Shown: positions 1-64,000, counted from the stretch's first letter. The stretch is 64,000 nt of DNA from Flavobacteriales bacterium (GCA_016788285.1 JAEUSW010000076.1:1134-65133); one strand, 5' to 3'. The notes: generated from the sequence alone by a model not told the origin. Numbers and translations: made by a program.

Positions 1-73
1 GGGGCCGCGAAAATAGGCCGGGGGGATCGAGGGTCGTGTCACCCTTCGGCAAGGCCCATTACCTTCTGGCGCG

Positions 74-1153
74 ATGGATGACGGGATGTTCGTCAAAGGC
101 CGCGGGGCCGACCGCCAGGTGGCGAACCGCTTCCTGCAGCGCCACTACGGGGTGGTGGAGCCGACCGGGATCGACGAGCCCGAGCTGGGCGTGGACCAGG
201 CCACGCAGGTGCTGCCCACCTTCCCCCGCACCATCCTGAACCGGGTGGACAGCCCGGACCTGCCCTTCACCTGGAGCCTGAACCCGTACCAGGGCTGCGA
301 GCACGGCTGCAGCTACTGCTATGCGCGGCCCACCCATGAGTACTGGGGCTACAGCGCGGGCCTCGACTTCGAACGCGTGATCCTCGTGAAGCGCGAGGCG
401 GCCGCGCTGCTCGAGAAGGCCTTGCGCGCCCCGTCCTGGCGTGGCGAGCCGATCATGCTCTCCGGGGCCACCGACCCCTACCAGCCGGTGGAGCGCCAGG
501 AGCGGCTGACGCGGGCCTGCCTGGAGCTGTGCCTGCGGTTCGCACAACCCGTCAGCGTGATCACGAAGAACGCGCTGGTGACGCGTGACATCGACCTGCT
601 GGCCGAGCTGGCCCGGGACCGCCGCGCCGCGGTGGCCATCAGCCTCACCACGCTGAACGAGGACCTGCGCCGCGTGTTGGAGCCCCGCACGAGCACCGCG
701 GCGAACCGCCTGAAGGCCATGGAGCTGCTCGCGGCGGCCGGTGTTCCGGTGTTCGCCATGATCGCACCGGTGATCCCCGCGCTGAACGAGCCCGAGATCC
801 CTGCGCTGCTGCGCGCCGCCCGGGATGCTGGGGCGATTGGCGCGGGCTACACCGTGCTGCGCACCAACGGTCCGGTGGAACCCCTCTTCCGTGCCTGGTT
901 ACAGCATCACTTCCCCGACCGCGCCGCCAAGGTGATCGCGCAGACCAGCGCGCTGCACGGCGGCCGCATGAGCGATGGCCGCTCGGGCGTCCGCATGCGG
1001 GGCGAGGGGGCCTTCGCCGTGCAGATCCACCGCCTGTTCACGGTCATGCGGCGGCGCATCTTCGGACAGAGCGCCTTCCCCGCGCTGGACAGCAGTGGTT
1101 TCAACCGGCCGCCGCAGGGGCAGTTGGAGCTGTTCCCGCCAGCGGAAGGGTGA
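74..1153 (+). CDS. Radical SAM protein, PA0069/SplB-like (DNA repair photolyase-like) family
   Basis: CxxxCxxC motif (CEHGCSYC) near the N-terminus; length and the 'PYQ' context are typical of PA0069-family radical SAM enzymes. The start may lie upstream of the window edge. Confidence 0.75.
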   Translation: MDDGMFVKGRGADRQVANRFLQRHYGVVEPTGIDEPELGVDQATQVLPTFPRTILNRVDSPDLPFTWSLNPYQGCEHGCSYCYARPTHEYWGYSAGLDFERVILVKREAAALLEKALRAPSWRGEPIMLSGATDPYQPVERQERLTRACLELCLRFAQPVSVITKNALVTRDIDLLAELARDRRAAVAISLTTLNEDLRRVLEPRTSTAANRLKAMELLAAAGVPVFAMIAPVIPALNEPEIPALLRAARDAGAIGAGYTVLRTNGPVEPLFRAWLQHHFPDRAAKVIAQTSALHGGRMSDGRSGVRMRGEGAFAVQIHRLFTVMRRRIFGQSAFPALDSSGFNRPPQGQLELFPPAEG

Positions 1154-1652
1154 GCAGCGGCGTGTACCGCAGGCCTTCGGCCGTGCGCCGGCTTTCGTAC
1201 AGCGCCAGCCGGTCCACCATCAGCTCACCGGGCAAGGGCCGTGCGGCGACCGCCGGAGGGTGTGGCACCGCGGCGCGGGCCAGGGTCACGTGCGGCCAGA
1301 ACGGTTCGCGATCGTCGGGTGGGAGACCGAGCGCGTGCGACAACCGGTGATGCAGGTCGCGGTGGGCCGGGTGCGGCGCGAAGCGCGACCAGATCATGCG
1401 GGGGCGGTCCTCCGGCATCGTGCACAGGAGGGCGGCGCTGAGCGCATACGGCGCTGTCGTTGCGCAGACGGTCCGCAGCGAGGCGTGGATCGTGCCGAGC
1501 TCGTCCGCTGCCCGCTCACCGATGAAGCGCGCGGTGAGGTGCCAGCCGTCCGGGTCCGTGGGGGCCCAGCCCGTGAGGTCCGGTGCGGCGAGCGCGTCGC
1601 GCAGTCGGGTCGACCACACGGCCGGCAGGGAAGCGGCGATGAACAGGCGCAT
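1101..1652 (-). CDS. thpR: RNA 2',3'-cyclic phosphodiesterase (2'-5' RNA ligase LigT/ThpR family)
   Basis: Two H-x-T/S-x motifs (HLTARF and HVTLAR) at about 183 aa, typical of the 2H phosphoesterase family. Confidence 0.7.
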   Translation of the reverse strand: MRLFIAASLPAVWSTRLRDALAAPDLTGWAPTDPDGWHLTARFIGERAADELGTIHASLRTVCATTAPYALSAALLCTMPEDRPRMIWSRFAPHPAHRDLHHRLSHALGLPPDDREPFWPHVTLARAAVPHPPAVAARPLPGELMVDRLALYESRRTAEGLRYTPLLTLPLAGTAPTAPAAAG

Positions 1653-1655
1653 GGT

Positions 1656-1934
1656 TCAGCGCAGGATGTGGAACCCGGTGCCGTGCTCCGGTGGCTCAGG
1701 CCGAACGGTCACCCGGGTCACCCGGGCGAGCGGCGGGCCGCTGCGGCACCAGGCCACGAAGTGGTCCACCGCATCGGGCGGCCCTTCGGCCGCGGCCTCC
1801 ACACCACCGTCGGGCAGGTTGCGCACCCAGCCGGTGAGGCCCAGGCGAAGCGCCTCCTCGGCGGCATGCTTGCGGTACCACACGCCCTGAACGGTGCCTT
1901 CGATGTGCAGGCGGAGCCGGTTGGTGGGGGGCAT
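1656..1934 (-). CDS. acyP: Acylphosphatase
   Basis: 92-aa product beginning MPPTNRLRLHIEGTVQGVWYR, which is the acylphosphatase signature GxVQGVxFR. The longer track ORF (to 2294) runs antisense into the large + strand gene, so it was trimmed to this internal ATG. Confidence 0.8.
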   Translation of the reverse strand: MPPTNRLRLHIEGTVQGVWYRKHAAEEALRLGLTGWVRNLPDGGVEAAAEGPPDAVDHFVAWCRSGPPLARVTRVTVRPEPPEHGTGFHILR

Positions 1935-2030
1935 GGGGCAAAGGTCGCTTGACAGGTGGTGGGGTTCTGAGGTAGATTCGTCGACATTTTCGATCCATTG
2001 GTCGAAGAGACTCGCGCAAGCCTCCTCCTC

Positions 2031-5000
2031 ATGAAGCACACCTTCCACCGCCTGTTGATCGCTGGTTCCCTCGCGTTCGCCGCGCTCGGCACATCGGCCC
2101 AATCGGTGCCCTCGGGCTTCGCGGACGTGCTGGTGATGGGGGGATGGAACGCCCCGCAGGGTGCGGTATGGGATGCCAACGACCGCATGTACGTCTGGGA
2201 GAAGGCCGGCAAGGTGTGGATCGTGGAGAACGGCGTACGGCTGCCCAACCCGTTGATCGACATCAGCCCCGAGGTGGGCGACTGGCGCGATCACGGATTC
2301 CTAGGCTTCGCGCTGGACCCGAACTTCCTGACGAACGGATACATCTATCTGCTCTACGCCGTCGACCGGCACCACCTGATGAACTTCGGTACGGGCAGCT
2401 ACAACGCCAACACGAACGAGTATTTCAGCGCGACGATCATGCGCCTGACGCGCTACACGGCGGTGGGCCCCACCTTCAACACGGTGAACACCGGCAGCCG
2501 TCTGGTGCTGCTGGGCGAGAGCCCCTCCACGGGTGTGCCGCTGCTGCACGAGTCGCACAGCACGGGGACGATCATGTTCGGCACGGACGGCACGTTGCTC
2601 CTGAGCCTGGGCGATGGCGCGAGCTACTCCAGCACCGATGTCGGGAGCGCTTCGGAGACCTACTGGCAGCAGGCTCTGGCCGATGGCATCATCCGTCCGG
2701 CCGAGAACGTGGGTGCGTTCCGTTCGCAGATGGTGAACAGCTTCAACGGGAAGATCCTTCGATTGGACCCGGCCACGGGCAACGGCCTGCCGTCGAACCC
2801 CTTCTGGAACGCGGCCCAGCCGCGGTCGGCGCAGAGCCGCACCTGGGCCCTGGGACTGCGGAACCCCTACCGGTGCACGCTGCGGCCGGGCTCGGGGAGC
2901 ACCGATCCGGCGGCCGGCGATCCGGGCACCATCTACATCGGTGATGTGCAGTGGAACACGTGGGAGGACATGAACGTGTGCTACGAGGGCGGCATGAACT
3001 TCGGCTGGCCCTTGTTCGAGGGCATGACCCCCTTGAACAGCTACATGAACACGCTGACGTACAACATGGACGCGCCCAATCCGCTGTACGACGGCATCAA
3101 CTGCACCCTGCCGTACTTCCGCTTCCAGGACCTGTGCAAGCAGGACACGCCGATCCACCTCAATGGCCATCCCAACCCGTGCAACAGCGGGGTGCAGATC
3201 CCCAATACCGTGCACAAGTTCTACCATGCCCGGCCGGTGATCGACTGGCGGCACGGCCAGAACTGGGCGCGCACGGCCACCTTCAACGGCAGCACGGCCA
3301 CGGCCACCGACCTCAACGACCCCAACTCGCCTGTGCCGGGCCCCATGTTCGGTGGCTACGCCTCCATCGGCGGCACGTGGATCAGCGGCACCGGATGGCC
3401 TGCCGGCTACCAGAACGTCTATTTCCATGCGGACTATCCCGGCGCCTGGATCAAGCGCTTCGTGTTCAATGGGCAGGACCAGCCGGTGAGCGGCCATGAC
3501 TTCGGCTCGAACCTGGGCGCCATCGTGTGGGTGGGTGAAGGTCCTGAGGGATGCCTGTACTACTCGAACTACGCGACGAACGAGATCCGTCGCATCTGCT
3601 ACACCTTGGCGGTGAACCTGCCGCCCGTGGCGGTGGCCTCCCAGAACGTGCAGTACGGACCGGGCCCGCTCACCGTGCAGTTCACTGGAAGCGCCTCTTA
3701 CGATCCGGAGTCGGGCCCGCTGACCCACCTGTGGAACTTCGGCAATGGCCAGACCAGCACGGCGGTGAACCCGAGCCATGTCTTCAGTGCACCGCCGAAC
3801 ACGCCCACGAGCTACACGGTGACGCTCACCGTCACGGACAACAACGGACAGTCGAACCAGACCTCGCTGCTGGTGAGCGTGAACAACACGCCCCCGGTGG
3901 TGAACATCACCAGTTTCGCCGATGGCGGCACCTATCCGGTGGGGGTGGACACCACGTACCTCCTGGAGGCCGCGGTGAACGACACCGAGCACGGGCAGGC
4001 CCAGCTCACGTACGCCTGGCGCACGACGCTCCATCACAACACGCACACACACCCCGAACCCATCGATGCCGCGCCGGTGACCAGCACGGTGATCAGCGGG
4101 GTGGGCTGTGATGGGGAGACCTACAGCTACGAGATCACCTTGACGGTGACCGACGCGGGCGGCTTGAGCAGCACGGACACCCACTGGCTCTATCCGCGCT
4201 GCAACGCGATCGCCCCGACCGCTGTGATCGCGACGAACGTCACGGTCGGCGCGGGTCCGCTCAACGTGCAGTTCAACGGAGAGGCCTCGCACGATCCCGG
4301 GACCATCGTGAGCTACTTCTGGGATTTCGGCGATGGCACCACGTCCACGCAGATGAACCCGGCGAAGACCTTCACGGACACGGGCGATCGCACAGTGACC
4401 TTGACGGTGACCGACGACGATGGGCTCACGGGCCAGGCCACCGTGGTGATCACGGTGATCACGCTGGACCCGCCGCAGTGCATCGGCGCCTCGGGGAGCG
4501 TGCTGCGCCAGTACTGGAGCGGGATCTCGGGATCCACGGTCTCCGCGCTCGTCTCCAGCCCCAACTATCCGGACAGCCCGACGAGCACCAGCTTTCCCAC
4601 GAGCTTCCAGGCCAACTCGATCGCATACGGCAACAACTATGGCACCCGCATGCGCGGCTACATCCTGGCACCGACCACGGGCACCTATGTGTTCACCGCG
4701 GTGTCCGATGATGAATCCATCGTGTACCTGAGCCCCAATGCGGACCCGCGCTACAAGCAGCAGATCTGCTCGGTGCCCGGCTTCACCAACCTTGGGGAGT
4801 TCACCAAGTACCCGCAGCAGACGAGCGCGGGCATCACGCTCCAGGCCGGCGTGTACTACTACGTGGAGATGCTTCACAAGGAGGGGTCGGGCGGCGACCA
4901 CCTTGCCCTGTACTGGCAGACCCCCACGAACAGCACCAGGACCATCATTCCGGGAAGCGTGCTCTCGCGCTGGCAGGACTGCCCGCCGAGCGTGAACCTC

Positions 5001-5726
5001 CGGGCCATCCTCGGAGGCGCCTTCGACACCCAGGCCAACTTGATGCGCGACGCGCTGCGCAGCAGCGGCCTGATCCCGACCACCGAACCCTTCACCGCGC
5101 TCGGGTTCACGCATACGGGCGGGGGAGGAGGAGAGACGGTGGGTGCCGGTGTGCTGGCCACCACCGGCGCGAACGCCGTGGTGGATTGGGTGCTCGTGGA
5201 GCTGCGCAACAAGAACAACCCGTCGCAGGTGGTGGCCACGCGCAGTGCGCTGCTGCAGCGCGATGGCGATATCGTGGGGACGAACGGCCTTCCGCGCATC
5301 CTCTTCAACGTGGCCTCCGACAACTACTTCGTGGCCGTGCGGCACCGCAACCACCTGGGCGTGATGACCGCGACCAGCACCTTGCTGAACAAGGACCAGA
5401 AGCTCGTGGACCTGTCCCTGGGGACCACGGCGGTGCATGGCGTGGACGCGCGCGCCGTTCTGGCGAACGGGAAGCGTGCGTTGTGGTCCGGCAACGTGCT
5501 GCGCGACACGCAGCTGAAGTACGCGGGCGCCTCGAACGACCGGGATCCCATCCTGGTGCGCATCGGAGGCACGGTGCCCACGGCGACCACGAGCGGATAT
5601 TGGAGCGAGGATGTGAACCTGGACGGGGTGGTGAAGTACGCCGGCTCGTCCAACGATCGTGACCCGATCCTCTTCAACATCGGTGGCACCTTGCCCACGG
5701 CGGTGCGTCTGGAGCAGCTGCCCTGA
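2031..5726 (+). CDS. Large secreted multidomain protein: N-terminal glucose/sorbosone dehydrogenase-like beta-propeller, three PKD domains, a PA14 domain, and C-terminal tandem repeats with a dockerin/EF-hand-like DxNxDG loop
   Basis: Signal peptide MKHTFHRLLIAGSLAFAALGTSAQ. GSDH-like motifs (GFLGFALDPNF..NGYIYLLY; GTIMFGTDGTLLLSLGDG; GKILRLDPATG). PKD-like segments (LTVQFTGSASYDPESGPL..., LNVQFNGEASHDPGTIVSYFWDFGDGT...). A PA14-like block (YWSGISGSTVS...GTRMRGYI...GVYYYVEMLHKEG). The C-terminus carries KYAG(A/S)SNDRDPIL x2 and DVNLDGVVKY. Confidence 0.8.
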   Translation: MKHTFHRLLIAGSLAFAALGTSAQSVPSGFADVLVMGGWNAPQGAVWDANDRMYVWEKAGKVWIVENGVRLPNPLIDISPEVGDWRDHGFLGFALDPNFLTNGYIYLLYAVDRHHLMNFGTGSYNANTNEYFSATIMRLTRYTAVGPTFNTVNTGSRLVLLGESPSTGVPLLHESHSTGTIMFGTDGTLLLSLGDGASYSSTDVGSASETYWQQALADGIIRPAENVGAFRSQMVNSFNGKILRLDPATGNGLPSNPFWNAAQPRSAQSRTWALGLRNPYRCTLRPGSGSTDPAAGDPGTIYIGDVQWNTWEDMNVCYEGGMNFGWPLFEGMTPLNSYMNTLTYNMDAPNPLYDGINCTLPYFRFQDLCKQDTPIHLNGHPNPCNSGVQIPNTVHKFYHARPVIDWRHGQNWARTATFNGSTATATDLNDPNSPVPGPMFGGYASIGGTWISGTGWPAGYQNVYFHADYPGAWIKRFVFNGQDQPVSGHDFGSNLGAIVWVGEGPEGCLYYSNYATNEIRRICYTLAVNLPPVAVASQNVQYGPGPLTVQFTGSASYDPESGPLTHLWNFGNGQTSTAVNPSHVFSAPPNTPTSYTVTLTVTDNNGQSNQTSLLVSVNNTPPVVNITSFADGGTYPVGVDTTYLLEAAVNDTEHGQAQLTYAWRTTLHHNTHTHPEPIDAAPVTSTVISGVGCDGETYSYEITLTVTDAGGLSSTDTHWLYPRCNAIAPTAVIATNVTVGAGPLNVQFNGEASHDPGTIVSYFWDFGDGTTSTQMNPAKTFTDTGDRTVTLTVTDDDGLTGQATVVITVITLDPPQCIGASGSVLRQYWSGISGSTVSALVSSPNYPDSPTSTSFPTSFQANSIAYGNNYGTRMRGYILAPTTGTYVFTAVSDDESIVYLSPNADPRYKQQICSVPGFTNLGEFTKYPQQTSAGITLQAGVYYYVEMLHKEGSGGDHLALYWQTPTNSTRTIIPGSVLSRWQDCPPSVNLRAILGGAFDTQANLMRDALRSSGLIPTTEPFTALGFTHTGGGGGETVGAGVLATTGANAVVDWVLVELRNKNNPSQVVATRSALLQRDGDIVGTNGLPRILFNVASDNYFVAVRHRNHLGVMTATSTLLNKDQKLVDLSLGTTAVHGVDARAVLANGKRALWSGNVLRDTQLKYAGASNDRDPILVRIGGTVPTATTSGYWSEDVNLDGVVKYAGSSNDRDPILFNIGGTLPTAVRLEQLP

Positions 5727-6011
5727 GCTCAGCGCACGCGCTCCGGGGAGCGCTGTCCCAAGGCCCTGAGGTAGGCTTCGAGCCGCTGGCCGCGGTGTTC
5801 GGCCAGTACCCGGTCGAGCACGCTTCGGGTCCGGTGGTCGATGATGCGGCGCACGGAACGGTCGCCGGTGCGGTCGGAGTAGCGTTTTCCAGTGGTGGAC
5901 ATGGGTTCGGCGGTGGATGCGAAGGTGTCCCTCCCCGCACGCCGGTCCCAATACCACGATCGGGGGAGCGAGGGCCCGAACGATGAACCGCGGATCGTGG
6001 ACGGACGACGC

Positions 6012-7154
6012 TCAGAGCCCCTGACCGTTCTTCCGCAGGGCCAGCATCTGCAGACCCGATGCGCCGAAGGTGCGGCCCACGGCCCAGATGCCGGAGGCGT
6101 CCTCGCGGAGCCGGGCGATCCGCTCCTCCTGGCCCGTATCGTAGCGGCGCTCCCACACCGGAGCGCCGATCGCGGTGCGCCGCATCAGCATCGCATCGGT
6201 GGAATGGTCGAGGCCCACTTCACCGGCCACCAGCAGGTCGCCGTTGGTGGCTTCGGTGAGCCCGAACGCCGAGCGCGCATCCAACGTGTCGCCGACGGCC
6301 CTCGTCCACAGCGTGTCACCGTCGCTTTCAAGCGCCATCAGCCACACGTGGTCCTTGCGCCGCCCCAGCTGGTCGGTGAGGCCGTAGCTGCGCGTGGTGC
6401 CGGCCATCACATAGGTGCCGTTGGAGCGACGGATCAAGGCGTGACCGACGTCGTTCGCCACGCCGCCCCAGCTCGAGGTCCAGGACACGCTGCCGTTCGC
6501 GTCCACACCGATGAAGAGGGCATCGCTCTCCCCGCTGAAGTTCATCTGCCGGCCGGTCACCATCGCGCCGTTGGCGTCCCCGGCCACGGCGAGACCCTCC
6601 TCGTCGAGCGGCCCGCCTTCCACGGTCGTCCACAGCAGCACGCCGGCGGTGCTGACGCGACCCATCAGCACATCGTGCGAGCCGCTCGTGTTGTCGACCC
6701 CCGTGAGATGCAGCCCGGCGCCGCCCGCTTCCGCAGCGGCCAGCACCTGCTGGTCGTGCGGGAGGGCCTGGGTCACCACCCATTGCACGGTGTTCTGCGC
6801 GGTGATCCTCACCACCAGCAGGTCGTGATCGTCACTGCCGTCCGGAACGAGGCTTCCCACCAGATAGCCACCGCCGCCCGTCGCAGGCACGAAGGCCTGA
6901 CCGAACGTGCGTCCCGTCAGCGGCACGGACGTGGACGCGGTGACCTGTCCTGTGCCGTTCACGGTCACCAGGGCGGCCGCGCGGCCGTCATCGCCGGTCC
7001 ATGCCGAAACGGCGGCCACGACGCCCGATCCCTGTGGAACAGGACCGAGACCCAAGGTGCCGGCCGCTCCCCAGCGGGTCTCGAAGGACTGGGCACCAAC
7101 GCTTGGTGAACCAAGGAGGCACAGGGACGTGGCGAGGAGCGGGCTGGAACGCAT
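6012..7154 (-). CDS. Secreted hypothetical protein, probable beta-propeller repeat protein
   Basis: N-terminal signal peptide MRSSPLLATSLCLLGSPSVGAQ, followed by repeated G/T/D-rich strands (VTASTS.., VTGRQM.., WTSSWGG..). No catalytic motif was recognised. Confidence 0.5.
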   Translation of the reverse strand: MRSSPLLATSLCLLGSPSVGAQSFETRWGAAGTLGLGPVPQGSGVVAAVSAWTGDDGRAAALVTVNGTGQVTASTSVPLTGRTFGQAFVPATGGGGYLVGSLVPDGSDDHDLLVVRITAQNTVQWVVTQALPHDQQVLAAAEAGGAGLHLTGVDNTSGSHDVLMGRVSTAGVLLWTTVEGGPLDEEGLAVAGDANGAMVTGRQMNFSGESDALFIGVDANGSVSWTSSWGGVANDVGHALIRRSNGTYVMAGTTRSYGLTDQLGRRKDHVWLMALESDGDTLWTRAVGDTLDARSAFGLTEATNGDLLVAGEVGLDHSTDAMLMRRTAIGAPVWERRYDTGQEERIARLREDASGIWAVGRTFGASGLQMLALRKNGQGL

Positions 7155-7194
7155 GCCCGAAAGTAGCACCCTTGGCCTCGGTTAGTTTTGGCCC

Positions 7195-7854
7195 ATGAGC
7201 CGCTCGGCGAACGTGTCCTCCTTCATCGGCGCCACGCTCGTGCTGGCCATGCCCGCTGCGATCGCCGTTTGGCGCACGGAGCAGGTGGCCCTGCATGCCG
7301 CGGTGAACCGGTGGCACGCGCCGTGGAGCGATGCGCTGCTCAGCGTGCTCACCCACCTGGCTGACGGTCTGGTGCCCGTGGTGATCGCTGCGGTGCTGCT
7401 CTTCGTCGGCACCTGGCGGACCTTTCTCCTGTTGGGCCTGAGCACCGGGGTCAGCGCGATCGTGGTGCAGGTGCTGAAGCGCCAGGTCTTCGCGGACCAC
7501 GACCGGCCGGTGATGTTCGCGAACGACATGCCCATGCTCCACCTGGTGGACGGGGTGGCCATGAACCACCACTTCAGTTTCCCGTCGGGCCATGCCACCT
7601 GCGCGTTCGCGATGGGCCTGGCCCTGGCGGTGATGGACGGGGCCCCGCGCCGCGCTCCGCTGTGGGCGTTGGGGGCGGCCGTGCTGGCGTTCACGCGGGT
7701 CTACCTCTCGCAGCACTTCACCGAGGATGTGCTGGCCGGCGCCGGGTTGGGCGTGGTCACCGGGAGCGCGGCATGGCTCATCCTGTACCGGACCCGCTGG
7801 GCGCGCGCGCCCTGGCTTGATCGCCGGCCCTGGCGCACGGGCCGCACCCGATGA
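7195..7854 (+). CDS. PAP2 family phosphatase (phosphatidic-acid-phosphatase type 2 superfamily) membrane protein
   Basis: PAP2 motifs KRQVFADHDRP, PSGH and TRVYLSQHFTEDV (SRxxxxxHxxxD-like), with several transmembrane segments. Confidence 0.75.
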   Translation: MSRSANVSSFIGATLVLAMPAAIAVWRTEQVALHAAVNRWHAPWSDALLSVLTHLADGLVPVVIAAVLLFVGTWRTFLLLGLSTGVSAIVVQVLKRQVFADHDRPVMFANDMPMLHLVDGVAMNHHFSFPSGHATCAFAMGLALAVMDGAPRRAPLWALGAAVLAFTRVYLSQHFTEDVLAGAGLGVVTGSAAWLILYRTRWARAPWLDRRPWRTGRTR

Positions 7855-7860
7855 GGGTGG

Positions 7861-8172
7861 TCAGACGGGTCGCACCAGGCGGAAGAGCTGTTCGGTGCTG
7901 GCGGGGTCCAGGCTGGTGACGGCCTCGGCCCAGGTGCGCACCAGACGGTCGCCGAGCACGGCCTGGGCATGCTCTTCCACCTGGCGGTAGAGCAGGGCCT
8001 TGGTCATTCCGCTGAGATGGATCAACGGGGTGTCCACGATCGCATCGTCCCGGAGCTCGATCTCCGTATGGGCCTCGATGGTGAGGAAGAGGGCCAGCTT
8101 CGCGCTGTGGAGCGAGCGTGCGAGTTCGACCGCATCGGTCCGTTGGCGGGTCAGGAAGGAGATCCTCAGCAT
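7861..8172 (-). CDS. Small hypothetical protein tightly coupled (2-bp gap) downstream of the TolC gene
   Basis: 103-aa ORF from the in-frame ATG (MLRISFLTRQ...), starting 2 bp after the TolC stop. No recognisable motif. Confidence 0.35.
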   Translation of the reverse strand: MLRISFLTRQRTDAVELARSLHSAKLALFLTIEAHTEIELRDDAIVDTPLIHLSGMTKALLYRQVEEHAQAVLGDRLVRTWAEAVTSLDPASTEQLFRLVRPV

Positions 8173-8174
8173 GG

Positions 8175-9593
8175 TCAGGGGGTTTGTCCGGTCAGGGTGC
8201 GCCACAGAACGCCGGCCTCCAGGTCGGTGGCGAACCACGACTTGCGCAATCTGGCCTCCAGGTCGACCTGCTTGATGCGCGCCTCGAGCAGGGCCACTTC
8301 GCGGGCGTTCACCAGGAAGAGCGAGCTCTCGCCGACCTCGAAGCGACGGTTCTCCCCCTCCAGCAGAGCGCCGGAGTTGCGCACGGTCAGGGCGCCAAGG
8401 TCCGTCTGTTGCCGCAGGGTGCCCGTTTCGTTGGCGCGTTCGGCCACGCGGTTGGCGATCACCGTGCGGTCACGCTCCAGGCCCATTTCGGCCTCCGTTA
8501 CGCGAAGCTTGGCCAGGCTGAGCTCGCCGCGTTCACGCCTCAACAGGAGCGGCATGCGGAACCCCGCTCCCCACTGCTGGTCGCCGCCGTCCACCCAGCT
8601 CCCGTTCTCCCCGTTGAGGCGACGGGCATCGCCCAGCACCATGTACTTCAGGTCCAACTGGGGACGGATCATCTCGGCGCGGAGCCGGCGGTCCACTTCC
8701 AATTGGTCGATGCGCGCCCGCGCCTGGAGCAGCAGGGGATGTGTCCGCTCCGCTCGGGCGACCAGGCTGTCCGTGCTCGGTGCACCGAGAGGGCTCTCCA
8801 GGTCGCGTTCCACCGGGCGCGTGGACGGATCGAGCTCCAGCGGTCGGAGGCTCTGGTCCCAGAGGTGATTGGAAAGCCGCAGCGCCGTGTTCCGGACGTT
8901 CAGTTCGGCCTGGGCAAGCCGCATCTCGCGGTCCTGCAGCTGAAGAAAGGCCTCCAGCGTGTCGATCGCCGGCCGGTCGCCACCGCGCCAGCTGCCGCGT
9001 ACGAAGTCGTTCCGCTGGCGGGCCAGCTGCACCGCCTCCTGCGCGATGCGGAGGGCCTGGTGGGCGGCCACCCAGTCGATATGGTCGCTCAGGGCCGCGT
9101 AGAGCACGGCGTTCAGCATCTGCTCCTGCTCGGCCAGTGCCGCATCCTGAAAGGCCTGTGCCCGGCGAAGCGCCGCTCTCCGCTGATCCATCAGGAGGCC
9201 CTGACCCAGCGTGATGCTGACGCCGGCCTTCATGAGCCCGTCGTTGGGCGTGGCCAGCATGGGGTCCAGCAGGTCGCCGGAGTTGTCCTGGTACCCGGCC
9301 AGGACCTCGATGCCGTACCAGGTGGGCACCTTCAGTCCAACGTCGATCAGGCGGAAGTAGTCCTTCTCATCGAAGGTCTTCTCCTCGAGCTCGGCCTGCA
9401 CCACGGGGTCGAACCCGCCTCGCGCGCTGCGCACGGTCGCGGCGCCCAGTTCAGGACGGAGCGCGGCCTGACGGGCCACCGGATGATGGTCCAGCACCAG
9501 CCGCACCAGGGCGTCCCGGGTCAGGGAGGGCGGATCATCCTGGGCGGACAGCCCCACGGGGATCAGAAGCGCGATGGCAGCGGCGATGCGCAT
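8175..9593 (-). CDS. TolC family outer-membrane efflux protein
   Basis: Signal peptide MRIAAAIALLIPVGLSAQ. Long alpha-helical coiled-coil repeats with the twofold internal repeat typical of TolC/OprM. Its start ATG overlaps the stop of the upstream HlyD gene (ATGA). Confidence 0.85.
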   Translation of the reverse strand: MRIAAAIALLIPVGLSAQDDPPSLTRDALVRLVLDHHPVARQAALRPELGAATVRSARGGFDPVVQAELEEKTFDEKDYFRLIDVGLKVPTWYGIEVLAGYQDNSGDLLDPMLATPNDGLMKAGVSITLGQGLLMDQRRAALRRAQAFQDAALAEQEQMLNAVLYAALSDHIDWVAAHQALRIAQEAVQLARQRNDFVRGSWRGGDRPAIDTLEAFLQLQDREMRLAQAELNVRNTALRLSNHLWDQSLRPLELDPSTRPVERDLESPLGAPSTDSLVARAERTHPLLLQARARIDQLEVDRRLRAEMIRPQLDLKYMVLGDARRLNGENGSWVDGGDQQWGAGFRMPLLLRRERGELSLAKLRVTEAEMGLERDRTVIANRVAERANETGTLRQQTDLGALTVRNSGALLEGENRRFEVGESSLFLVNAREVALLEARIKQVDLEARLRKSWFATDLEAGVLWRTLTGQTP

Positions 9594-10984
9594 CACTTGT
9601 TCATCGGATCGGAGGTGGTCCCCGGGCCTTTCGACGAGGAGTTGGACGGGGTGGAGGGATCCATGTACAGGTCCGGGGGGAAGCCGTTCAGCTGGCGCCA
9701 GAGCTCGTACCAGATGGGCACGTCCTGAAGCAGGGCGAAGCCGATGGCGCCGCTGCCCACCCGAAGGGCCTCCGGCCACGCGGTGTCCGCGGTGTCGGGC
9801 CCGACCAGGAGACGGTACTTGCCGTTCGGGCTGATGAAGTTGTCGATGGCGACCACCCGGCCGCCGAAGGTGCCATAGCTCGTGTTGGGCCATCCGCTGA
9901 ACACGATGCTCGGCCATCCGTCGAACATGAACCGCACCTTGTTGCCGGTGCGGATCAGCGGCATGTCCATCGGACGGACGTAGAGCTCCACGGCGAGGTC
10001 GAAGCGGGCCGGCATCAAGGTCACCAAGGGTTCCCCCTCCTTCACCGTTTCCCCGAGGCCCTGGCGCACGGCCTTGGTGATGTAGGCCCGCTGGGGGGCG
10101 GTGATGTAGTAGAAGCCGGAGCGCACGCTGTAGTTGGCGAAGTCGTTCTGGAGCTTCGTCACTTCGCCCTCGGTGGTGTACATCTGGCTGAGGCTGGCGT
10201 ACTTCTCACTTTCCGCCTTGCTCAGCTTGTCCCGGTAGTCCTGGCGGATCCCGTTGAGGTCGAGCTGGGCGTTGAGCAGTTCGTTGCGGCTGTCGAGCAG
10301 TTTGTTCTCGGCATCGATCATGGTGGCATTGGCCCGCTGTTCGTTCACGCGGCGGCGCTCCAGCTCCACCATGCTCACCAGGCCTTCCTTGAACTGCTCC
10401 TCACCGCGGAGCAGCTGGTCCTTCGCCACCTTGATCTCGGTGCGCGCCGCCACCACCCTGATGCTGTCGCTCTGCACCTGCAGCACCGCCTGCTTGATCT
10501 TGTTGCGGGCCTGCTCCAGCTTGATGGTGAGCGCGCCGCTCAGGGCGTCGATCTGGGCGTCGAGGCTGTTCACCTTCTCGGCGTAGCTGCGGGCCGTGGC
10601 CTCCTTGGCGATGATCTGTTCCTGGGTGCGGTCCAGCAGCTTGGGGTCCATGTACTCGGGCTTCACCTCGCTGAGCCGCAGGATGGTGTCACCCTGTTCC
10701 ACGAGCTGGCCTTCCTGCACGTACCATTGCTCGATGCGTCCGGCGATGATGCTCGGGATGGTCTGCGGACGTTGTTGGGGCGCCAGACTGGTGACCACGC
10801 CGCGGGCGCGGATGTTCTGGGTCCATGGCAGGAACAGGCCGGTGATGAAGAGAACGAGCGCGAGCGCGGTGAGCCGGCCGAAGAACCTGCCGGCGCGTGC
10901 GGGCAGCACCTTGCGGAACGACTCGAAGCTGGTCCGGTCCAGCTCAGGCGTGGCACACTCGGGGGCGGGAGAGATGTTCAGCAT
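9593..10984 (-). CDS. HlyD family secretion / membrane-fusion protein
   Basis: N-terminal TM anchor (LTALALVLFITGLFLPW). Long coiled-coil region (EQARNKIKQAVLQVQSD...ERRRVNEQRANATMIDAENKLL). C-terminal beta-barrel/lipoyl-like motif (GRVVAIDNFISPNGKYRLLV), typical of HlyD/EmrA-type MFPs. Confidence 0.85.
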   Translation of the reverse strand: MLNISPAPECATPELDRTSFESFRKVLPARAGRFFGRLTALALVLFITGLFLPWTQNIRARGVVTSLAPQQRPQTIPSIIAGRIEQWYVQEGQLVEQGDTILRLSEVKPEYMDPKLLDRTQEQIIAKEATARSYAEKVNSLDAQIDALSGALTIKLEQARNKIKQAVLQVQSDSIRVVAARTEIKVAKDQLLRGEEQFKEGLVSMVELERRRVNEQRANATMIDAENKLLDSRNELLNAQLDLNGIRQDYRDKLSKAESEKYASLSQMYTTEGEVTKLQNDFANYSVRSGFYYITAPQRAYITKAVRQGLGETVKEGEPLVTLMPARFDLAVELYVRPMDMPLIRTGNKVRFMFDGWPSIVFSGWPNTSYGTFGGRVVAIDNFISPNGKYRLLVGPDTADTAWPEALRVGSGAIGFALLQDVPIWYELWRQLNGFPPDLYMDPSTPSNSSSKGPGTTSDPMNK

Positions 10985-10995
10985 CGCGGATGTGC

Positions 10996-12675
10996 TCAGG
11001 CGTGGCCGAGTTCGTGGAGCCTTCCGCCGTCCAGGTGGACATGTCGCTCGCAGCGGGCCTGCACGGCGGGGTCGTTGCTCACGAGCACGAGCGTCCAGGG
11101 GGCTTCCCGCGCGGTGAGCTCGTGGAGCAGCGCATCCCGATCGGCCGTATCGAACATGGCCAGGTCGTCCTCGATCAGCAGCAGCTTCGGCCGCGCGGCC
11201 AGGCAGCGCGCAAGGATGACCCGTTTGACGAGCGAGCGCGGCAGGCGTGTCCCGTTGGGGTCCAGCGGGGTCATCAGGCCCAGCGGAAGGCGGGCGATCT
11301 GAGCGGCGAGGCCGGTGCGTTCCGAGGCGATGCGCACATCCTCGGTGGTGACCCAAGGTCGCCCCATGGTGATGTTGTCCTGGATGGTCCCGCTGAAGAT
11401 CTCGTCCTGGTTCAGGCTGTCGCCCATCATGCTGCGCGCGTGGTCGAGGTCGAGGCTGCCCAGGGGATGACCATCGAGCACGACCGTGCCGGAGGTCGGT
11501 CCGACCAGGCCCCCGATCATCTGCAACAGGGTGGTCTTTCCGCTGCCATTGGGCCCGCTGAGGCAGACCTTCTGGCCCGCGGCGATGGTGAGGTCCACAC
11601 CGCCGATCACGTCCTGGCCGGTCCAGGGCGACCGGAACGTCACACCGTGGAAGGCGACCTCCATCCCGGCCGCGCCATCGGCCGATGCGGGGATGTGCAC
11701 CTGTCCTCCCTGTTCGAGCGGCAGGTCGGTCACGTTCCCGATCTTCTCCAGGGCGGTGAGGACGTCATAGATCGCTTCGATGCTGATGGTGAGCTTCTCC
11801 ACCGCGGCCATCACCAGCAGGATGATGATCTCCGCGGCGACGAACTGGCCGAGGTTCATCTGTTCGCCCATCACCAGAAGCCCGCCGAGGATCAGCAGGC
11901 TCACGGTGATGATGACCTTGAAGAAGACCATGGCCCCGTACTGCTGCAACAGGACCCTGAAATGGCCGTTGCGCGCAAGGATGTACTTCGACGTGATCTG
12001 GTCGGTGCGGTCCAGGGCCAGGCGGGTCCGTCCCGCCAGCTTGAAGGTGTTCATGTTCCGGCCGAGCTCCTCGAGCCAGAAGGCCACCTCATACTTGTAC
12101 TTGGACTCCTCCAGGCTGGTGCGCAGGCCGCGCATGCCGGTCCACCTGAAGATGGCATAGAGGAGCGCGACGAGGAAGAGACCGAAGGCGATGAAGAAGG
12201 GATGGTAGAACGACAGCAGCACCAGGCTGAGGATGATCTGCAGCGACGCCACGGGCACGTCGATCAGCACCTTGGTGAGGCCCTTCTGGATGGTGAGGGT
12301 GTCGAAGAACCGGTTGACGAGCTCGGGCAGATACCGCCCCTGCACCGCCTCGGAGCGCAGGCGGGGCAGCCGGTAGGCGAAGTCGAAGGCGCTCCGGGCG
12401 AACAGGCGCTGCTTGATCGTCTCGCCGATGGTCAGCTGCAGGATCTGCATCACACCGGCGAAGGCCACGCCGATGGTGACGAACGCGATGAGCACGCCCC
12501 AGCTGGTGGCGATCTGCCCCCCGCTGATCAGGTTGATGATGGCCTGTATGCCCAGCGGCAGGGTGAGGTTGATGGCCCCGCTGACCAGCGCGTAGAGGTA
12601 GATGTAGCCCAGCTCGCGCCGGTCCATGCTCAGGAGGCGCACCAGCCGCTGGAACGGGGTGATCACAGTGCTCAT
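10996..12675 (-). CDS. ABC transporter, fused permease/ATP-binding protein (type I secretion / peptide-exporter-like, no C39 domain)
   Basis: Six predicted TM helices followed by Walker A (GPNGSGKTT), an ABC signature-like LSGG-equivalent region, and Walker B (LLLIEDD). Confidence 0.85.
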   Translation of the reverse strand: MSTVITPFQRLVRLLSMDRRELGYIYLYALVSGAINLTLPLGIQAIINLISGGQIATSWGVLIAFVTIGVAFAGVMQILQLTIGETIKQRLFARSAFDFAYRLPRLRSEAVQGRYLPELVNRFFDTLTIQKGLTKVLIDVPVASLQIILSLVLLSFYHPFFIAFGLFLVALLYAIFRWTGMRGLRTSLEESKYKYEVAFWLEELGRNMNTFKLAGRTRLALDRTDQITSKYILARNGHFRVLLQQYGAMVFFKVIITVSLLILGGLLVMGEQMNLGQFVAAEIIILLVMAAVEKLTISIEAIYDVLTALEKIGNVTDLPLEQGGQVHIPASADGAAGMEVAFHGVTFRSPWTGQDVIGGVDLTIAAGQKVCLSGPNGSGKTTLLQMIGGLVGPTSGTVVLDGHPLGSLDLDHARSMMGDSLNQDEIFSGTIQDNITMGRPWVTTEDVRIASERTGLAAQIARLPLGLMTPLDPNGTRLPRSLVKRVILARCLAARPKLLLIEDDLAMFDTADRDALLHELTAREAPWTLVLVSNDPAVQARCERHVHLDGGRLHELGHA

Positions 12676-13355
12676 GAGCGGGGGCGGTGTGTGATGGACG
12701 ACTGGGCGAGGTGGACGAGGAAGTCGGCCGTCCGGTCCTTCCGACCGAACCCGGAGAGGCCGGGGATGTGCTCATGGAAGAAATGCTGGTCCAGCGAGCC
12801 CTCGGCGAGGGTGCAGGCCAGGGCGGCCGGGAAAGGATGGTCGCGCCGCACGAGCACGATCAGCTCGCGGAGCCGGTCACAGAGCCGGCCGAACGAGCTG
12901 AAGTGACCGTCGCGCCCGCGGGCATCGACCTCCTTCACCAGGTAGGCCTTCGGGCTTTCGGCCTTGGCGATGCGGTACAGCGCACGAAGGTCGACATGGC
13001 TGAAGGCCCCGCGCTCCTCCACCGGTTCGGCCAGGGACCGGATGGCACGCTCCAGGAGCTGCTTCGGGTCCGGGATGTTGGCCGTGTCGAACACGAGCTT
13101 GTACTCCCGCCAGCTCCAATACCATCCGATGAGGTAGACCAGGAGAAGGTGCTTGTTCTCGAAGTAGCGGTAGATGGAGCTCTCGGCCGTACCCAGCGCC
13201 TGGGCCAGCTTGGCGAAGGTGAAGCGCTCGAACCCGAGCTCATCGATCAGGGCGATCGAGCGCTCGATGATGCGCCGGCCGAGATCGGTGGTCGACGGGT
13301 CCTTGAGGAACACCCGTTCCTGGACGTGCATGTCGAGCTGGGCAAGTCGTTGCAT
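12672..13355 (-). CDS. TetR/AcrR family transcriptional regulator
   Basis: N-terminal HTH (RIIERSIALIDELGFERFTFAKLAQALGTAESSIYRYFENKHLL). Its stop overlaps the ABC start (ATGA). The start was chosen at the MQRLAQL ATG. Confidence 0.75.
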   Translation of the reverse strand: MQRLAQLDMHVQERVFLKDPSTTDLGRRIIERSIALIDELGFERFTFAKLAQALGTAESSIYRYFENKHLLLVYLIGWYWSWREYKLVFDTANIPDPKQLLERAIRSLAEPVEERGAFSHVDLRALYRIAKAESPKAYLVKEVDARGRDGHFSSFGRLCDRLRELIVLVRRDHPFPAALACTLAEGSLDQHFFHEHIPGLSGFGRKDRTADFLVHLAQSSITHRPRS

Positions 13356-13374
13356 CGGGGTGCGATGTGGACGA

Positions 13375-13447
13375 TGGACTATCAACAGACGTGCCAAAGC
13401 TATTGTTCATGACATAAATACAAGTGAATATGATAGTAATACTATCA
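13375..13447. promoter_or_regulatory. AT-rich divergent promoter region carrying the palindrome TGATAGTAATACTATCA (13431-13447) plus an extra ACTATCA half-site; candidate TetR operator
   Basis: Seen in sequence: a perfect 8-bp inverted repeat around a central A, immediately upstream of the TetR start, in a locally AT-rich stretch within a 67% GC genome. Confidence 0.4.
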
Positions 13448-14578
13448 ATCAAGGGGGCTGTACGACACGCGGTAGATCCGATCGGCGGCATCATCGCTGA
13501 TGAGCACGCTCCCATCGGGGGCCTCCAGCACGTCCACCGGCCGGCCCCAGGCGCTGCTGCCGGCCAGCCAGCCGTCGGCGAAGACCTCCGTGCGGGCGGT
13601 GCCGTCGGGCCGGGGAAAGGCGGCCACCACCCTGTAACCCACCGGGGTGCTGCGGTTCCAGCTGCCATGCTCGGCGATGAGGATCGCGCCCCGGTACTTC
13701 GCCGGGAAGGCGGTACCCGCCAGGAAGCACATGCCCAACGGGGCGACATGGGCGCCAAGGCGCGCGGCGGGCGGTGTGAAGCTGCTGCAGGGCCGCTGGT
13801 CGCCGAACTCCGGATCGGGGACCTCGCCGGCATGGCAGTAGGGATAGCCGAAGTGCAAGCCTCGGGCGTCCGACCGGTCCAGTTCGCAATCCGGGGCATC
13901 ATCGCCCATCCAGTCGCGCCCGTTATCGGTGAACCAGAGCTCCCCGGTCCCGGGCCGCCAGTCGAACCCCACGGAATTGCGCACACCATGGGCTTCGATG
14001 CGCAGGTCCCTGCCGTCCGCCGTCATGCTGGTGATCGTGGCGAACAGGCTGTCGTCGCTGAGGCAGTTGTTGCATGGAGCGCCCACGGGCACGTAAAGCC
14101 GGTCATCCGGGCCGAAGGCGATGAACTTCCAACCGTGGTGGTCCTCGGCGGGGAACCTCTGCGGCAGCACCACCGGGTCCGGTGGGTCTTCCAGGCGGTC
14201 CTCGATGGAGTCGTACCGTAGGATCCGGTCCACGGCCGACACGTACAGCGCACCCTGCCGGAAGGCCACGCCCGCCGGCATCCGCAGGTCCCTGGCGATG
14301 ATCCGATGGATGTCGGCATGTCCGTCCCGGTCCGTGTCCGTGAGCGCATGCACGACACCTTCGGCCCGGCTTCCCACGAACAGGGTGCCCCGATCCCCCC
14401 AGCACATGGCCCGTGCGTTGGTCACGCCTTCGGCGAACACATCGATCCGGAAGCCCTCGGGCAGCTTGATGCGGGCAAGTTCGGGCGGACCGGAGCGGAT
14501 GGACGGCACGCAGATGCCTCCCAGGAGCAGCCATCCGGAGCAGACGACGAGGAGCGTCCCGGTGCCGCGTCGGATCAT
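13445..14578 (-). CDS. PQQ-dependent sugar dehydrogenase (soluble aldose/sorbosone dehydrogenase, YliI-like)
   Basis: Signal peptide; GSDH-family motifs (LPEGFRIDVFAEGV, PAGVAFRQGALYVS, GWKFIAFGPDDRLYVPVG, ELWFTDNGRD). Confidence 0.8.
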   Translation of the reverse strand: MIRRGTGTLLVVCSGWLLLGGICVPSIRSGPPELARIKLPEGFRIDVFAEGVTNARAMCWGDRGTLFVGSRAEGVVHALTDTDRDGHADIHRIIARDLRMPAGVAFRQGALYVSAVDRILRYDSIEDRLEDPPDPVVLPQRFPAEDHHGWKFIAFGPDDRLYVPVGAPCNNCLSDDSLFATITSMTADGRDLRIEAHGVRNSVGFDWRPGTGELWFTDNGRDWMGDDAPDCELDRSDARGLHFGYPYCHAGEVPDPEFGDQRPCSSFTPPAARLGAHVAPLGMCFLAGTAFPAKYRGAILIAEHGSWNRSTPVGYRVVAAFPRPDGTARTEVFADGWLAGSSAWGRPVDVLEAPDGSVLISDDAADRIYRVSYSPLD

Positions 14579-15024
14579 GCCGTGGCGGTTGACGGTACGA
14601 TGAGCAGGGGGGTGCGCGTGCCGCCCAGGACCTGCTGGCAGACGCTGCCCACGAAGAACCGATGCAGGGCCCCGTGTCCATGGGAGCCCAGGACGATGAG
14701 GTCGGCATGAAGCCGTGCGGCCTGGTCCAGGATGGTGGCCACGGTGGGGCCTTGAACGAGCAGTGCACGCGCGTCGACACCTTGGGAGGAGCGCTCCAAG
14801 GCGAGCTGCTGCAGTTCCTGATGCTCGTCGCGCAGTTCGTGCGCGCGCTGATCACGGATGTGCTGTGGGCCGGGCTCGAAGCCGACCAGGTCCGGATCCG
14901 GAGCGGCCACATGAACGATCCACAAGGTGGCCTGGCGAACGAGGGCCAGGTCACCGGCCAAGCGCAGGACCTCGTGCGTGATGGGGGACAGGTCGATGGC
15001 GGCGAGGATGTTCTTCATGTGCAT
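14575..15024 (-). CDS. Universal stress protein (UspA family)
   Basis: USP fold motifs (KNILAAIDLS...; LIVLGSHGHGALHRFFVGSVCQQV). ATGA overlap with the downstream gene. Confidence 0.75.
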   Translation of the reverse strand: MHMKNILAAIDLSPITHEVLRLAGDLALVRQATLWIVHVAAPDPDLVGFEPGPQHIRDQRAHELRDEHQELQQLALERSSQGVDARALLVQGPTVATILDQAARLHADLIVLGSHGHGALHRFFVGSVCQQVLGGTRTPLLIVPSTATA

Positions 15025-15061
15025 ATCCGAAGGTAAGCGGTGGACGGGGAAGGCCGGAATG

Positions 15062-15093
15062 ACGAAGGGCGGCCGGTCGGCCGCCCTTCGTCA
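15062..15093 (-). terminator. Stem-loop downstream of the basic-protein gene (gacgaagggcggcc-ggtc-ggccgcccttcgtc)
   Basis: Perfect 14-bp inverted repeat with a 4-nt loop just after the stop at 15108. No U-tract. Confidence 0.4.
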
Positions 15094-15107
15094 TCGGAAC
15101 ACCCGGA

Positions 15108-15653
15108 TCAACGTTCGATGACGAGCTTGTCCAGGTGCGAAGGACGGAGCTTGCCGGTGCTCTTGAAGAACCAGTCCTTCAGGCCGTAGTGGTAGCCGCG
15201 CTGAAGTCCGGTGCGGTAGGTGCCCAGAAGGCCGCGCCGTCCGCTGAGCTTTTGAAGCGCGCGCGTCAGCTTGGCCTCGGTCTCTTCCGCGGTGGTCTTC
15301 GGTTCGTTCTTGGCGGCCCACTTCTTCACCACGTCGTACAACTGCTGTTTGGTCATCATGCGGTTGTTGTTGGTCACGGCCGTCATGATGGCGGTATCCC
15401 ATCCACTGAGCCGATAACCACCGCCCGTGATGGTCCGCTTCTTCCGACGGCCCGGTTTGCGCTTGCTGCCGGCGGCCGTTTTACGGGTGGACTTCTTGTT
15501 CTCTTCAGGGACCGGTTTCCCTGCGCGAAGGGCCCGGAGTTCGCGAAGGGCCTTCTTCACACCTTCCAGCTGGTAGGCCAGACGTCGGCGTTCACCGCGG
15601 TAATGTTGGAGCAGTTGATGGATGTCCTTTTCAGAGAAACGCTTGGTTGCCAT
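15108..15653 (-). CDS. Hypothetical highly basic (Lys/Arg-rich) protein, possible histone-H1-like / nucleoid-associated DNA-binding protein
   Basis: Central KRKPGRRKKR stretch, a coiled N-terminus, and a C-terminal region resembling a winged-helix. No secure family assignment. Confidence 0.5.
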   Translation of the reverse strand: MATKRFSEKDIHQLLQHYRGERRRLAYQLEGVKKALRELRALRAGKPVPEENKKSTRKTAAGSKRKPGRRKKRTITGGGYRLSGWDTAIMTAVTNNNRMMTKQQLYDVVKKWAAKNEPKTTAEETEAKLTRALQKLSGRRGLLGTYRTGLQRGYHYGLKDWFFKSTGKLRPSHLDKLVIER

Positions 15654-15758
15654 TCCTTTCGTGTTTAAGTGAGGCGTAATGGAGCAGAAAACAGGGCGAA
15701 CTTAAGGCGTTCTTCGGCAAACCTCCCTGGGAAATGTTCCTGCGAAAACGGACGTCGG

Positions 15759-16814
15759 TCAATGGAGCCGTATGCCGGGAGGGCCCTGCGCGAGGATCCC
15801 GATCCGCTTGGCCGTGGTCCCGGTGCGCTCGATCATGCGCTGCACGTGCTCCGCGGCGCCCGGATCGATGGCGATGAGCAGACCACCGTTCGTCTGGGGG
15901 TCGGCAGCGAGGATCATGCGTTCCATGGTGCTCGCGCCTTGAACATGGGCGTGCACGGATCTCCAGTTGCGCATGCCGCCGTCGGCGTAGACACCCTTGG
16001 CCACAAGACCGGCCGCACCTTCGAGGATGGGGATGGCGTCCCAGTCGAGGTCGGTGGAACAACCCGAGCCTGCGCACATCTCCCACAGGTGTCCCACCAG
16101 ACCGAAGCCGGTCACATCCGTCATGGCGTGCACGGCGTCGACGGGGCCCAGGATGCTGCCGACCCGGTTCAACGCGGTGAGCTGCGCATGGAGCGCCTGG
16201 AGGAGCGCATGGTCCAGCTGGCCGCGTTTCAGGGCGGTGGCCATCACGCCGGTACCGAGCGGTTTGGTGAGGAGGAGCACATCGCCGGCCCGGGCGGTAT
16301 CGTTGCGTTTCACATGCGCGCGCCGCACCGAGCCGGTGACGGACAGGCCGAAGAACGGTTCGGGCGCATCGATGCTGTGGCCGCCGGCAAGGGCGATCCC
16401 CGCGTCGTGGCAGGCCTCACGACCGCCCTCGATCACTTCGGCGGCCAGTTCGGGCGGCAGCTTGTCGGCCGGCCAGCCCAGGACGGCGATGGCGAAGAGG
16501 GGCGATCCGCCCATCGCATACACGTCGCTCAGGGCGTTCGCCGCGGCGATCCGGCCGAACAGCCGTGCGTCATCGACGATGGGCGTGAAGAAGTCCACGG
16601 TGCTGATCAGGGCCTGATCGCCGTCCAGATCGTAGATGGCCGCGTCATCCTTGGTGGCCGGTCCCACGAGCAACCGGGGATCGACGGCATGGAGGCGCTC
16701 GCTGCGAAGGATGCGATCGAGGAGGTCGGGCGCGAGTTTGCAACCGCAGCCGGAGCCGCGGCTGAACTGCGTGAGCGGGAACGGGTTCTCAGGATCGGTG
16801 TTCGGCGCGGACAT
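15759..16814 (-). CDS. selD: Selenide, water dikinase (selenophosphate synthetase), Cys-type
   Basis: N-terminal SRGSGCGCK motif (the SelD catalytic GCGCK loop with Cys, not Sec). AIR-synthase-like fold motifs (DVYAMGG, GGHSID). The start was taken at MSAPNTDPENPF. Confidence 0.85.
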   Translation of the reverse strand: MSAPNTDPENPFPLTQFSRGSGCGCKLAPDLLDRILRSERLHAVDPRLLVGPATKDDAAIYDLDGDQALISTVDFFTPIVDDARLFGRIAAANALSDVYAMGGSPLFAIAVLGWPADKLPPELAAEVIEGGREACHDAGIALAGGHSIDAPEPFFGLSVTGSVRRAHVKRNDTARAGDVLLLTKPLGTGVMATALKRGQLDHALLQALHAQLTALNRVGSILGPVDAVHAMTDVTGFGLVGHLWEMCAGSGCSTDLDWDAIPILEGAAGLVAKGVYADGGMRNWRSVHAHVQGASTMERMILAADPQTNGGLLIAIDPGAAEHVQRMIERTGTTAKRIGILAQGPPGIRLH

Positions 16815-17826
16815 GGTCGGCGAGTCGTTGGGCCAGGCCGCGAAGATCGGTGGCCCGGCCCGGGACGGTCCGGACACGCGCCGGATCCCTTCCACCGGCG
16901 CCCCTCAGATAGGCTTTGTCGTAGTACTTCAGGGTGATCCGCGCCACCTCGGCGAGGTCTCCGCGGTCCAAGGCCTCCAGCGCTGCCTTGCAGTGCTGGG
17001 GGCCCAATCGCTTCTCGATCCGGCGAACGGGCTCCCGGAGCTCCTCCACCGGGGTGGCGCCGTAGTCCGTCACCAACCGTTCCACCCTGTCCTCGACCGG
17101 CATGTCCACGAAGAACAGGTCGCTGCTGCGCAGGCGCGCATGGAACACGTCCGGTATGCGCACCCGCCCGATCATCAGGCTTTCGTCCTCGACCCAGACG
17201 GGCCGGTCCGGGTCCAAGGCACCCAACTTCAGCCACAGCAAATTTTCGAAGTGCTCGGTGCTGGGCTGCGGGCCCTGCCCCAGCCCACCGAAGGCCGAAC
17301 CCTTGTGCCGCGCGAGCCCCTCGAGGTCCACCACCTGCTCGCCCAGGTCCTTCAGCAGCGCCAGGAGGTCCGTTTTTCCACTGCCCGTGTAGCCGCCCAG
17401 TACGCGAAGGTCCCACGGATGCGCGAAGCGCGCGGCCGCGTGCCGTCGGAAGGCCTTGTATCCGCCCCGCATGGTGCGCACGTCGGCGAAGCCGGCCTTG
17501 TCGAGGAGCCAGGCCACGCTGCCGCTGCGTTCTCCGCCGCGCCAGCAATGCACGGCGATCCGACCATCGGGTGCGACCGAACGCGCGTGCTCCACGAGGT
17601 CGGCCAGCCGCGGCCCCACCACGCGAAGACCGACCAGGACGGCCGCATCACGCCCTCGTTGCTTGTAGCAGGTGCCGACCTCGCTTCGTTCCGCATCCGA
17701 GAACAGCGGGATGTTGATGCTGCCCGGGATATGACCGTGCGCGTGCTCCGCGGGGGAGCGCACATCGATCAGCGGAACCCGGTCCGGTTGCTCCAGCAGG
17801 TCAGCGGGTGGCAGGGAGCGGATCAT
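16789..17826 (-). CDS. mnmH: tRNA 2-selenouridine synthase (rhodanese domain + P-loop)
   Basis: Rhodanese active-site region (VHCWRGGERSGSVAWLL) followed by a P-loop (GYTGSGKTDLL). Overlaps selD by 26 bp. Confidence 0.85.
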   Translation of the reverse strand: MIRSLPPADLLEQPDRVPLIDVRSPAEHAHGHIPGSINIPLFSDAERSEVGTCYKQRGRDAAVLVGLRVVGPRLADLVEHARSVAPDGRIAVHCWRGGERSGSVAWLLDKAGFADVRTMRGGYKAFRRHAAARFAHPWDLRVLGGYTGSGKTDLLALLKDLGEQVVDLEGLARHKGSAFGGLGQGPQPSTEHFENLLWLKLGALDPDRPVWVEDESLMIGRVRIPDVFHARLRSSDLFFVDMPVEDRVERLVTDYGATPVEELREPVRRIEKRLGPQHCKAALEALDRGDLAEVARITLKYYDKAYLRGAGGRDPARVRTVPGRATDLRGLAQRLADHVRAEHRS

Positions 17827-18694
17827 GGTCGAAGGTATTCTCCGGCGTCGCCGGGCCGACGACCTCCTCGAGGATAACGGCCAGCGCGGCCTGACCCCGG
17901 TCGTTGAGGTGGATCCGGTCCGTGTACATCGTGCTGTCCATCCGGTCGATCGTGGTCACGACGGGAACGTTCCACGCCGAGAGGGAGTCCAGGATGCGTG
18001 CGCCACGGCCGTCGTAACGGCCCATGGCCAGTTCGCCCAGCTCGGGATGAAGGACCACGGTGAAGGGCAGCCCACGGACGACCGCGGTGTCCCGCAGGCT
18101 GCGCCAGCCGTCGGCGAACCTGCGATCGCGCAATGGTCTTCGATCGTTCAGGCGATGCGTCCACCTGTGCAGCTCGGCCGAGAGGGCGAAGCGCGGGCGC
18201 TCGGCCGGATAGGAGGGGTGATGGCCGACCACGGGCTCGAAGGTCATCCTGTCATAAGCGTCGTGGCTGCTGAGAACGATGACCACGGCGTCCGCCTGCA
18301 GGAGGCCATGGGCCCGGATCCACGCCATCGCGTTCTCGGTGCCCCAGCTGCCTGCGCTGAGGTTGATCACCTCCACCCCCGTTCGCCGTGCGGCGCGCTC
18401 CGTGGCCAGGCTGTCCTGTGTGGTCTGCTGTCCCCCGTTGATCACCGAATCGCCGATGATGAGCACACGACGGCCGCGCTTGGGGCCGATCGGCGGAGAC
18501 CGAAGCCCGAGGGTATTGGTCACGTAGTGGACCCGACCATACCGCACATCCTGATCGGGGCGCATCAGGTACTCATACCGTGGATCGGCCTCGAACAGCG
18601 GATGTTCCCGCCGTCCCAGTCCCCGGAGCACAAGCTCCGCGGAGACCAGGCCGGCCAGGAGCCCGATCGTCAGGAGCACCCAGGCCCGGCGCAT
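17801..18694 (-). CDS. SGNH/GDSL hydrolase family protein
   Basis: N-terminal TM/signal segment. GDS motif (VLIIGDSVINGG) and a conserved DRIHLND block near the C-terminus. Confidence 0.6.
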   Translation of the reverse strand: MRRAWVLLTIGLLAGLVSAELVLRGLGRREHPLFEADPRYEYLMRPDQDVRYGRVHYVTNTLGLRSPPIGPKRGRRVLIIGDSVINGGQQTTQDSLATERAARRTGVEVINLSAGSWGTENAMAWIRAHGLLQADAVVIVLSSHDAYDRMTFEPVVGHHPSYPAERPRFALSAELHRWTHRLNDRRPLRDRRFADGWRSLRDTAVVRGLPFTVVLHPELGELAMGRYDGRGARILDSLSAWNVPVVTTIDRMDSTMYTDRIHLNDRGQAALAVILEEVVGPATPENTFDHDPLPATR

Positions 18695-18772
18695 GCGCCG
18701 AAGATCGCACCGTCCGGCCCGAAATGGGGAAGGCGGGCAAAAGCCCGCCTTCCGTTCGCGATCCGGCAGCGG

Positions 18773-19363
18773 TCAGTCCACCACCACGGGTGTGAAGTCC
18801 GGAGCGATGTCGGTCTCGCCGCCGGCGTTGCTGATGTCGCCGTTGGATACGCCAGGTGCCGCTTTATCGGGTTCGTGGCGCAGGGTGATGAGCATGGAGC
18901 CGGTGTTGGAAGCGCCGACCGTCCAGATCGAGCGAAGTCCGATGGGGCGCCCGTTCACGTCGGCATCGTCGTAGGCGACGGAGATGTTCACCCCGGTGGG
19001 TTCGAAGAAGAACTGGTGCTCGGCGCCTTCATCTTCGATCTCGTGGGTGATGGTGTCCGCCGGGCTGGCGCTCTCGTCGAGCACGTCGATCTCCACATGG
19101 TACACGGAATCGGCCGAAAGGGTGTCCACCTCCAGAACGGGGTCGTTACCGCCGGGTCCGTCGATGTCGCGGTAGGTCCAGTGCTTGTGCTCGGTGCCGC
19201 CCACCGAGTGGAAGTGGAGTCGAACGGTGGTGATGAGCTCTTCCTCGTTGGCCGGAGGACCACCGGCCCCGGGTTCGTCCTTTTTGCAACCGGGCAGGAT
19301 GAAGGTGAGCAGGAGCAGGAGGAAGGCAAGGCCGCGCAGGGCGGCGTCGAACGTCGTTCTCAT
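18773..19363 (-). CDS. Hypothetical lipoprotein
   Basis: Lipoprotein signal peptide with a lipobox (LLLLTFILPGC). No known motif. Confidence 0.5.
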   Translation of the reverse strand: MRTTFDAALRGLAFLLLLLTFILPGCKKDEPGAGGPPANEEELITTVRLHFHSVGGTEHKHWTYRDIDGPGGNDPVLEVDTLSADSVYHVEIDVLDESASPADTITHEIEDEGAEHQFFFEPTGVNISVAYDDADVNGRPIGLRSIWTVGASNTGSMLITLRHEPDKAAPGVSNGDISNAGGETDIAPDFTPVVVD

Positions 19364-19495
19364 GGAATGGGTTGAAGTGGCGCGATGCGCCGGATGGGTT
19401 GATGGTCGGAAACGCACCTGGCGCTGGATGACGCCGGGTGTGAGGGCCTTTGTCGAGGCCCTGTACCGCACGGACCGGTCCGGTCCGGCGGTCGA

Positions 19496-19801
19496 TCAAC
19501 CGCGTGATGGAGGCCCCCGATCGGAAAGGACCCGCGCCGGGGACGCCAGCCTGGGACGCTCGCGAGGGATCAGCGCTTCCCAGGCCTGCGGCACAGGAGG
19601 GCGCACGATCGGTGCGACCGCCGCCATCGCGGTGGGAAGACCATCGGAACAGAGCGAACAGGACTCGGAAAGAGCCGGCCCCGGACCGGTATGGGGCACA
19701 TCATCCGCATGGATGGCCAGGTGCCAGCCATCACGTCCCACGCCGCCCAGCAGGAGCAGGGTGATGAGGAGGAGGGCACGGACGGGGCGCAAGCGCTCCA
19801 T
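19496..19801 (-). CDS. Small hypothetical secreted protein downstream of the LytTR regulator
   Basis: Signal-peptide-like N-terminus (MERLRPVRALLLITLLLLGGVG) and a CSLCSDG motif. Weak support; the high-GC context inflates spurious ORFs. Confidence 0.3.
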   Translation of the reverse strand: MERLRPVRALLLITLLLLGGVGRDGWHLAIHADDVPHTGPGPALSESCSLCSDGLPTAMAAVAPIVRPPVPQAWEALIPRERPRLASPARVLSDRGPPSRG

Positions 19802-19836
19802 GCCCCCAAACCTAATCACGAACGCAGGGAGGTGCC

Positions 19837-20589
19837 TCAGACCTGGGGAATGAGCGCCAGCAGACGGCTCATGTAGGTGCGGCCGATGGGGATGCGCTTG
19901 GTGCCACCCTCCAGGAGCACATCGCCGTCATCAATGCTCTGGATGCGGTCCAGACGCACGATGTGGGAGCGGTGGATGCGCATGAAGTCGCGCGCGGGCA
20001 GCATGGCCTCGAACTCCTGCATGGTGCCGTGCACCACATAGCGGCGGTCCTTCAGGTGGAAGGAGGCATAGTCCTTCAGGGCCTCGACGTGCTCGATCTC
20101 GCGGAAGGCCACACGCACCGCGCGCCCCCTGTGCTTGATGAACACGTGCTCATCGTCCTGGCCTTTGGCCACGGATCGCTTCAGCCGGTCGCGCTCCATG
20201 CGGAGCTTGCTCTCCTCACCCCCCTTGAAGAGGGCGATCTCGATGTTGGAGCGCAGGGCCGCTTCGGTGAACGGCTTCACGATGTAGCCCAAGGGTTCGG
20301 CCAACTTGGCCTCATGGAGGGTGCTGTCCTCCGAGAACGCGGTCAGGAAGACCACGGGAATGCCCATGTTGGTGCGGATGACCTTGGCGGCCTCGATGCC
20401 GGTCATGGCGCTCCGCAGCCGGATGTCCATCAACACCATGTCCGGTCGCTGCTCCATGGCGAGGTCCACCGCCTCCGCCGCATCGCCGGTGCTGCCTGCC
20501 ACGTCATAGCCCAGCAGGGTGAGGCTGCGTTCGATGTCCTTGCGGATGAGGGCTTCATCCTCGACGACCAGGATGCGGGGATGGTTCAT
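19837..20589 (-). CDS. LytTR family two-component response regulator (REC + LytTR DNA-binding domain)
   Basis: REC domain (ILVVEDEALIRKDI...DMVLMDIRL...). C-terminal LytTR domain (FIKHRGRAVRVAFREIEHVEALKDYASFHL...HRSHIVRLDRI). Confidence 0.85.
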   Translation of the reverse strand: MNHPRILVVEDEALIRKDIERSLTLLGYDVAGSTGDAAEAVDLAMEQRPDMVLMDIRLRSAMTGIEAAKVIRTNMGIPVVFLTAFSEDSTLHEAKLAEPLGYIVKPFTEAALRSNIEIALFKGGEESKLRMERDRLKRSVAKGQDDEHVFIKHRGRAVRVAFREIEHVEALKDYASFHLKDRRYVVHGTMQEFEAMLPARDFMRIHRSHIVRLDRIQSIDDGDVLLEGGTKRIPIGRTYMSRLLALIPQV

Positions 20590-20698
20590 GGCGAAGGGGT
20601 TGTGCGGTCTGCCCGGGTCGGGGCTACGCTCACAACGATACGTGGGTCACGACCGCTTGTTGTGCCGATCTCGACGAAGCGGGTCGGAAGAGCGATGT

Positions 20699-20729
20699 AG
20701 CGGGCATCCCTGACGAGGGATGCCCGCTC
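20699..20729 (-). terminator. Perfect stem-loop (gcgggcatccct-gacga-gggatgcccgc) just downstream of the T9SS cargo gene
   Basis: 12-bp perfect inverted repeat with a 5-nt loop immediately after the stop at 20740. Confidence 0.4.
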
Positions 20730-20739
20730 ATCAAAAGGC

Positions 20740-22461
20740 TCAATGCTTCACCAGACGGATGGTGCCGGCCCCCGCGATCCGGATCAGGAAGGTGCCGGCG
20801 GGGAGGGCGTCGGTGGCCATCGATGTGCGACCGTTGCTGACCGTCGCACGCTGCACGTCCACGGTCCTGCCGGTGGCATCCTCCACCAGCAGCGTCACCG
20901 GTCCATCGGGCAGGCCCCCGATCGTCACCCTGCCCTGGCTCACCGGATTGGGCGCCACCACCAGGCTGAGCGGCGCGTCCTCGCGCACGCCCGTGGAGAT
21001 GCCCGTCGGGAAGAAGCCGTTCGGGTCGGCGCCATGGTCAAGACCCGTGTAGCTCGGGTTCTGGGCGCTGATCGTGAAGCGGTAGTACCCGAGCATGGGC
21101 AGTCCGGGGTGGTCGAACACCACGCGGTATTCACCGTAGGGTACGTTGACGAACGCGAAGAGCCCGTCGGCATCCGTGCGATCGAAGGCCACCGGTTCGT
21201 GGGACGGCCAGGCCTCCAGGAAGACACTGACCCCTTCCCACGGGGTGCCCTGCTGGCTGCGCACGATCCCCAGGTCGCCCAGGTAGCCGCTCACATAGCC
21301 CGTGCCGGCCAGGTTGCCCACGCCCACCAGGGTGATGTCGGCATCGATGGTGGTATCGCATACGGCGCCCAGCACTTCAGCGAAGTCCCAGTAGTGGGTG
21401 TTGAGGTGATAGGAGGTGGCGTGCCCCGGTGTGTTGGTCGAGTCGGGGATGGCGCGCAGGATGTACTGGCCGTTCGGTTGTCCGGAGAAGCTGTACTCGC
21501 CCTGGGCGTTCACCGGGCTCGTGGCGATCAGCGTGGAGCTGAGGCTGTTGAGCCCGTACTCCCAGAGCTCGACGGATCCGCTGCTGACCGCGGTGCCCGT
21601 GGAGTCCATCACGGTGCCGGTGAAGCCCAGCACGGCGGAGGGACAGTTCACCACCCACAGTTGCACTTCGCGCATGGTGCTGCCGATCCAGGTCCCGTTC
21701 CGGTACTCATCGATGCGGTAGGCCACCACCCAGGCACCAACGGTGGTGGGGATGGCGCAATGGTTCCCACCGGCCACATCGAAGGCATGGCCGTTCACGG
21801 TCGGGAAGGGGTCCGTGGGGCTGAACGGCGGGTTGTACGAGGCCGGTCCGAGCGTTCCGTTCTGCACCGGCACCATGCTGAAGAGGAGCGAATCCCCGTC
21901 CACATCGAAGGTGCTGTTGTCCTGGCAGAACATCACATTGGAGCAGATGAAGGGCATCTGGAGCTCCTGGTACACCGGCGCGGAGTTGCAGGGTGCGTCC
22001 ACGGTGTTGAGCCCGGCATGCAGGTAACTGTTCAGTTGGTCCGGCGTCACCAGGTTGGAGATCGCCGCGTTCCTGCAGCACGTGGTCCACGTGAACTCGT
22101 AGTCCGGGCACGCCATGGGCAGCGAGATCGTGTCGCGGTAGACATAAACCTCCATCCCCGGGGCCTGTCCACCATCACAGGTCGACAGAAGGCCCGAACA
22201 GGGTGACGCGATGGTGGCCGTGTCGATGAGGTACACCGTCAACGATTGGCTGTAGCCGCACGCGCTGGAATTGATGTCCACGATCTCCTGGGCCGAGACG
22301 GGAATGCCGGAACAATCCCTGTACAGCACGAGGCTGATGAGGTAGTCCGATCCGCCGAGGCAGCGGTAGGTGAGCTCACCGCCCATGATGTGCGTGGCGT
22401 GGGCACGCGGGGCGTTCAGAAGAGCAAGAAGCAGCAGGAGGAACGCGGAAAAATGACGCAT
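20740..22461 (-). CDS. Secreted T9SS cargo protein with Cys-rich N-terminal module, CarboxypepD_reg-like beta-sandwich domains and a C-terminal T9SS type-A sorting domain
   Basis: Signal peptide MRHFSAFLLLLLALLNAPRAHA. Conserved THIMGGELTYRC start. C-terminal VVAPNPVSQGRVTIGG...GTFLIRIAGAGTIRLVKH matches the Por secretion tail (T9SS CTD). Confidence 0.75.
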   Translation of the reverse strand: MRHFSAFLLLLLALLNAPRAHATHIMGGELTYRCLGGSDYLISLVLYRDCSGIPVSAQEIVDINSSACGYSQSLTVYLIDTATIASPCSGLLSTCDGGQAPGMEVYVYRDTISLPMACPDYEFTWTTCCRNAAISNLVTPDQLNSYLHAGLNTVDAPCNSAPVYQELQMPFICSNVMFCQDNSTFDVDGDSLLFSMVPVQNGTLGPASYNPPFSPTDPFPTVNGHAFDVAGGNHCAIPTTVGAWVVAYRIDEYRNGTWIGSTMREVQLWVVNCPSAVLGFTGTVMDSTGTAVSSGSVELWEYGLNSLSSTLIATSPVNAQGEYSFSGQPNGQYILRAIPDSTNTPGHATSYHLNTHYWDFAEVLGAVCDTTIDADITLVGVGNLAGTGYVSGYLGDLGIVRSQQGTPWEGVSVFLEAWPSHEPVAFDRTDADGLFAFVNVPYGEYRVVFDHPGLPMLGYYRFTISAQNPSYTGLDHGADPNGFFPTGISTGVREDAPLSLVVAPNPVSQGRVTIGGLPDGPVTLLVEDATGRTVDVQRATVSNGRTSMATDALPAGTFLIRIAGAGTIRLVKH

Positions 22462-22560
22462 GAGGGGTCCGGTTTTGGGGTTGACGTCACGGGCTGCCGA
22501 GCGGTTGCCCGCGGAGTGAAGATAGCGGCCCGTAGCTTCGTGCGACCTGACCCTCGATCC

Positions 22561-24987
22561 ATGCGCCCGATCACCGCCGTTCCGGCCCTCTGCATTCTCT
22601 CTGTCGTCCACGCCCAGCCCTATCGCATGGGCTGCAGGATCCTGCACGAACCCTACCGTCCGGGTCCCGCGCTCACCGCGCTCCAGCGCACCCAGATCGA
22701 CCAGACCATCGCGCGCAGCGATACGTTCGACATCCTGCACTACGACATTCAGCTGGACGTGACCCGGACGCAGGACCAGTGGATCGGCGGCGTGTGCGCT
22801 GTGTCATTCGCTCCGCGTCTTGCCGGGCAGAGCAGCATCCGCTTCGACCTGTACGACCTCACGGTGGATTCGGTGACCAGTGGACTGGGCCTCCATCCGT
22901 ACAGCTACGATGGGGAGTTCCTTACCGTGGACCTGCTGAACGTACCGGCGGTGGGGGAGCAGCGCACGTTGACCGTGCACTATCAGGGAACGCCGCACCG
23001 CGATCCCGACTGGGGCGGTTTCTACTTCGAGAGCGGGTATATCTACAACCTGGGCATCGGCATCAGCACCATCCCGCCCAACTTCGGCAAGGTGTGGTAT
23101 CCCTGCTTCGACTCGTTCGTGGAACGGGCCACCTACACCTATCACGTGAAGAGCGCCGGCACCTATCGGCTGCGGGGTCAGGGCGACTTCCTGGGCGAGG
23201 TGCAGCTGGGCGGCGATACCGTGGTGCGCTCCTATGGCATCGGCCGTGCGCTGCCCACGCACGTTTCCGCCGTCGCCGTATCCAACTATGTGGACAGCAC
23301 CTACCTGCACACGGGCGCGTACGGGACCATTCCGGTGACCCTCACCGCCAAGCCGGCGCAACTGGCCGGGATGGTCTCCCGGTTCGGCGATCTGGGCGGG
23401 GCCATCGACGCGTGCGAGCACTGGTACGGTCCGTACGGCTGGGGCCGGGTGGGTTATGTGCTGACGACCGACGGGGCACTGGAGATCCCCACCAACATCG
23501 CCTATCCCCAGTTCATGACGGGGCAGCCGGTATCCGACAATCGCCAGCTGCTGAGCCACGAGCTGGGGCACCATTGGTGGGGCGACATCGTGACACCGTA
23601 CATCCACAACGACATGTGGCTCAAGGAAGGTCCGGCCGAATACAGCGGCCACCTCGTGGATGAATGGGTCTATGGCCACGATCAGTTCATCACCACGGTG
23701 CTGAACAACCAGTACGATGTGCTGAAGAACAGTCACCTCCAGGACGGCGGCTTCCAGCCCCTGTCGCCGATGCCCGATCCGTACATCTACGGACACCACA
23801 CTTACTACAAGGGGGCCTCGGTGATGCACAACCTGCGGGGCTATCTGGGTGACACGCTGTTCCGGCAGGCGATGACCGGGGTGCAGCAGGTGTTCGCGGA
23901 CACGGCCCTGGACGCAGCGGGTTTCCGCGACGCGTTGGAGCAGGTCACCGGGGCCGACCTCGACCCCTTCTTCGATGCCTGGGTGTTCGCGCCCGGGTTC
24001 AGCGTGTTCGTCGTCGATGCGGTGAGCGCCGCGCCACAAGGCGGGTCCTGGTCGGTGGACCTCACCCTCCGCCAACGGCTGCGCGGGACGACGGACCTCC
24101 ATCAGCAGGTGCCCCTGGATATCACCTTGATCGGTGCGGGGTGGCAGCGCAGCGAACATCAGGTCGTGGCCGGCGGGGAGCTTACCGCGGTGAACATCGT
24201 GGCGCCGTTCGAGCCGGTGATGGCCGTGGTGAACGGTCACCGCAGGTTGAACCAGGCGCGCATGGACCACGAGTTCGTCATCCGTCCGGGTGAGAGCTTC
24301 AGCTCCACCCTGCCGCGGGTGGACTTCCGGCTGTTCCCGGAGGCGGTGCCGGATTCGGCCCTCTTCCGCATCGACCACATCTGGGCCGCACCCGAGGCAT
24401 CGCAGACCACGGCGGAGGTGGAGGCCATCAGTGGCACGCACTACTGGGTGGTGGACGGGTTGTGGCCGGCGGGCACCCACCTCTCGGCCCGCATCAACTA
24501 CTACGGTGCATCGGACAGTCAGCTGGACTTCGACCTCTACGATGGCACGGAAGCCGGCGCCGCGGTGCTGTACCGCGCACATCCCGGAGCGCCCTGGACC
24601 ACGTATCCGCATCAGGTGGTGGTGGCCGGGTCGCTCACCAACGGCACCGGGTACATGGAACTGGACTCCCTGCTGGTGGGGGAGTATGCGCTGGGCAAGA
24701 GCGGCGCGATCGCTTCGATCCCCGGCGGGGCGGCGGGCGGATCGCAGGAGCTAGTCGTGTTCCCCATGCCGGCCTCGGAGGAGTTGCATGTGGAGGTGCC
24801 GGACGGCCTTTGGGCGGATGAGCTTGTGCTGGTGGCGGCTGATGGGCGCATGCTGATCCGGCAGAAGGCCACGCGTGAGCCCGTGCAACGCGTACCCGTG
24901 GCGGGACTGCCTGTCGGTGCTCATGTATTGGAGGTCCGCATGCGCGACGGGGCCATCCTTCGGACGCCGGTGATCATCCGACGCTAG
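22561..24987 (+). CDS. M1 family zinc aminopeptidase with C-terminal T9SS sorting domain
   Basis: Signal peptide MRPITAVPALCILSVVHAQ. Gluzincin HExxH-(18)-E motif (LLSHELGHHWWGD...WLKEGPAEY). C-terminal LVVFPMPASEELHVEV...HVLEVRMRDGAILRTPVI is a T9SS CTD. Confidence 0.85.
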   Translation: MRPITAVPALCILSVVHAQPYRMGCRILHEPYRPGPALTALQRTQIDQTIARSDTFDILHYDIQLDVTRTQDQWIGGVCAVSFAPRLAGQSSIRFDLYDLTVDSVTSGLGLHPYSYDGEFLTVDLLNVPAVGEQRTLTVHYQGTPHRDPDWGGFYFESGYIYNLGIGISTIPPNFGKVWYPCFDSFVERATYTYHVKSAGTYRLRGQGDFLGEVQLGGDTVVRSYGIGRALPTHVSAVAVSNYVDSTYLHTGAYGTIPVTLTAKPAQLAGMVSRFGDLGGAIDACEHWYGPYGWGRVGYVLTTDGALEIPTNIAYPQFMTGQPVSDNRQLLSHELGHHWWGDIVTPYIHNDMWLKEGPAEYSGHLVDEWVYGHDQFITTVLNNQYDVLKNSHLQDGGFQPLSPMPDPYIYGHHTYYKGASVMHNLRGYLGDTLFRQAMTGVQQVFADTALDAAGFRDALEQVTGADLDPFFDAWVFAPGFSVFVVDAVSAAPQGGSWSVDLTLRQRLRGTTDLHQQVPLDITLIGAGWQRSEHQVVAGGELTAVNIVAPFEPVMAVVNGHRRLNQARMDHEFVIRPGESFSSTLPRVDFRLFPEAVPDSALFRIDHIWAAPEASQTTAEVEAISGTHYWVVDGLWPAGTHLSARINYYGASDSQLDFDLYDGTEAGAAVLYRAHPGAPWTTYPHQVVVAGSLTNGTGYMELDSLLVGEYALGKSGAIASIPGGAAGGSQELVVFPMPASEELHVEVPDGLWADELVLVAADGRMLIRQKATREPVQRVPVAGLPVGAHVLEVRMRDGAILRTPVIIRR

Positions 24988-25039
24988 GCCTTGTCGATAA
25001 GTTCCCCGGGGATGACCGGTGGGGAGAGGTGGCGTCGGT

Positions 25040-25047
25040 TAGTTTCG
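25040..25047 (+). promoter_or_regulatory. Putative Bacteroidota sigma-A -7 element (TAGTTTCG, variant of TAnnTTTG) 21 nt upstream of the PPC-repeat protein start
   Basis: Seen in sequence. The same octamer recurs upstream of the gene at 28645. Confidence 0.3.
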
Positions 25048-25067
25048 ACGCCTCAACATCCATACCC

Positions 25068-28000
25068 ATGATCAGACCATACGCGATGAGCGTGGCCATG
25101 GCGATCCTGGCCCTGCCGGCCTTGGACGCTTCCGCGCAACGGACGAAGCAGGACATAGAACGGAACCCGGTCGCTCGGAAGGAGGGCGCCGACCGGTCGG
25201 CGACCCCCGGGGAGAAACAGCTGCGCGTGCATTCCGGTGCGGCCCCCAAATCACAGCGCCCGGCGAATGGCGGGATGTTCCGGGGTGGTGCACCGGTGAA
25301 CGACAACTGCGCCGGAGCCATCACCCTCACGGTGGGCTCCACCTGCAACCCGGTGACCGGGAACACGGCCGGTGCGACCAACAGCCTGGCCGCCATCTCG
25401 TGCAACAACTTCACCGGTGATGCCGATGATGATGTGTGGTACAAGTTCACCGCCACGGCCGCCGCATTGACCGTCCGTGTGGATGGTTCGCTGGACTTCG
25501 ATGCCGTGGTGGATGTGCGAAGCGGGGCCTGCAACGGCACCAACATCGGCTGCGCCGACGCCACCGTGGAGGATGGCGTCGAGCAGGTCTCCCTGGCCGG
25601 CCTCACGGTGGGCGCGACCTACTACGTCCGGGTGTACGACTACTACACGGGCGCCGCACCCACGACGGATCTCACCATCTGCGTGTTCGGCACACCGCCA
25701 CCGCCCGCCAACGACCAGTGCGCCAACGTGGTGGCCCAGAACCTGACCATCGGCGGAACGCTCACGTTCACGGGCAGCACGGCCGGAGCCACGGTCACGA
25801 ATGACGTCGTGGTCGGCGGCGACTTCGACGACGCGATCCCCAAGGTGTGGCATCGCTTCACCACGAGCACCTGCGCGAACGTGACGCTGGACTACTGCGG
25901 GACCACCCCGGTGTTCGACCAGATCTACATCGCGCTGGCGACCAGCTGCCCGGCGGATGCAGGCATCCTCGGCACCTTCGACTTCACCACGTGCGTGGAT
26001 GGGAACGGCACGGTGGTCTTCGCACAACTGCCGGCCGGCAGCTACTACATCCCGGTCGGCCAGTTCGGCGCAGGGAGCACGGGCCCGTACACCATTGAAC
26101 TGAACGCCACCGCCTGCGGCGCTCCCCCTGCGAACAATGAATGTTCCGGCGCCCAGCAGCTGGCGGTGAACACGACCTGCACGCCGGTGACGGGCAACGT
26201 GGCCGGTGCCACCCAGTCCATCGCCGCGCTCACCTGCGCCACCTTCACGGGGGATGCCAACGATGATGTGTGGTACAGCTTCGTGGCCACCGCGGCGTCG
26301 CTCACCGTCGAGGTGGACGGTTCGACGAACTTCGACGCGGTGGTGGACCTGCGCAGCGGAGCCTGCACGGGAACCAACATCGCGTGCGCCGACGCCACCG
26401 TGGCCGACGGTGTGGAGACCATCCAAGCCACCGGGCTTACCGTGGGGCAGACCTACTATGTGCGTGTGTACGACTACGCCGCCGGCTTCCCCACCACCAC
26501 CACCTTCACCATCTGCGTGTACGGCGGCGGGACCGCCCCCGCGAACGACCAGTGCCAGAACATCGTCCCACAGGCGTTGAACGTGGGCGGCTCGCTGAGC
26601 TTCACCGGGACCACCGTGGGCGCGACCACCACGAACGACGCGGTACCCTTGTCCGACATGGACGACGGGATCCCCAAGGTGTGGCATGCCTTCACCCTGA
26701 GCAGCTGCGCGAACGTCACTGTGTCGTATTGCAACACCACTCCCGTGTTCGACGAGATCTACATCGTGTGGACGGATTGCCCGGCGGCCGGGTTCAACGT
26801 GGGCACCTTCGACTTCACCACCTGCGCGGACGGCAACGGTACCGTGTTCTTCAACGCGCTGCCGGCAGGCACCTACTACCTGCCCATCGGGCAGTTCGGA
26901 TCCGGCACCACCGGGCCGTACACCTTGGAGCTGACGGCCTCGGCCTGCGCGGGGGTGCCGCCCAACGACGATTGTGGCGGAGCCACCGCGCTCACGGCCG
27001 GCACCACGTGCCAGTACGTGACGGGTGACGTGGCCAACGCGACGGAGTCCCTGCCTGCCATCAGCTGCAACGGCTTCACCGGGGATGCCAACGATGATGT
27101 GTGGTTCAGCTTCGTGGCCACGGCCGCGCAGCTCACCGTGGAGGTGGCCGGGTCCGATTCACTGGACGCCGTGGTGGAACTGTTCTCCGGCGGCTGCGCG
27201 AACCCGACGAGCATCGGTTGCGCGGATGCCACGCTGGAGGGCGGTACCGAAGTGATCCAAGCCGCGGGCCTCACCGTGGGACAGACGTACCTCGTCCGGG
27301 TGTACCACTACTTCACGGACATCCCGTTCACCACGACGTTCGACATCTGCGTGTTCGGTGGTGGCACGGCCCCGGCGAACGACAACTGTTCCAATGTGAC
27401 GCCGCAGGCGCTGGCCATCGGCGGCAGTGTGAACTTCACCGGCACCACGGTCGGGGCCACCACCACGGGTGACGCGGTCCCCGGATCGCCGATGGACGAC
27501 AACGTGCCCAAGGTGTGGCACGCGTTCACGCTCGCTGCCTGTGCGGATGTCACGGTGTCCTACTGCGGAACGAACCCGGTGTTCGATCAGTTCTACGTGG
27601 TGTGGACGTCCTGCCCGGCGGATACCTTCTATGCGGGCACCTTCGATTTCACGACATGCCCCGACGGCAACATCACGATCGAGTTCGTGAACCTCCAACC
27701 GGGTACCTACTGGCTGCCGGTGGGGCAGTTCGGGTCGGGCACGACGGGTCCGTACACCATGGCGGTGAGCGCCGTGGCGTGCGCCGGGCCTCCCGCGAAC
27801 AACGATTGCGCCAACGCCATCGGTCTCCCGGTATGGCCGGTGACGGACTGCCCGCAGAACAGTGCCCAGGGCAACAACGTGCAGGCCACGCAGGATGCGG
27901 GTGACCCCAGCTGCGATGCGACGACGGGCACTTACCTGGACATGTGGTATGAGTTCAACTCCGGCCCGAACAATGCCGTGACCGTCACCTTCAACAACAT

Positions 28001-28460
28001 CAGCATGGGCGACCATGTGGTGGTGGTCTACGATGGCTGCAACGGTGCCGAGGTGAGCTGTGAGATCGGTCCGACGGCCGCGTACGATGTGACCGTGGCC
28101 CCGAACACGGACCATGTGGTGCGGGTCTACTCCAACACCCAGTACGGCGGTGGCGGCGACTTCGAGATCTGCCTGTCCGCGGCCATCAGCACTGCGCTCA
28201 CCGAGTCCATGGTGGACGGCTGGACGGTGTTTCCGAACCCGACCGAGGGCAGTGTATCCGTGGTCTGGCCCACGGCGGCGAGCGATGCCCGATTGGAGCT
28301 CTTCGATGCCACCGGGCGGGTGGTGTGGAGCGACCGGCGCACGCTGAACACCGGCATGAACCTGGTGCGCGATGGCGCCGAAGCGCTCATGGCGGGCACG
28401 TACATCCTGCGTGTCAGCACCGACGACACGATCAGCGAACAGCGCCTCGTGGTGCAGTAA
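25068..28460 (+). CDS. Large secreted protein built from tandem PPC (pre-peptidase C-terminal)-like beta-sandwich domains, with C-terminal T9SS sorting domain
   Basis: Signal peptide (MSVAMAILALPALDASAQ). Three near-identical modules of about 278 aa, plus a divergent fourth, each beginning N(D/N)xC..A..L.. and containing DDDVWYxF...YYVRVYDY motifs. C-terminal WTVFPNPTEGSVSVVW...GTYILRVSTDDTISEQRLVVQ is a T9SS CTD. Confidence 0.75.
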   Translation: MIRPYAMSVAMAILALPALDASAQRTKQDIERNPVARKEGADRSATPGEKQLRVHSGAAPKSQRPANGGMFRGGAPVNDNCAGAITLTVGSTCNPVTGNTAGATNSLAAISCNNFTGDADDDVWYKFTATAAALTVRVDGSLDFDAVVDVRSGACNGTNIGCADATVEDGVEQVSLAGLTVGATYYVRVYDYYTGAAPTTDLTICVFGTPPPPANDQCANVVAQNLTIGGTLTFTGSTAGATVTNDVVVGGDFDDAIPKVWHRFTTSTCANVTLDYCGTTPVFDQIYIALATSCPADAGILGTFDFTTCVDGNGTVVFAQLPAGSYYIPVGQFGAGSTGPYTIELNATACGAPPANNECSGAQQLAVNTTCTPVTGNVAGATQSIAALTCATFTGDANDDVWYSFVATAASLTVEVDGSTNFDAVVDLRSGACTGTNIACADATVADGVETIQATGLTVGQTYYVRVYDYAAGFPTTTTFTICVYGGGTAPANDQCQNIVPQALNVGGSLSFTGTTVGATTTNDAVPLSDMDDGIPKVWHAFTLSSCANVTVSYCNTTPVFDEIYIVWTDCPAAGFNVGTFDFTTCADGNGTVFFNALPAGTYYLPIGQFGSGTTGPYTLELTASACAGVPPNDDCGGATALTAGTTCQYVTGDVANATESLPAISCNGFTGDANDDVWFSFVATAAQLTVEVAGSDSLDAVVELFSGGCANPTSIGCADATLEGGTEVIQAAGLTVGQTYLVRVYHYFTDIPFTTTFDICVFGGGTAPANDNCSNVTPQALAIGGSVNFTGTTVGATTTGDAVPGSPMDDNVPKVWHAFTLAACADVTVSYCGTNPVFDQFYVVWTSCPADTFYAGTFDFTTCPDGNITIEFVNLQPGTYWLPVGQFGSGTTGPYTMAVSAVACAGPPANNDCANAIGLPVWPVTDCPQNSAQGNNVQATQDAGDPSCDATTGTYLDMWYEFNSGPNNAVTVTFNNISMGDHVVVVYDGCNGAEVSCEIGPTAAYDVTVAPNTDHVVRVYSNTQYGGGGDFEICLSAAISTALTESMVDGWTVFPNPTEGSVSVVWPTAASDARLELFDATGRVVWSDRRTLNTGMNLVRDGAEALMAGTYILRVSTDDTISEQRLVVQ
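25295..27800 (+). repeat. Intragenic tandem DNA repeat, period about 833 bp (three copies plus a divergent fourth)
   Basis: Module starts at about 25295, 26128, 26960 and 27795. Long stretches of near-identical nucleotides recur (for example tgatgccaacgatgatgtgtggtacagcttcgtggccac). Confidence 0.8.
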
Positions 28461-28480
28461 GCCGTTCGATCGAGCTGGAG

Positions 28481-28516
28481 CGGGGCGGTCCTTCGGGCCG
28501 CCCCGCTTCCTTTTCG
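28481..28516 (+). terminator. Rho-independent terminator (gcggggcggtcc-ttcg-ggccgccccgc followed by TTCCTTTTC)
   Basis: GC-rich 11-12-bp stem with a tetraloop and a T-rich tail, 20 nt after the stop of the PPC-repeat gene. Confidence 0.7.
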
Positions 28517-28600
28517 GGCTGAGCGGTTGTGAACAGAGGTCTGTTGATCGATCGGTCGGCCTGGAGGCCAGGGAGCCTTGGATCCCGTAGGTCGCCCCGA

Positions 28601-28608
28601 TAGTTTCG
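28601..28608 (+). promoter_or_regulatory. Putative -7 promoter element TAGTTTCG upstream of the 28645 gene
   Basis: Seen in sequence. Identical octamer to 25040-25047. Confidence 0.25.
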
Positions 28609-28644
28609 CCGCCCGGTCCGCGCACCAGCCGGACCACTGCACAC

Positions 28645-29172
28645 ATGGGACGTCTGCGTGACCTGATGCTGCTGGCCGCCGTTCTGCTGACCTGGACCGC
28701 GGAGGCGGCCCAGCTCAGGATCGTCGGTACGGTGACGGACAAGTTCACGGCGGCTCCGCTGGCGGACGCCCAAGTGCGTGTATACCGCAATGGCGAGCGC
28801 GTGCGGACCCTGACCACCGGCCTGAACGGGCGCTACGAGGTGCTCCTGGACAACAACGCGGACTATGTGATCCGCTTCGTCCTGCCCGGGCACGTCACCA
28901 AGTGCTTCACGGTCACCACCCACGGGCCGATCTGGGAGGGGGATCACAGCGTCAAGGAGGTCTTCATCGAAATGACGTTGTTCGAGCGGGTGCCGGACCT
29001 GGACCTGACCTTCTTCGACCTGCCCATGGGCATCGCCCGTTTCGACCCGTTGGACGGGCGGATGGACTGGGACGAGAAGTACGATGGCCGGATCCGTGGA
29101 GAGGTGGCCGCGCTGATGGAGGAGGTGACGCGGGCCCTGGCCGCCCGGGGCGCCCTGGCGAAGCTGAACTGA
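28645..29172 (+). CDS. Secreted hypothetical protein with CarboxypepD_reg-like (Cna-B/transthyretin-like) beta-sandwich
   Basis: Signal peptide MGRLRDLMLLAAVLLTWTAEAA. The motif IVGTVTDKFTAAPLADAQVRVYRNGE...TGLNGRYEV is typical of carboxypeptidase-regulatory-like domains. Confidence 0.5.
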   Translation: MGRLRDLMLLAAVLLTWTAEAAQLRIVGTVTDKFTAAPLADAQVRVYRNGERVRTLTTGLNGRYEVLLDNNADYVIRFVLPGHVTKCFTVTTHGPIWEGDHSVKEVFIEMTLFERVPDLDLTFFDLPMGIARFDPLDGRMDWDEKYDGRIRGEVAALMEEVTRALAARGALAKLN

Positions 29173-30090
29173 TCAACCGCCCGATCGTGCCCGTGCGCGG
29201 GGATGATGTTGAAGGATGTTGCTGCGCAGGTACTCGCGGTCCAGGTGGGTGTAGATCTCGGTGGTGGTGATGCTGGCGTGGCCGAGCATCTCCTGAACGG
29301 CACGCAGGTCGGCCCCACCCTCCACGAGATGGGTGGCGAAGCTGTGGCGGAAGGTGTGCGGGCTGATGGCCTTGGCGATGCCGGCCTTGGCCGCGAGCGT
29401 ACGCACCAGGTTGAACACCGCCACCCTGGAGATCGGCCCGCCGCGGGCGTTCAGAAAGAGCGTTTCACCGGCACGGGGCACCGTGGGCAGATGCACGCGT
29501 TCATGCTCGCGGTAGTCCCTGATGCGGTCCAGCGTGAGCGAGGCGATGGGCACCAGACGCTCCTTGTCGCCTTTGCCGAGCACGCGGATGAAGCGTTCCT
29601 GGTCATGGATGTCGCTGAGGCGAAGGCCGCACAGTTCGCTCACACGAAGGCCGCATCCGTACAAGGTCTCCACGATGGCCCGGTCACGATGGGCGAGGGG
29701 TTTGGACAGGTCGATGACCCCGACGATGGCGTCGATCTCGGCCACGCTGAGGAATTCCGGCAGGTGCCGTCCGAGCCGGGGCGCCTCGAGCAGTTCGGTG
29801 GGGTCCGTATCGATGCGCCGATCGACGAGCAGGGCATGGTGGAACGCGCGGACGGCGCTCAGGAGCCGGGCCTGGCTCCGTGGCCCGAGCCCCTGCTTCA
29901 CGGTGTGCGTGAGGAAGGCCTGAAGATCCTCCAAGCGCAGGGCGTCCGCCGCCAGGGCCGGGGAATGGGATTCGGCGTAGGTCCTCAGCTTGGCCAGGTC
30001 GGAGAGGTAGGCCTCCACGGTGCGGTCGCTCAGGGAGCGTTCCAGCTTGAGGTGGGTGCGGAACAGGTTGATCGCGCGGGGCCAATCCAC
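29173..30090 (-). CDS. xerD: Tyrosine site-specific recombinase XerD
   Basis: N-terminal SAM-like core-binding domain and a C-terminal catalytic domain with the R...HxxR...Y pattern (GLRVSEL; HTFRHSFATHLVEGGADLRAVQEMLGHASITTTEIYTHL). Adjacent to aroQ, as is common on Bacteroidota chromosomes. Confidence 0.85.
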   Translation of the reverse strand: MDWPRAINLFRTHLKLERSLSDRTVEAYLSDLAKLRTYAESHSPALAADALRLEDLQAFLTHTVKQGLGPRSQARLLSAVRAFHHALLVDRRIDTDPTELLEAPRLGRHLPEFLSVAEIDAIVGVIDLSKPLAHRDRAIVETLYGCGLRVSELCGLRLSDIHDQERFIRVLGKGDKERLVPIASLTLDRIRDYREHERVHLPTVPRAGETLFLNARGGPISRVAVFNLVRTLAAKAGIAKAISPHTFRHSFATHLVEGGADLRAVQEMLGHASITTTEIYTHLDREYLRSNILQHHPRARARSGG

Positions 30091-30134
30091 CGCACAAAGA
30101 TGCCATCGGGCGGGCCTTTCGTTACTTCGTCCGC

Positions 30135-30569
30135 ATGGCGGACATCCTGGTGGTCAACGGACCGAACCTCGGCCTGCTCGGGCGTCGCGAGCCCTCGATC
30201 TACGGCACTACCGACCTGGATGGCCTGATCGGGGCGTTGCGCACGGCATTCCCCACGCACCGGATCGATCACCGTCAGAGCGAGCTGGAGGGGGAGCTGA
30301 TCCGCTGGCTGCATGAAGCGGACGGGGTGTATGCCGGGGTGGTGCTGAACGCGGGCGGGTACAGCCACACCTCGGTGGCGCTGCGTGATGCGGTGGCGGC
30401 CTTGTCCGTGCCCGTGGTGGAGGTGCATCTTTCCAACCTGCTCGCGCGTGAGCCGTTCCGGCACACCTCCCTGGTGGGGGCCGTGTGCGTGGGCAGTATC
30501 ATGGGCTTGGGGCCCGAGGGCTATCGCCTGGCCGTGGACCACCTTCTACACCGCTCGGGCACCCGCTAA
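30135..30569 (+). CDS. aroQ: 3-dehydroquinate dehydratase, type II
   Basis: ILVVNGPNLGLLGRREPSIYG...HRQSELEGELIRWLHEA...NAGGYSHTSVALRDA matches the DHQase II consensus. Confidence 0.9.
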   Translation: MADILVVNGPNLGLLGRREPSIYGTTDLDGLIGALRTAFPTHRIDHRQSELEGELIRWLHEADGVYAGVVLNAGGYSHTSVALRDAVAALSVPVVEVHLSNLLAREPFRHTSLVGAVCVGSIMGLGPEGYRLAVDHLLHRSGTR

Positions 30570-31603
30570 GCGCGTCGTACGAAGGCCGCGCCGGGCAGGT
30601 CGCTGAACCGGTCTAGCTTGAGGATGAACCGGTCGAACGCGATGTTGCGCGTGTACATGCCGGTGAGGTCCGGCCCCTGCTCTTCGCGCATGAGCCGTGC
30701 GCGTTCGCGCAGCAGAGCGGGGAGCCGGCCAAGGAAGTGGACGTGGGCGCGGGCCACCTGCCAGCTGTGCGCACCATGCCCCTCGAGCAGGAATTTCCAA
30801 CCCGCCGCACCGTCCAGCAGGAAACGGCGCAGCAAGCGGCCCGGCAGCCAGCCGGTATGCAGGTTCTTGGTGAGCACGATGAGGCTGTTGCGGAAGTTGA
30901 GGTAGGTCTTGCGCGGGCTGCCGTACCCGAGCGCCCCGCCGCCGACGTGCAGCACGCTGGCCCGCGCCGTGTAGCCGATGCGCCAGCCCCGCCGCCGCAG
31001 TCGCCAGCACAGGTCGATCTCCTCCATGTGCGCGAACAGCGAGGCATCGAAGCCACCGGCCTCGCGGAAGGCCTCAGCGCGCACCATCAAGCAGGCCCCG
31101 GTGGCCCAGAACACCTCCCGATCGTCGTCGTACTGTCCGTGGTCCGATTCGGTGATCTCGAAGATCCGGCCGCGACAGAAGGGGTAGCCATTGCGGTCGA
31201 TGTATCCGCCGGCGGCTCCCGCATGCTCGAACCGGTCCGGATGGGCATGGGCCAGGACCTTGGGCTGGCAGGCCGCCATCCGCGGGTCGGCATCGAGCAT
31301 CGCCCTCAGGCCGGTGAGCCAGCCCGGCAGGACCTCCACGTCGGAATTGAGCAGCACGAAGTACGACGCCTGCACCTGCTCGAGAGCGGAGTTGTAGCCC
31401 CCGGCGAAACCGAGGTTCCGCTCCAACGCGATGGTGCGGACAGCAGGCATGGCCGAGCGCAGCCATGCCAACGAACCGTCCGAGCTCCCGTTATCGGCCA
31501 CCACCACTTCGGCGCCCTCGGCGGCGCGGACCACGCCGGGCAGGAAGCGCTGCAACCAGCTCAGGCCGTTCCAGTTGAGGATGACGATCGCCGTATCGCG
31601 CAT
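30566..31603 (-). CDS. Glycosyltransferase family 2
   Basis: GT-A fold motifs (AIVILNWNG; VVVADNGSSDGS; DAD-like acidic motif). The start was taken at MRDTAIVIL. Confidence 0.8.
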   Translation of the reverse strand: MRDTAIVILNWNGLSWLQRFLPGVVRAAEGAEVVVADNGSSDGSLAWLRSAMPAVRTIALERNLGFAGGYNSALEQVQASYFVLLNSDVEVLPGWLTGLRAMLDADPRMAACQPKVLAHAHPDRFEHAGAAGGYIDRNGYPFCRGRIFEITESDHGQYDDDREVFWATGACLMVRAEAFREAGGFDASLFAHMEEIDLCWRLRRRGWRIGYTARASVLHVGGGALGYGSPRKTYLNFRNSLIVLTKNLHTGWLPGRLLRRFLLDGAAGWKFLLEGHGAHSWQVARAHVHFLGRLPALLRERARLMREEQGPDLTGMYTRNIAFDRFILKLDRFSDLPGAAFVRRA

Positions 31604-31647
31604 GGGGGCTGCGTGCGGCGGCAAAGATGAACGTGGTGCCGAGACCG

Positions 31648-33099
31648 TCAGCGCGGGTTCAGGAAGAACTCGTCCGAACGCTCGCCGCTCAAGGAGTTCA
31701 CCGAGCCGGGCTGGACATTGTTCATCGGTGTGTCGCGGGAGTGCAGCACCTGGTTCCAGCGTGGGTTCTGGATCTCCCCCGGGACCTCCGAGTGCAGCAG
31801 TTCGTAATCGTTCGTCACCATGTCCGGCAGGTAGAACACGAACCGGCGGTCGGTGTAGCGGCCTGCGCGATAGTAGTGCCAGATCTGGTACGGATAGACG
31901 CCCATGTCACTGGGGCGGTCGACGATGGTGTTGGGCGCCCCGTACTTGAGGTGCACGTAGCCGCGGTCGGTCTCGTAGCCCCGCTTGATGCGCGAACCGT
32001 ACATCCGGTTCACCCGGACGACCTCCGCCCGGTAGGCCTTCCATGCTCCTTCAGGGTCCAATCCGTTCCGGTTGAACCAGAAACTGTAGAGGAAGCGGCG
32101 CATGAGGTCCATCTCGCGGTCCTTCCATCGATCGTCGATCATCTTGCGCTCCAGGTCGTCGGCGATGGGGCGCAGGCAGTGGATGAACTCGGCGAGGCTG
32201 TCGGGTTCGGTGATCCGGTCAGCGAAGGTGCCGCCCATGGCCACGGTGGACAGGTCGTCCATGCGGTAGGAGATCGGGTTGTTGCGCTGGAGGAACCGTT
32301 CGGTGCGGGCCAGGAGCTGCCCGGAGCGGTCGCGCGCCTCCAAGGCCAGCACATAGTTCCCGCTGGGCAGCGAGCGGATGTCGAAGCCGCCGAGCACGGG
32401 TTCCACATCGCGGGCTTTCACGCGTGCGGCCGCCCGGAAGGCGCCGACCGGTGTACCGGTCCCCTGACCCTCGATCTGGTAGCTGAGCAGGTAGAGGCTG
32501 TCACGGCCGAGCCGTGCATCCATCCCATAGAGCTCGGCATACAGGTCCAACCGCTCCACCGAACTGGGGTAGTAGGCCCCCACGAAGGGGATGAAGGTGC
32601 GGCCTGCGTGGGCATGCCCGGAGGAGCCCTCTTCCCCGGTACCGGAGATCAGCAGCACATCCGAGAAGGTCGGTCCATCGGGCATGGCCGGCACCATCAG
32701 CGGGCGGCGTTCGGTCCGTACCGAGTCGGAACCCTGCAGGTCGCGCACCTGGACCTCCAGCGTGTAGTCGCCGGGCGGAAGGGCGAAGGCCGAGGTGTAC
32801 AGCAGATCGGGCGGAACCTCGGAGGTGCGCGGCGGCCCGGTGAGCTCCACTTTCCGATGATCAACGATGGCGCCGGCCTTCTCGATCAGGGCCACCAGCT
32901 CCAACCGGGCCTGGGACAGACCGGCGGTCGAGTCCTCGTGATGGACCGAAGCCCCGAGCACGGCCACGCTGAGGTCAACGAAAGGCCCCTGATCCGGCAC
33001 CTCGAAACGCCTGACCTCCACAAGGAACTCCGGCAGCGATTGAGCTCCGGCAGGGAGGGCCAGGGACATGAGGACCAGCGGAAGGATCGGACGTGACAT
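31648..33099 (-). CDS. GWxTD domain-containing secreted protein
   Basis: Signal peptide MSRPILPLVLMSLALPAGAQ. C-terminal conserved GWKAYRAEVVRVN...DRGYVHLKYGAPNTI block characteristic of the Bacteroidota GWxTD family. Confidence 0.65.
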   Translation of the reverse strand: MSRPILPLVLMSLALPAGAQSLPEFLVEVRRFEVPDQGPFVDLSVAVLGASVHHEDSTAGLSQARLELVALIEKAGAIVDHRKVELTGPPRTSEVPPDLLYTSAFALPPGDYTLEVQVRDLQGSDSVRTERRPLMVPAMPDGPTFSDVLLISGTGEEGSSGHAHAGRTFIPFVGAYYPSSVERLDLYAELYGMDARLGRDSLYLLSYQIEGQGTGTPVGAFRAAARVKARDVEPVLGGFDIRSLPSGNYVLALEARDRSGQLLARTERFLQRNNPISYRMDDLSTVAMGGTFADRITEPDSLAEFIHCLRPIADDLERKMIDDRWKDREMDLMRRFLYSFWFNRNGLDPEGAWKAYRAEVVRVNRMYGSRIKRGYETDRGYVHLKYGAPNTIVDRPSDMGVYPYQIWHYYRAGRYTDRRFVFYLPDMVTNDYELLHSEVPGEIQNPRWNQVLHSRDTPMNNVQPGSVNSLSGERSDEFFLNPR

Positions 33100-33266
33100 G
33101 TTCTCAAAGGTACTTCGGTCATCGGGCGGATCACCACCGTTCCTTGGGATGGGGCCACCGTTCCCGCGGTCCCTTCCGTGCGGGCTGAGCGAAGGGAGGA
33201 GGGGCGGATGGGCGTTCACAAGGGGGGCATCCCCGGTCCGCTCGCCTCGCTGCCCGGAACGAACAC

Positions 33267-33284
33267 GCCCCGCCTACGCGGGGC
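33267..33284 (-). terminator. Short GC stem-loop (gccccgc-ctac-gcggggc) immediately 3' of tRNA-Ser
   Basis: Seen in sequence: a 7-bp perfect stem a few nt after the tRNA CCA end. Confidence 0.4.
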
Positions 33285-33288
33285 GGCT

Positions 33289-33378
33289 TGGCGGAGAGGG
33301 AGGGATTCGAACCCCCGTTACCCTTGCGGGTAAAGCGGTTTTCAAGACCGCCGCATTCGACCGCTCTGCCACCTCTCC
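33289..33378 (-). tRNA. tRNA-Ser (anticodon UGA), class II tRNA with long variable arm
   Basis: Reverse complement reads GGAGAGGTGGCAGAGCGGTCGAATGCGGCGGTCTTGAAAACCGC...GGGGGTTCGAATCCCTCCCTCTCCGCCA. The anticodon loop is CUUGAAA, with a GTTCGAATC T-loop, a long extra arm and an encoded CCA. Confidence 0.85.
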
Positions 33379-33428
33379 GAGCGGCGGCGAAGGTAGCGCC
33401 CGGCGATCGGGTAATTTGCGCACCGCTC

Positions 33429-34202
33429 ATGCGCTTCACCTTCCTCGGAACGGGCACCAGTCAGGGGGTGCCGGTGATCGGCTGCCGCTGCACCGTGTGC
33501 ACCAGCGCGGATGCCCGTGACCGCCGACTGCGGACCGCAGGCTGGATCCAGGTGGGTGGACGGTCCGTTCTGATCGATGCCGGGCCCGACCTGCGGCAGC
33601 AGAGCCTTCGTGCCGGGATCGACCAGGTGGATGCCGTACTGCTGACCCACGAGCACATGGACCACATCAGTGGCATGGACGAACTGCGCAGCTTCAATCA
33701 CCGACAACGCGCCGTGATGCCGGTGCATGCCTCCGAGGCCACCCTGGCTGCGGTGCGTCGGATCTACGCGTATGCCTTCGAGGCCGTCCGCTATCCGGGG
33801 GTGCCCGAGCTGGAACTGCACCCCGTCTCGGCCGGTCCCTTCCGCGCTGCCGGGGTGGGTTTCGAGGCCGTGGATGTGCTGCACCTGGGCATGCCCGTGC
33901 TCGGCTTCCGGATCGGTGGCCTCACGTACATCACCGACGCGAAAGAGCTGCCGCCATCGACCAAGGAGCGCGCGCGGGGTTCCGAGGTGCTGGTGTTGAA
34001 CGCGTTGCGCCACGAGCCGCACGCGGCGCACCTCAACCTGAAGGAGGCGCTGGACCTGGCCCGCGAACTGGGGGCGCGGCGTACCTTCCTCACCCACATC
34101 AGCCATTTGCTCGGCCTCCATGCCGACGTGCAGCGCACCCTGCCGGAAGGGGTGGAACTGGCCTACGACGGCCTTTCCGTGGAGCTGCCCGATCCCTGCT
34201 GA
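33429..34202 (+). CDS. MBL-fold metallo-hydrolase (PhnP / tRNase-Z-like subgroup)
   Basis: Zinc-binding motifs LLTHEHMDHISG and a C-terminal H (LTHISH). Cys cluster CRCTVCTS near the N-terminus, as in PhnP-like enzymes. Confidence 0.75.
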   Translation: MRFTFLGTGTSQGVPVIGCRCTVCTSADARDRRLRTAGWIQVGGRSVLIDAGPDLRQQSLRAGIDQVDAVLLTHEHMDHISGMDELRSFNHRQRAVMPVHASEATLAAVRRIYAYAFEAVRYPGVPELELHPVSAGPFRAAGVGFEAVDVLHLGMPVLGFRIGGLTYITDAKELPPSTKERARGSEVLVLNALRHEPHAAHLNLKEALDLARELGARRTFLTHISHLLGLHADVQRTLPEGVELAYDGLSVELPDPC

Positions 34203-34284
34203 TGGGCTTCCACGCACAAGGCGGGGGTCGGAGTTGTTCGGTGACCGACGGAGCACGAACTTCGATCCTCCAACCTGTTGCGCA

Positions 34285-37230
34285 ATGCGTAAGATCCTCC
34301 TTGTCGCCGGACTGATCGCCGGCACCCACCCTGCCATGGCCGTTGAAGGCGGCCGCGATGAGCGGAGCATCACCTTCATCCGCGATCCACGGCGCACACC
34401 GGACATCGCCTGGCAGGCGGAGCTCCGCGCACGTCCGCAATGGCGGAATTTCGTCGCCGAGCACGGGACCTGGTGGACGGAGTTCAACGAGGGAAGCGGG
34501 TTGCCGCACCGGGCCTTCGGCAAGCCCATCGCCGCGGTGGGTGGGGACCCCGCGTCGAAGGCGTGGGATTTCCTCCAGCACCAGCTCGCGGGCTTCAACC
34601 TACCGCTCGGAGAGGTCAGTGTGCGGTCCGTGTACCCCACCGCCAAGCATACCTATGTGCATTTTGCGCAGACCCATGCCGGCTTGCCCGTGGTGTTCGG
34701 TCAGGCGATGGTGAAGCTGGATGCCCAAGGCCGGGTGATCGCCTTCGGCACGGACCTGTATCCGGGGATCCAGGTGGAGGCGCAGCCCAGTGTCAGCGAA
34801 GCCGCCGCGGTGGTGAACGCCTCGAGCGGATTGACGGGCATCGTGGGTTCCGTGGTCACCGGCCTGCGCATCCTTCCGGTCCAGGGGGATCGCTCCGTGG
34901 AGCACCGTCTGGTGCATGAGGTGATCGTGCACACCATGGAACAGAACGTTCCCGGTCGCTGGTCGTGCTGGGTGGACGCCCATTCGGGCGAGCTGTTGTA
35001 CCGCCAGGACCTGGTGGTGCATCATGCTCCGCCGGCCTCCGCGGGGGCCGAGATCGCCGCCACCGCCACGGCCCACACGGTGAACCCGTATGTGCCGGCC
35101 ACCACCGAGGTGCTGCCCGACCTGCGCGTGGTCGTGAACGGACTGAGCCAGTACCTGGACACCCAGGGATACCTGAACACGGGCGTGGGCGGCCCGGTGA
35201 ACGCGACCTTCTTCCTGGACGGCCGCTGGTGCAATGTGAAGACGGGCGGCAGCACGCCGAGCTTCCAGACAACCTTGCAGGAAGGCCCGAACGCCATCAG
35301 TTTCAATGCCGACGCCAACCTGCGCGAGCGGAGCGCTTACTACCATGTGAACGTGGTGCATGACCACATGAAGGACTGGCTGCCCAACTTCACCTCATTG
35401 GACGTCCCGTTCACCACCAACGTGGATGTGGCGGGCAACTGCAATGCGTTCTACGACGGGGGCTCGATCAACTTCTACCAGGAGGGCGGGGACTGCCAGA
35501 GCTACGCGCAGATCGCCGAGGTGGTGTACCACGAGTATGGGCACGGCATCAACGACAAGTTCTACGGCACGCTCCTGAGCCAGTTCACCAATGGGGCCAT
35601 GAACGAAGGCTACGCGGATGTGTGGGCCTTGTCGATCACGGAGGACCCGGTCCTGGCCGAAGGCAGCTCGTTGAGCGACCCGGACGATTTCATCCGGCGC
35701 TACGATGAGAACCGCAAGGTGTACCCGGTGGATCTGGTGGGTCAGGTGCATGCGGACGGGGAGATCATCGCGGGGGCCTGGTGGGACACCTACCTGCTGC
35801 TGGGCAGCGACATGAACGCGATGCTCACCTTGTTCGTCGAGGCCTTCCCCGGTCTGCAGGCGAATACGGTGAACGGAAATGAAGGACAGGCCTTCCGCGA
35901 TGTGCTGCTGGATGTGCTTCAGGCGGACGACAACGACGGGGACATCACGAACGGCACACCGAACGCGGGAGCCATCGTGGAAGCCTTCGCCCTGCACGGG
36001 ATCACCCTGCTGAGCAACGCCACCCTGGTGCACAGCAACCTGGAGACGGCGCCCGAAGCGCAGGGGATCGAGCTGGATGCACAGCTGGTCCTGGACTTCG
36101 ACTTCCTGCCCTTCCTCTCGGACGTGAAGCTGTTCTACCGGGTGAACAACGGGGGGGTGTGGAACACCCTGCCGATGGTGGACTTCGGGAGCAACGATTA
36201 CCACGTGACCATTCCTGCGCAGCCGGCGGGGACGGTGGTCGCTTACTACATGGGTGTGGAGGACAGCTTCCAGCAGCTGAGCGCGGTGGTGCCGATCGGT
36301 GCGGCGGAACCCGACCCGAACGTGCCGTACTACATCATGGTGGGCTTCGGTCTGGTGGCCACGGACGATGCGGACAACAACACCCAGCTCGGGAACTGGG
36401 ACATCGGGCTTCCCACGGACAACGCCACCACCGGCGAGTGGGAGTTCAACATGCCCGTGGGCAGCTATGCCACGCCGGGCGACCTGAGCACGGTGGTCCA
36501 GCCCGGATCCCAGCACACACCGGGCGGAGAGATCTGTTACGTGACGGGCAACGCCTCGACCGAGCTCGCCCCGCTGGGGGAGAACGACGTCGATGGCGGC
36601 ACCACCACGCTGCGGAGCGCCGCGCTGGACATGTCCACCATGCAGGAGCCGGCCATGTCCTACTGGCGGTGGTACGTGAACGACCCACCGGGCGGCGCCA
36701 ACCCCGGCGCGGACTGGTGGCAGGTGTGGTTGAGCAACGATGGCAGCACCTGGGTCCCGGTCGAGAACACGAAGACGAGCGATCGCAGCTGGCGCCGGGT
36801 GGCCTTTCGGGTGGGCGACTTCGTGAACCCCACCTCCACGGTGTTCATCAAGTACAATGCCTCGGACAGCATCCGACCCGGGCAGAACCTGGACGGCGGC
36901 AGCCTGGTGGAGGCGGCCGTGGACGACATCCAGTTGTGGGACCTGGCCGATGGCATCGGCATCGAGGAGATGGCCACCGTGGATCTGCTGGTGTTCCCGA
37001 AACCGGCACAGGACCAGTTGCAGGTGCGCGGGGCCGTGGGCGATGCACGCTCGGCGGACCTGGTCGTGCTGGACGCTGCGGGCCGTGTGGTCATGCGACA
37101 GCAGGTGGGTGGCACCGCGCTGCGTGAACGCATCGTGCTCAACGTCGCCGATCTGGCGCCGGGCAGCTACGTGCTGCAGGTGATCACCGACCGGGCGCGG
37201 GGCGAAGAGCGCTTCCAGGTGGTCCGTTGA
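34285..37230 (+). CDS. Secreted zinc metallopeptidase, M36 (fungalysin-like)/M4 clan, with N-terminal FTP-type propeptide and C-terminal T9SS sorting domain
   Basis: Signal peptide MRKILLVAGLIAGTHPAMA. Zincin motif VVYHEYGHGIND, with a downstream EGYADVW third-ligand region. C-terminal LLVFPKPAQDQLQVRG...GSYVLQVITDRARGEERFQVVR is a T9SS CTD. Confidence 0.8.
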   Translation: MRKILLVAGLIAGTHPAMAVEGGRDERSITFIRDPRRTPDIAWQAELRARPQWRNFVAEHGTWWTEFNEGSGLPHRAFGKPIAAVGGDPASKAWDFLQHQLAGFNLPLGEVSVRSVYPTAKHTYVHFAQTHAGLPVVFGQAMVKLDAQGRVIAFGTDLYPGIQVEAQPSVSEAAAVVNASSGLTGIVGSVVTGLRILPVQGDRSVEHRLVHEVIVHTMEQNVPGRWSCWVDAHSGELLYRQDLVVHHAPPASAGAEIAATATAHTVNPYVPATTEVLPDLRVVVNGLSQYLDTQGYLNTGVGGPVNATFFLDGRWCNVKTGGSTPSFQTTLQEGPNAISFNADANLRERSAYYHVNVVHDHMKDWLPNFTSLDVPFTTNVDVAGNCNAFYDGGSINFYQEGGDCQSYAQIAEVVYHEYGHGINDKFYGTLLSQFTNGAMNEGYADVWALSITEDPVLAEGSSLSDPDDFIRRYDENRKVYPVDLVGQVHADGEIIAGAWWDTYLLLGSDMNAMLTLFVEAFPGLQANTVNGNEGQAFRDVLLDVLQADDNDGDITNGTPNAGAIVEAFALHGITLLSNATLVHSNLETAPEAQGIELDAQLVLDFDFLPFLSDVKLFYRVNNGGVWNTLPMVDFGSNDYHVTIPAQPAGTVVAYYMGVEDSFQQLSAVVPIGAAEPDPNVPYYIMVGFGLVATDDADNNTQLGNWDIGLPTDNATTGEWEFNMPVGSYATPGDLSTVVQPGSQHTPGGEICYVTGNASTELAPLGENDVDGGTTTLRSAALDMSTMQEPAMSYWRWYVNDPPGGANPGADWWQVWLSNDGSTWVPVENTKTSDRSWRRVAFRVGDFVNPTSTVFIKYNASDSIRPGQNLDGGSLVEAAVDDIQLWDLADGIGIEEMATVDLLVFPKPAQDQLQVRGAVGDARSADLVVLDAAGRVVMRQQVGGTALRERIVLNVADLAPGSYVLQVITDRARGEERFQVVR

Positions 37231-37280
37231 CCGTCGGACCTGAACACGAGCGCCCCGGGGGATCCCCGGGGCGCTCGTGT

Positions 37281-37994
37281 TCAGGGGGTGGTGGCCACGG
37301 GGTGGGTGAGCAAGGCCTGGAAGCTGCGCACGATCGCCGCGGTGACGCGCTCATCCATGCGCAGGCCATCGGCCGAGGCGAAACGCTGGTTCACCTCCAG
37401 CTCGATCCCGGCATACCCCTCGGGATGGGCGGCCCGAAGGGCCGTGGTATGGCCATCATCGGTTCCGAGGTAGGGCTCGTTGTGGCGGATCACGAGGTCC
37501 GGCGCAGCGGTGCGCATCAGCTGCTCCCACGCGTCGACCAACGCCCGTTCCCGAACGCGGGTGGGGTCGTACAACAGGCCGATGTCCATCGGACGCCGCA
37601 CGCCGTCCAGCTCCGGGGTGAAGCTGTGCACGCTGAGGTGCAGGACGTTCCACCGGCCGGCACGCCAGGTGGCCACGGCGTCGGCGGCGGCCATGCGGAA
37701 GGGGGTGTAGTGCTCGTCGATCAAGTGGCTGCGCTGTGCGTGCGGCAGATCGCGGGTGAACGCGGAGAACAGGTCCGGACCGTCGAGGGAGCGGTTCAGT
37801 TCCACCACCAGGCGGGAGGTGGTGCCTTCCAGGGCGAGGTGCGCCAGCGGACGCAAGGCCGTGAACAGGTCCAGGGCCCCGGGGTCCCAGCCGCGGTGGG
37901 AGCGAAGCACCTCGTCGGCCCCTGCGAAGAGGGCCCGCAGCTCGGTGGGCACCGCATGGCCACCGTGCTCGCAGGTGAGCAGCACGCGGGTCAT
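37281..37994 (-). CDS. N-formylglutamate amidohydrolase (FGase/HutG-like, COG3741) family hydrolase
   Basis: Starts MTRVLLTCEHGGHAVP, the typical FGase N-terminus. Contains HSF and DxGLL motifs. Its start ATG overlaps the stop of the upstream GCS2 gene. Confidence 0.75.
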   Translation of the reverse strand: MTRVLLTCEHGGHAVPTELRALFAGADEVLRSHRGWDPGALDLFTALRPLAHLALEGTTSRLVVELNRSLDGPDLFSAFTRDLPHAQRSHLIDEHYTPFRMAAADAVATWRAGRWNVLHLSVHSFTPELDGVRRPMDIGLLYDPTRVRERALVDAWEQLMRTAAPDLVIRHNEPYLGTDDGHTTALRAAHPEGYAGIELEVNQRFASADGLRMDERVTAAIVRSFQALLTHPVATTP

Positions 37995-39232
37995 GCGAAG
38001 AGCCGGTCGTCCTGCAGGCAGGCGGCGAGCTCGGCATAGACCTGCCGGATCCTGTCCGTCGAGGGCTTGCGGCCGGTGCGGGCCAGGATGCGCTGGGCCA
38101 GGCAGCCCTTGGCGAGCAGATGATCGATGACGGCGCGCGCCTCCTCGCTCAGTTCGCCCCGCAGCTCCTGCACGATGTGCTCCCACAGGCGCTGCGCGGT
38201 CATCCGCTGCTCCTTCATCACGCCGAACATCAGCAGATAGTCCTTGTTCGCGATGACGGCCTTGCCGGCGTCCTTGATGGTCTGCAGGAAGATCGGCAGG
38301 AGGTCGGTCTCGCTCCAGGCCCGCTGCAGGTAGGTGCTGGTCCAGCGGCCTTTGGTCATGGCGCGGCAGAGGGCCACGATCAGTTCGGCGATGGCCAGAT
38401 CGGCCCCCGGGCATTCCTGGATGTCGATGACGCGCAGTTCGATGGCACCACGGTCGAACCGGGCGATGGCCCCCCGCGAGTTGGCGAAGTGGTGGTCCAT
38501 CACCTGTTCGGTATCGAACGGGGCGAGGGCGCGGCCGATGGGGTCGAACACTTCGCGGTAGTAGTCCTCCTGGGTGAAGACCGCTTCGGGGATCAGCGAG
38601 CCCATGAGGGCGGGGAGGCGTTCCTGATGGTGCAGGTAGGCCTCCATGCGCGAGTCGAGGAACCCGGTGGGCTTGCCATCGAGGAGGGGTGAGCTGGCGG
38701 AGAGCGCGGGGATGATCGGCAGCACCATGCGCACGGCGGCGTGCAGCTTGCCGAACTCCTCATCGGTGGCGAAGGGGAGGTTGAGGTGGGTGCTCTGGAG
38801 GTTGCTCCAACCGTGGCCCCGGCAATCGAAGATGCGGTTGTACAGGGCGTACACCTCATTGTATTCGTGCGGCCAGATCACCGTTTCGGTGAAGGGGTCC
38901 ATGAGCGGGTGGGCGGCCGTGGGCAGCAGCATGGCGTCGTGCGCGGCGAGGGCGGCGTTGATGGCGCGCACCTCTCCGGCGAACTTCCGCCGGAAGACCG
39001 GGATGCGGCGGGTGGGCCGGGCGGTCTTCAGTTCCACCACGTGGCTGACGAGCTCATTGCTCCATTCCACGTCCCCGCGTTCCACGTCGCTGGTGATGCG
39101 GCCTACGACATCCTGGAACAGCTGGTCCACGATGGGCATCACGCGCAGCGTGCCGCGGTGCACCACCATGTACTCCAGTTCGATGCCGGTGACCTCGAAG
39201 AGCTTGAAGGCGTTCCGCTTGGGAGGGGTCAT
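37991..39232 (-). CDS. Glutamate-cysteine ligase family 2 (GCS2) / YbdK-type carboxylate-amine ligase
   Basis: GCS2 hallmark N-terminus (FEVTGIELEYMVVHRGTL...) and core (HLNLPFATDEEF...; RFDRGAIELRVIDIQ). Start/stop overlap with both neighbouring genes. Confidence 0.85.
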   Translation of the reverse strand: MTPPKRNAFKLFEVTGIELEYMVVHRGTLRVMPIVDQLFQDVVGRITSDVERGDVEWSNELVSHVVELKTARPTRRIPVFRRKFAGEVRAINAALAAHDAMLLPTAAHPLMDPFTETVIWPHEYNEVYALYNRIFDCRGHGWSNLQSTHLNLPFATDEEFGKLHAAVRMVLPIIPALSASSPLLDGKPTGFLDSRMEAYLHHQERLPALMGSLIPEAVFTQEDYYREVFDPIGRALAPFDTEQVMDHHFANSRGAIARFDRGAIELRVIDIQECPGADLAIAELIVALCRAMTKGRWTSTYLQRAWSETDLLPIFLQTIKDAGKAVIANKDYLLMFGVMKEQRMTAQRLWEHIVQELRGELSEEARAVIDHLLAKGCLAQRILARTGRKPSTDRIRQVYAELAACLQDDRLFA

Positions 39233-40737
39233 GTGCGTTGTGCCGGCGCGGCCGGTGCGGCGGTCGGTCGGATGCCGATCCTGCGTTCGATGCGGTGTTT
39301 CAGGGAGCAGATGATGGCCTCGTACAGGGCGTCGCCCAGAACGACATCCTCCACGCCATGATCGATGTTGGGGCACTCGTTCACCTCGATCACATAGGGG
39401 CGTCCGTCGCGCTCCTTCACGTCGACGCCGAAGAGGCCCTGGTCGCCCACCACGGCCAGCACGGCCTTCACGGCCGCATCCACGATGGCCTTGGGCGCCT
39501 GGTCGACCGGCAGGGTGGCGAAGTCGCCCGTCTGGTCCTTCTTGGTGCCGCTGCTCCAGTTGTAGATCTGCCAGTGTCCGCGGGCCATGAAGTACTTGCA
39601 GGCGTACAGCGGCCGGCCGTCGAGCACGCCCACGCGCCAGTCGAAGTCGCTGGGCATGAACTCCTGGGCGATCACCAGGTCGCTCTCGCCCAGGAGCTCG
39701 TCGAGCTTGCGTTCCAGTTCCTCGGGGCTGTGCGCCTTGGTGACCCCCCTGCTGAACGTGCTGTCGGGGAGCTTCAGCACCACCGGCAGGCCGAAGCGTG
39801 CGATCACCTCCTGGCGGTTCTCGGCATGCACGATCAGGGTTCTCGGCGTGGGCACATCGTGCGCCTCCATCACCTCGGCGAGGAAGACCTTGTTGTTGCA
39901 CTTGAGGATGGCGTCCGGGGCGTCCATCACGGCGAGCCCTTCCTTCTGTGCCTTGCGGGCGAAGCGGTAGGTGTGGTGGTCCACATGGGTGTTCTCGCGG
40001 ATGAACAGGGCGTCGTACTCGGCCACGCGATCGATGTCGTCGGGGCCGAGGATATCCACCTTGAAGCCGAGGCGCTCCGCGGCCTGGCGGAACTTCACCA
40101 CCGCGCGCTTGTTGCTGGGTGAGGCCTGGTCCTCGGGGTTCACCAGGATGGCCAGGTCGTAGCTGCTATGGTCCTCACGGGCACGGTCGTAGCGCTTCTT
40201 GGCGAAATACTCGCTGGCGAAGCGCCGCAGGAAGGGCAGGTGGTCCTCGGGGATGTCGTTGTACGGGATGGGCCGGATGGCGCGCAGCTCCCATTCCCCG
40301 CCGGTGCGCTGGAACCGGGCGCGCAGCAACGGCGACCGGAACACCTTGTAGAGCTCGTGCGCGAGGCGGTCGTACTTGCGGTTGACGTTGCGGCCGAAGT
40401 AGATGCTCAGGTCGAACTGGTCCTTCTTCTTGTCCGCCAGCTGCTGCTGGATGAGGCCGTGCAGGTCGCGTCCCAGGACCTTCACCAGGCGCGGCGAACG
40501 AAGGTCGAGGATGCTCTTCGCGTCCGGGATCACCTTGTGGCCGCGGGCCTCGGCCAGCAGACTGACGTAGTAGCCGCGGCTCTGGTAGCTGTAGCTGCGG
40601 GCCAGGTTGAAGATGCGCACGTTGCGCAGCGCGGCAAAGGTGGGGTCGGTGAGGTAGTCCTTGCTGGACACCACCTCCACGCCGGAAAGGCCGAGGTGGA
40701 ACTCACGCGGTTCGCGCACCACAATGATCTTCCTCAT
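39229..40737 (-). CDS. RimK-type ATP-grasp ligase (alpha-L-glutamate ligase / glutathione-synthetase-like) with an uncharacterised roughly 230-aa N-terminal extension
   Basis: C-terminal ATP-grasp core (PVVLKLPDSTFSRGVTKAHSPEE...LVIAQEFMPSDFDWRVGVLDGRPLYACKY...PYVIEVNECPNID). The N-terminal 230 aa have no recognisable motif. Confidence 0.85.
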   Translation of the reverse strand: MRKIIVVREPREFHLGLSGVEVVSSKDYLTDPTFAALRNVRIFNLARSYSYQSRGYYVSLLAEARGHKVIPDAKSILDLRSPRLVKVLGRDLHGLIQQQLADKKKDQFDLSIYFGRNVNRKYDRLAHELYKVFRSPLLRARFQRTGGEWELRAIRPIPYNDIPEDHLPFLRRFASEYFAKKRYDRAREDHSSYDLAILVNPEDQASPSNKRAVVKFRQAAERLGFKVDILGPDDIDRVAEYDALFIRENTHVDHHTYRFARKAQKEGLAVMDAPDAILKCNNKVFLAEVMEAHDVPTPRTLIVHAENRQEVIARFGLPVVLKLPDSTFSRGVTKAHSPEELERKLDELLGESDLVIAQEFMPSDFDWRVGVLDGRPLYACKYFMARGHWQIYNWSSGTKKDQTGDFATLPVDQAPKAIVDAAVKAVLAVVGDQGLFGVDVKERDGRPYVIEVNECPNIDHGVEDVVLGDALYEAIICSLKHRIERRIGIRPTAAPAAPAQRT

Positions 40738-41492
40738 GGGCTCACGGACGGGTTCGGACGCTTCGGGGCGCGCTCCTTCACCAGCGGTGGTGGAAGGGGC
40801 GAGCGCGACAGGATGAGCATGTTGGCGTCGTAGGTGACGATGCCGAGCATGATGGAGTTGATCAGACGGCCCACGTGCACCGGGTAATGATGCTCGCGGC
40901 TGTAGGGGTTGTCCATGTATGGGTCCGCCACGTGCACGGTCTTGCCCTCCATGGAGGTGAGCACCACGAAATGCCCCATGGGCTTCCCGCGGAGGTCATC
41001 GAAGACGCTCTGTCCGTTGGCCCCGGTGTGCTCACGTTTGCTGCGGTAGAGGTAGGTCGCGCTGAGCCCTGTGAGGATCGGCAGGTCCCGGTCCAGGTAG
41101 TCGCGCAGCAGGTCGGGCGTGGGGTCGTCGAACCGGACCTCGCCGCCCATCTTCAGGAAACGGGCGTAGGCCAGGCAGGCGGCGGTCAGCTTCTTGCCGT
41201 CCTTGAAGCGGGTCTGCGCCACGAGCTTTTTCCGCAGGACCTCGCCCGGCAGGCCCTCCCAGGTGGGGTCGAACACGCGGAGGTTGTAGCTGTGGATGCG
41301 GGCATGGAAGCCCTGTTTCAGCGCGTGCAGACCCAGGAAGACCGCCAGGGTGCCGCCATCCTCCAGGGCATGCACCTCCCGGATCACCTGGTCCAGCGGC
41401 AGGTCGAGGCCCAGGTGCGCGTAGACGGCCTGCAAGGCCGTGGGCCCGCAGGTGTTGTCATCGGGCTGGGGGAGGATGCGGAGCCTGCGCAT
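40734..41492 (-). CDS. Papain-fold cysteine peptidase, C39-like (Peptidase_C39_2-type) hypothetical protein
   Basis: QPDDNTCGPTALQAVYAHLG (a Cys in the Q...C context typical of C39/papain-like peptidases) and a later GHFVVLTS (candidate catalytic His). Stop overlaps the ATP-grasp start. Confidence 0.55.
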   Translation of the reverse strand: MRRLRILPQPDDNTCGPTALQAVYAHLGLDLPLDQVIREVHALEDGGTLAVFLGLHALKQGFHARIHSYNLRVFDPTWEGLPGEVLRKKLVAQTRFKDGKKLTAACLAYARFLKMGGEVRFDDPTPDLLRDYLDRDLPILTGLSATYLYRSKREHTGANGQSVFDDLRGKPMGHFVVLTSMEGKTVHVADPYMDNPYSREHHYPVHVGRLINSIMLGIVTYDANMLILSRSPLPPPLVKERAPKRPNPSVSP

Positions 41493-41552
41493 GGAAGCCG
41501 GTGGGCGGACCGGGCAAAGGTGAACGGGCGGGGGCCGCGCGCGCCGACGGAT

Positions 41553-41576
41553 GAGGGCCGGCCATGAACAGCCCGC
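41553..41576 (-). terminator. Perfect hairpin ccatgaac-agcccgcc-gttcatgg downstream of the DUF4340 gene, separating the gld-like operon from the ligase operon
   Basis: Seen in sequence: 8-bp perfect stem with an 8-nt loop, 14 nt after the stop at 41590. Confidence 0.4.
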
Positions 41577-41589
41577 CGTTCATGGCGCC

Positions 41590-42525
41590 TTAGGGCAGGA
41601 AGAAGCCGCGTGTCTTGAACATGCGCGTCAGCTCGCGCGAGGGGTCGAAACGCATCTTCGATCCGGGGTCGAGCGAGGTGGTGGCCACCAACCCCGACCA
41701 TCCGGTGTAGATGCTGACCGTGATGGGCGCGCGGCCATCGTCGAAGCTCACTTCGAGGCTGTAGTCGGGGGTCAGACCGGCGATGTTCACCGTGTCCGCG
41801 AAGGCCTGGGTGCGCGCCCGGACGAGGGGGGCGAGGTAGCCGTCCACCTTGCTCTGATCGGCGGTGTCGGCGTCCACCATCCACGTGCTGCCCATCCGCT
41901 CCACCACGAAGGCGGTATCCATGGAATAGCTGAACCGCAGGCGCTGGATGCGCGCGGGATCGCCACGTACCAGCCACTTGGGCCGCCATTCGGCCAGGGG
42001 TTGTTCCGCCAGCATGCTCATGGTCCCCTCCACCGAGAAGACCTCGTCCTCGCCCGGGAGGTTCACGGTGGACCACATGCCCACCTGACCGGGTGCGAAG
42101 GTGTTCCGACCGTAGTGCACGGTGCGCTCCGGTCCGTCCACCGACCGGAAGACCGCGGTCTCGCGAAGGCTGTCGGTGAGGTCGTAGCGCTCCTTCACCA
42201 GGTCCATGAAGCCCGTGAGCCGCTTGCTGCGCATGTGGGCGTGTCCTCCGAGGAACTCGCGGACACGTTCATCGTCGGCGCGATGGGCGCGGCCGTCCAG
42301 GCTCACCGTCCATCCATCGGGGCTCCGGTCGAAGCGCAGTTCAGCGGGGCGCATCGCGCTGGGAAAGAGAGAGAAGCCGGTGACCGCGGCGGTGTCCAGG
42401 GTCATCACCACATCGCGGAAGCTGCGGTCCTTGGCGCGCGGGCTCCAGAGGTCGGAGATCACGAAGAGCAGCAGCAGCACGCCGGCGGCGATGAGCAGGG
42501 CCCGGGTGCTGAGGTTACTCCACAT
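41590..42525 (-). CDS. DUF4340 domain protein (GldG-associated)
   Basis: N-terminal TM anchor. Positioned immediately downstream of the GldG-like gene and overlapping it, the usual arrangement for DUF4340. Confidence 0.55.
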   Translation of the reverse strand: MWSNLSTRALLIAAGVLLLLFVISDLWSPRAKDRSFRDVVMTLDTAAVTGFSLFPSAMRPAELRFDRSPDGWTVSLDGRAHRADDERVREFLGGHAHMRSKRLTGFMDLVKERYDLTDSLRETAVFRSVDGPERTVHYGRNTFAPGQVGMWSTVNLPGEDEVFSVEGTMSMLAEQPLAEWRPKWLVRGDPARIQRLRFSYSMDTAFVVERMGSTWMVDADTADQSKVDGYLAPLVRARTQAFADTVNIAGLTPDYSLEVSFDDGRAPITVSIYTGWSGLVATTSLDPGSKMRFDPSRELTRMFKTRGFFLP

Positions 42526-44029
42526 GGCCTGGGGCCGATCGGGCCTTTCGTTGGCGACGGCGCCACTGCATGCGCAGCACGCCGCAGGCGATCACGAGCA
42601 GGATGGGGAGCAGCAGGTTGGACCACTTGAGCGTGCTGCGCTCGGCATCGCCCAGTTCCTCGAGCGGCCTGTAGTTGACGCCCTTGCCGCGCAGGTCGAT
42701 GAGCCCGGTCTGGTCGCTCACCCAGTCCACCGCGTTCACCAGCAGGTTCACATTGTCCGGGTTCAACTGACCACCTTCCGCGCCCACGGCGAAGTTGCCG
42801 TTGCCGATGACCACGAGCCGGGCACCGGGTCCATTGCCGAAGGGCCCTTCGACGGCGAAGGCGAGGTCCCGCGGGGCCTGGGTGAAGTCGGCATCGGTCC
42901 ATTGGCGCTGCAGGTCGACCTCGTGCGGAAGGGCGACCGAGCCGGTGCGGTCGCTGGTGGAGAGCAGCGGGGTGTAGCGGTAGGTGCTGTCGCCGGTGAC
43001 CGTGAACGAGCGCGCGAACTGCAGCACGACGGCTTCCAGGCCCGAGGCCACCGGATGCTCACCGAAGCGGGTGACCAAGGGGAAGTAGGGGAAGGCCATG
43101 GCCGTTTGCAGGTTGAAGAACCCCCGCTGCTGCATCACCTGCACCTGGCCGCACTGCGCGTCGGTCACCAGGTCCAGGTCGGCGCGCAGGCCGTGGCGTG
43201 CGAGCCACGCATCCACCCCCGTGCTGCGCTGCTCCACGAGAGGGGTGCGTTGCAGGTCGGCCGCGGCATGGCTGAAGGCGATGACCACCCCTCCGCCGCG
43301 TGCCATGAACTCCTCCAGCCGTTGGAGCGCCATGGGGCTGATGGTGTCCGCAGGGTCGATGATGGCGATGGTGCGGAAGCGGCCGTGCACCGGCATGGTG
43401 TCATAGATGGTCATGGGCTCCACGCTGTAGAGGACGCTGAGGCCCTGCATGGCCTGGGCCATGGCGTTCACCGAGGGTTCGCCATGCCCCTGCATGATGC
43501 CCACCACGGGCTTCTCCTGCACGCTCACTTCCTTGATGCGTGAGCTGAGCTCCCACTCCATGGGCGATCCAGGCTGCACCACGGGGATCACGGCCTGCTG
43601 TTCGCCCATGCGCACCACGGCACCCATGAAGGCCTTGATCTGCTCGGCCTTGTCCTTTTCCCGCGTGTTCACCAGGAGAGGGCGGATGCCGGCCTCCAAG
43701 GCCTGCTGTTCCAACGAATCGGCCGAGGCCGGATCGATCATCTCGTACACCACGTTGCCGCCGGAACGTTCGGCGTACTCCACGAGCAGGTCGCGGAACT
43801 CATCACGGGCCACCGCCAGGTCCGGCGGCAGATCCTCCGTGAAGTAGCCGGTGATGGTGGCGGCCTCGGGCAGGTCCTTCAGGATGTCGCGCGTGGCCTT
43901 GCTGAGGGTGTAGCGCTGGTCACTGGTGAGGTCGATGCGCAGGTGGTAACGCGAGCCGACGAGGTTGAGCAGCACCAGCACGGCGCTGAACAACAGCCCG
44001 AAGCGGATCATGGCGGCCTTGGTCCTCAT
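42515..44029 (-). CDS. GldG-like ABC-type uncharacterised transport system auxiliary component (gliding-motility-associated)
   Basis: N-terminal and C-terminal TM anchors flanking a large periplasmic domain, about 500 aa. Downstream of ABC-2 permease and ATPase genes, as in gldA-gldF-gldG. Confidence 0.7.
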   Translation of the reverse strand: MRTKAAMIRFGLLFSAVLVLLNLVGSRYHLRIDLTSDQRYTLSKATRDILKDLPEAATITGYFTEDLPPDLAVARDEFRDLLVEYAERSGGNVVYEMIDPASADSLEQQALEAGIRPLLVNTREKDKAEQIKAFMGAVVRMGEQQAVIPVVQPGSPMEWELSSRIKEVSVQEKPVVGIMQGHGEPSVNAMAQAMQGLSVLYSVEPMTIYDTMPVHGRFRTIAIIDPADTISPMALQRLEEFMARGGGVVIAFSHAAADLQRTPLVEQRSTGVDAWLARHGLRADLDLVTDAQCGQVQVMQQRGFFNLQTAMAFPYFPLVTRFGEHPVASGLEAVVLQFARSFTVTGDSTYRYTPLLSTSDRTGSVALPHEVDLQRQWTDADFTQAPRDLAFAVEGPFGNGPGARLVVIGNGNFAVGAEGGQLNPDNVNLLVNAVDWVSDQTGLIDLRGKGVNYRPLEELGDAERSTLKWSNLLLPILLVIACGVLRMQWRRRQRKARSAPGHVE

Positions 44030-44033
44030 GGCA

Positions 44034-44759
44034 TCAGCGCTGCAGCCCGCGTTTGGCCAGTTGAAGTTCGGCGCCCACCAGCCCTGCTGCGGCGATGCTC
44101 AGGAAGTAGAGGACATCGCGGCTGTCCACCACGCCGCGCGACATGGAGTCGAAGTGGACGCCCATGCCCAGGAAGTCGAACACGCGGCCCACGGTGCCGG
44201 TGAGCGATGCGGCCACGATCCCGAACAGCAGGTGGAAACACGCGCCGATGACCAGGGCGATGAGGAAGGCCACCAGCTGGTTGTTGGTGACGGAACTGGC
44301 GAAGACCCCGACGCCGATGTAGCTGGCGCTCATCAGCAGCAAGGCCAGGTAACCGCACACGGCGGCGCCGTGGTCGATGGGCCCGATGCGGGCCACGGTG
44401 ATGTAGTAGGGCAGGGTGAAGAAAAGGGCCGCCGCGATCAGCAGCAGGCAGGAGGTGAACTTGCCGAGCACCACCTGCCAGTCGGTGACGGCCTTGGTGA
44501 GCAGCAGGTCGAGGGTGCCGGTGCGACGCTCCTCGGCCAGGGTGCGCATGGTGAGGGCGGGGATGAAGAAGAAGAGCGTCCAGTAGGCGATGTTGAAGAA
44601 GCTGCCGAGGTCGGCCTGGCCCTGCATGAACACATCCGCGCCGAACCACCAGGTGAAGAAACCGCTGATGCCCAGGAAGACCACCAGCAGGATATAGGCC
44701 ATGAGGGAGTCGAAGAAGGAGGCGAGCTCCCGGCGGGCGATGGTCCAGGTCGTACGCAC
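44034..44759 (-). CDS. ABC-2 family transporter permease (GldF-like)
   Basis: Six predicted TM helices, about 241 aa. Immediately downstream of the ABC ATPase. Confidence 0.75.
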   Translation of the reverse strand: MRTTWTIARRELASFFDSLMAYILLVVFLGISGFFTWWFGADVFMQGQADLGSFFNIAYWTLFFFIPALTMRTLAEERRTGTLDLLLTKAVTDWQVVLGKFTSCLLLIAAALFFTLPYYITVARIGPIDHGAAVCGYLALLLMSASYIGVGVFASSVTNNQLVAFLIALVIGACFHLLFGIVAASLTGTVGRVFDFLGMGVHFDSMSRGVVDSRDVLYFLSIAAAGLVGAELQLAKRGLQR

Positions 44760-44765
44760 GGTCGG

Positions 44766-45689
44766 TCAGTTCAGCGTAAGGTCTCGGAAGACATCCTCGA
44801 GGCGAGAGCCTGGGGAGTGCAGTTCGGTGAGGGTCCAGCCCCGGTCCACGCACAGGCGATAGACCGGGCGGGCGATGTGCGCGTCAGCAGCGGCTTGCAG
44901 GAGGAAGGCCCCGTCGGTAGCGACCTCCATGGCCTCCACGCCGGGCAGGTCCCGCAGCGCTTCGGCCGGGGCGCCAGGGGGGGCATCCTCGATCCGCACC
45001 CGCACCAGCGGGCGGCCTTGGGCCTGCCGTCGAAGATCGCCCGGGGTGCCGTCGGCCACGATCCTGCCTTTGTTGATGATGAGGATCCGATCGCAGGTGG
45101 CCTCCACCTCGGGCAGGATGTGGGTGCTGAAGATGACCGTCTTGGCCCGGCCCACTTCCTTGATCAGCTCCCGGATCTCCACGATCTGGTTGGGGTCCAA
45201 TCCGGTCGTGGGCTCATCGAGGATGAGCACCTCGGGATCGTGGACCATCGCCTGGGCCAGCCCGACACGCTGACGGTAGCCCTTGCTGAGCTCGCCGACC
45301 CGTTTGTGCTTCTCGGCATCGAGGCCGCACACGCGCACCATCTCGGCCAGGCGCTCGCGGATGCGGCCATCGGACAGGCCCTGCACGCGCGCGGCGAAAC
45401 GCAGGTGGTCAAGCACGGGCATGTCCTCGTACAACGGATTGTTCTCCGGCAGATAGCCGATGTGGCGGCGCACGGCCTGGAGGTCGCTCAACACCGATCG
45501 GCCTCCGACGTGGATGCTGCCCGCATCGGGAGCGAGCAGGCCGCAGATCATCTTCATGGTGGTGGATTTCCCGGCGCCGTTCGGACCCAGGAAACCAAGC
45601 ACCTCGCCGGGCCGCACCATGAAGCTGATGCCATCCACCGCGGCCTGCGGGCCGTAGCGCTTGGTGAGGCCTTCGATGCGGATGTCCAT
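44766..45689 (-). CDS. ABC transporter ATP-binding protein (GldA-like)
   Basis: Walker A GPNGAGKST, signature LSKGYRQRVGLA, Walker B LILDEPTTGLD. The start was taken at MDIRIEGL. Confidence 0.85.
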   Translation of the reverse strand: MDIRIEGLTKRYGPQAAVDGISFMVRPGEVLGFLGPNGAGKSTTMKMICGLLAPDAGSIHVGGRSVLSDLQAVRRHIGYLPENNPLYEDMPVLDHLRFAARVQGLSDGRIRERLAEMVRVCGLDAEKHKRVGELSKGYRQRVGLAQAMVHDPEVLILDEPTTGLDPNQIVEIRELIKEVGRAKTVIFSTHILPEVEATCDRILIINKGRIVADGTPGDLRRQAQGRPLVRVRIEDAPPGAPAEALRDLPGVEAMEVATDGAFLLQAAADAHIARPVYRLCVDRGWTLTELHSPGSRLEDVFRDLTLN

Positions 45690-45699
45690 GGGAGCGGCG

Positions 45700-45707
45700 C
45701 AAAAATA
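45700..45707 (-). promoter_or_regulatory. Putative -7 element TATTTTTG (minus strand) upstream of the ABC ATPase gene
   Basis: Matches the Bacteroidota sigma-A TAnnTTTG consensus. Plus-strand CAAAAATA at 45700-45707. Confidence 0.3.
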
Positions 45708-45766
45708 TCCGGCCACGCCCGGCGGCTTCGGGAGGTGTGCGAAAAAACGTTAACGGCCTGGGCGGG

Positions 45767-46297
45767 TCATCGGGATGGGTCGGGAAAGAGCTCCTTGGGC
45801 AGGGCGCCTTCATGCTCCAGCAGCCATTTCTTGCGCCAGAGCCCGCCGACATAACCGGTGAGGAGGCCGTCGCTGGCGATCACCCGGTGACAAGGGACCA
45901 GGATGGGCAATGGGTTGCTGCCGCAGGCGTGCCCCACGGTGCGTCCCAGGGCGCGACCGCCGATGCGTTCCCCGATGGCCTGGTAGGTCAGCGTGCGGCC
46001 ATAGGGGATGTCGTCGATCGCGGACCAGACCAGCCGCTGGAACCTGGTGCCCAGCCGTTGGAGGGGCAGGTCGAAGGTCCTCCGCTTTCCCGTGAAGTAG
46101 TGGTCGAGCTGGCGGGCCGCCTCGGCGAGCAGAGGAGGCTGCTTGCCCCGGTTGCCGACCAGCGCTTCGAAGGAGACCCGGGTGATCAACGCTCCATCGC
46201 TCTCCAGGAAGACCTTGCCGATCGGGCCGTCCACCGCCACCACATGCAGTGGGGCGAACAGTTCGAGTGAGCGGGTCCTACGGACGGAGGGGGGCAT
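45767..46297 (-). CDS. ogt: Methylated-DNA-[protein]-cysteine S-methyltransferase
   Basis: Active-site PCHRV motif and HTH (TLTYQAIGERIG). The 427-aa track ORF was trimmed to the 176-aa product from the in-frame ATG, because its 5' extension runs antisense through the DUF2461 gene. Confidence 0.85.
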   Translation of the reverse strand: MPPSVRRTRSLELFAPLHVVAVDGPIGKVFLESDGALITRVSFEALVGNRGKQPPLLAEAARQLDHYFTGKRRTFDLPLQRLGTRFQRLVWSAIDDIPYGRTLTYQAIGERIGGRALGRTVGHACGSNPLPILVPCHRVIASDGLLTGYVGGLWRKKWLLEHEGALPKELFPDPSR

Positions 46298-46319
46298 GGC
46301 CTGCGGGTTAACTTCCGCG

Positions 46320-46327
46320 CAAAATAG
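46320..46327 (-). promoter_or_regulatory. Putative -7 element TATTTTGC (minus strand) about 23 nt upstream of ogt
   Basis: Plus-strand CAAAATAG between the divergent ogt and DUF2461 genes. Confidence 0.3.
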
Positions 46328-46333
46328 GCAGCC

Positions 46334-46996
46334 ATGGCGTGGTTTGGTCCGGACTTCGATCGCTTCTTCAAGGACCTTGCGGCCCACAACAACAAGGAGT
46401 GGTTCGACGGGCAGCGCAAGCGTTACGAAGAGAACGTGAAGGAGCCGTTCGCGGCGTTCGTCGGCGAGTTGATCGCGCGGGTGGGCGCGCTGGACAAGCG
46501 GGTCCGGATCACCCCGCAGGAAGCGATCTTCCGCATCCATCGGGACGTCCGCTTCAGCAAGGACAAGGCGCCCTACAAACTGGCGTGTTCGGCGATCATC
46601 TCGGCGGCCGGGCGCAAGGACCATGGCGTCCCCGGCATGTACATCGAGCTGGGCCCGGAGAAGGTGGCGATCTATGGGGGCAGCTACCAGCCGGAGAAGG
46701 AGGCATTGCTCGCCATCCGGCAACGGATCGCCGCCAAGCCGGCCGTTTTCCGTTCGCTCTATACCGCGAAGCCGTTCGCCGAGCGGTTCGGGTCGATCCT
46801 GGGAGAGCGGAACAAAGTGCTTCCTCCGGAGCTGCGCAAGGCGGCCGAACGTGAGCCACTGCTCTACAACAAGCAGTTCTATTGGTGCGCCGAGCTGCCC
46901 GCCTCCAGGATCACCTCGCCCAAGCTGGCCGATGTGATGATGGAGCACTACAGCGCCATGCGCCCCTTGAACGAGTTCCTGCTGGGCAAGGTCTGA
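46334..46996 (+). CDS. DUF2461 (TIGR02453) family protein
   Basis: Conserved FFKDLAAHNNKEWF...RIHRDVRFSKDK motifs typical of the DUF2461 family. Confidence 0.7.
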   Translation: MAWFGPDFDRFFKDLAAHNNKEWFDGQRKRYEENVKEPFAAFVGELIARVGALDKRVRITPQEAIFRIHRDVRFSKDKAPYKLACSAIISAAGRKDHGVPGMYIELGPEKVAIYGGSYQPEKEALLAIRQRIAAKPAVFRSLYTAKPFAERFGSILGERNKVLPPELRKAAEREPLLYNKQFYWCAELPASRITSPKLADVMMEHYSAMRPLNEFLLGKV

Positions 46997-47046
46997 AACG
47001 AAGGAAGGCGACCCGAGGGTCGCCTTCCTTGCAACTCGGCGCGAGG

Positions 47047-47676
47047 TCACTGCCCCTTGCCCACCAGCGACACCACGATCTCGATGTCGTCGCTGAGGAC
47101 CATGTCCTTCATCGGGTTGGCCCAGGACACGCCATACTTCTGGCGGTTGAACACCAGCTTGCCGCTGGCGTTGGCCATGCCGTTCTCCTCGCTGATCACG
47201 ATGTCAGTGACGGTCTCGGTGCCCATCCGGCCGCGCACGTTCAGTTCGCCGGTGGCGGTGTTGCCGCTGACGGAGGTCACCTTGAAGCTGGCCGTGGGGA
47301 AGCTGTCGACCGCGAAGAAGTCAGGGCTGGCCAGGTGACCGGTCAGCTTCTCCTTGGTGTAGTCCTTGTTGTAGTTGGTGTCGAGGGGCACCATGCTCTT
47401 CATGTCCACCACGAAACCGCCGGAGACAAGCTGGCCACCCTTGGCCATGAAGCTGCCCTCGGTGAAGGCCATGGTGCCCTCGTGGTACTTCACACCGATC
47501 ATCACCCCTTTCCAGGTGAGCTTGCTGGCCGCGATGTCCAAGGCATAGGAGACTTCCTTCGCCTCCATGGTGGCGGTGCTGTCGATCGCACCTTCACCTT
47601 CGGCGGTGCCGCCGCCGCCGCAGGAGGCGAGGGTAAGGGCCACCAAGGCGGTGGCGCTGAACAAATGGAGCTTCAT
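47047..47676 (-). CDS. YceI family periplasmic lipoprotein
   Basis: Lipoprotein signal MKLHLFSATALVALTLASC and a YceI-like beta-barrel pattern (SKLTWKGVMIGVKYHEGTM...TGELNVRG). Confidence 0.7.
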   Translation of the reverse strand: MKLHLFSATALVALTLASCGGGGTAEGEGAIDSTATMEAKEVSYALDIAASKLTWKGVMIGVKYHEGTMAFTEGSFMAKGGQLVSGGFVVDMKSMVPLDTNYNKDYTKEKLTGHLASPDFFAVDSFPTASFKVTSVSGNTATGELNVRGRMGTETVTDIVISEENGMANASGKLVFNRQKYGVSWANPMKDMVLSDDIEIVVSLVGKGQ

Positions 47677-47702
47677 GGGATCTGTCGTTGGTGTTTGGGG
47701 CG

Positions 47703-47711
47703 GCAAAAATA
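47703..47711 (-). promoter_or_regulatory. Putative -7 element TATTTTTGC (minus strand) about 25 nt upstream of the YceI start
   Basis: Plus-strand GCAAAAATA. Confidence 0.3.
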
Positions 47712-47761
47712 GGAGCTGATCCGTTCCATGGAAAATAAAGTATCGACGATCGGATGTCGGA

Positions 47762-48919
47762 TCACCCGTGGAAGGTGCGACCCTCGCGTACCAGCCTGCG
47801 CAGGAGGGGAGATGGGCGATATCGGTCCTCGCCGTATTCGGTCTGAAGGCCTTGAAGCATGGACAGGCACCGGTCAAGGCCGATCTCATCCGCCCAGCCC
47901 AACAGGCCCTTCGGGTAGTTGACCCCCTTGGTCATGGCCAGCTCCAAGGCCGCGCGGTCGGCAATGCCGAGGTAGAGGGCGTCCGCAGCCTCGTTGATGA
48001 GCATCACCAGGATCCTGAGGAAGACCATGTCAAGCAGTTCCGGGTCGTTCTTGGGTATGGGAGGGGTGGTCGTGCCCGTGTGGTCGTAGTAGCCGCGGCC
48101 GGTCTTTCGTCCCAGGCGGCCGCTCTCCACCTGGCGCTGCTGGGTCAGGCTCGGCCGGTAGCGCGGGTCGAAGAAGAAGGCCTCGAACACGCTGCGGGTG
48201 ACGGCGAAGTTGACATCGTTGCCGATCAGGTCCATCAACTCGAAAGGCCCCATGCGGAAGCCGCCTACCGTGCGCATGGCATGGTCGATGGTGGCCATGT
48301 CGGCCAACCCCTCCTCGAGGATGCGGAGGGCTTCGCCGTAGAAGGGGCGGGCCACCCGGTTGACGATGAACCCAGGCGTGTCCTTACAGACCACCGGGAC
48401 CTTGCTCCATCGGCCCATCCACAGGCCACACCGTTCAGCCAGCCCCGGAGCAGTGGCCAGGCCGGGCACCACCTCCACCAGTGGCATCAGCGGTGCGGGA
48501 TTGAAGAAGTGAAGGCCGATCACCCGTTCGGGATGAGCGCAAGCCCCGGCGATGGCCGTTACGCTGAGGCTGCTGGTGTTCGTGGCCAGCACACAGTCGG
48601 GATCGACCACGGATTCGAGCCGGGTGAACAGTTCGCGTTTGGCCGACAGATCCTCCACGATGGCCTCGATGACCAGACCTGGACCCGCGAGCTCGGTCAC
48701 GGCCCCCACCGCTTGGAGCCGCGCGCCGGCCTCAGCAGCCTCGGTCGGCGTGAGCCTACCCTTCTCGGCCAGCTTGTTGAGCGTTTCGCGGATGGCGTCC
48801 ACGGCGCGTTGCGCCGCCCCTGGTCGCGCGTCCATCAGCAGCACCGAATGTCCAGCCTGGGCAGCCACCTGGGCTATGCCACTGCCCATCGCACCGGCCC
48901 CGATCACTGCCACGTTCAT
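47762..48919 (-). CDS. 3-hydroxyacyl-CoA / 3-hydroxybutyryl-CoA dehydrogenase
   Basis: Rossmann motif MNVAVIGAGAMGSGIAQV, followed by the 3HCDH N and C domains (NTSSLSV; FFNPAPLMPLVEVV; the PGF..NR motif). Confidence 0.85.
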   Translation of the reverse strand: MNVAVIGAGAMGSGIAQVAAQAGHSVLLMDARPGAAQRAVDAIRETLNKLAEKGRLTPTEAAEAGARLQAVGAVTELAGPGLVIEAIVEDLSAKRELFTRLESVVDPDCVLATNTSSLSVTAIAGACAHPERVIGLHFFNPAPLMPLVEVVPGLATAPGLAERCGLWMGRWSKVPVVCKDTPGFIVNRVARPFYGEALRILEEGLADMATIDHAMRTVGGFRMGPFELMDLIGNDVNFAVTRSVFEAFFFDPRYRPSLTQQRQVESGRLGRKTGRGYYDHTGTTTPPIPKNDPELLDMVFLRILVMLINEAADALYLGIADRAALELAMTKGVNYPKGLLGWADEIGLDRCLSMLQGLQTEYGEDRYRPSPLLRRLVREGRTFHG

Positions 48920-49015
48920 CGAGCTCTCCATGATCCACACCGCGTTGAGGGCGGTCAAGGAGGCGAAGTTCGGGGCTGGCGGGGAACTGGCTGAGAACCG
49001 AATGTCCTGGTAACA

Positions 49016-49033
49016 TATGTATGGCCATACATA
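49016..49033. repeat. Palindrome copy 1 (tatgtatggccatacata; flanks acatatg...tactt)
   Basis: Perfect 18-bp palindrome. Confidence 0.85.
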
Positions 49034-49170
49034 CTTCGCTCGTGGGGTATCAGGTGCTTGCGATCCCGGATCGGGTACGCACTATTGAAAGGAAGGACTG
49101 GGTCTCAGTGGGTTGATGGCGGCGTGCAGGTTGGGTCACCGGGTGGAGCGGACTCGATGGACGGTCGAAC

Positions 49171-49190
49171 CTATGTATGGCCATACATAG
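49171..49190. repeat. Palindrome copy 2 (ctatgtatggccatacatag)
   Basis: Perfect 20-bp palindrome. Confidence 0.85.
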
Positions 49191-49304
49191 GTTTCGAGCT
49201 GCTCATGGTGGGACAATGGCGAGCGAGAACGAGTTGGAGTGAACCATAGGGCTGACGCTCAGATGAATCGTTCGGACAGCTGGTTCTTTCGCTCCACTGA
49301 ACAT

Positions 49305-49322
49305 ATGTATGGCCATACATAC
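49305..49322. repeat. Palindrome copy 3 (tatgtatggccatacata; flanks identical to copy 1)
   Basis: Perfect 18-bp palindrome. Confidence 0.85.
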
Positions 49323-49455
49323 TTCCGTCATGCGACCTTCACTCCGAGCCGATAGGATGACCACAAGGATCCGCCTAACTCTTACAACATCAGGGTATTG
49401 GCGTTGAAGGAACGAAGACACCACCAGCGACGGATCCTGCCAGAACAAGGCGACG

Positions 49456-49473
49456 TATGTATGGCCATACATA
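49456..49473. repeat. Palindrome copy 4 (acgtatgtatggccatacatactt context)
   Basis: Perfect 18-bp palindrome. Confidence 0.85.
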
Positions 49474-49607
49474 CTTCCAGTCCGAGGACTAGCGCTCCTC
49501 GCCTCGAAGTCGATCTGCAAAACACCTCAGAATGCGCTGAACATCAGCGCAGTGCTAGAGCGGGCGTTCTTGCGAACGCCGCCCACGGACCATAGCTGAG
49601 CGCCTTA

Positions 49608-49631
49608 ACGTATGTATGGCCATACATACGT
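49608..49631. repeat. Palindrome copy 5 (acgtatgtatggccatacatacgt, 24-bp perfect palindrome)
   Basis: Perfect 24-bp palindrome, 43 nt upstream of the rlmI start. Confidence 0.85.
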
Positions 49632-49673
49632 CGGCAAAACCCTGCTCCGACCAGCGTCTACCTTGCGCCTCTC

Positions 49674-50846
49674 ATGCGCCATCGCACCATCATCCGCGAT
49701 CCACGCGACCGGGTCCGAAACGGTCATCCGTGGATCTTCGACAACCAAGTGGTTCGCGTGGAGGGCGACCCCGGACCAGGCGATGTGGTCCAGGTCTTCG
49801 ATGACCGCAAGCGCCCGATCGGTCAGGGCTATTTCAATCCGGCCAGCAAGATCCAGGTCCGCATCCTGACCGCCGACCTTGACGAGCCGATCGATGATGG
49901 CTTCTTTCTCCGAAAGGTGAAAGAGGCATGGGCTTTTCGTCAGCGAATGGTCGATACCACGTCCTGTCGCGTGATCTTCGGTGAATCGGACGGTCTGCCG
50001 GCTTGTGTGGCCGACAAGTTCGGCGACACCATCGTGCTCCAGACCTTGAGCCTGGGCATGGACCGGTGGAAGCACAGCCTGGTGGAAGCGCTCCGGGAGG
50101 TGACCGGTGTGACCCGATTCTACGAGCGCAACGACGTGCCGATCCGGGAGAAGGAAGGTCTTCAGCCGATCAAGGGTTTCCTCAGCGATCCCTTCACCAC
50201 GCGCTTCCCCATCGTGGAGAATGGGTTGAAGGTGCAGGTGGATGTGGCGGAGGGCCAGAAGACGGGCCATTTCCTCGATCAGCGCCTGAATCACGCCGCC
50301 ATTGCTCCGGTGGTCGCAGGAGCGGACGTGCTCGATTGCTTCACCCACACCGGGGGCTTCGCATTGCATGCCGCCCACTACGGTGCTGAGCGGGTGGAAG
50401 GGCTTGACATCAGCGCTTCGGCCATCCGCTCTGCGGCGGCGAACGCCGAGCTGAACGGGTCGTCCGAACGGTGCTCGTTCCGGGAGGCCAATGTGTTCGA
50501 CTTCCTCACCGAGGCTGGTCGGTCAGGTCGAAAGTGGGACGTGGTCGTGCTGGATCCACCGGCCTTTGCGAAAAGTCGCGCGACGGTCGCCGGTGCCACG
50601 CGGGGTTACAAGGAGATCAACCTGCGCGCCATGAAATGCCTGCCGCGCGGCGGGTTCCTCGTCACCTGTAGTTGCAGCCAGCACATGACACCGGACCTGT
50701 TCCGGGCCATGGTCGCCGATGCCGCGAAGGACGCACGACGGCAACTGCGGGAGGTCTACTACGGTACGCAGCCGCCCGATCACCCGGTGCATTGGAGCAT
50801 CCCGGAGAGCCTCTATCTCAAGTGCCTGATCCTGCAGGTGCTGTAG
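49674..50846 (+). CDS. rlmI: 23S rRNA (cytosine1962-C5)-methyltransferase RlmI-like class I SAM-dependent RNA methyltransferase
   Basis: N-terminal PUA-like domain, then a SAM-binding fold (VLDCFTHTGGFALHAA; VVVLDPPAF) and a catalytic Cys region (LVTCSCSQHM). Confidence 0.8.
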   Translation: MRHRTIIRDPRDRVRNGHPWIFDNQVVRVEGDPGPGDVVQVFDDRKRPIGQGYFNPASKIQVRILTADLDEPIDDGFFLRKVKEAWAFRQRMVDTTSCRVIFGESDGLPACVADKFGDTIVLQTLSLGMDRWKHSLVEALREVTGVTRFYERNDVPIREKEGLQPIKGFLSDPFTTRFPIVENGLKVQVDVAEGQKTGHFLDQRLNHAAIAPVVAGADVLDCFTHTGGFALHAAHYGAERVEGLDISASAIRSAAANAELNGSSERCSFREANVFDFLTEAGRSGRKWDVVVLDPPAFAKSRATVAGATRGYKEINLRAMKCLPRGGFLVTCSCSQHMTPDLFRAMVADAAKDARRQLREVYYGTQPPDHPVHWSIPESLYLKCLILQVL

Positions 50847-52026
50847 CACTGCTGTCCATGGCGGTTGGCCGCAGCAGAAGCTGGACCACGGGAAGCAGGG
50901 CCTTGGCACAGACCTCCCCGCCGGCTCCGTTCAGGTGGCAGTAATCGATCAGGAGCTGGCGTCCGCTGTGCGATGGGTCGTTGAACGGAACATTGAGGTC
51001 GACCAGGGGGACACGCCAGCGTTGAGCCACGTCGTTCAGTTCCTCGAGCACCACCGGGTAGAGCGCCTTCACGTTCGGGTCCTGATGCAGGAAGGCGTGT
51101 TCCTCGTCCGCCAGCAGGGCGGTATCGCGGAGCACGAGCATCGGCTGCAGGCAGAGCACCGCCTTCACCCCGTCACGTTGGAGTAAGAAGAGATTGGTCT
51201 CGATGGCGCGTAGGAATTGATCGCGGGAGACGGCCTTGTGATTGCTGACCGTGGTCGCATCGTCCACATAGGCCGCCTGCCAATCCACGCGTTCACCGCA
51301 CCGCACCGCATCGCGGATCATGCTCCAGGCCATGTATCCCCTGAATGCGGCACTGTAGCGTGAAAGCCAATGCCCCAGGTAGGTGAACGCCCCTCCGATG
51401 GAAGGCTCCTGTAACCGGGGACGCCAGAACTGGTACCGGAAATCCTCCATGTAGCGGTAAGCCGGGTCGTTCACGTAGTGGTCGTTGGCGCCGTCGAAGA
51501 AGATGACCATGTCGGGGTCGTAGGACAACAGCTCGGTGAGCAGGTATTGGGTGTGTTGGAACACCTGGTAGCCGGTGACGGCCGCGTTGATCACTTCGAT
51601 CCGTGACCCGGGCATCGCTTCGTTGAGCAGTCGCTCCAGGTGGGCGTCCACGGTCTCGGACTGGTCCACGTGCACCACCGGATAGGGCGCTGCGCTGCTG
51701 ATGCCATGGGCGGCCGACCCGCCCAGGAAGAAGATGCGCACCGTGCCCGGGGGCTTGGCCAGGGGGACATCCTCCGTACGCCGGAACCCGTTCGCATTGA
51801 TGGCCAACCGCACCCGGTCGCCTTCGCGTTCCTGATAGCCGGGCACATGCTCGTACACCCTGTAGGAGTTGAAGCGGAACTTGTTCTCGCTGGCCTTGTG
51901 CAGCACGTGGCCCAGGTAGTACCGGGCCCCGAGTTCCACACAGGCGATGGTGAACACGAGCAGGAAGAGGATGTACCCGATGCGTCCCCAACGGGAAGGA
52001 CGGGCGGGTGGAGCGTGATCAGGCAT
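50818..52026 (-). CDS. SGNH/GDSL-like hydrolase family membrane-anchored protein
   Basis: N-terminal TM helix (IGYILFLLVFTIACVELGA), GxSxxxG block (IFFLGGSAAHG), and a later DGANDHY motif. Its 3' end overlaps rlmI convergently by 29 bp. Confidence 0.5.
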   Translation of the reverse strand: MPDHAPPARPSRWGRIGYILFLLVFTIACVELGARYYLGHVLHKASENKFRFNSYRVYEHVPGYQEREGDRVRLAINANGFRRTEDVPLAKPPGTVRIFFLGGSAAHGISSAAPYPVVHVDQSETVDAHLERLLNEAMPGSRIEVINAAVTGYQVFQHTQYLLTELLSYDPDMVIFFDGANDHYVNDPAYRYMEDFRYQFWRPRLQEPSIGGAFTYLGHWLSRYSAAFRGYMAWSMIRDAVRCGERVDWQAAYVDDATTVSNHKAVSRDQFLRAIETNLFLLQRDGVKAVLCLQPMLVLRDTALLADEEHAFLHQDPNVKALYPVVLEELNDVAQRWRVPLVDLNVPFNDPSHSGRQLLIDYCHLNGAGGEVCAKALLPVVQLLLRPTAMDSSATAPAGSGT

Positions 52027-52103
52027 GCGGGTGGGACTGTGCCGGCGAAAGTACCGACCGCCGTCGATGGTAATGGACGATGGGATACCTTGGGGCGGCG
52101 GCC

Positions 52104-54209
52104 ATGGAGCGATCATCGTTGTTCTGGTCAGGATGGCACTGCGCACCCATGTTGCGGTTCGCACTGCCCTTCGCCGCCGGCCTGGCCGTAGGGTCGATCC
52201 ACACCCCCTCGACCACCGTTCTGGCCGCCTTGTTCCCGATCGCACTGCTGTTGTTCGCGGTGCCGGCCTTCGTCCCGTTCCCCTTTCGCCATCGATGGCT
52301 GCCTTACGCGGCCGCGATCCCGGCCTTGCTGATCTTCGGTGTGTGTTGGTGGGCCTTCCGTACCGCGGAGGCCCGACCGCGCCGGGGCGCCGACGGCGCG
52401 CATCTCGTGGAGGTGGAGGTGGTGCACGGGGCTTCGCCCCGGCATGTGCGATGCGATGCCAGGTTGTTGAGGTCCTGGTCCGCGGATGGTACGCACGCAA
52501 CGAGCGCCCTGACGTTATTGACCCTCACGAAGGACTCCCTGGCACCTCTCGTCCGTCCAGGCGATGTGCTCATGGTCCATGCTGCCCTGAGCCCTCCGCT
52601 GCGGACGCCCGATCCCGGGGGATTCGATGTACGTGCATGGGTCGGTCCTCGAGGGATCCATGACCAGGGTTTCGTGGAGGCCGGTCAATGGCGCCACCTC
52701 GCCCATCGTTGGCGGTGGACGGATCTGTTCCTCCCCGCCCAGGAGCGTGTTTGGCAATGGCTCGATCGGAGCGGCCTTCCGGATCGGGAGCGGGCCGTGG
52801 TGCTTGCTCTGCTCTTGGGGATCCGCAACGAACTGGATGCCGATCAGAAGGATGCCTTCGCCCGGAGCGGCACCATGCACGTGCTTGCGGTGAGCGGGAT
52901 GCATGTGGCGTTGATCTACTGGGTGCTCATGGCCCTGCTCAGACCGTTGGGTGGCGGGGGCGGTGCGCGATGGTCCAGAGCGGTCATCGCGCTGCTGGTG
53001 CTGTGGGGCTATGCCGGCATCACGGGCGCCACACCCTCGGTGCTGCGGGCCACGGTGATGTGTTCCCTGTTCGTCGTTGCCAGCCTCTTGCAGCGCCGCT
53101 CCGCCACGCTCAATACCCTGGCGGGAGCGGCCATGCTGCTCCTCGTCTGGGACCCCCGGATGCTCTTCCAGCTCAGTTTTCAGCTGTCGTTCCTGGCCGT
53201 GCTGGGCATCGTGCTGTGCTATGATCCCATTCGCCGGCTATGGTCCCCGGGGAATGTCGTCCTGCGCTACTGCTGGTCATTGATCGCGGTGTCCCTGGCC
53301 GCCCAGCTGTTCACCACTCCGGTCTCCCTGGCGGTGTTCAAGGCCTTCCCGGTCTGGTTCCTGCCGGCCAACATCATCATCGTCACGCTGGTCAACATCG
53401 GTGTCGTCGGTGGCATCCTGCTCCTGCTCACGCTGCCGGTCCCCATCCTCGGTCCGTTCGTCGCCGACGCCCTGGGCGGTCTGGTGCTGGTGGTGGGACA
53501 TGTCGGCCGGTTCTTCGCGGATGCCCCTTACGCCTATCCCGATGTGCGGGTGACCCCCGTTCAAGGGGCGGTGCTCATGGCCATGGTCCTGGCCATCTGC
53601 CTCGATCGCCTGGGCGGTCAGCGCTCCGGGCGCTGGGTGGCCCTCGCCTTGGTACCGGCGCTGGCGTTCAGCATCGCCACACAGGTCCTACACACCACCT
53701 CGGTGCGCGAGCTGGTGGTCTTCGACGAACGGGCCGGTCTGGTGATGGCGCTTCGGGAGGGCACCTCGGCGGTGGTCGTGGAAAGCGCTCCGGGTCTGGC
53801 GAACGCACGACAGCGCATCGAGCGCTTCACCCGGGCCAGCGGTGCGAACGTGGTCGATACCCTGTCGTGCGCCGACCTGTGGACCGCGGTGCCGGTCAGG
53901 GCCGGGTTCTGCGTGGGCGGTGCCGGAGCGTGGTTCGGCGCCGGATTGAACGTGCTGGTGGTGGGGAACGAAGCACCGCCTCCGGGTGAGCGCACGTTCG
54001 ATGTGCTGGTCCTCACCGCGGAGCGGGAACAGGCGGCCGATGCTGCGCTCGCCCGGCTTCGGTCCGGAGGCCAGGTGATCCTGTCCGGCTCCTTGGATGG
54101 GCTGCAGCGCTGGCGTATTCGGAAGCGCTGCACCGAGCTGGGGCTGGCCTGCCACGACGTGCGGCGCGACGGGGCCTTCGTGAGGCCGATCGGGCCGTCG
54201 TCTTCGTGA
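52104..54209 (+). CDS. comEC: ComEC/Rec2 family DNA internalisation competence protein (no C-terminal MBL domain)
   Basis: N-terminal DUF4131-like TM region and the competence domain (FARSGTMHVLAVSGMHVALIY) with multiple TM helices. Confidence 0.8.
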   Translation: MERSSLFWSGWHCAPMLRFALPFAAGLAVGSIHTPSTTVLAALFPIALLLFAVPAFVPFPFRHRWLPYAAAIPALLIFGVCWWAFRTAEARPRRGADGAHLVEVEVVHGASPRHVRCDARLLRSWSADGTHATSALTLLTLTKDSLAPLVRPGDVLMVHAALSPPLRTPDPGGFDVRAWVGPRGIHDQGFVEAGQWRHLAHRWRWTDLFLPAQERVWQWLDRSGLPDRERAVVLALLLGIRNELDADQKDAFARSGTMHVLAVSGMHVALIYWVLMALLRPLGGGGGARWSRAVIALLVLWGYAGITGATPSVLRATVMCSLFVVASLLQRRSATLNTLAGAAMLLLVWDPRMLFQLSFQLSFLAVLGIVLCYDPIRRLWSPGNVVLRYCWSLIAVSLAAQLFTTPVSLAVFKAFPVWFLPANIIIVTLVNIGVVGGILLLLTLPVPILGPFVADALGGLVLVVGHVGRFFADAPYAYPDVRVTPVQGAVLMAMVLAICLDRLGGQRSGRWVALALVPALAFSIATQVLHTTSVRELVVFDERAGLVMALREGTSAVVVESAPGLANARQRIERFTRASGANVVDTLSCADLWTAVPVRAGFCVGGAGAWFGAGLNVLVVGNEAPPPGERTFDVLVLTAEREQAADAALARLRSGGQVILSGSLDGLQRWRIRKRCTELGLACHDVRRDGAFVRPIGPSSS

Positions 54210-54292
54210 AGGCCGGTCCGGACAGGCCCGCGGGTGAGGTGGAACCTGCTGGGCCACAGCCCCGTTCAACGGTCCGCTCAACGGACCGCCCC

Positions 54293-56149
54293 ATGCGCTT
54301 CCTGTACCTCGTCTTCTTGTTCGCCACCACAGGCCTTCATGCCCAGGTCATCAATGGCTACGCGGAGATCACCGCCATCGCCGGGAGCACGCTCACGGTG
54401 GGAGCGACCAACGAGGCGACAGCCCTGTTCCAGGCCGGGAAGGACATCGTCATCATGCAGATGCAGGACAACGTCATCGGAACGAACACGGGCAACAATG
54501 CAGCTTTCGGCAACCTGTCCGCCATCCAGCAGGCCGGCCGGTTCGAGGTCCGCCGTATCGCCTCGGTGACGCGTGTGGCCGGCACCCTCACGAGCATCAC
54601 CTTGGTGACGGCACCGGGGATCACGTTCAACTTCGGCGCCAACGCGCGGGTGCAGGCCATCACGCACGAGCTGTTGGGCGCGGGCGGGAACTTCACCACC
54701 ACCAGTGCCATCAGCGCGCTGGATTGGAACGGCACCCTGGGTGGCGTGGTCGCTTTCCGTGTCGGTGGCACACTCACGTTGCAGCACAGCATCACGGCCG
54801 ATGCCGCGGGGTTCCGGGGCGGTGCGCGGGACCGGTTCAACTACGTGTTGCCGTGCAACACCACGGACTTCCGCTGGAGCAGCACGGCGGCCGGTACGGA
54901 GTACTTCGCCGAGAAGGGTGAAGGCATCTATCGCATCACCAACGATAACTGGCGCGATGGTCGTGGCAAGCTCCTCAATGGAGGCGGTGGGGCGAACCAG
55001 GTGAACGCGGGCGGCGGTGGCGGCGGCAACTACACGGCCGGCGGCAGCGCGGTGCTCGGATGGAGCTGTGCGGCCGACGCAGGGGGGATCGGGGGCATCG
55101 CCCTCAGCGGCCACATCACGGGCACGCGCATCTTCATGGGCGGTGGCGGCGGCGGGGGTGAGGGCAACGACGATGCGTCGACCAACGGCGCGGACGGAGG
55201 GGGCATCATCCTCATCGAGGCCGGTGGCATCACCACCGCGGGCACGTGCTCGTTGGTCATCTCCGCCAACGGTGCCACGGCCGTCAATTCCGGCAACGAT
55301 GGTGCCGGCGGCGGTGGTGCCGGCGGAACCATCCTCATCGATGCGGCCACCTGGTCCGTCGCGGCCGGCTGTCCGCTCACCATCCGCGCGAACGGCGGCA
55401 ACGGCGGATCGGTGAACTCCAGCACGCACGGTGGCGGTGGGGGCGGCGGTCAGGGCGCGGTGATCTTCTCCGGCCTGCAGCCCACCACCAACATCACCAC
55501 CAACACGGTCAACGGGCAGGGTGGCTGCAACCAGACCCCTTGCAGCACCTATGCCCTCAACGGTGCCGGCGCCAACAACACGGGCATCCTCTCCGGGCTG
55601 TCCACCCCGCTCCCGGTCGAGCTGCTCTCGTTCCAGGCCATCCCGGTGGAGGCGCACGTCCAGCTCCGCTGGGCCACGGCCACCGAGCACGGCAACGCCT
55701 TCTTCGCGGTGGAACGGTCACGGGACGGTTCGGAGTGGTCCCAGGTCCTGCAGGTCGCCGGCGCCGGCGATTCGCAAAGCGAGCAGCAGTATGCCGCGGT
55801 GGACATGCAGCCCTTGCCCGGGCTGTCCTATTACCGGCTGCGGCAGACCGATCATGATGGCACGTCCACTGTATCGGATGCGGTGCCCGTGCGATTCGAG
55901 GGGGCTGCGGACGGCGTGCGGATCGTGCCCAACCCGGCCACGGACCGGGTGGTGGTGGTCCATGGCCCTGGGGCCCCGGCCGCTCGGGTCATGGTGCTGA
56001 ACGAACTGGGCCAGCCGCTCATGCTACCGGTGCGAACGGGCGATGATCGCAGCGAACTGGATGTCTCCGCGCTTCCCGTCGGGGTCTACACCGTGGTGGT
56101 GGCCACGACCGATCGGCGGCAGGCGCAGCGCCTGGTCGTGCGTCGGTAA
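54293..56149 (+). CDS. Glycine-rich repeat secreted protein (probable beta-helix adhesin-like) with C-terminal T9SS sorting domain
   Basis: Signal peptide MRFLYLVFLFATTGLHAQ. Repeated GGGGGG-x-(I/V)(I/L)(I/L) blocks. C-terminal VRIVPNPATDRVVVVHG...GVYTVVVATTDRRQAQRLVVRR is a T9SS CTD. Confidence 0.7.
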   Translation: MRFLYLVFLFATTGLHAQVINGYAEITAIAGSTLTVGATNEATALFQAGKDIVIMQMQDNVIGTNTGNNAAFGNLSAIQQAGRFEVRRIASVTRVAGTLTSITLVTAPGITFNFGANARVQAITHELLGAGGNFTTTSAISALDWNGTLGGVVAFRVGGTLTLQHSITADAAGFRGGARDRFNYVLPCNTTDFRWSSTAAGTEYFAEKGEGIYRITNDNWRDGRGKLLNGGGGANQVNAGGGGGGNYTAGGSAVLGWSCAADAGGIGGIALSGHITGTRIFMGGGGGGGEGNDDASTNGADGGGIILIEAGGITTAGTCSLVISANGATAVNSGNDGAGGGGAGGTILIDAATWSVAAGCPLTIRANGGNGGSVNSSTHGGGGGGGQGAVIFSGLQPTTNITTNTVNGQGGCNQTPCSTYALNGAGANNTGILSGLSTPLPVELLSFQAIPVEAHVQLRWATATEHGNAFFAVERSRDGSEWSQVLQVAGAGDSQSEQQYAAVDMQPLPGLSYYRLRQTDHDGTSTVSDAVPVRFEGAADGVRIVPNPATDRVVVVHGPGAPAARVMVLNELGQPLMLPVRTGDDRSELDVSALPVGVYTVVVATTDRRQAQRLVVRR

Positions 56150-56182
56150 GGCAAGGCGATCGGCGCCTGCATCTTTGCGCTC

Positions 56183-56545
56183 ATGTGGGTGGACCGGATG
56201 CGTTGGTCCCGTGTGGACGATCCGCGCGTGGCTGCGCTGCCCGTGGACGGGCACCTGAGGTTGGTCCTGAACGGGCATGTGCTGCGTCTCGTGCGCACCC
56301 AGGCCGGACTGTTCGCCTTGGAGGACCGCTGTCCACATCAGGGCCGGAGTTTCGAAGGAGGCTGGTGCGAAGAGGGGCGGCTGGTGTGCCCGTGGCATCG
56401 GTTCGCCTTCGACCCGGCCTCGGGCAGGGCCTTGCACGGAAGCACGGTGAACGTGGGCACCCACCCGGTGGAACAGCGCCAGGACGGCATTTACATCGGC
56501 TTCCCGTACGTCACGTTCAGGCTGTTCGGCCTCGATCTGTGGTGA
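56183..56545 (+). CDS. Rieske [2Fe-2S] domain protein
   Basis: CPHQG...(17)...CPWH Rieske cluster-binding motifs. Confidence 0.7.
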   Translation: MWVDRMRWSRVDDPRVAALPVDGHLRLVLNGHVLRLVRTQAGLFALEDRCPHQGRSFEGGWCEEGRLVCPWHRFAFDPASGRALHGSTVNVGTHPVEQRQDGIYIGFPYVTFRLFGLDLW

Positions 56546-56908
56546 TCAGCCGAACAGCACGGCGGCGAGGGCCAGCAGGGCCGGCAGGCCTTGGACGAAG
56601 AAGATGGAGCGCTCTGCGCTGAGGGCGCCGTAGATGCCGGCGACGGCCACGCAGCCCAGGAAGAAACACGCCACATGACGCGCCCAGGTCGGATCGCCGA
56701 TCAACAGGCTCCAACAGAGGCCCGCCGAGAGGAAGCCGTTGTAAAGCCCCTGGTTCGCGGCCAGCGCTTTCGTGCGCGGGAAGAGGTCCGCGGGCATCGA
56801 GCGGAACACCTTGGGCGCGCGTGTGGTCCATGCGAACATCTCCAACCAGAGGATGTAGAGATGCTCCAAGGCCACCAGGGCGATCAGCAGCTTGGCGATC
56901 AGGCTCAT
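56546..56908 (-). CDS. DUF1304 family small membrane protein
   Basis: Four predicted TM helices in 120 aa. Conserved EMFAW / ANQGLYNGFLAAGL-like pattern. Confidence 0.55.
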   Translation of the reverse strand: MSLIAKLLIALVALEHLYILWLEMFAWTTRAPKVFRSMPADLFPRTKALAANQGLYNGFLSAGLCWSLLIGDPTWARHVACFFLGCVAVAGIYGALSAERSIFFVQGLPALLALAAVLFG

Positions 56909-56918
56909 GGCGCTCCGG

Positions 56919-57788
56919 TCAGACGGCGCTGAGCGGGAAGCTGTCCTTCAGCCGCACGCCTTTCTCCGTCTCCTGAACGGTACAGCATTGGTTCGTCGCA
57001 TCGTGCTCGAAGAAGAGCACATGGTCCTCCCGCGCCGCGAGTTCCAGGACATCGCTCTTCTCCTGCAGCGTCAACAAGGGCCGTGTATCATAGCCCATCA
57101 CCCACGGCAGAGGGATGTGGTGCACGCTGGGCAGCAGATCGGCCATGTAGATGAGGGTGCGTCCCTTGTGCGCGATGAAGGGGACCATCATCGCATCGGT
57201 GTGGCCGTTCACCAGGAGCACGCCGAAGCCGGGGAACAGCTCCGGCAGGAACAGGTTCTCCTCGGCGCTACGTCGTCCCACGTCCACGAACTTCAGTTGT
57301 CCGCTCTCCTGGATGGGCAGGATGTTCTCCCTCAGGAAGCTGGCCTTCTCACGGGCGTTCGGGTTGGTGGCCCACTTCCAATGGTGTTCGTTGCTCCAGT
57401 AGGTGGCGTTCCGGAAGGCCGGTTCGTAGCCGTCGCGCCTGCTGTTCCACCGGATGCTGCCACCGCAGTGGTCGAAGTGCAGGTGGGTGAGGAACACGTC
57501 CGTGATGTCGTCCCGATGGAACCCCGCCGCCTTCAGGGAACTGTCCAACGTGGCGTCCCCGTGAGGTTCGTAGTGGCTGAAGAACCGGCTGTCCTGCTTG
57601 TCGCCAAGCCCGTTGTCGATGAGGATCCGGCGGTCGCCGTTCACCACCAGCAGGCAGCGCATGGCCCAGGTGCAGAGGTTCTTCTCGTCGGGCGGGTGGG
57701 CCTTGCTCCAGAGGGTCTTGGGCACCACGCCGAACATGGCGCCGCCGTCGAGCTTGAAGAGACCGGTGTCGATGACGTGGAGTTCCAT
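56919..57788 (-). CDS. MBL-fold metallo-hydrolase
   Basis: HxHxDH motif (LTHLHFDHCGG) and later His and Asp ligands. Confidence 0.8.
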   Translation of the reverse strand: MELHVIDTGLFKLDGGAMFGVVPKTLWSKAHPPDEKNLCTWAMRCLLVVNGDRRILIDNGLGDKQDSRFFSHYEPHGDATLDSSLKAAGFHRDDITDVFLTHLHFDHCGGSIRWNSRRDGYEPAFRNATYWSNEHHWKWATNPNAREKASFLRENILPIQESGQLKFVDVGRRSAEENLFLPELFPGFGVLLVNGHTDAMMVPFIAHKGRTLIYMADLLPSVHHIPLPWVMGYDTRPLLTLQEKSDVLELAAREDHVLFFEHDATNQCCTVQETEKGVRLKDSFPLSAV

Positions 57789-57912
57789 CTTGGTGCGCCG
57801 AAGCTACGCCACCGGTCGGCCGTGACCGTTGCGCCGCTGCCCACACCCCCTCGTTGAAGCATTCCATGGGCACGTGACCGCATCAGCCCATGGGCGCATG
57901 CACCTTCGCCCC

Positions 57913-59274
57913 ATGCGCACGGTCCATTTCATCGCCATCGGCGGCAGCGCCATGCACAACCTGGCCATCGCCCTGCACCAGAAGGGCTACGAGGTCACCG
58001 GCAGCGACGACGAGATCTTCGAGCCCAGCCGCAGCCGCCTCGACCGCCTGGGCCTGCTGCCCGACAAGCTCGGCTGGGACCCGCTGCGCATCCATGCCGG
58101 CATCGACGCGGTGATCCTGGGCATGCACGCCCGCGCCGACAACCCCGAGCTGATCCGAGCGCAGGAGCTCGGCATACCCGTCTTCAGCTACCCTTCGTAC
58201 TTCCACGAGCAGACCAAGGACAAGACGCGCGTGGTGATCGGTGGCAGCCACGGCAAGACCACCATCACCAGCATGATCATCCATGTGCTGCGGCATGCGG
58301 GCGTGGAGTTCGACTACCTCGTGGGCGCGCAGCTCGAGGGCTTCGACTGCATGGTGCGCCTGAGCCCCACGAGCCGGGTGGCCATCATCGAGGGCGACGA
58401 GTACCTCGCCTCGGCACTGGAGCCCGTGCCCAAGTTCCACCTGTACCGGCCCGACATCGCGCTCATCAGCGGCATCGCGTGGGACCACATCAACGTGTTC
58501 AAGACCTTCGAGAGCTACGTGGACCAGTTCCGCCGGTTCATCCAGGTGATCGAGCCCGGTGGCAAGCTCGTGTACTGCGCCGAGGATGCGGAGGTGAAGC
58601 GCGTGGCGGAGGAGCCCGAGGTGCAGGCCGTGCGCATCCCGTACGGCGTGCCGGCGCACCGCATCGACGACGGCACCACGGTGCTGCTCACCCCCCGCGG
58701 TGAGGTGCCCCTCAGGGTCTTCGGCCGCCACAACCTGATGAACCTGGAGGGTGCGCGCCACGTGTGCCACCAGCTCGGCATCGGCGATGGGCTGTTCCAT
58801 GAGGCCATGCGCACCTTCCACGGCGCCGCCAAGCGCCTGGAGAAACTCGCTGAGCAGGGGAGGAAGGTGGTCTACAAGGACTTCGCCCACAGCCCGAGCA
58901 AGCTGAAGGCGACGGTGGAGGCCGTGCGCGAGCAGTTCCCCGGCCGCAAGCTGGTGGCCTGCATGGAGCTGCACACCTACAGCAGCTTGAGCGAGGGCTT
59001 CCTCGACCAGTACGCCGGTGCCATGGACCGGGCCGATTCGGCCATCGTGTTCTACGACCCGCATGCCGTGCAGCTGAAGCGGCTGCCGCCGATCCCGCCG
59101 GACCGCATCCGGCAAGGCTTCGCCCGCGCGGACCTTCAGGTGCTCAGTGACCCCATCCAGCTCATGGGCGCGGTGCGCGCGGCCCAGGCGGATCCCGGGG
59201 TGCTGTTGATGATGAGCAGCGGCAATTTCGGCGGGCTCGACCTGCAGGCCTTGAGCGAGGCGTTCATCGCCTGA
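57913..59274 (+). CDS. mpl: UDP-N-acetylmuramate:L-alanyl-gamma-D-glutamyl-meso-diaminopimelate ligase (murein peptide ligase)
   Basis: Mur ligase N-terminus [19 protein letters not shown]-loop [21 protein letters not shown] and NLEFDH-like (AWDHINVF) motifs. Confidence 0.8.
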
Positions 59275-59285
59275 CCGGGACCGTG

Positions 59286-59759
59286 TCAGTGCATCCTGCG
59301 GAGCACCTTGTGCACCAGCAGGGTCGTCAGCAGCGCGTTGAATGCGCCCAGGAGCAGGAGCAGGAAGAACGACAGGCTGGCGTAGTTGAACGGGGTGAAG
59401 AACCGCTCGAACCGCGAACGCGCCTCGGCTTCCGGATGTCCGGCGGCCACCGCCTGGTCCACCAGTGCGTTGATGTGCACCGGGAACGAGGTGACGTCCA
59501 TCCAGGTGTAGAAGGCCAGCAGGAAGGCCGCCATCACCAGGGTGTACAACGCGGTGGCCCGGAATCCCACGCGGAACAACTGTGGGACCCCGCTGCGCGG
59601 TTCACCGTGCAGTTGCTCCCGCGCCGCCAGGAAGGGGATGATCACCAGGGCGAGCAGGTGCACGGGCATGAAGTACGGCGGGTCCGGGGCCCGATCGGCA
59701 CCCAGCAGCACGACGCGCAGCGCCATCGCGGCCAGGGCGACGAAGAAGGCGGTTTTCAC
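59286..59759 (-). CDS. DUF4199-like small membrane protein
   Basis: Four TM helices with a conserved C-terminal basic tail. Family assignment is tentative. Confidence 0.45.
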
Positions 59760-59784
59760 GAGGGTTGTGGGATCACGGCGTTGA

Positions 59785-59870
59785 GTGGCGAGTCGCGAGT
59801 GAGTGCACCCTTCGCCTACGGTCAGGGTGACAAGCTCTCACTCGCCACTCGTTGCTCGCTACTCGTCACT
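59785..59870. repeat. GAGTGGCGAG/CGAGTGA-type imperfect long inverted repeat (copy A) between the convergent rho and DUF4199 genes
   Basis: The left arm gagtggcgagtcgcgagtga pairs with the right arm ctcactcgccactcg...ctactcgtcactc. It is 18/20 identical to the left arm of copy B at 62384-62403. Confidence 0.6.
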
Positions 59871-59872
59871 CT

Positions 59873-61699
59873 TCAACCGTTCATCGACACGAGGAACTCC
59901 TCGTTGCTCTTGGTGCCCTCCATGCGGGTCTTGATGAACTCCATGGCTTCAACGGGGTTCATGTCGGCGAGGTGCTTGCGCAGGATCCAGGTGCGCTGCA
60001 GCACGTCCTTGTGGTGCAGCAGGTCGTCCCGGCGGGTGCCGCTGCTCTGGATGTCGATGGCCGGGAAGATGCGGCGGTTGCTGATCTTCCGGTCGAGCTG
60101 CAGTTCCATGTTGCCCGTGCCTTTGAACTCCTCGAAGATCACCTCGTCCATCTTGCTTCCGGTGTCCACCAGGGCGGTGGCCAGGATGGTGAGGCTGCCC
60201 CCGTTCTCGATCTTCCGCGCGGCGCCGAAGAAGCGTTTGGGCTTTTGCAGGGCGTTGGCGTCCACACCGCCGGAGAGGATCTTGCCGCTGGCGGGCTGCA
60301 CCGTGTTGTAGGCGCGGGCCAGTCGGGTGATGGAATCGAGCAGGATCACCACGTCGTGTCCGCATTCGGTGAGGCACTTGGCCTTCTCCAGCACCATGCT
60401 GGCCACCTGCACGTGGCGGCTGGCCGGCTCATCGAAGGTGCTGGCGATCACCTCGGCGTTCACGCTGCGGGCCATGTCCGTCACCTCCTCGGGCCGCTCG
60501 TCGACCAGCAGCACGATCAGGTACACCTCGGGGTGGTTGGCGGCGATGGCGTTGGCCACATCCTTCAGCAGGATGGTCTTGCCGGTCTTGGGCTGCGCCA
60601 CGATGAGGCCGCGCTGGCCCTTGCCGATGGGGGCGAAGAGGTCCAGCACGCGCATGCTGAGGTTCGGGTTCTTGCCCGTGAGGTTGAACTTCTCATCGGG
60701 GAAGAGGGGCGTGAGGAACTTGAAGGGCACCCGGTCTCGCACCCATTCGGGGTCGCGGCCATTGATGCGGTCGATCTTCACCAGGGGGAAGAACTTGTCC
60801 CCTTCGCGCGGCGGGCGCACGAACCCGCTCACGGAATCGCCCAGCTTGAGGCCGGCCTGCTTGATCTGCTGCTGGCTCACGTACACATCGTCCGGCGAGG
60901 CCAGGTAGTTGTAATCGCTGCTGCGCAGGAAGCCATAGCCCTCGGGCATGATCTCCAGCACCCCCTCGCACTCCACGAAGGCATCGAAGGTGATCTGCTC
61001 GCGCTGCTCCTGCCGCGGACGGTCCTGCCGTGGTTCCTGTGGTCGCTGTCCCTGGCCCTGGTCGCGAGGGCCGTCGGGGCGCCCCTGGTCATGCCGCGGT
61101 TGATCACCGCGGTCGCGGCGGTCCTCGCGGCGGTCCTCGCGACGGTCACCGTTGGCCTGCCCGCCTTCACGCCGCTCGTCGCGGAAGCGCTCCCGGCGAT
61201 CGTCGCGCTCGCCGCCTTCCCGGGGCGGCGTCACCTGATCGCCCCGTTCGCGCCGCTCACGCCGCTCGAATCGCTCGCGGCGGTCGTCCCGACGGGGTTC
61301 GCGGTTCTCGGTCCGCGCGGCCACCGGTCCGGATGGGGGAGGAGCTTCCGGTCCGGGGTCGGCCGGAGCCTTGTCCGCAGCCGTCCCCGCGTCATCACCC
61401 TCCTCGTCCTCCTCGTCCTCCTCCTCGTCGTCGGCTTCCTCATCACCATCGTCGCCATCCTCCGCAGGGGCGGGTTCAGGATCGGGCGCGGGCACCGGGT
61501 CCTCGTCGGCCACGGCCTCCAGGGCGATGGCATCGGTGTCCTGGCGGGCCGAAGCGGGGGGCGCACCGCCCTGGGCCTCCAGGATGCGGGCGATGAGGTC
61601 CTGCTTCTTCAGCGTATCGGCCTTCTTGATGTTGAGCTGCTTGGCGATCTCCCGGAGCTCGGCGAGCTTCAAGCTCTCCAGCGCGTTCTTGTCGGGCAT
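59873..61699 (-). CDS. rho: Transcription termination factor Rho with a roughly 300-aa low-complexity N-terminal insertion (acidic D/E tract followed by an RE/RD-rich tract)
   Basis: C-terminal RecA-like ATPase with Walker A (GKTILLKD), Q- and R-loops and the OB-fold CSD region. The insertion between the N-terminal helix bundle ([20 protein letters not shown]) and the CSD is typical of Bacteroidota Rho. The start was taken at the [11 protein letters not shown] using the ORF frame. Confidence 0.9.
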
Positions 61700-61886
61700 G
61701 GTGAATGGCTGTGGTGCGATGGCGCGTGCTGCGCCTTGGCGGAGGACCCGGAGGGGTCTCGTGCGGTTCGGAAAGGACTTCGGGTGGGGCGCTGGCCACC
61801 ATGGGGGGGCCTGCGCGGAACGGTCGGCGCAAACGTAGATCATTCGGCGTGAACGGCAAGGGGGGAGGTGCCATCTTTGCCGGCCC

Positions 61887-62360
61887 ATGATCCAGCGCAA
61901 GCAGACCCTGTTCCTGGCCATCGCCGCCGTGGTGGCGGCCCTGGCCAACCTGTTCCCGTTCGCCACCTACACGGTGGGCGACCTGGAGGTGGTGTTCCGT
62001 TCCACCGGCCTGTTCCGGGGTGATGGCGCCGTCCTGGAGGAGGCCAGCCCGAAGGTGCCGTTCGCCGCCGTGCTCGGCCTGCTGGCCGTGCTGCCGCTGA
62101 TCACCATCTTCTTCTACAAGGACCGGGCGCGACAGCTTCGGTTCGTGCGCTTCACCTACCTGTTCGCGCTGGGCGCCCTGGCCTTCGCCGTCATCACCGA
62201 CCGATCCATCCAGGTGTACATGGCCGGCCGGGGAGCGGTGGAGGTCTCCTATGGCGTGGCGTTCGCCGCCCCTGTCCTGGTGCTGGTGCTGGCCTTCCTG
62301 GCCGAGCGCGGCATCCGCCAGGATGAAGCGCTGATCCGCAGCATGGACCGGCTCCGGTGA
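61887..62360 (+). CDS. DUF4293 family membrane protein
   Basis: Four TM helices; the gene sits beside rho, as is usual in Bacteroidota. Confidence 0.55.
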
Positions 62361-62374
62361 ACTGGGTTTTCTGG

Positions 62375-62450
62375 TCTGGAGCGGCGAGTTGCGAGTGAAC
62401 GGCCTGGGCGGTACTTCACGTGCCACTCGTCACTCAGTGCTCGCCACTCC
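62375..62450. repeat. GAGTGGCGAG/CGAGTGA-type imperfect inverted repeat (copy B) between the convergent DUF4293 and metallophosphoesterase genes
   Basis: gagcggcgagttgcgagtga ... gccactcgtcactcagtgctcgccactc. Same family as copy A. Confidence 0.6.
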
Positions 62451-62975
62451 TCCCCGTTTCCCCAGCTCCACCACCTCCAGGTCCTTGAGCTGACCGGCTG
62501 CGACGGTGAAGCGCAGCATCGTCCGCATCTGGTGCCATCCGTGCCGCCCGCAGGCGCCGGGGTTCATGTACAGCATGTTCAACGCCTCGTCGAACTTCAC
62601 CAGGCAGATGTGGGAATGCCCGCAGACGAACAGGGTGGGCGGGTCGTCGCGCAGGGCCTGGACGATGGCCCGGTCGTAGCGCGGTGGCCGACCACCGATG
62701 TGGGTGATCCACACGCGCACCCCGTCCAGCTCGAAGCGCAGGTCGGTCGGGAAGGCCCGGCGGGCGGCCGCATCGTCGATGTTGCCCACGATGGCGCGCA
62801 GCGGCTTCTCGGGGAACCAGGACCTCAGCTCGTCGGTGACCTGTAGCCCGCCGATGTCGCCGGCATGCCAGACCTCGTCGCAGGAGGCGAGGTGGGTGCG
62901 CAGGCGTGGGTCGAGCCAGCCATGCGTGTCGGACAGCAGCCCGATGCGCCGGCCGGGTGCCAGGGTCGCGGACAT
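62430..62975 (-). CDS. Metallophosphoesterase (YfcE/MJ0936 family)
   Basis: GLLSDTHG, a GD..xxG block, GNID..., and the GHSH (VCGHSHI) calcineurin-like motif. Confidence 0.75.
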   Translation of the reverse strand: MSATLAPGRRIGLLSDTHGWLDPRLRTHLASCDEVWHAGDIGGLQVTDELRSWFPEKPLRAIVGNIDDAAARRAFPTDLRFELDGVRVWITHIGGRPPRYDRAIVQALRDDPPTLFVCGHSHICLVKFDEALNMLYMNPGACGRHGWHQMRTMLRFTVAAGQLKDLEVVELGKRGGVASTE

Positions 62976-63106
62976 GAAGGCGAAGGAACGCAGGCGACCG
63001 GACACCACCGAAGGCGGAGCTAGCTTTGCCGCCCGCCGGACCCGCAGGGGGCCCGAGCGCCTGGGCTTCCCACCGGGTGGTCCAGGGCCCACCACCGATG
63101 GAGATC

Positions 63107-63862
63107 ATGCCGCGCTACTTCCTGGAGATCGCCTTCCTGGGCACGGCCTATCGCGGATGGCAGCTGCAACCGGACCGGCCCAGCGTGCAGGCCGAGGTGG
63201 AGCGGGCCATGCGCTTCGCGCTGCACCGCGAGCGGGTGAGCGTGGTGGGCTGTGGCCGCACGGATACCGGGGTGCACGCCGCCCAGTTCTTCCTGCACTT
63301 CGACCAGGGCGGCGAGGCCCCGCTGGACGACCGCTTCGTGTACAGCCTCAACAGCCTGTTGCCCGGCGACATCGGCGTGAAGCGCCTCATCGCCGTCCCC
63401 GATGATGCGCACGCGCGGTTCAGCGCCATCGAACGCGGGTACAGGTACCGGATCCATCGCCGGAAGGACCCCTTTCTCGAAGGTCGCAGCCATCAGCTGA
63501 GGCCGGCACTGGACGCCGAGGCCATGAACGCGGCCTGTGCCTCGCTCGTGGGCAAGCAGGACTTCAGCAGCTTCTGCAAGGCCGGCAGCGATGCCCGCAC
63601 CATGATCTGCGACGTGCGGCTCGCCCGGTGGACCGAGCACGCGAACGGATACGACTTCGAGATCAGGGCGGACCGTTACCTGCGCAACATGGTGCGCGCC
63701 ATCGTGGGCACCTGTCTGGTGATCGGTCGGGGTCATCGCCCCCCGGGTCACATGGCGGAGGTGTTGGCGGCCCGCGATCGCAGTGCGGCGGGCAAGTCGG
63801 CGCCGGCGCGCGGGCTCTATCTGGAGCGTGTGGTGTATCCCTTCATCCCCGTGCCCGCATGA
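63107..63862 (+). CDS. truA: tRNA pseudouridine(38-40) synthase
   Basis: YFLEIAFLGTAYRGWQ; catalytic Asp in GCGRTDTGVHAAQ; KQDFSSFCK motif. Confidence 0.9.
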   Translation: MPRYFLEIAFLGTAYRGWQLQPDRPSVQAEVERAMRFALHRERVSVVGCGRTDTGVHAAQFFLHFDQGGEAPLDDRFVYSLNSLLPGDIGVKRLIAVPDDAHARFSAIERGYRYRIHRRKDPFLEGRSHQLRPALDAEAMNAACASLVGKQDFSSFCKAGSDARTMICDVRLARWTEHANGYDFEIRADRYLRNMVRAIVGTCLVIGRGHRPPGHMAEVLAARDRSAAGKSAPARGLYLERVVYPFIPVPA

Positions 63863-64000
63863 GCGGCCAGGCCAGGGCCTTCGACCGGCGCCTCTTCGCG
63901 CGTGTGATGGCGTTCGTGCGACCGCACCGGACGCTGTTCTGGGCCACCTTCGGGCTCACGGTGCTGCTCAGCGCCCTCGGAGTGGTGCGGCCGCTTCTGA
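63859..64000 (+). CDS. ABC transporter permease/ATP-binding protein (MsbA-like), 5' fragment running off the window
   Basis: ATG overlaps the truA stop. The product MSGQARAFDRRLFARVMAFVRPHRTLFWATFGLTVLLSALGVVRPL resembles the N-terminal TM1 region of ABC exporters. Only 47 codons are visible. Confidence 0.4.
   Translation, partial: MSGQARAFDRRLFARVMAFVRPHRTLFWATFGLTVLLSALGVVRPLL

Follow-up and report, generated by a model that had tools for sequence, protein, structure and literature searches.

Neighbourhoods combining an RLAN–RimK-like ATP-grasp ligase with a GCS2 ligase were reportedly listed in the 2009 amidoligase survey by Iyer, Abhiman, Burroughs and Aravind (Mol Biosyst), said to be also the source of PF14401 (RLAN), which Pfam describes as 'RimK-like ATPgrasp N-terminal domain'. 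The locus analysed here, four genes within a 64,000-nucleotide stretch of Flavobacteriales DNA (the window), has the same RLAN and RimK-like ATP-grasp and the same GCS2, FGase and papain-like peptidase partners. We saw no substantive difference: the locus is typical and ordinary, one case of a bacterial module of two ligases and two hydrolases that is widespread and has been catalogued before. The initial annotation had remarked that amidoligase surveys list such neighbourhoods but assign them no product, and this holds; our literature search found no paper mentioning RLAN or PF14401 and no experimental study of the module.

Characterised systems share parts of this layout. GshA, a GS-fold carboxylate-amine ligase, and then GshB, an ATP-grasp ligase, build a tripeptide from free amino acids, and glutathionylspermidine synthetase/amidase joins an ATP-grasp-type synthetase to a papain-like (CHAP) cysteine amidase, which breaks the bond that the synthetase has formed. 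The window operon resembles these glutathione-type systems in its GS-fold and ATP-grasp ligases and in the pairing of a ligase with a papain-like hydrolase; it differs in that no glutathione-pathway model attains its cut-off, the ATP-grasp belongs to the RimK rather than the GshB clade, and a zinc amidohydrolase and RLAN are additionally present. LysX and ArgX, ligases of the RimK clade, give the top structural matches for each half of gene 2, but they need the carrier LysW and enzymes of lysine/arginine biosynthesis, none of which is conserved at the module. With RimK, the nearest characterised ATP-grasp clade to gene 2, the likeness lies in a ligase accompanied by a hydrolase that acts on the ligase product: RimK of Pseudomonas is the poly-α-L-glutamate ligase of ribosomal protein S6 and RimB the protease reported to trim what RimK has made (PMC11957791). 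RimK is about 300 aa long and without RLAN, unlike the 502-aa gene 2 product, RimB is retropepsin-like whereas gene 1 is papain-like, and no GCS2 partner is described for RimK, unlike in the window operon. The mammalian route to NAAG and β-citrylglutamate couples RimK-like glutamate addition (RIMKLA/B, after NAT8L) to removal by zinc hydrolases, the glutamate carboxypeptidases (PMC7907349); RIMKLA/B lack RLAN, and the window operon has GCS2 in place of a GNAT. Finally, CtaD/CtaG (closthioamide) and BtrJ/BtrH (butirosin) pair, as in the window, an ATP-grasp with a C39/DUF3335/BtrH-like Cys-His-Asp enzyme, the latter a transacylase (PMC7183216), but these pathways are thiotemplated on PCP carriers with a PLP decarboxylase, and such genes are absent at the window locus.

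All four genes of the operon lie on the minus strand:

40734–41492, minus strand: gene 1, C39-like papain-fold cysteine peptidase (252-aa ORF)
39229–40737, minus strand: gene 2, RLAN plus RimK-clade ATP-grasp ligase (502-aa ORF)
37991–39232, minus strand: gene 3, GCS2/YbdK-superfamily carboxylate-amine ligase (413-aa ORF)
37281–37994, minus strand: gene 4, FGase-family (N-acyl-glutamate-type) zinc amidohydrolase (237-aa ORF)

The four-gene operon is real and tightly coupled. Its three stop/start junctions are all ATGA overlaps, exactly where the initial annotation had placed them, and Pfam agrees with the families it had assigned to all four proteins (C39/C39_2, RimK/ATP-grasp, GCS2 and FGase). 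A 4-bp overlap is the most frequent spacing at each junction among homologous loci (44 of 60, 37 of 77 and 34 of 51), and the arrangement is non-random, because dozens of genomes spread over several phyla have the identical order and the 4-bp overlap predominates. Each of the four proteins keeps its catalytic residues in at least 97% of homologues. A sequence check found no membrane or secretion segment in any of the four, and none matched a PADLOC anti-phage defence model at E ≤ 0.01. Gld-type ABC genes lie upstream, with a DUF4340 gene immediately upstream, and a convergent protease gene follows gene 4; among the compared loci, Gld-type ABC genes adjoin the module in this Flavobacteriales MAG lineage only.

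Around the operon we noted:

37239–37285, no strand assigned: perfect 22-bp hairpin with a 3-nt loop, overlapping the gene 4 stop codon, between convergent genes
41515–41522, minus strand: CACCTTTG, candidate Bacteroidota –7 element (consensus TAnnTTTG), 22 nt upstream of the gene 1 ATG
41561–41586, no strand assigned: imperfect palindrome (11 of 12 arm positions paired; core ATGAAC-N8-GTTCAT), directly following the stop codon of the DUF4340 gene upstream

The hairpin had been taken to insulate the operon from the gld-like operon upstream, yet the only striking perfect hairpin sits at the operon's 3′ end, where its 22-nt arms are flanked by gene 4 and the convergent protease gene, and the 97-nt intergenic region upstream, where the imperfect palindrome is the only such element, folds no more stably than shuffled sequence (z –0.07). 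As RNA, the hairpin is predicted to fold with a ΔG of –53 kcal/mol on the minus and –56 kcal/mol on the plus strand (z –7.7 and –6.6; 0 of 200 shuffles as stable); no U-tract follows it, and a terminator scan made no call. At the other end, CACCTTTG may serve as a promoter element: in 40 of 59 loci the 250 nt preceding the first module gene contain nAnnTTTG, a motif present in 21% of random windows of that length. The core of the palindrome is kept, with a differing loop, only in the four nearest relatives (L001–L004).

In gene 2, the initial annotation had recognised no motif over roughly the first 230 residues. Residues 26–170 are in fact RLAN (158.1 bits against a Pfam cut-off of 25; E 1.6e-46), N-terminal to an ATP-grasp for which RimK, ATP-grasp_3 and Dala_Dala_lig_C all exceed their Pfam cut-offs at residues 280–459. 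The protein divides into:

40180–40737, minus strand: RLAN domain, residues 1–186, with the invariant motif Y51-QS-x-GYYVSLLAEARG66
39268–40170, minus strand: catalytic ATP-grasp module, residues about 190–490

A separate N-terminal domain does exist, up to residue 186, but from about residue 190 on the chain is the ATP-grasp enzyme itself. In the AF2 model (pLDDT 85), residues ~190–490 align with whole Ddl, RimK and ArgX/LysX chains (Foldseek TM-score on target 0.7–0.8). The ATP-grasp motifs are present—VVLKLPDSTFSRGV (319), IAQEF (356), GVDVKE (437) and IEVNECPN (450)—and K322, D439, E451 and N453 are kept in at least 97% of 80 sequences. Gene 2 has more than 7,900 homologues; a family profile searched against the PDB puts RimK structures on top (E about 2e-10), the top NCBIfam/PDB matches are the glutamate-adding RimK, LysX and MptN, and the scores place the ATP-grasp nearer these glutamate ligases than glutathione synthetase. 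It is neither RimK proper (rimK_fam, TIGR00768: 67.1 against 143.4 bits; PRK10446: 18.2 against 331) nor LysX (66 bits against a cut-off of 275.6), and the window protein does not match the N-acetylglutaminylglutamine synthetase model Ngg (TIGR03103). Structure prediction of the N-terminal domain, advised in the initial annotation, yielded a lid-less, ATP-grasp-like fold and not the novel domain expected; among its top structural matches are LysX/ArgX, whose structures were solved together with the carrier LysW. The model suggests that RLAN is a copy of an ATP-grasp ligase that lacks the lid and is catalytically dead, a view computed in the present analysis.

The three partner proteins carry intact active sites. 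Gene 1 exceeds the Pfam cut-offs for Peptidase_C39 (29.3 bits; cut-off 22) and C39_2 (25.2; cut-off 24), shows weak similarity to the peptidase domain of ComA (3k8u), and keeps Q9, C15, H174 and D190 in at least 97% of 61 homologues, which bears out the residues put forward earlier as catalytic, C15 of NTCGPT and H174 of GHFVV. RiPP leader peptides are processed by C39 peptidases, but we rejected a bacteriocin-processing enzyme paired with or fused to an ABC exporter and acting on a double-glycine leader: no exporter or precursor is conserved, and gene 1, in which a hydrophobic segment is absent, is predicted to encode a soluble, stand-alone, cytoplasmic peptidase. Gene 4 matches Pfam FGase (87.5 bits against 28.9; E 1.8e-24), has Atu2144 (2odf; E 6e-21) as its nearest solved structure, and conserves C8-E9-H10, D37, H119, H123 and E149. 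It is not HutG (TIGR02017, 13.2 against 278.75 bits), nor is the context one of histidine utilisation, its neighbours being ligases, Gld-type ABC genes and a protease, with no hut genes. Gene 3 matches Pfam GCS2 over residues 32–292 (85 bits against 21; E 7.7e-24) and keeps the GhExE metal/ATP signature of this superfamily (PMC2588565), G16-I-E18-L-E20, in at least 97% of 79 sequences. A YbdK or glutamate–cysteine ligase equivalog was rejected, TIGR02050, PRK13515–13518 and TIGR02048 all falling below cut-off (best 54 against 176.4 bits).

The module occurs in at least 592 species genomes and at least 923 RLAN clusters. ATP-grasp and GCS2 adjoin in 75 of 76 informative loci; the two ligases are its fixed core, and either hydrolase is frequently absent. 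The full four-gene form is the commonest (38 of the 76 loci, and three more with a distal FGase), being found in the Bacteroidota orders Flavobacteriales, Chitinophagales, Cytophagales and Marinilabiliales, in Fibrobacter and in Gammaproteobacteria. FGase and papain-like peptidase, both present in the window, recur with the ligases across phyla. The C39 gene is found in 58 of the 76 loci and is absent from Flavobacteriaceae and many Fibrobacter loci; FGase is the most variable member and the one most frequently missing, even from the nearest relatives L003 and L004 (85% identical). One locus (L095) retains the quartet despite a permuted gene order, a distant copy (L088) has the overlapping layout of the window, and, in pairwise identity, the ATP-grasp is correlated with GCS2 at r 0.94 and with C39 at r 0.93. 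Co-conservation of the four genes, as initially supposed, does recur across phyla, but there is no obligate quartet and the ligase pair alone is constant.

In related systems that also fit the survey framework, a GNAT, fused or adjacent, stands beside the RLAN-grasp instead of GCS2, resembling the pair of a NAT8L-type acetyltransferase and a RimK-like ligase; one (L094) combines an RLAN-grasp with a GNAT-C39/DUF3335 fusion and a DUF2817 protein in the FGase position. Free amino acids can be N-acylated by GCS2 and by GNAT alike. The top score of the GNAT partner, below threshold, is to RimI, which acetylates a ribosomal protein, and a SET-domain gene lies directly downstream at one variant locus. 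Against TIGR03103, the best GNAT–RLAN-grasp variant scored 32.9 bits versus 569, in the GNAT region only. Near the module, across about 80 loci, we found no carrier, Pup-like or precursor gene, no other gene family and no ORF of 15–70 aa conserved across taxa.

Our preferred reading, with a probability of roughly 45%, is that the locus, as a self-contained RLAN–RimK/GCS2 amidoligase system, makes and trims a small glutamate-containing peptide in the cytoplasm. A pathway that builds and trims an amide or oligo-amino-acid product, as the initial annotation envisaged, fits because ligases and hydrolases—two of each—are co-conserved and catalytic residues are kept in all four proteins. That the product is a small peptide is suggested by the lack of a cis-encoded target and by GNAT displacing GCS2 in the related systems. 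Pointing the other way, the nearest characterised relatives of the ATP-grasp, RimK and LysX/ArgX, act on protein C-termini, characterised C39 peptidases act on peptides and not on dipeptide-sized molecules, and the variants offer a RimI-like GNAT partner and the one SET-domain neighbour. Specificity is not transferable from characterised relatives, because no module family attains an NCBIfam equivalog cut-off. RimK-like addition of glutamate to small molecules is known from RIMKLB, which produces β-citrylglutamate and NAAG (PMC7907349), and characterised GCS2 members use free amino acids, YbdK being cited in PMC2588565 as a γ-Glu-Cys ligase.

For such a small-peptide module we infer the substrates, order of steps, bond types and role of RLAN as follows, which ligase acts first and which amino acids take part being wholly conjectural. 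GCS2, through its GhExE site, would phosphorylate a carboxylate, most likely the γ-carboxylate of free glutamate, and join it to another amino acid through the amine of the latter, so that an N-blocked (γ-glutamyl) amino acid results. The RimK-clade ATP-grasp would then activate the free α-carboxylate of this intermediate and add L-glutamate, once or repeatedly, an order analogous to GshA then GshB or NAT8L then RIMKLA. RLAN would probably give the partner ligase or the substrate a surface for docking or scaffolding. The FGase-like zinc amidohydrolase may undo the X-CO-NH-Glu bond and the C39-like cysteine peptidase may cut (or transfer) the other amide bond, both as dispensable accessories for turnover or length control.

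Less likely, but the strongest of the alternatives, is writer/eraser glutamylation of a housekeeping protein encoded elsewhere, comparable to RimK on S6 or TTLL/CCP on tubulin: the RimK-type ligase would extend a C-terminal tail, GCS2 would make an isopeptide (γ-glutamyl) link, the FGase-like and C39-like enzymes would trim the tail and RLAN would dock the target. The characterised GCS2 and FGase members YbdK, EgtA and HutG act on small molecules, scores against the true RimK models fall well short of the cut-offs (67 against 143 bits, 18 against 331), and in about 80 loci neither the module nor its surroundings hold a conserved candidate target, carrier or small tag ORF. The peptide tag on a carrier protein proposed in the initial annotation finds no support in cis, with no conserved carrier, Pup-like or precursor ORF. 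The lack of a cis-encoded target is compatible with a protein substrate, because rimK does not lie beside its S6 target gene either. Glutamylation is favoured by the closeness of the ATP-grasp module to RimK and LysX/ArgX, enzymes of protein C-termini, by the appearance of LysX/ArgX, solved with LysW, among the top structural matches of RLAN, and by the RimI-like, if sub-threshold, GNAT partners. In addition, RimK reportedly partners the trimming protease RimB in Pseudomonas (PMC11957791, PMC4741518), and PafA, a GCS2 relative, joins the terminal Glu of a protein to lysines (PMC2588565).

Much less probable is a glutathione-like low-molecular-weight thiol, a special case of the small-peptide reading, with GCS2 making γ-Glu-Cys, the ATP-grasp adding a third residue and the papain-fold enzyme acting either like phytochelatin synthase or as a degradative amidase. 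The layout is that of GshA (GS-fold ligase) plus GshB (ATP-grasp ligase), and in NCBIfam GCS2 weakly matches cyanobacterial and plant-type glutamate–cysteine ligase models and the ATP-grasp glutathione synthetase models; these matches, however, lie far below cut-off and are weaker than those to RimK, LysX and MptN. The patchy distribution of the module, in which either hydrolase but not the ligase pair is frequently missing, and the sister systems with a GNAT, incapable of γ-Glu-Cys synthesis, in place of GCS2 also speak against a thiol. This product, raised in the initial annotation, is further weakened by reports that Bacteroidetes use bacillithiol or N-methyl-bacillithiol (PMC6282198).

We give still less credence to a cytoplasmic storage or protective poly-amino-acid, such as poly-α-glutamate or a cyanophycin-like polymer, that is made and degraded. 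RimK reportedly yields poly-α-glutamate in vitro (PMC10375531), and depolymerisation would suit two hydrolases, but a homopolymer needs no second, GCS2-type ligase, the hydrolases are frequently missing, and the weak matches to cyanophycin synthetase models are marginal (16–17 bits against cut-offs above 850). Least credible is a secondary-metabolite or RiPP-type pathway, in which the C39-like protein would be a leader peptidase or a BtrH/CtaG-type transacylase and the ATP-grasp would assemble a peptide, or close it into a ring, on a precursor or carrier: C39 peptidases do handle leader peptides, and such transacylases do partner ATP-grasp ligases in closthioamide and butirosin biosynthesis, yet the module has no conserved precursor peptide, PCP carrier, decarboxylase or exporter beside it, the neighbouring Gld-type ABC genes are lineage-specific, the ATP-grasp is of the RimK clade and not of graspetide/CtaD type, and many lineages do without the C39 gene.

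Returning to the small-peptide reading, we propose, a shade more tentatively than the reading itself, that the module may make an undescribed glutamate peptide, for example γ-Glu-X-(α-Glu)n, on a two-ligase complex organised around the RLAN pseudo-enzyme, with two optional hydrolases. If so, hundreds of Bacteroidota, Fibrobacter and gammaproteobacterial species would make a peptide of this type as an osmolyte, a metal/redox buffer or a signal, and the two optional hydrolases would provide its built-in turnover.

The window operon is an ordinary member of a known, biochemically orphan module and represents no new kind of system. As the initial annotation had proposed, it comprises four minus-strand genes with overlapping stop and start codons; the coordinates were confirmed, with an ATGA overlap at all three junctions (40734-40737, 39229-39232, and 37991-37994). 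Pfam searches likewise bore out the families assigned to the products (C39-like, RimK-type ATP-grasp, GCS2, and FGase).

Genes of the operon and their Pfam matches
41492-40734, minus strand: gene 1, C39-like peptidase, 252 aa; Peptidase_C39 29.3 bits (cut-off 22), C39_2 25.2 bits (cut-off 24)
40737-39229, minus strand: gene 2, RLAN and RimK-clade ATP-grasp ligase, 502 aa; RLAN 158 bits (residues 26-170); ATP-grasp_3, Dala_Dala_lig_C, and RimK (residues 280-459)
39232-37991, minus strand: gene 3, GCS2 ligase, 413 aa; GCS2 85 bits
37994-37281, minus strand: gene 4, FGase-like amidohydrolase, 237 aa; FGase 87.5 bits

Genes 3 and 4 both lie inside longer mechanical ORFs, and their starts were set by homologues together with the overlap pattern. 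The G+C content is ~66% across the window, from which the operon does not stand out, and the numerous long ORFs in other frames or on the other strand are most simply a by-product of this high G+C.

The N-terminal ~230 residues of gene 2, initially considered unrecognizable, comprise RLAN, which Pfam already lists as 'RimK-like ATPgrasp N-terminal domain', and, after it, the N-terminal sub-domain that belongs to the ATP-grasp enzyme proper. Template-free AlphaFold models were confident both for the whole protein (pLDDT 85) and for residues 1-186 alone (pLDDT 87, pTM 0.81), and gave the N-terminal domain an ATP-grasp-like fold without the lid. Residues ~190 to 490 align in structure with full-length Ddl, RimK, ArgX, and LysX chains, and a Foldseek search with the RLAN model at E ≤ 0.001 returned ATP-grasp proteins only, in alignments that cover the whole target. 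As we read the models, the order of secondary structures in RLAN corresponds, within the catalytic module, to its N-terminal sub-domain plus its last helix-hairpin-helix, with the central ATP-binding lid absent. Neither the Lys/Gly-rich loop nor the E-x-N metal motif is present in RLAN, which carries an invariant motif of its own (Y51-QS-x-GYYVSLLAEARG66). We infer from these models that RLAN may be a degenerate, catalytically dead ATP-grasp copy serving in binding rather than catalysis. Comparison of the two halves by hhalign paired equivalent helices (residues 56-98 with 257-314) at a non-significant E of 0.074, so that a duplication is suggested by the predicted structure and not by sequence.

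Catalytic residues were conserved in ≥97% of homologues of all four proteins: Q9, C15, H174, and D190 in the peptidase; K322, D439, E451, and N453 in the ATP-grasp ligase; G16-x-E18-x-E20, the GhExE signature of carboxylate-amine ligases (PMC2588565), in the GCS2 protein; and C8-E9-H10, D37, H119, H123, and E149 in the FGase-like protein. Since no hydrophobic segment was seen in any of the four, all are predicted to be cytoplasmic. No NCBIfam model reached its cut-off for any of them (score/cut-off in bits: rimK_fam 67/143; LysX 66/276; YbdK family 54/176; HutG 13/279; PA2778-type C39 15/150), and substrate specificity is therefore not transferable from characterized enzymes. Against the PDB, the gene 2 family profile matched RimK structures first (E about 2e-10), with Ddl and LysX next; the FGase-like protein matched the structure 2odf of Atu2144, an uncharacterized protein, and the GCS2 protein had no match by sequence. 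PADLOC defence models matched none of the four proteins.

A search of the protein collection at E ≤ 1e-10 gave more than 7,900 homologues of gene 2, which go by public names such as 'RimK family protein' or 'glutathione synthase/RimK-type ligase'. With one genome scanned per species, at least 592 loci were recovered, placing the module in at least 592 species genomes from at least three phyla; the closest genome among the matches listed was an uncultured Flavobacteriales MAG (L001; 97% protein identity). In the best 80 of these ≥592 loci, gene order was constant, with GCS2 after the ATP-grasp gene in 78/80, a C39-like gene before it in 60/80, and an FGase gene in 51/80. Among 76 loci with enough flanking DNA, 38 carried all four genes (three more had the FGase gene a few kb off), 17 lacked FGase, ten lacked C39, seven lacked both hydrolases, and one had no partner genes. 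Complete quartets come from Flavobacteriales, Chitinophagales, Cytophagales, Marinilabiliales, Fibrobacter, and Gammaproteobacteria; even L003 and L004, the closest 85%-identical relatives among the matches listed, are without FGase.

Across genomes, a 4-bp overlap was the most frequent spacing at each junction (44/60, 37/77, and 34/51), and the overlapping layout is kept even in a distant copy (L088); another locus (L095) has all four genes in permuted order. Pairwise identities of the ATP-grasp protein correlated with those of GCS2 (r 0.94), C39 (r 0.93), and FGase (r 0.66), the last being the fastest diverging member. From composition, spacing, identity correlation, and layout across loci it follows that the two ligases are the core of the module and the hydrolases frequent but dispensable accessories. 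The expected co-conservation of the quartet thus held for the constant ligase pair and the recurrent gene order but not for the hydrolases, either of which is often absent. In three Fibrobacter loci (L066, L067, and L075), the FGase homologue is not adjacent to C39-grasp-GCS2 but 4-5 kb further downstream, and other Fibrobacter genomes have the two ligases alone.

An RLAN-only profile retrieved 923 clusters among 1.84 billion representative proteins; alongside the form of ~490 aa, these include proteins of ~640 aa with a GNAT acetyltransferase fused in front. The GNAT-RLAN-grasp fusions stand alone, without GCS2 or hydrolases. A Legionellaceae genome has a small GNAT gene 4 nt upstream of the RLAN-grasp gene and another RLAN-grasp locus a divergent one. 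Variants with a fused or adjacent GNAT, lacking GCS2 and hydrolases, occur at L081-L087, L089-L090, and L093. One GNAT-variant locus neighbours CitMHS/DcuC-type carboxylate transporters; at another, the neighbours are a SET-domain gene and genes for polyamine biosynthesis. The osmolyte enzyme Ngg (TIGR03103), a candidate identity for the GNAT-RLAN-grasp variants, was rejected by model search. At a further locus (L094, 1585-5345), an RLAN-ATP-grasp gene is divergent from genes for a GNAT-C39_2/DUF3335 peptidase fusion and for DUF2817, an M14-like zinc hydrolase; this arrangement resembles an analogous form of the four-enzyme set, and an MbtH-like gene is found nearby. Because of the GNAT, C39/DUF3335, and DUF2817 partners in these variant loci, the functional set appears to recur with analogous replacements, GNAT standing in for GCS2 and DUF2817 for FGase. 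The set pairs a RimK-type ligase with another amide-forming enzyme and adds a papain-fold enzyme as well as a zinc amidohydrolase.

The surroundings of the operon contain the following features.

Elements and genes flanking the operon
37239-37285, between convergent genes: perfect inverted repeat, 22-bp arms, 3-nt loop; -53 kcal/mol, z -7.7
41515-41522, minus strand: CACCTTTG element, 22 nt upstream of the gene 1 start, resembling the Bacteroidota -7 promoter motif
41561-41586, just past the stop of the DUF4340 gene: imperfect palindrome ATGAAC-N8-GTTCAT, 11/12 arm matches
41590-45716, minus strand: GldA/GldF/GldG-like ABC operon (ABC ATPase, ABC-2 permease, ABC_transp_aux + DUF7088; DUF4340 last)
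34120-37230, plus strand: large secreted protease gene (fungalysin/thermolysin propeptide motif, weak M36 match, type IX secretion C-terminal sorting domain)

A perfect hairpin had been thought to insulate the operon from the gld-like genes upstream. It lies instead at the 3′ end of the operon, overlapping the TGA stop of gene 4; with no U-tract beside it on either strand, this repeat may terminate transcription in both directions or serve as a palindromic protein-binding site. The 97-nt upstream spacer holds just the 11/12 palindrome; its predicted fold is no more stable than that of shuffled sequence (z -0.07), and a simple scan of it returned no terminator. The palindrome is kept, with a differing loop, only in the four closest relatives among the matches listed (L001-L004), ~92-105 nt upstream of the C39 gene, and could, not being energetically exceptional, be a weak terminator or operator. 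The Bacteroidota -7 promoter motif is TAnnTTTG. An nAnnTTTG motif precedes the first module gene in 40/59 loci versus 21% of random windows, and CACCTTTG or GAyCTTTG recurs in the upstream regions of L001-L012. Given the element and this enrichment, it is plausible that the operon has its own promoter.

The genes upstream, on the same strand, encode the DUF4340 protein and three ABC components (a GldG-like auxiliary protein, an ABC-2 permease, and the ATPase); downstream of gene 4, the protease gene is convergent with the operon, its true start probably downstream of the mechanical ORF start. These neighbours accompany the module only in closely related Flavobacteriales MAGs and are outside it. 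The sole tRNA gene in the window, on which ARAGORN and Rfam agree, is a tRNA-Ser (anticodon TGA; 33289-33378, minus strand); since it overlaps the mechanical ORF 33288-34202 (plus strand), the metallo-beta-lactamase-fold gene there must start further downstream. ORF 45767-47050 (minus strand) has O6-methylguanine-DNA methyltransferase as its C-terminal half (residues 276-416), and its 270-residue N-terminal extension, without Pfam match, is probably an over-extended ORF in high-G+C sequence.

The most economical reading of the module—held tentatively, at a probability of roughly 0.45—is that free amino acids are joined into a small peptide in two steps. GCS2 (GNAT in sister systems) would N-acylate an amino acid, and the RimK-type ligase would add glutamate to the remaining alpha-carboxylate. 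The FGase-like enzyme, whose family hydrolyses N-acyl-glutamate, would act on the exact bond type made by the RimK-like ligase, leaving the other bond for the C39-like enzyme to cut or transfer. Such a pathway would share its two-step ligase logic with glutathione synthesis and its two-step logic with NAAG and beta-citrylglutamate synthesis; RIMKLB, a RimK homologue, adds glutamate onto small substrates (PMC7907349).

Glutamylation of a protein encoded elsewhere, the main rival, strikes us as doubtful, despite the precedent of RimK, which glutamylates S6 and in Pseudomonas is accompanied by a trimming protease (PMC4741518, PMC11957791), and whose own target is likewise not encoded beside rimK. 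The closest characterized ATP-grasp relatives, too, use protein C-termini as substrates. A glutathione-like thiol is quite improbable, the NCBIfam scores being weak and Bacteroidetes being reported to have bacillithiol derivatives (PMC6282198). Clustering of the ORFs (≥60 aa) located up to 7 kb from the module gave no further conserved family common across taxa, and none of the 15-70 aa ORFs in flanks and gaps was common to taxon groups. A storage polymer is less likely, its support being marginal, and a RiPP or thiotemplated pathway of the CtaD/CtaG kind (PMC7183216) is unlikely for want of a precursor or carrier.

Literature searches for RLAN, PF14401, DUF3335, and RimK/GCS2/FGase combinations returned no functional study and no product, and the searchable literature names neither RLAN nor PF14401 and contains no report of a substrate, product, or phenotype of the quartet. 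A 2009 amidoligase survey reportedly described RLAN gene neighbourhoods containing GCS2, FGase, GNAT, and papain-like peptidases. We take this survey to be the source of the mention of GNAT-DUF3335 fusions in a review of papain-like enzymes (PMC10318531). Going by its length of 490 aa, the Francisella 'rimK' FTT0178, whose deletion caused no attenuation in mice (PMC2675058), may be an RLAN-type family member.

The window operon thus offers a clean, compact example of a 'known unknown', for which heterologous expression would be an unusually easy test because it involves four soluble enzymes and no external carrier. The identity of the product would annotate thousands of genes now misleadingly named 'RimK family protein', 'carboxylate-amine ligase', or 'N-formylglutamate amidohydrolase', would explain the role of the pseudo-ATP-grasp (RLAN) module, and might bring to light a small peptide metabolite or a bacterial protein glutamylation system not seen before.
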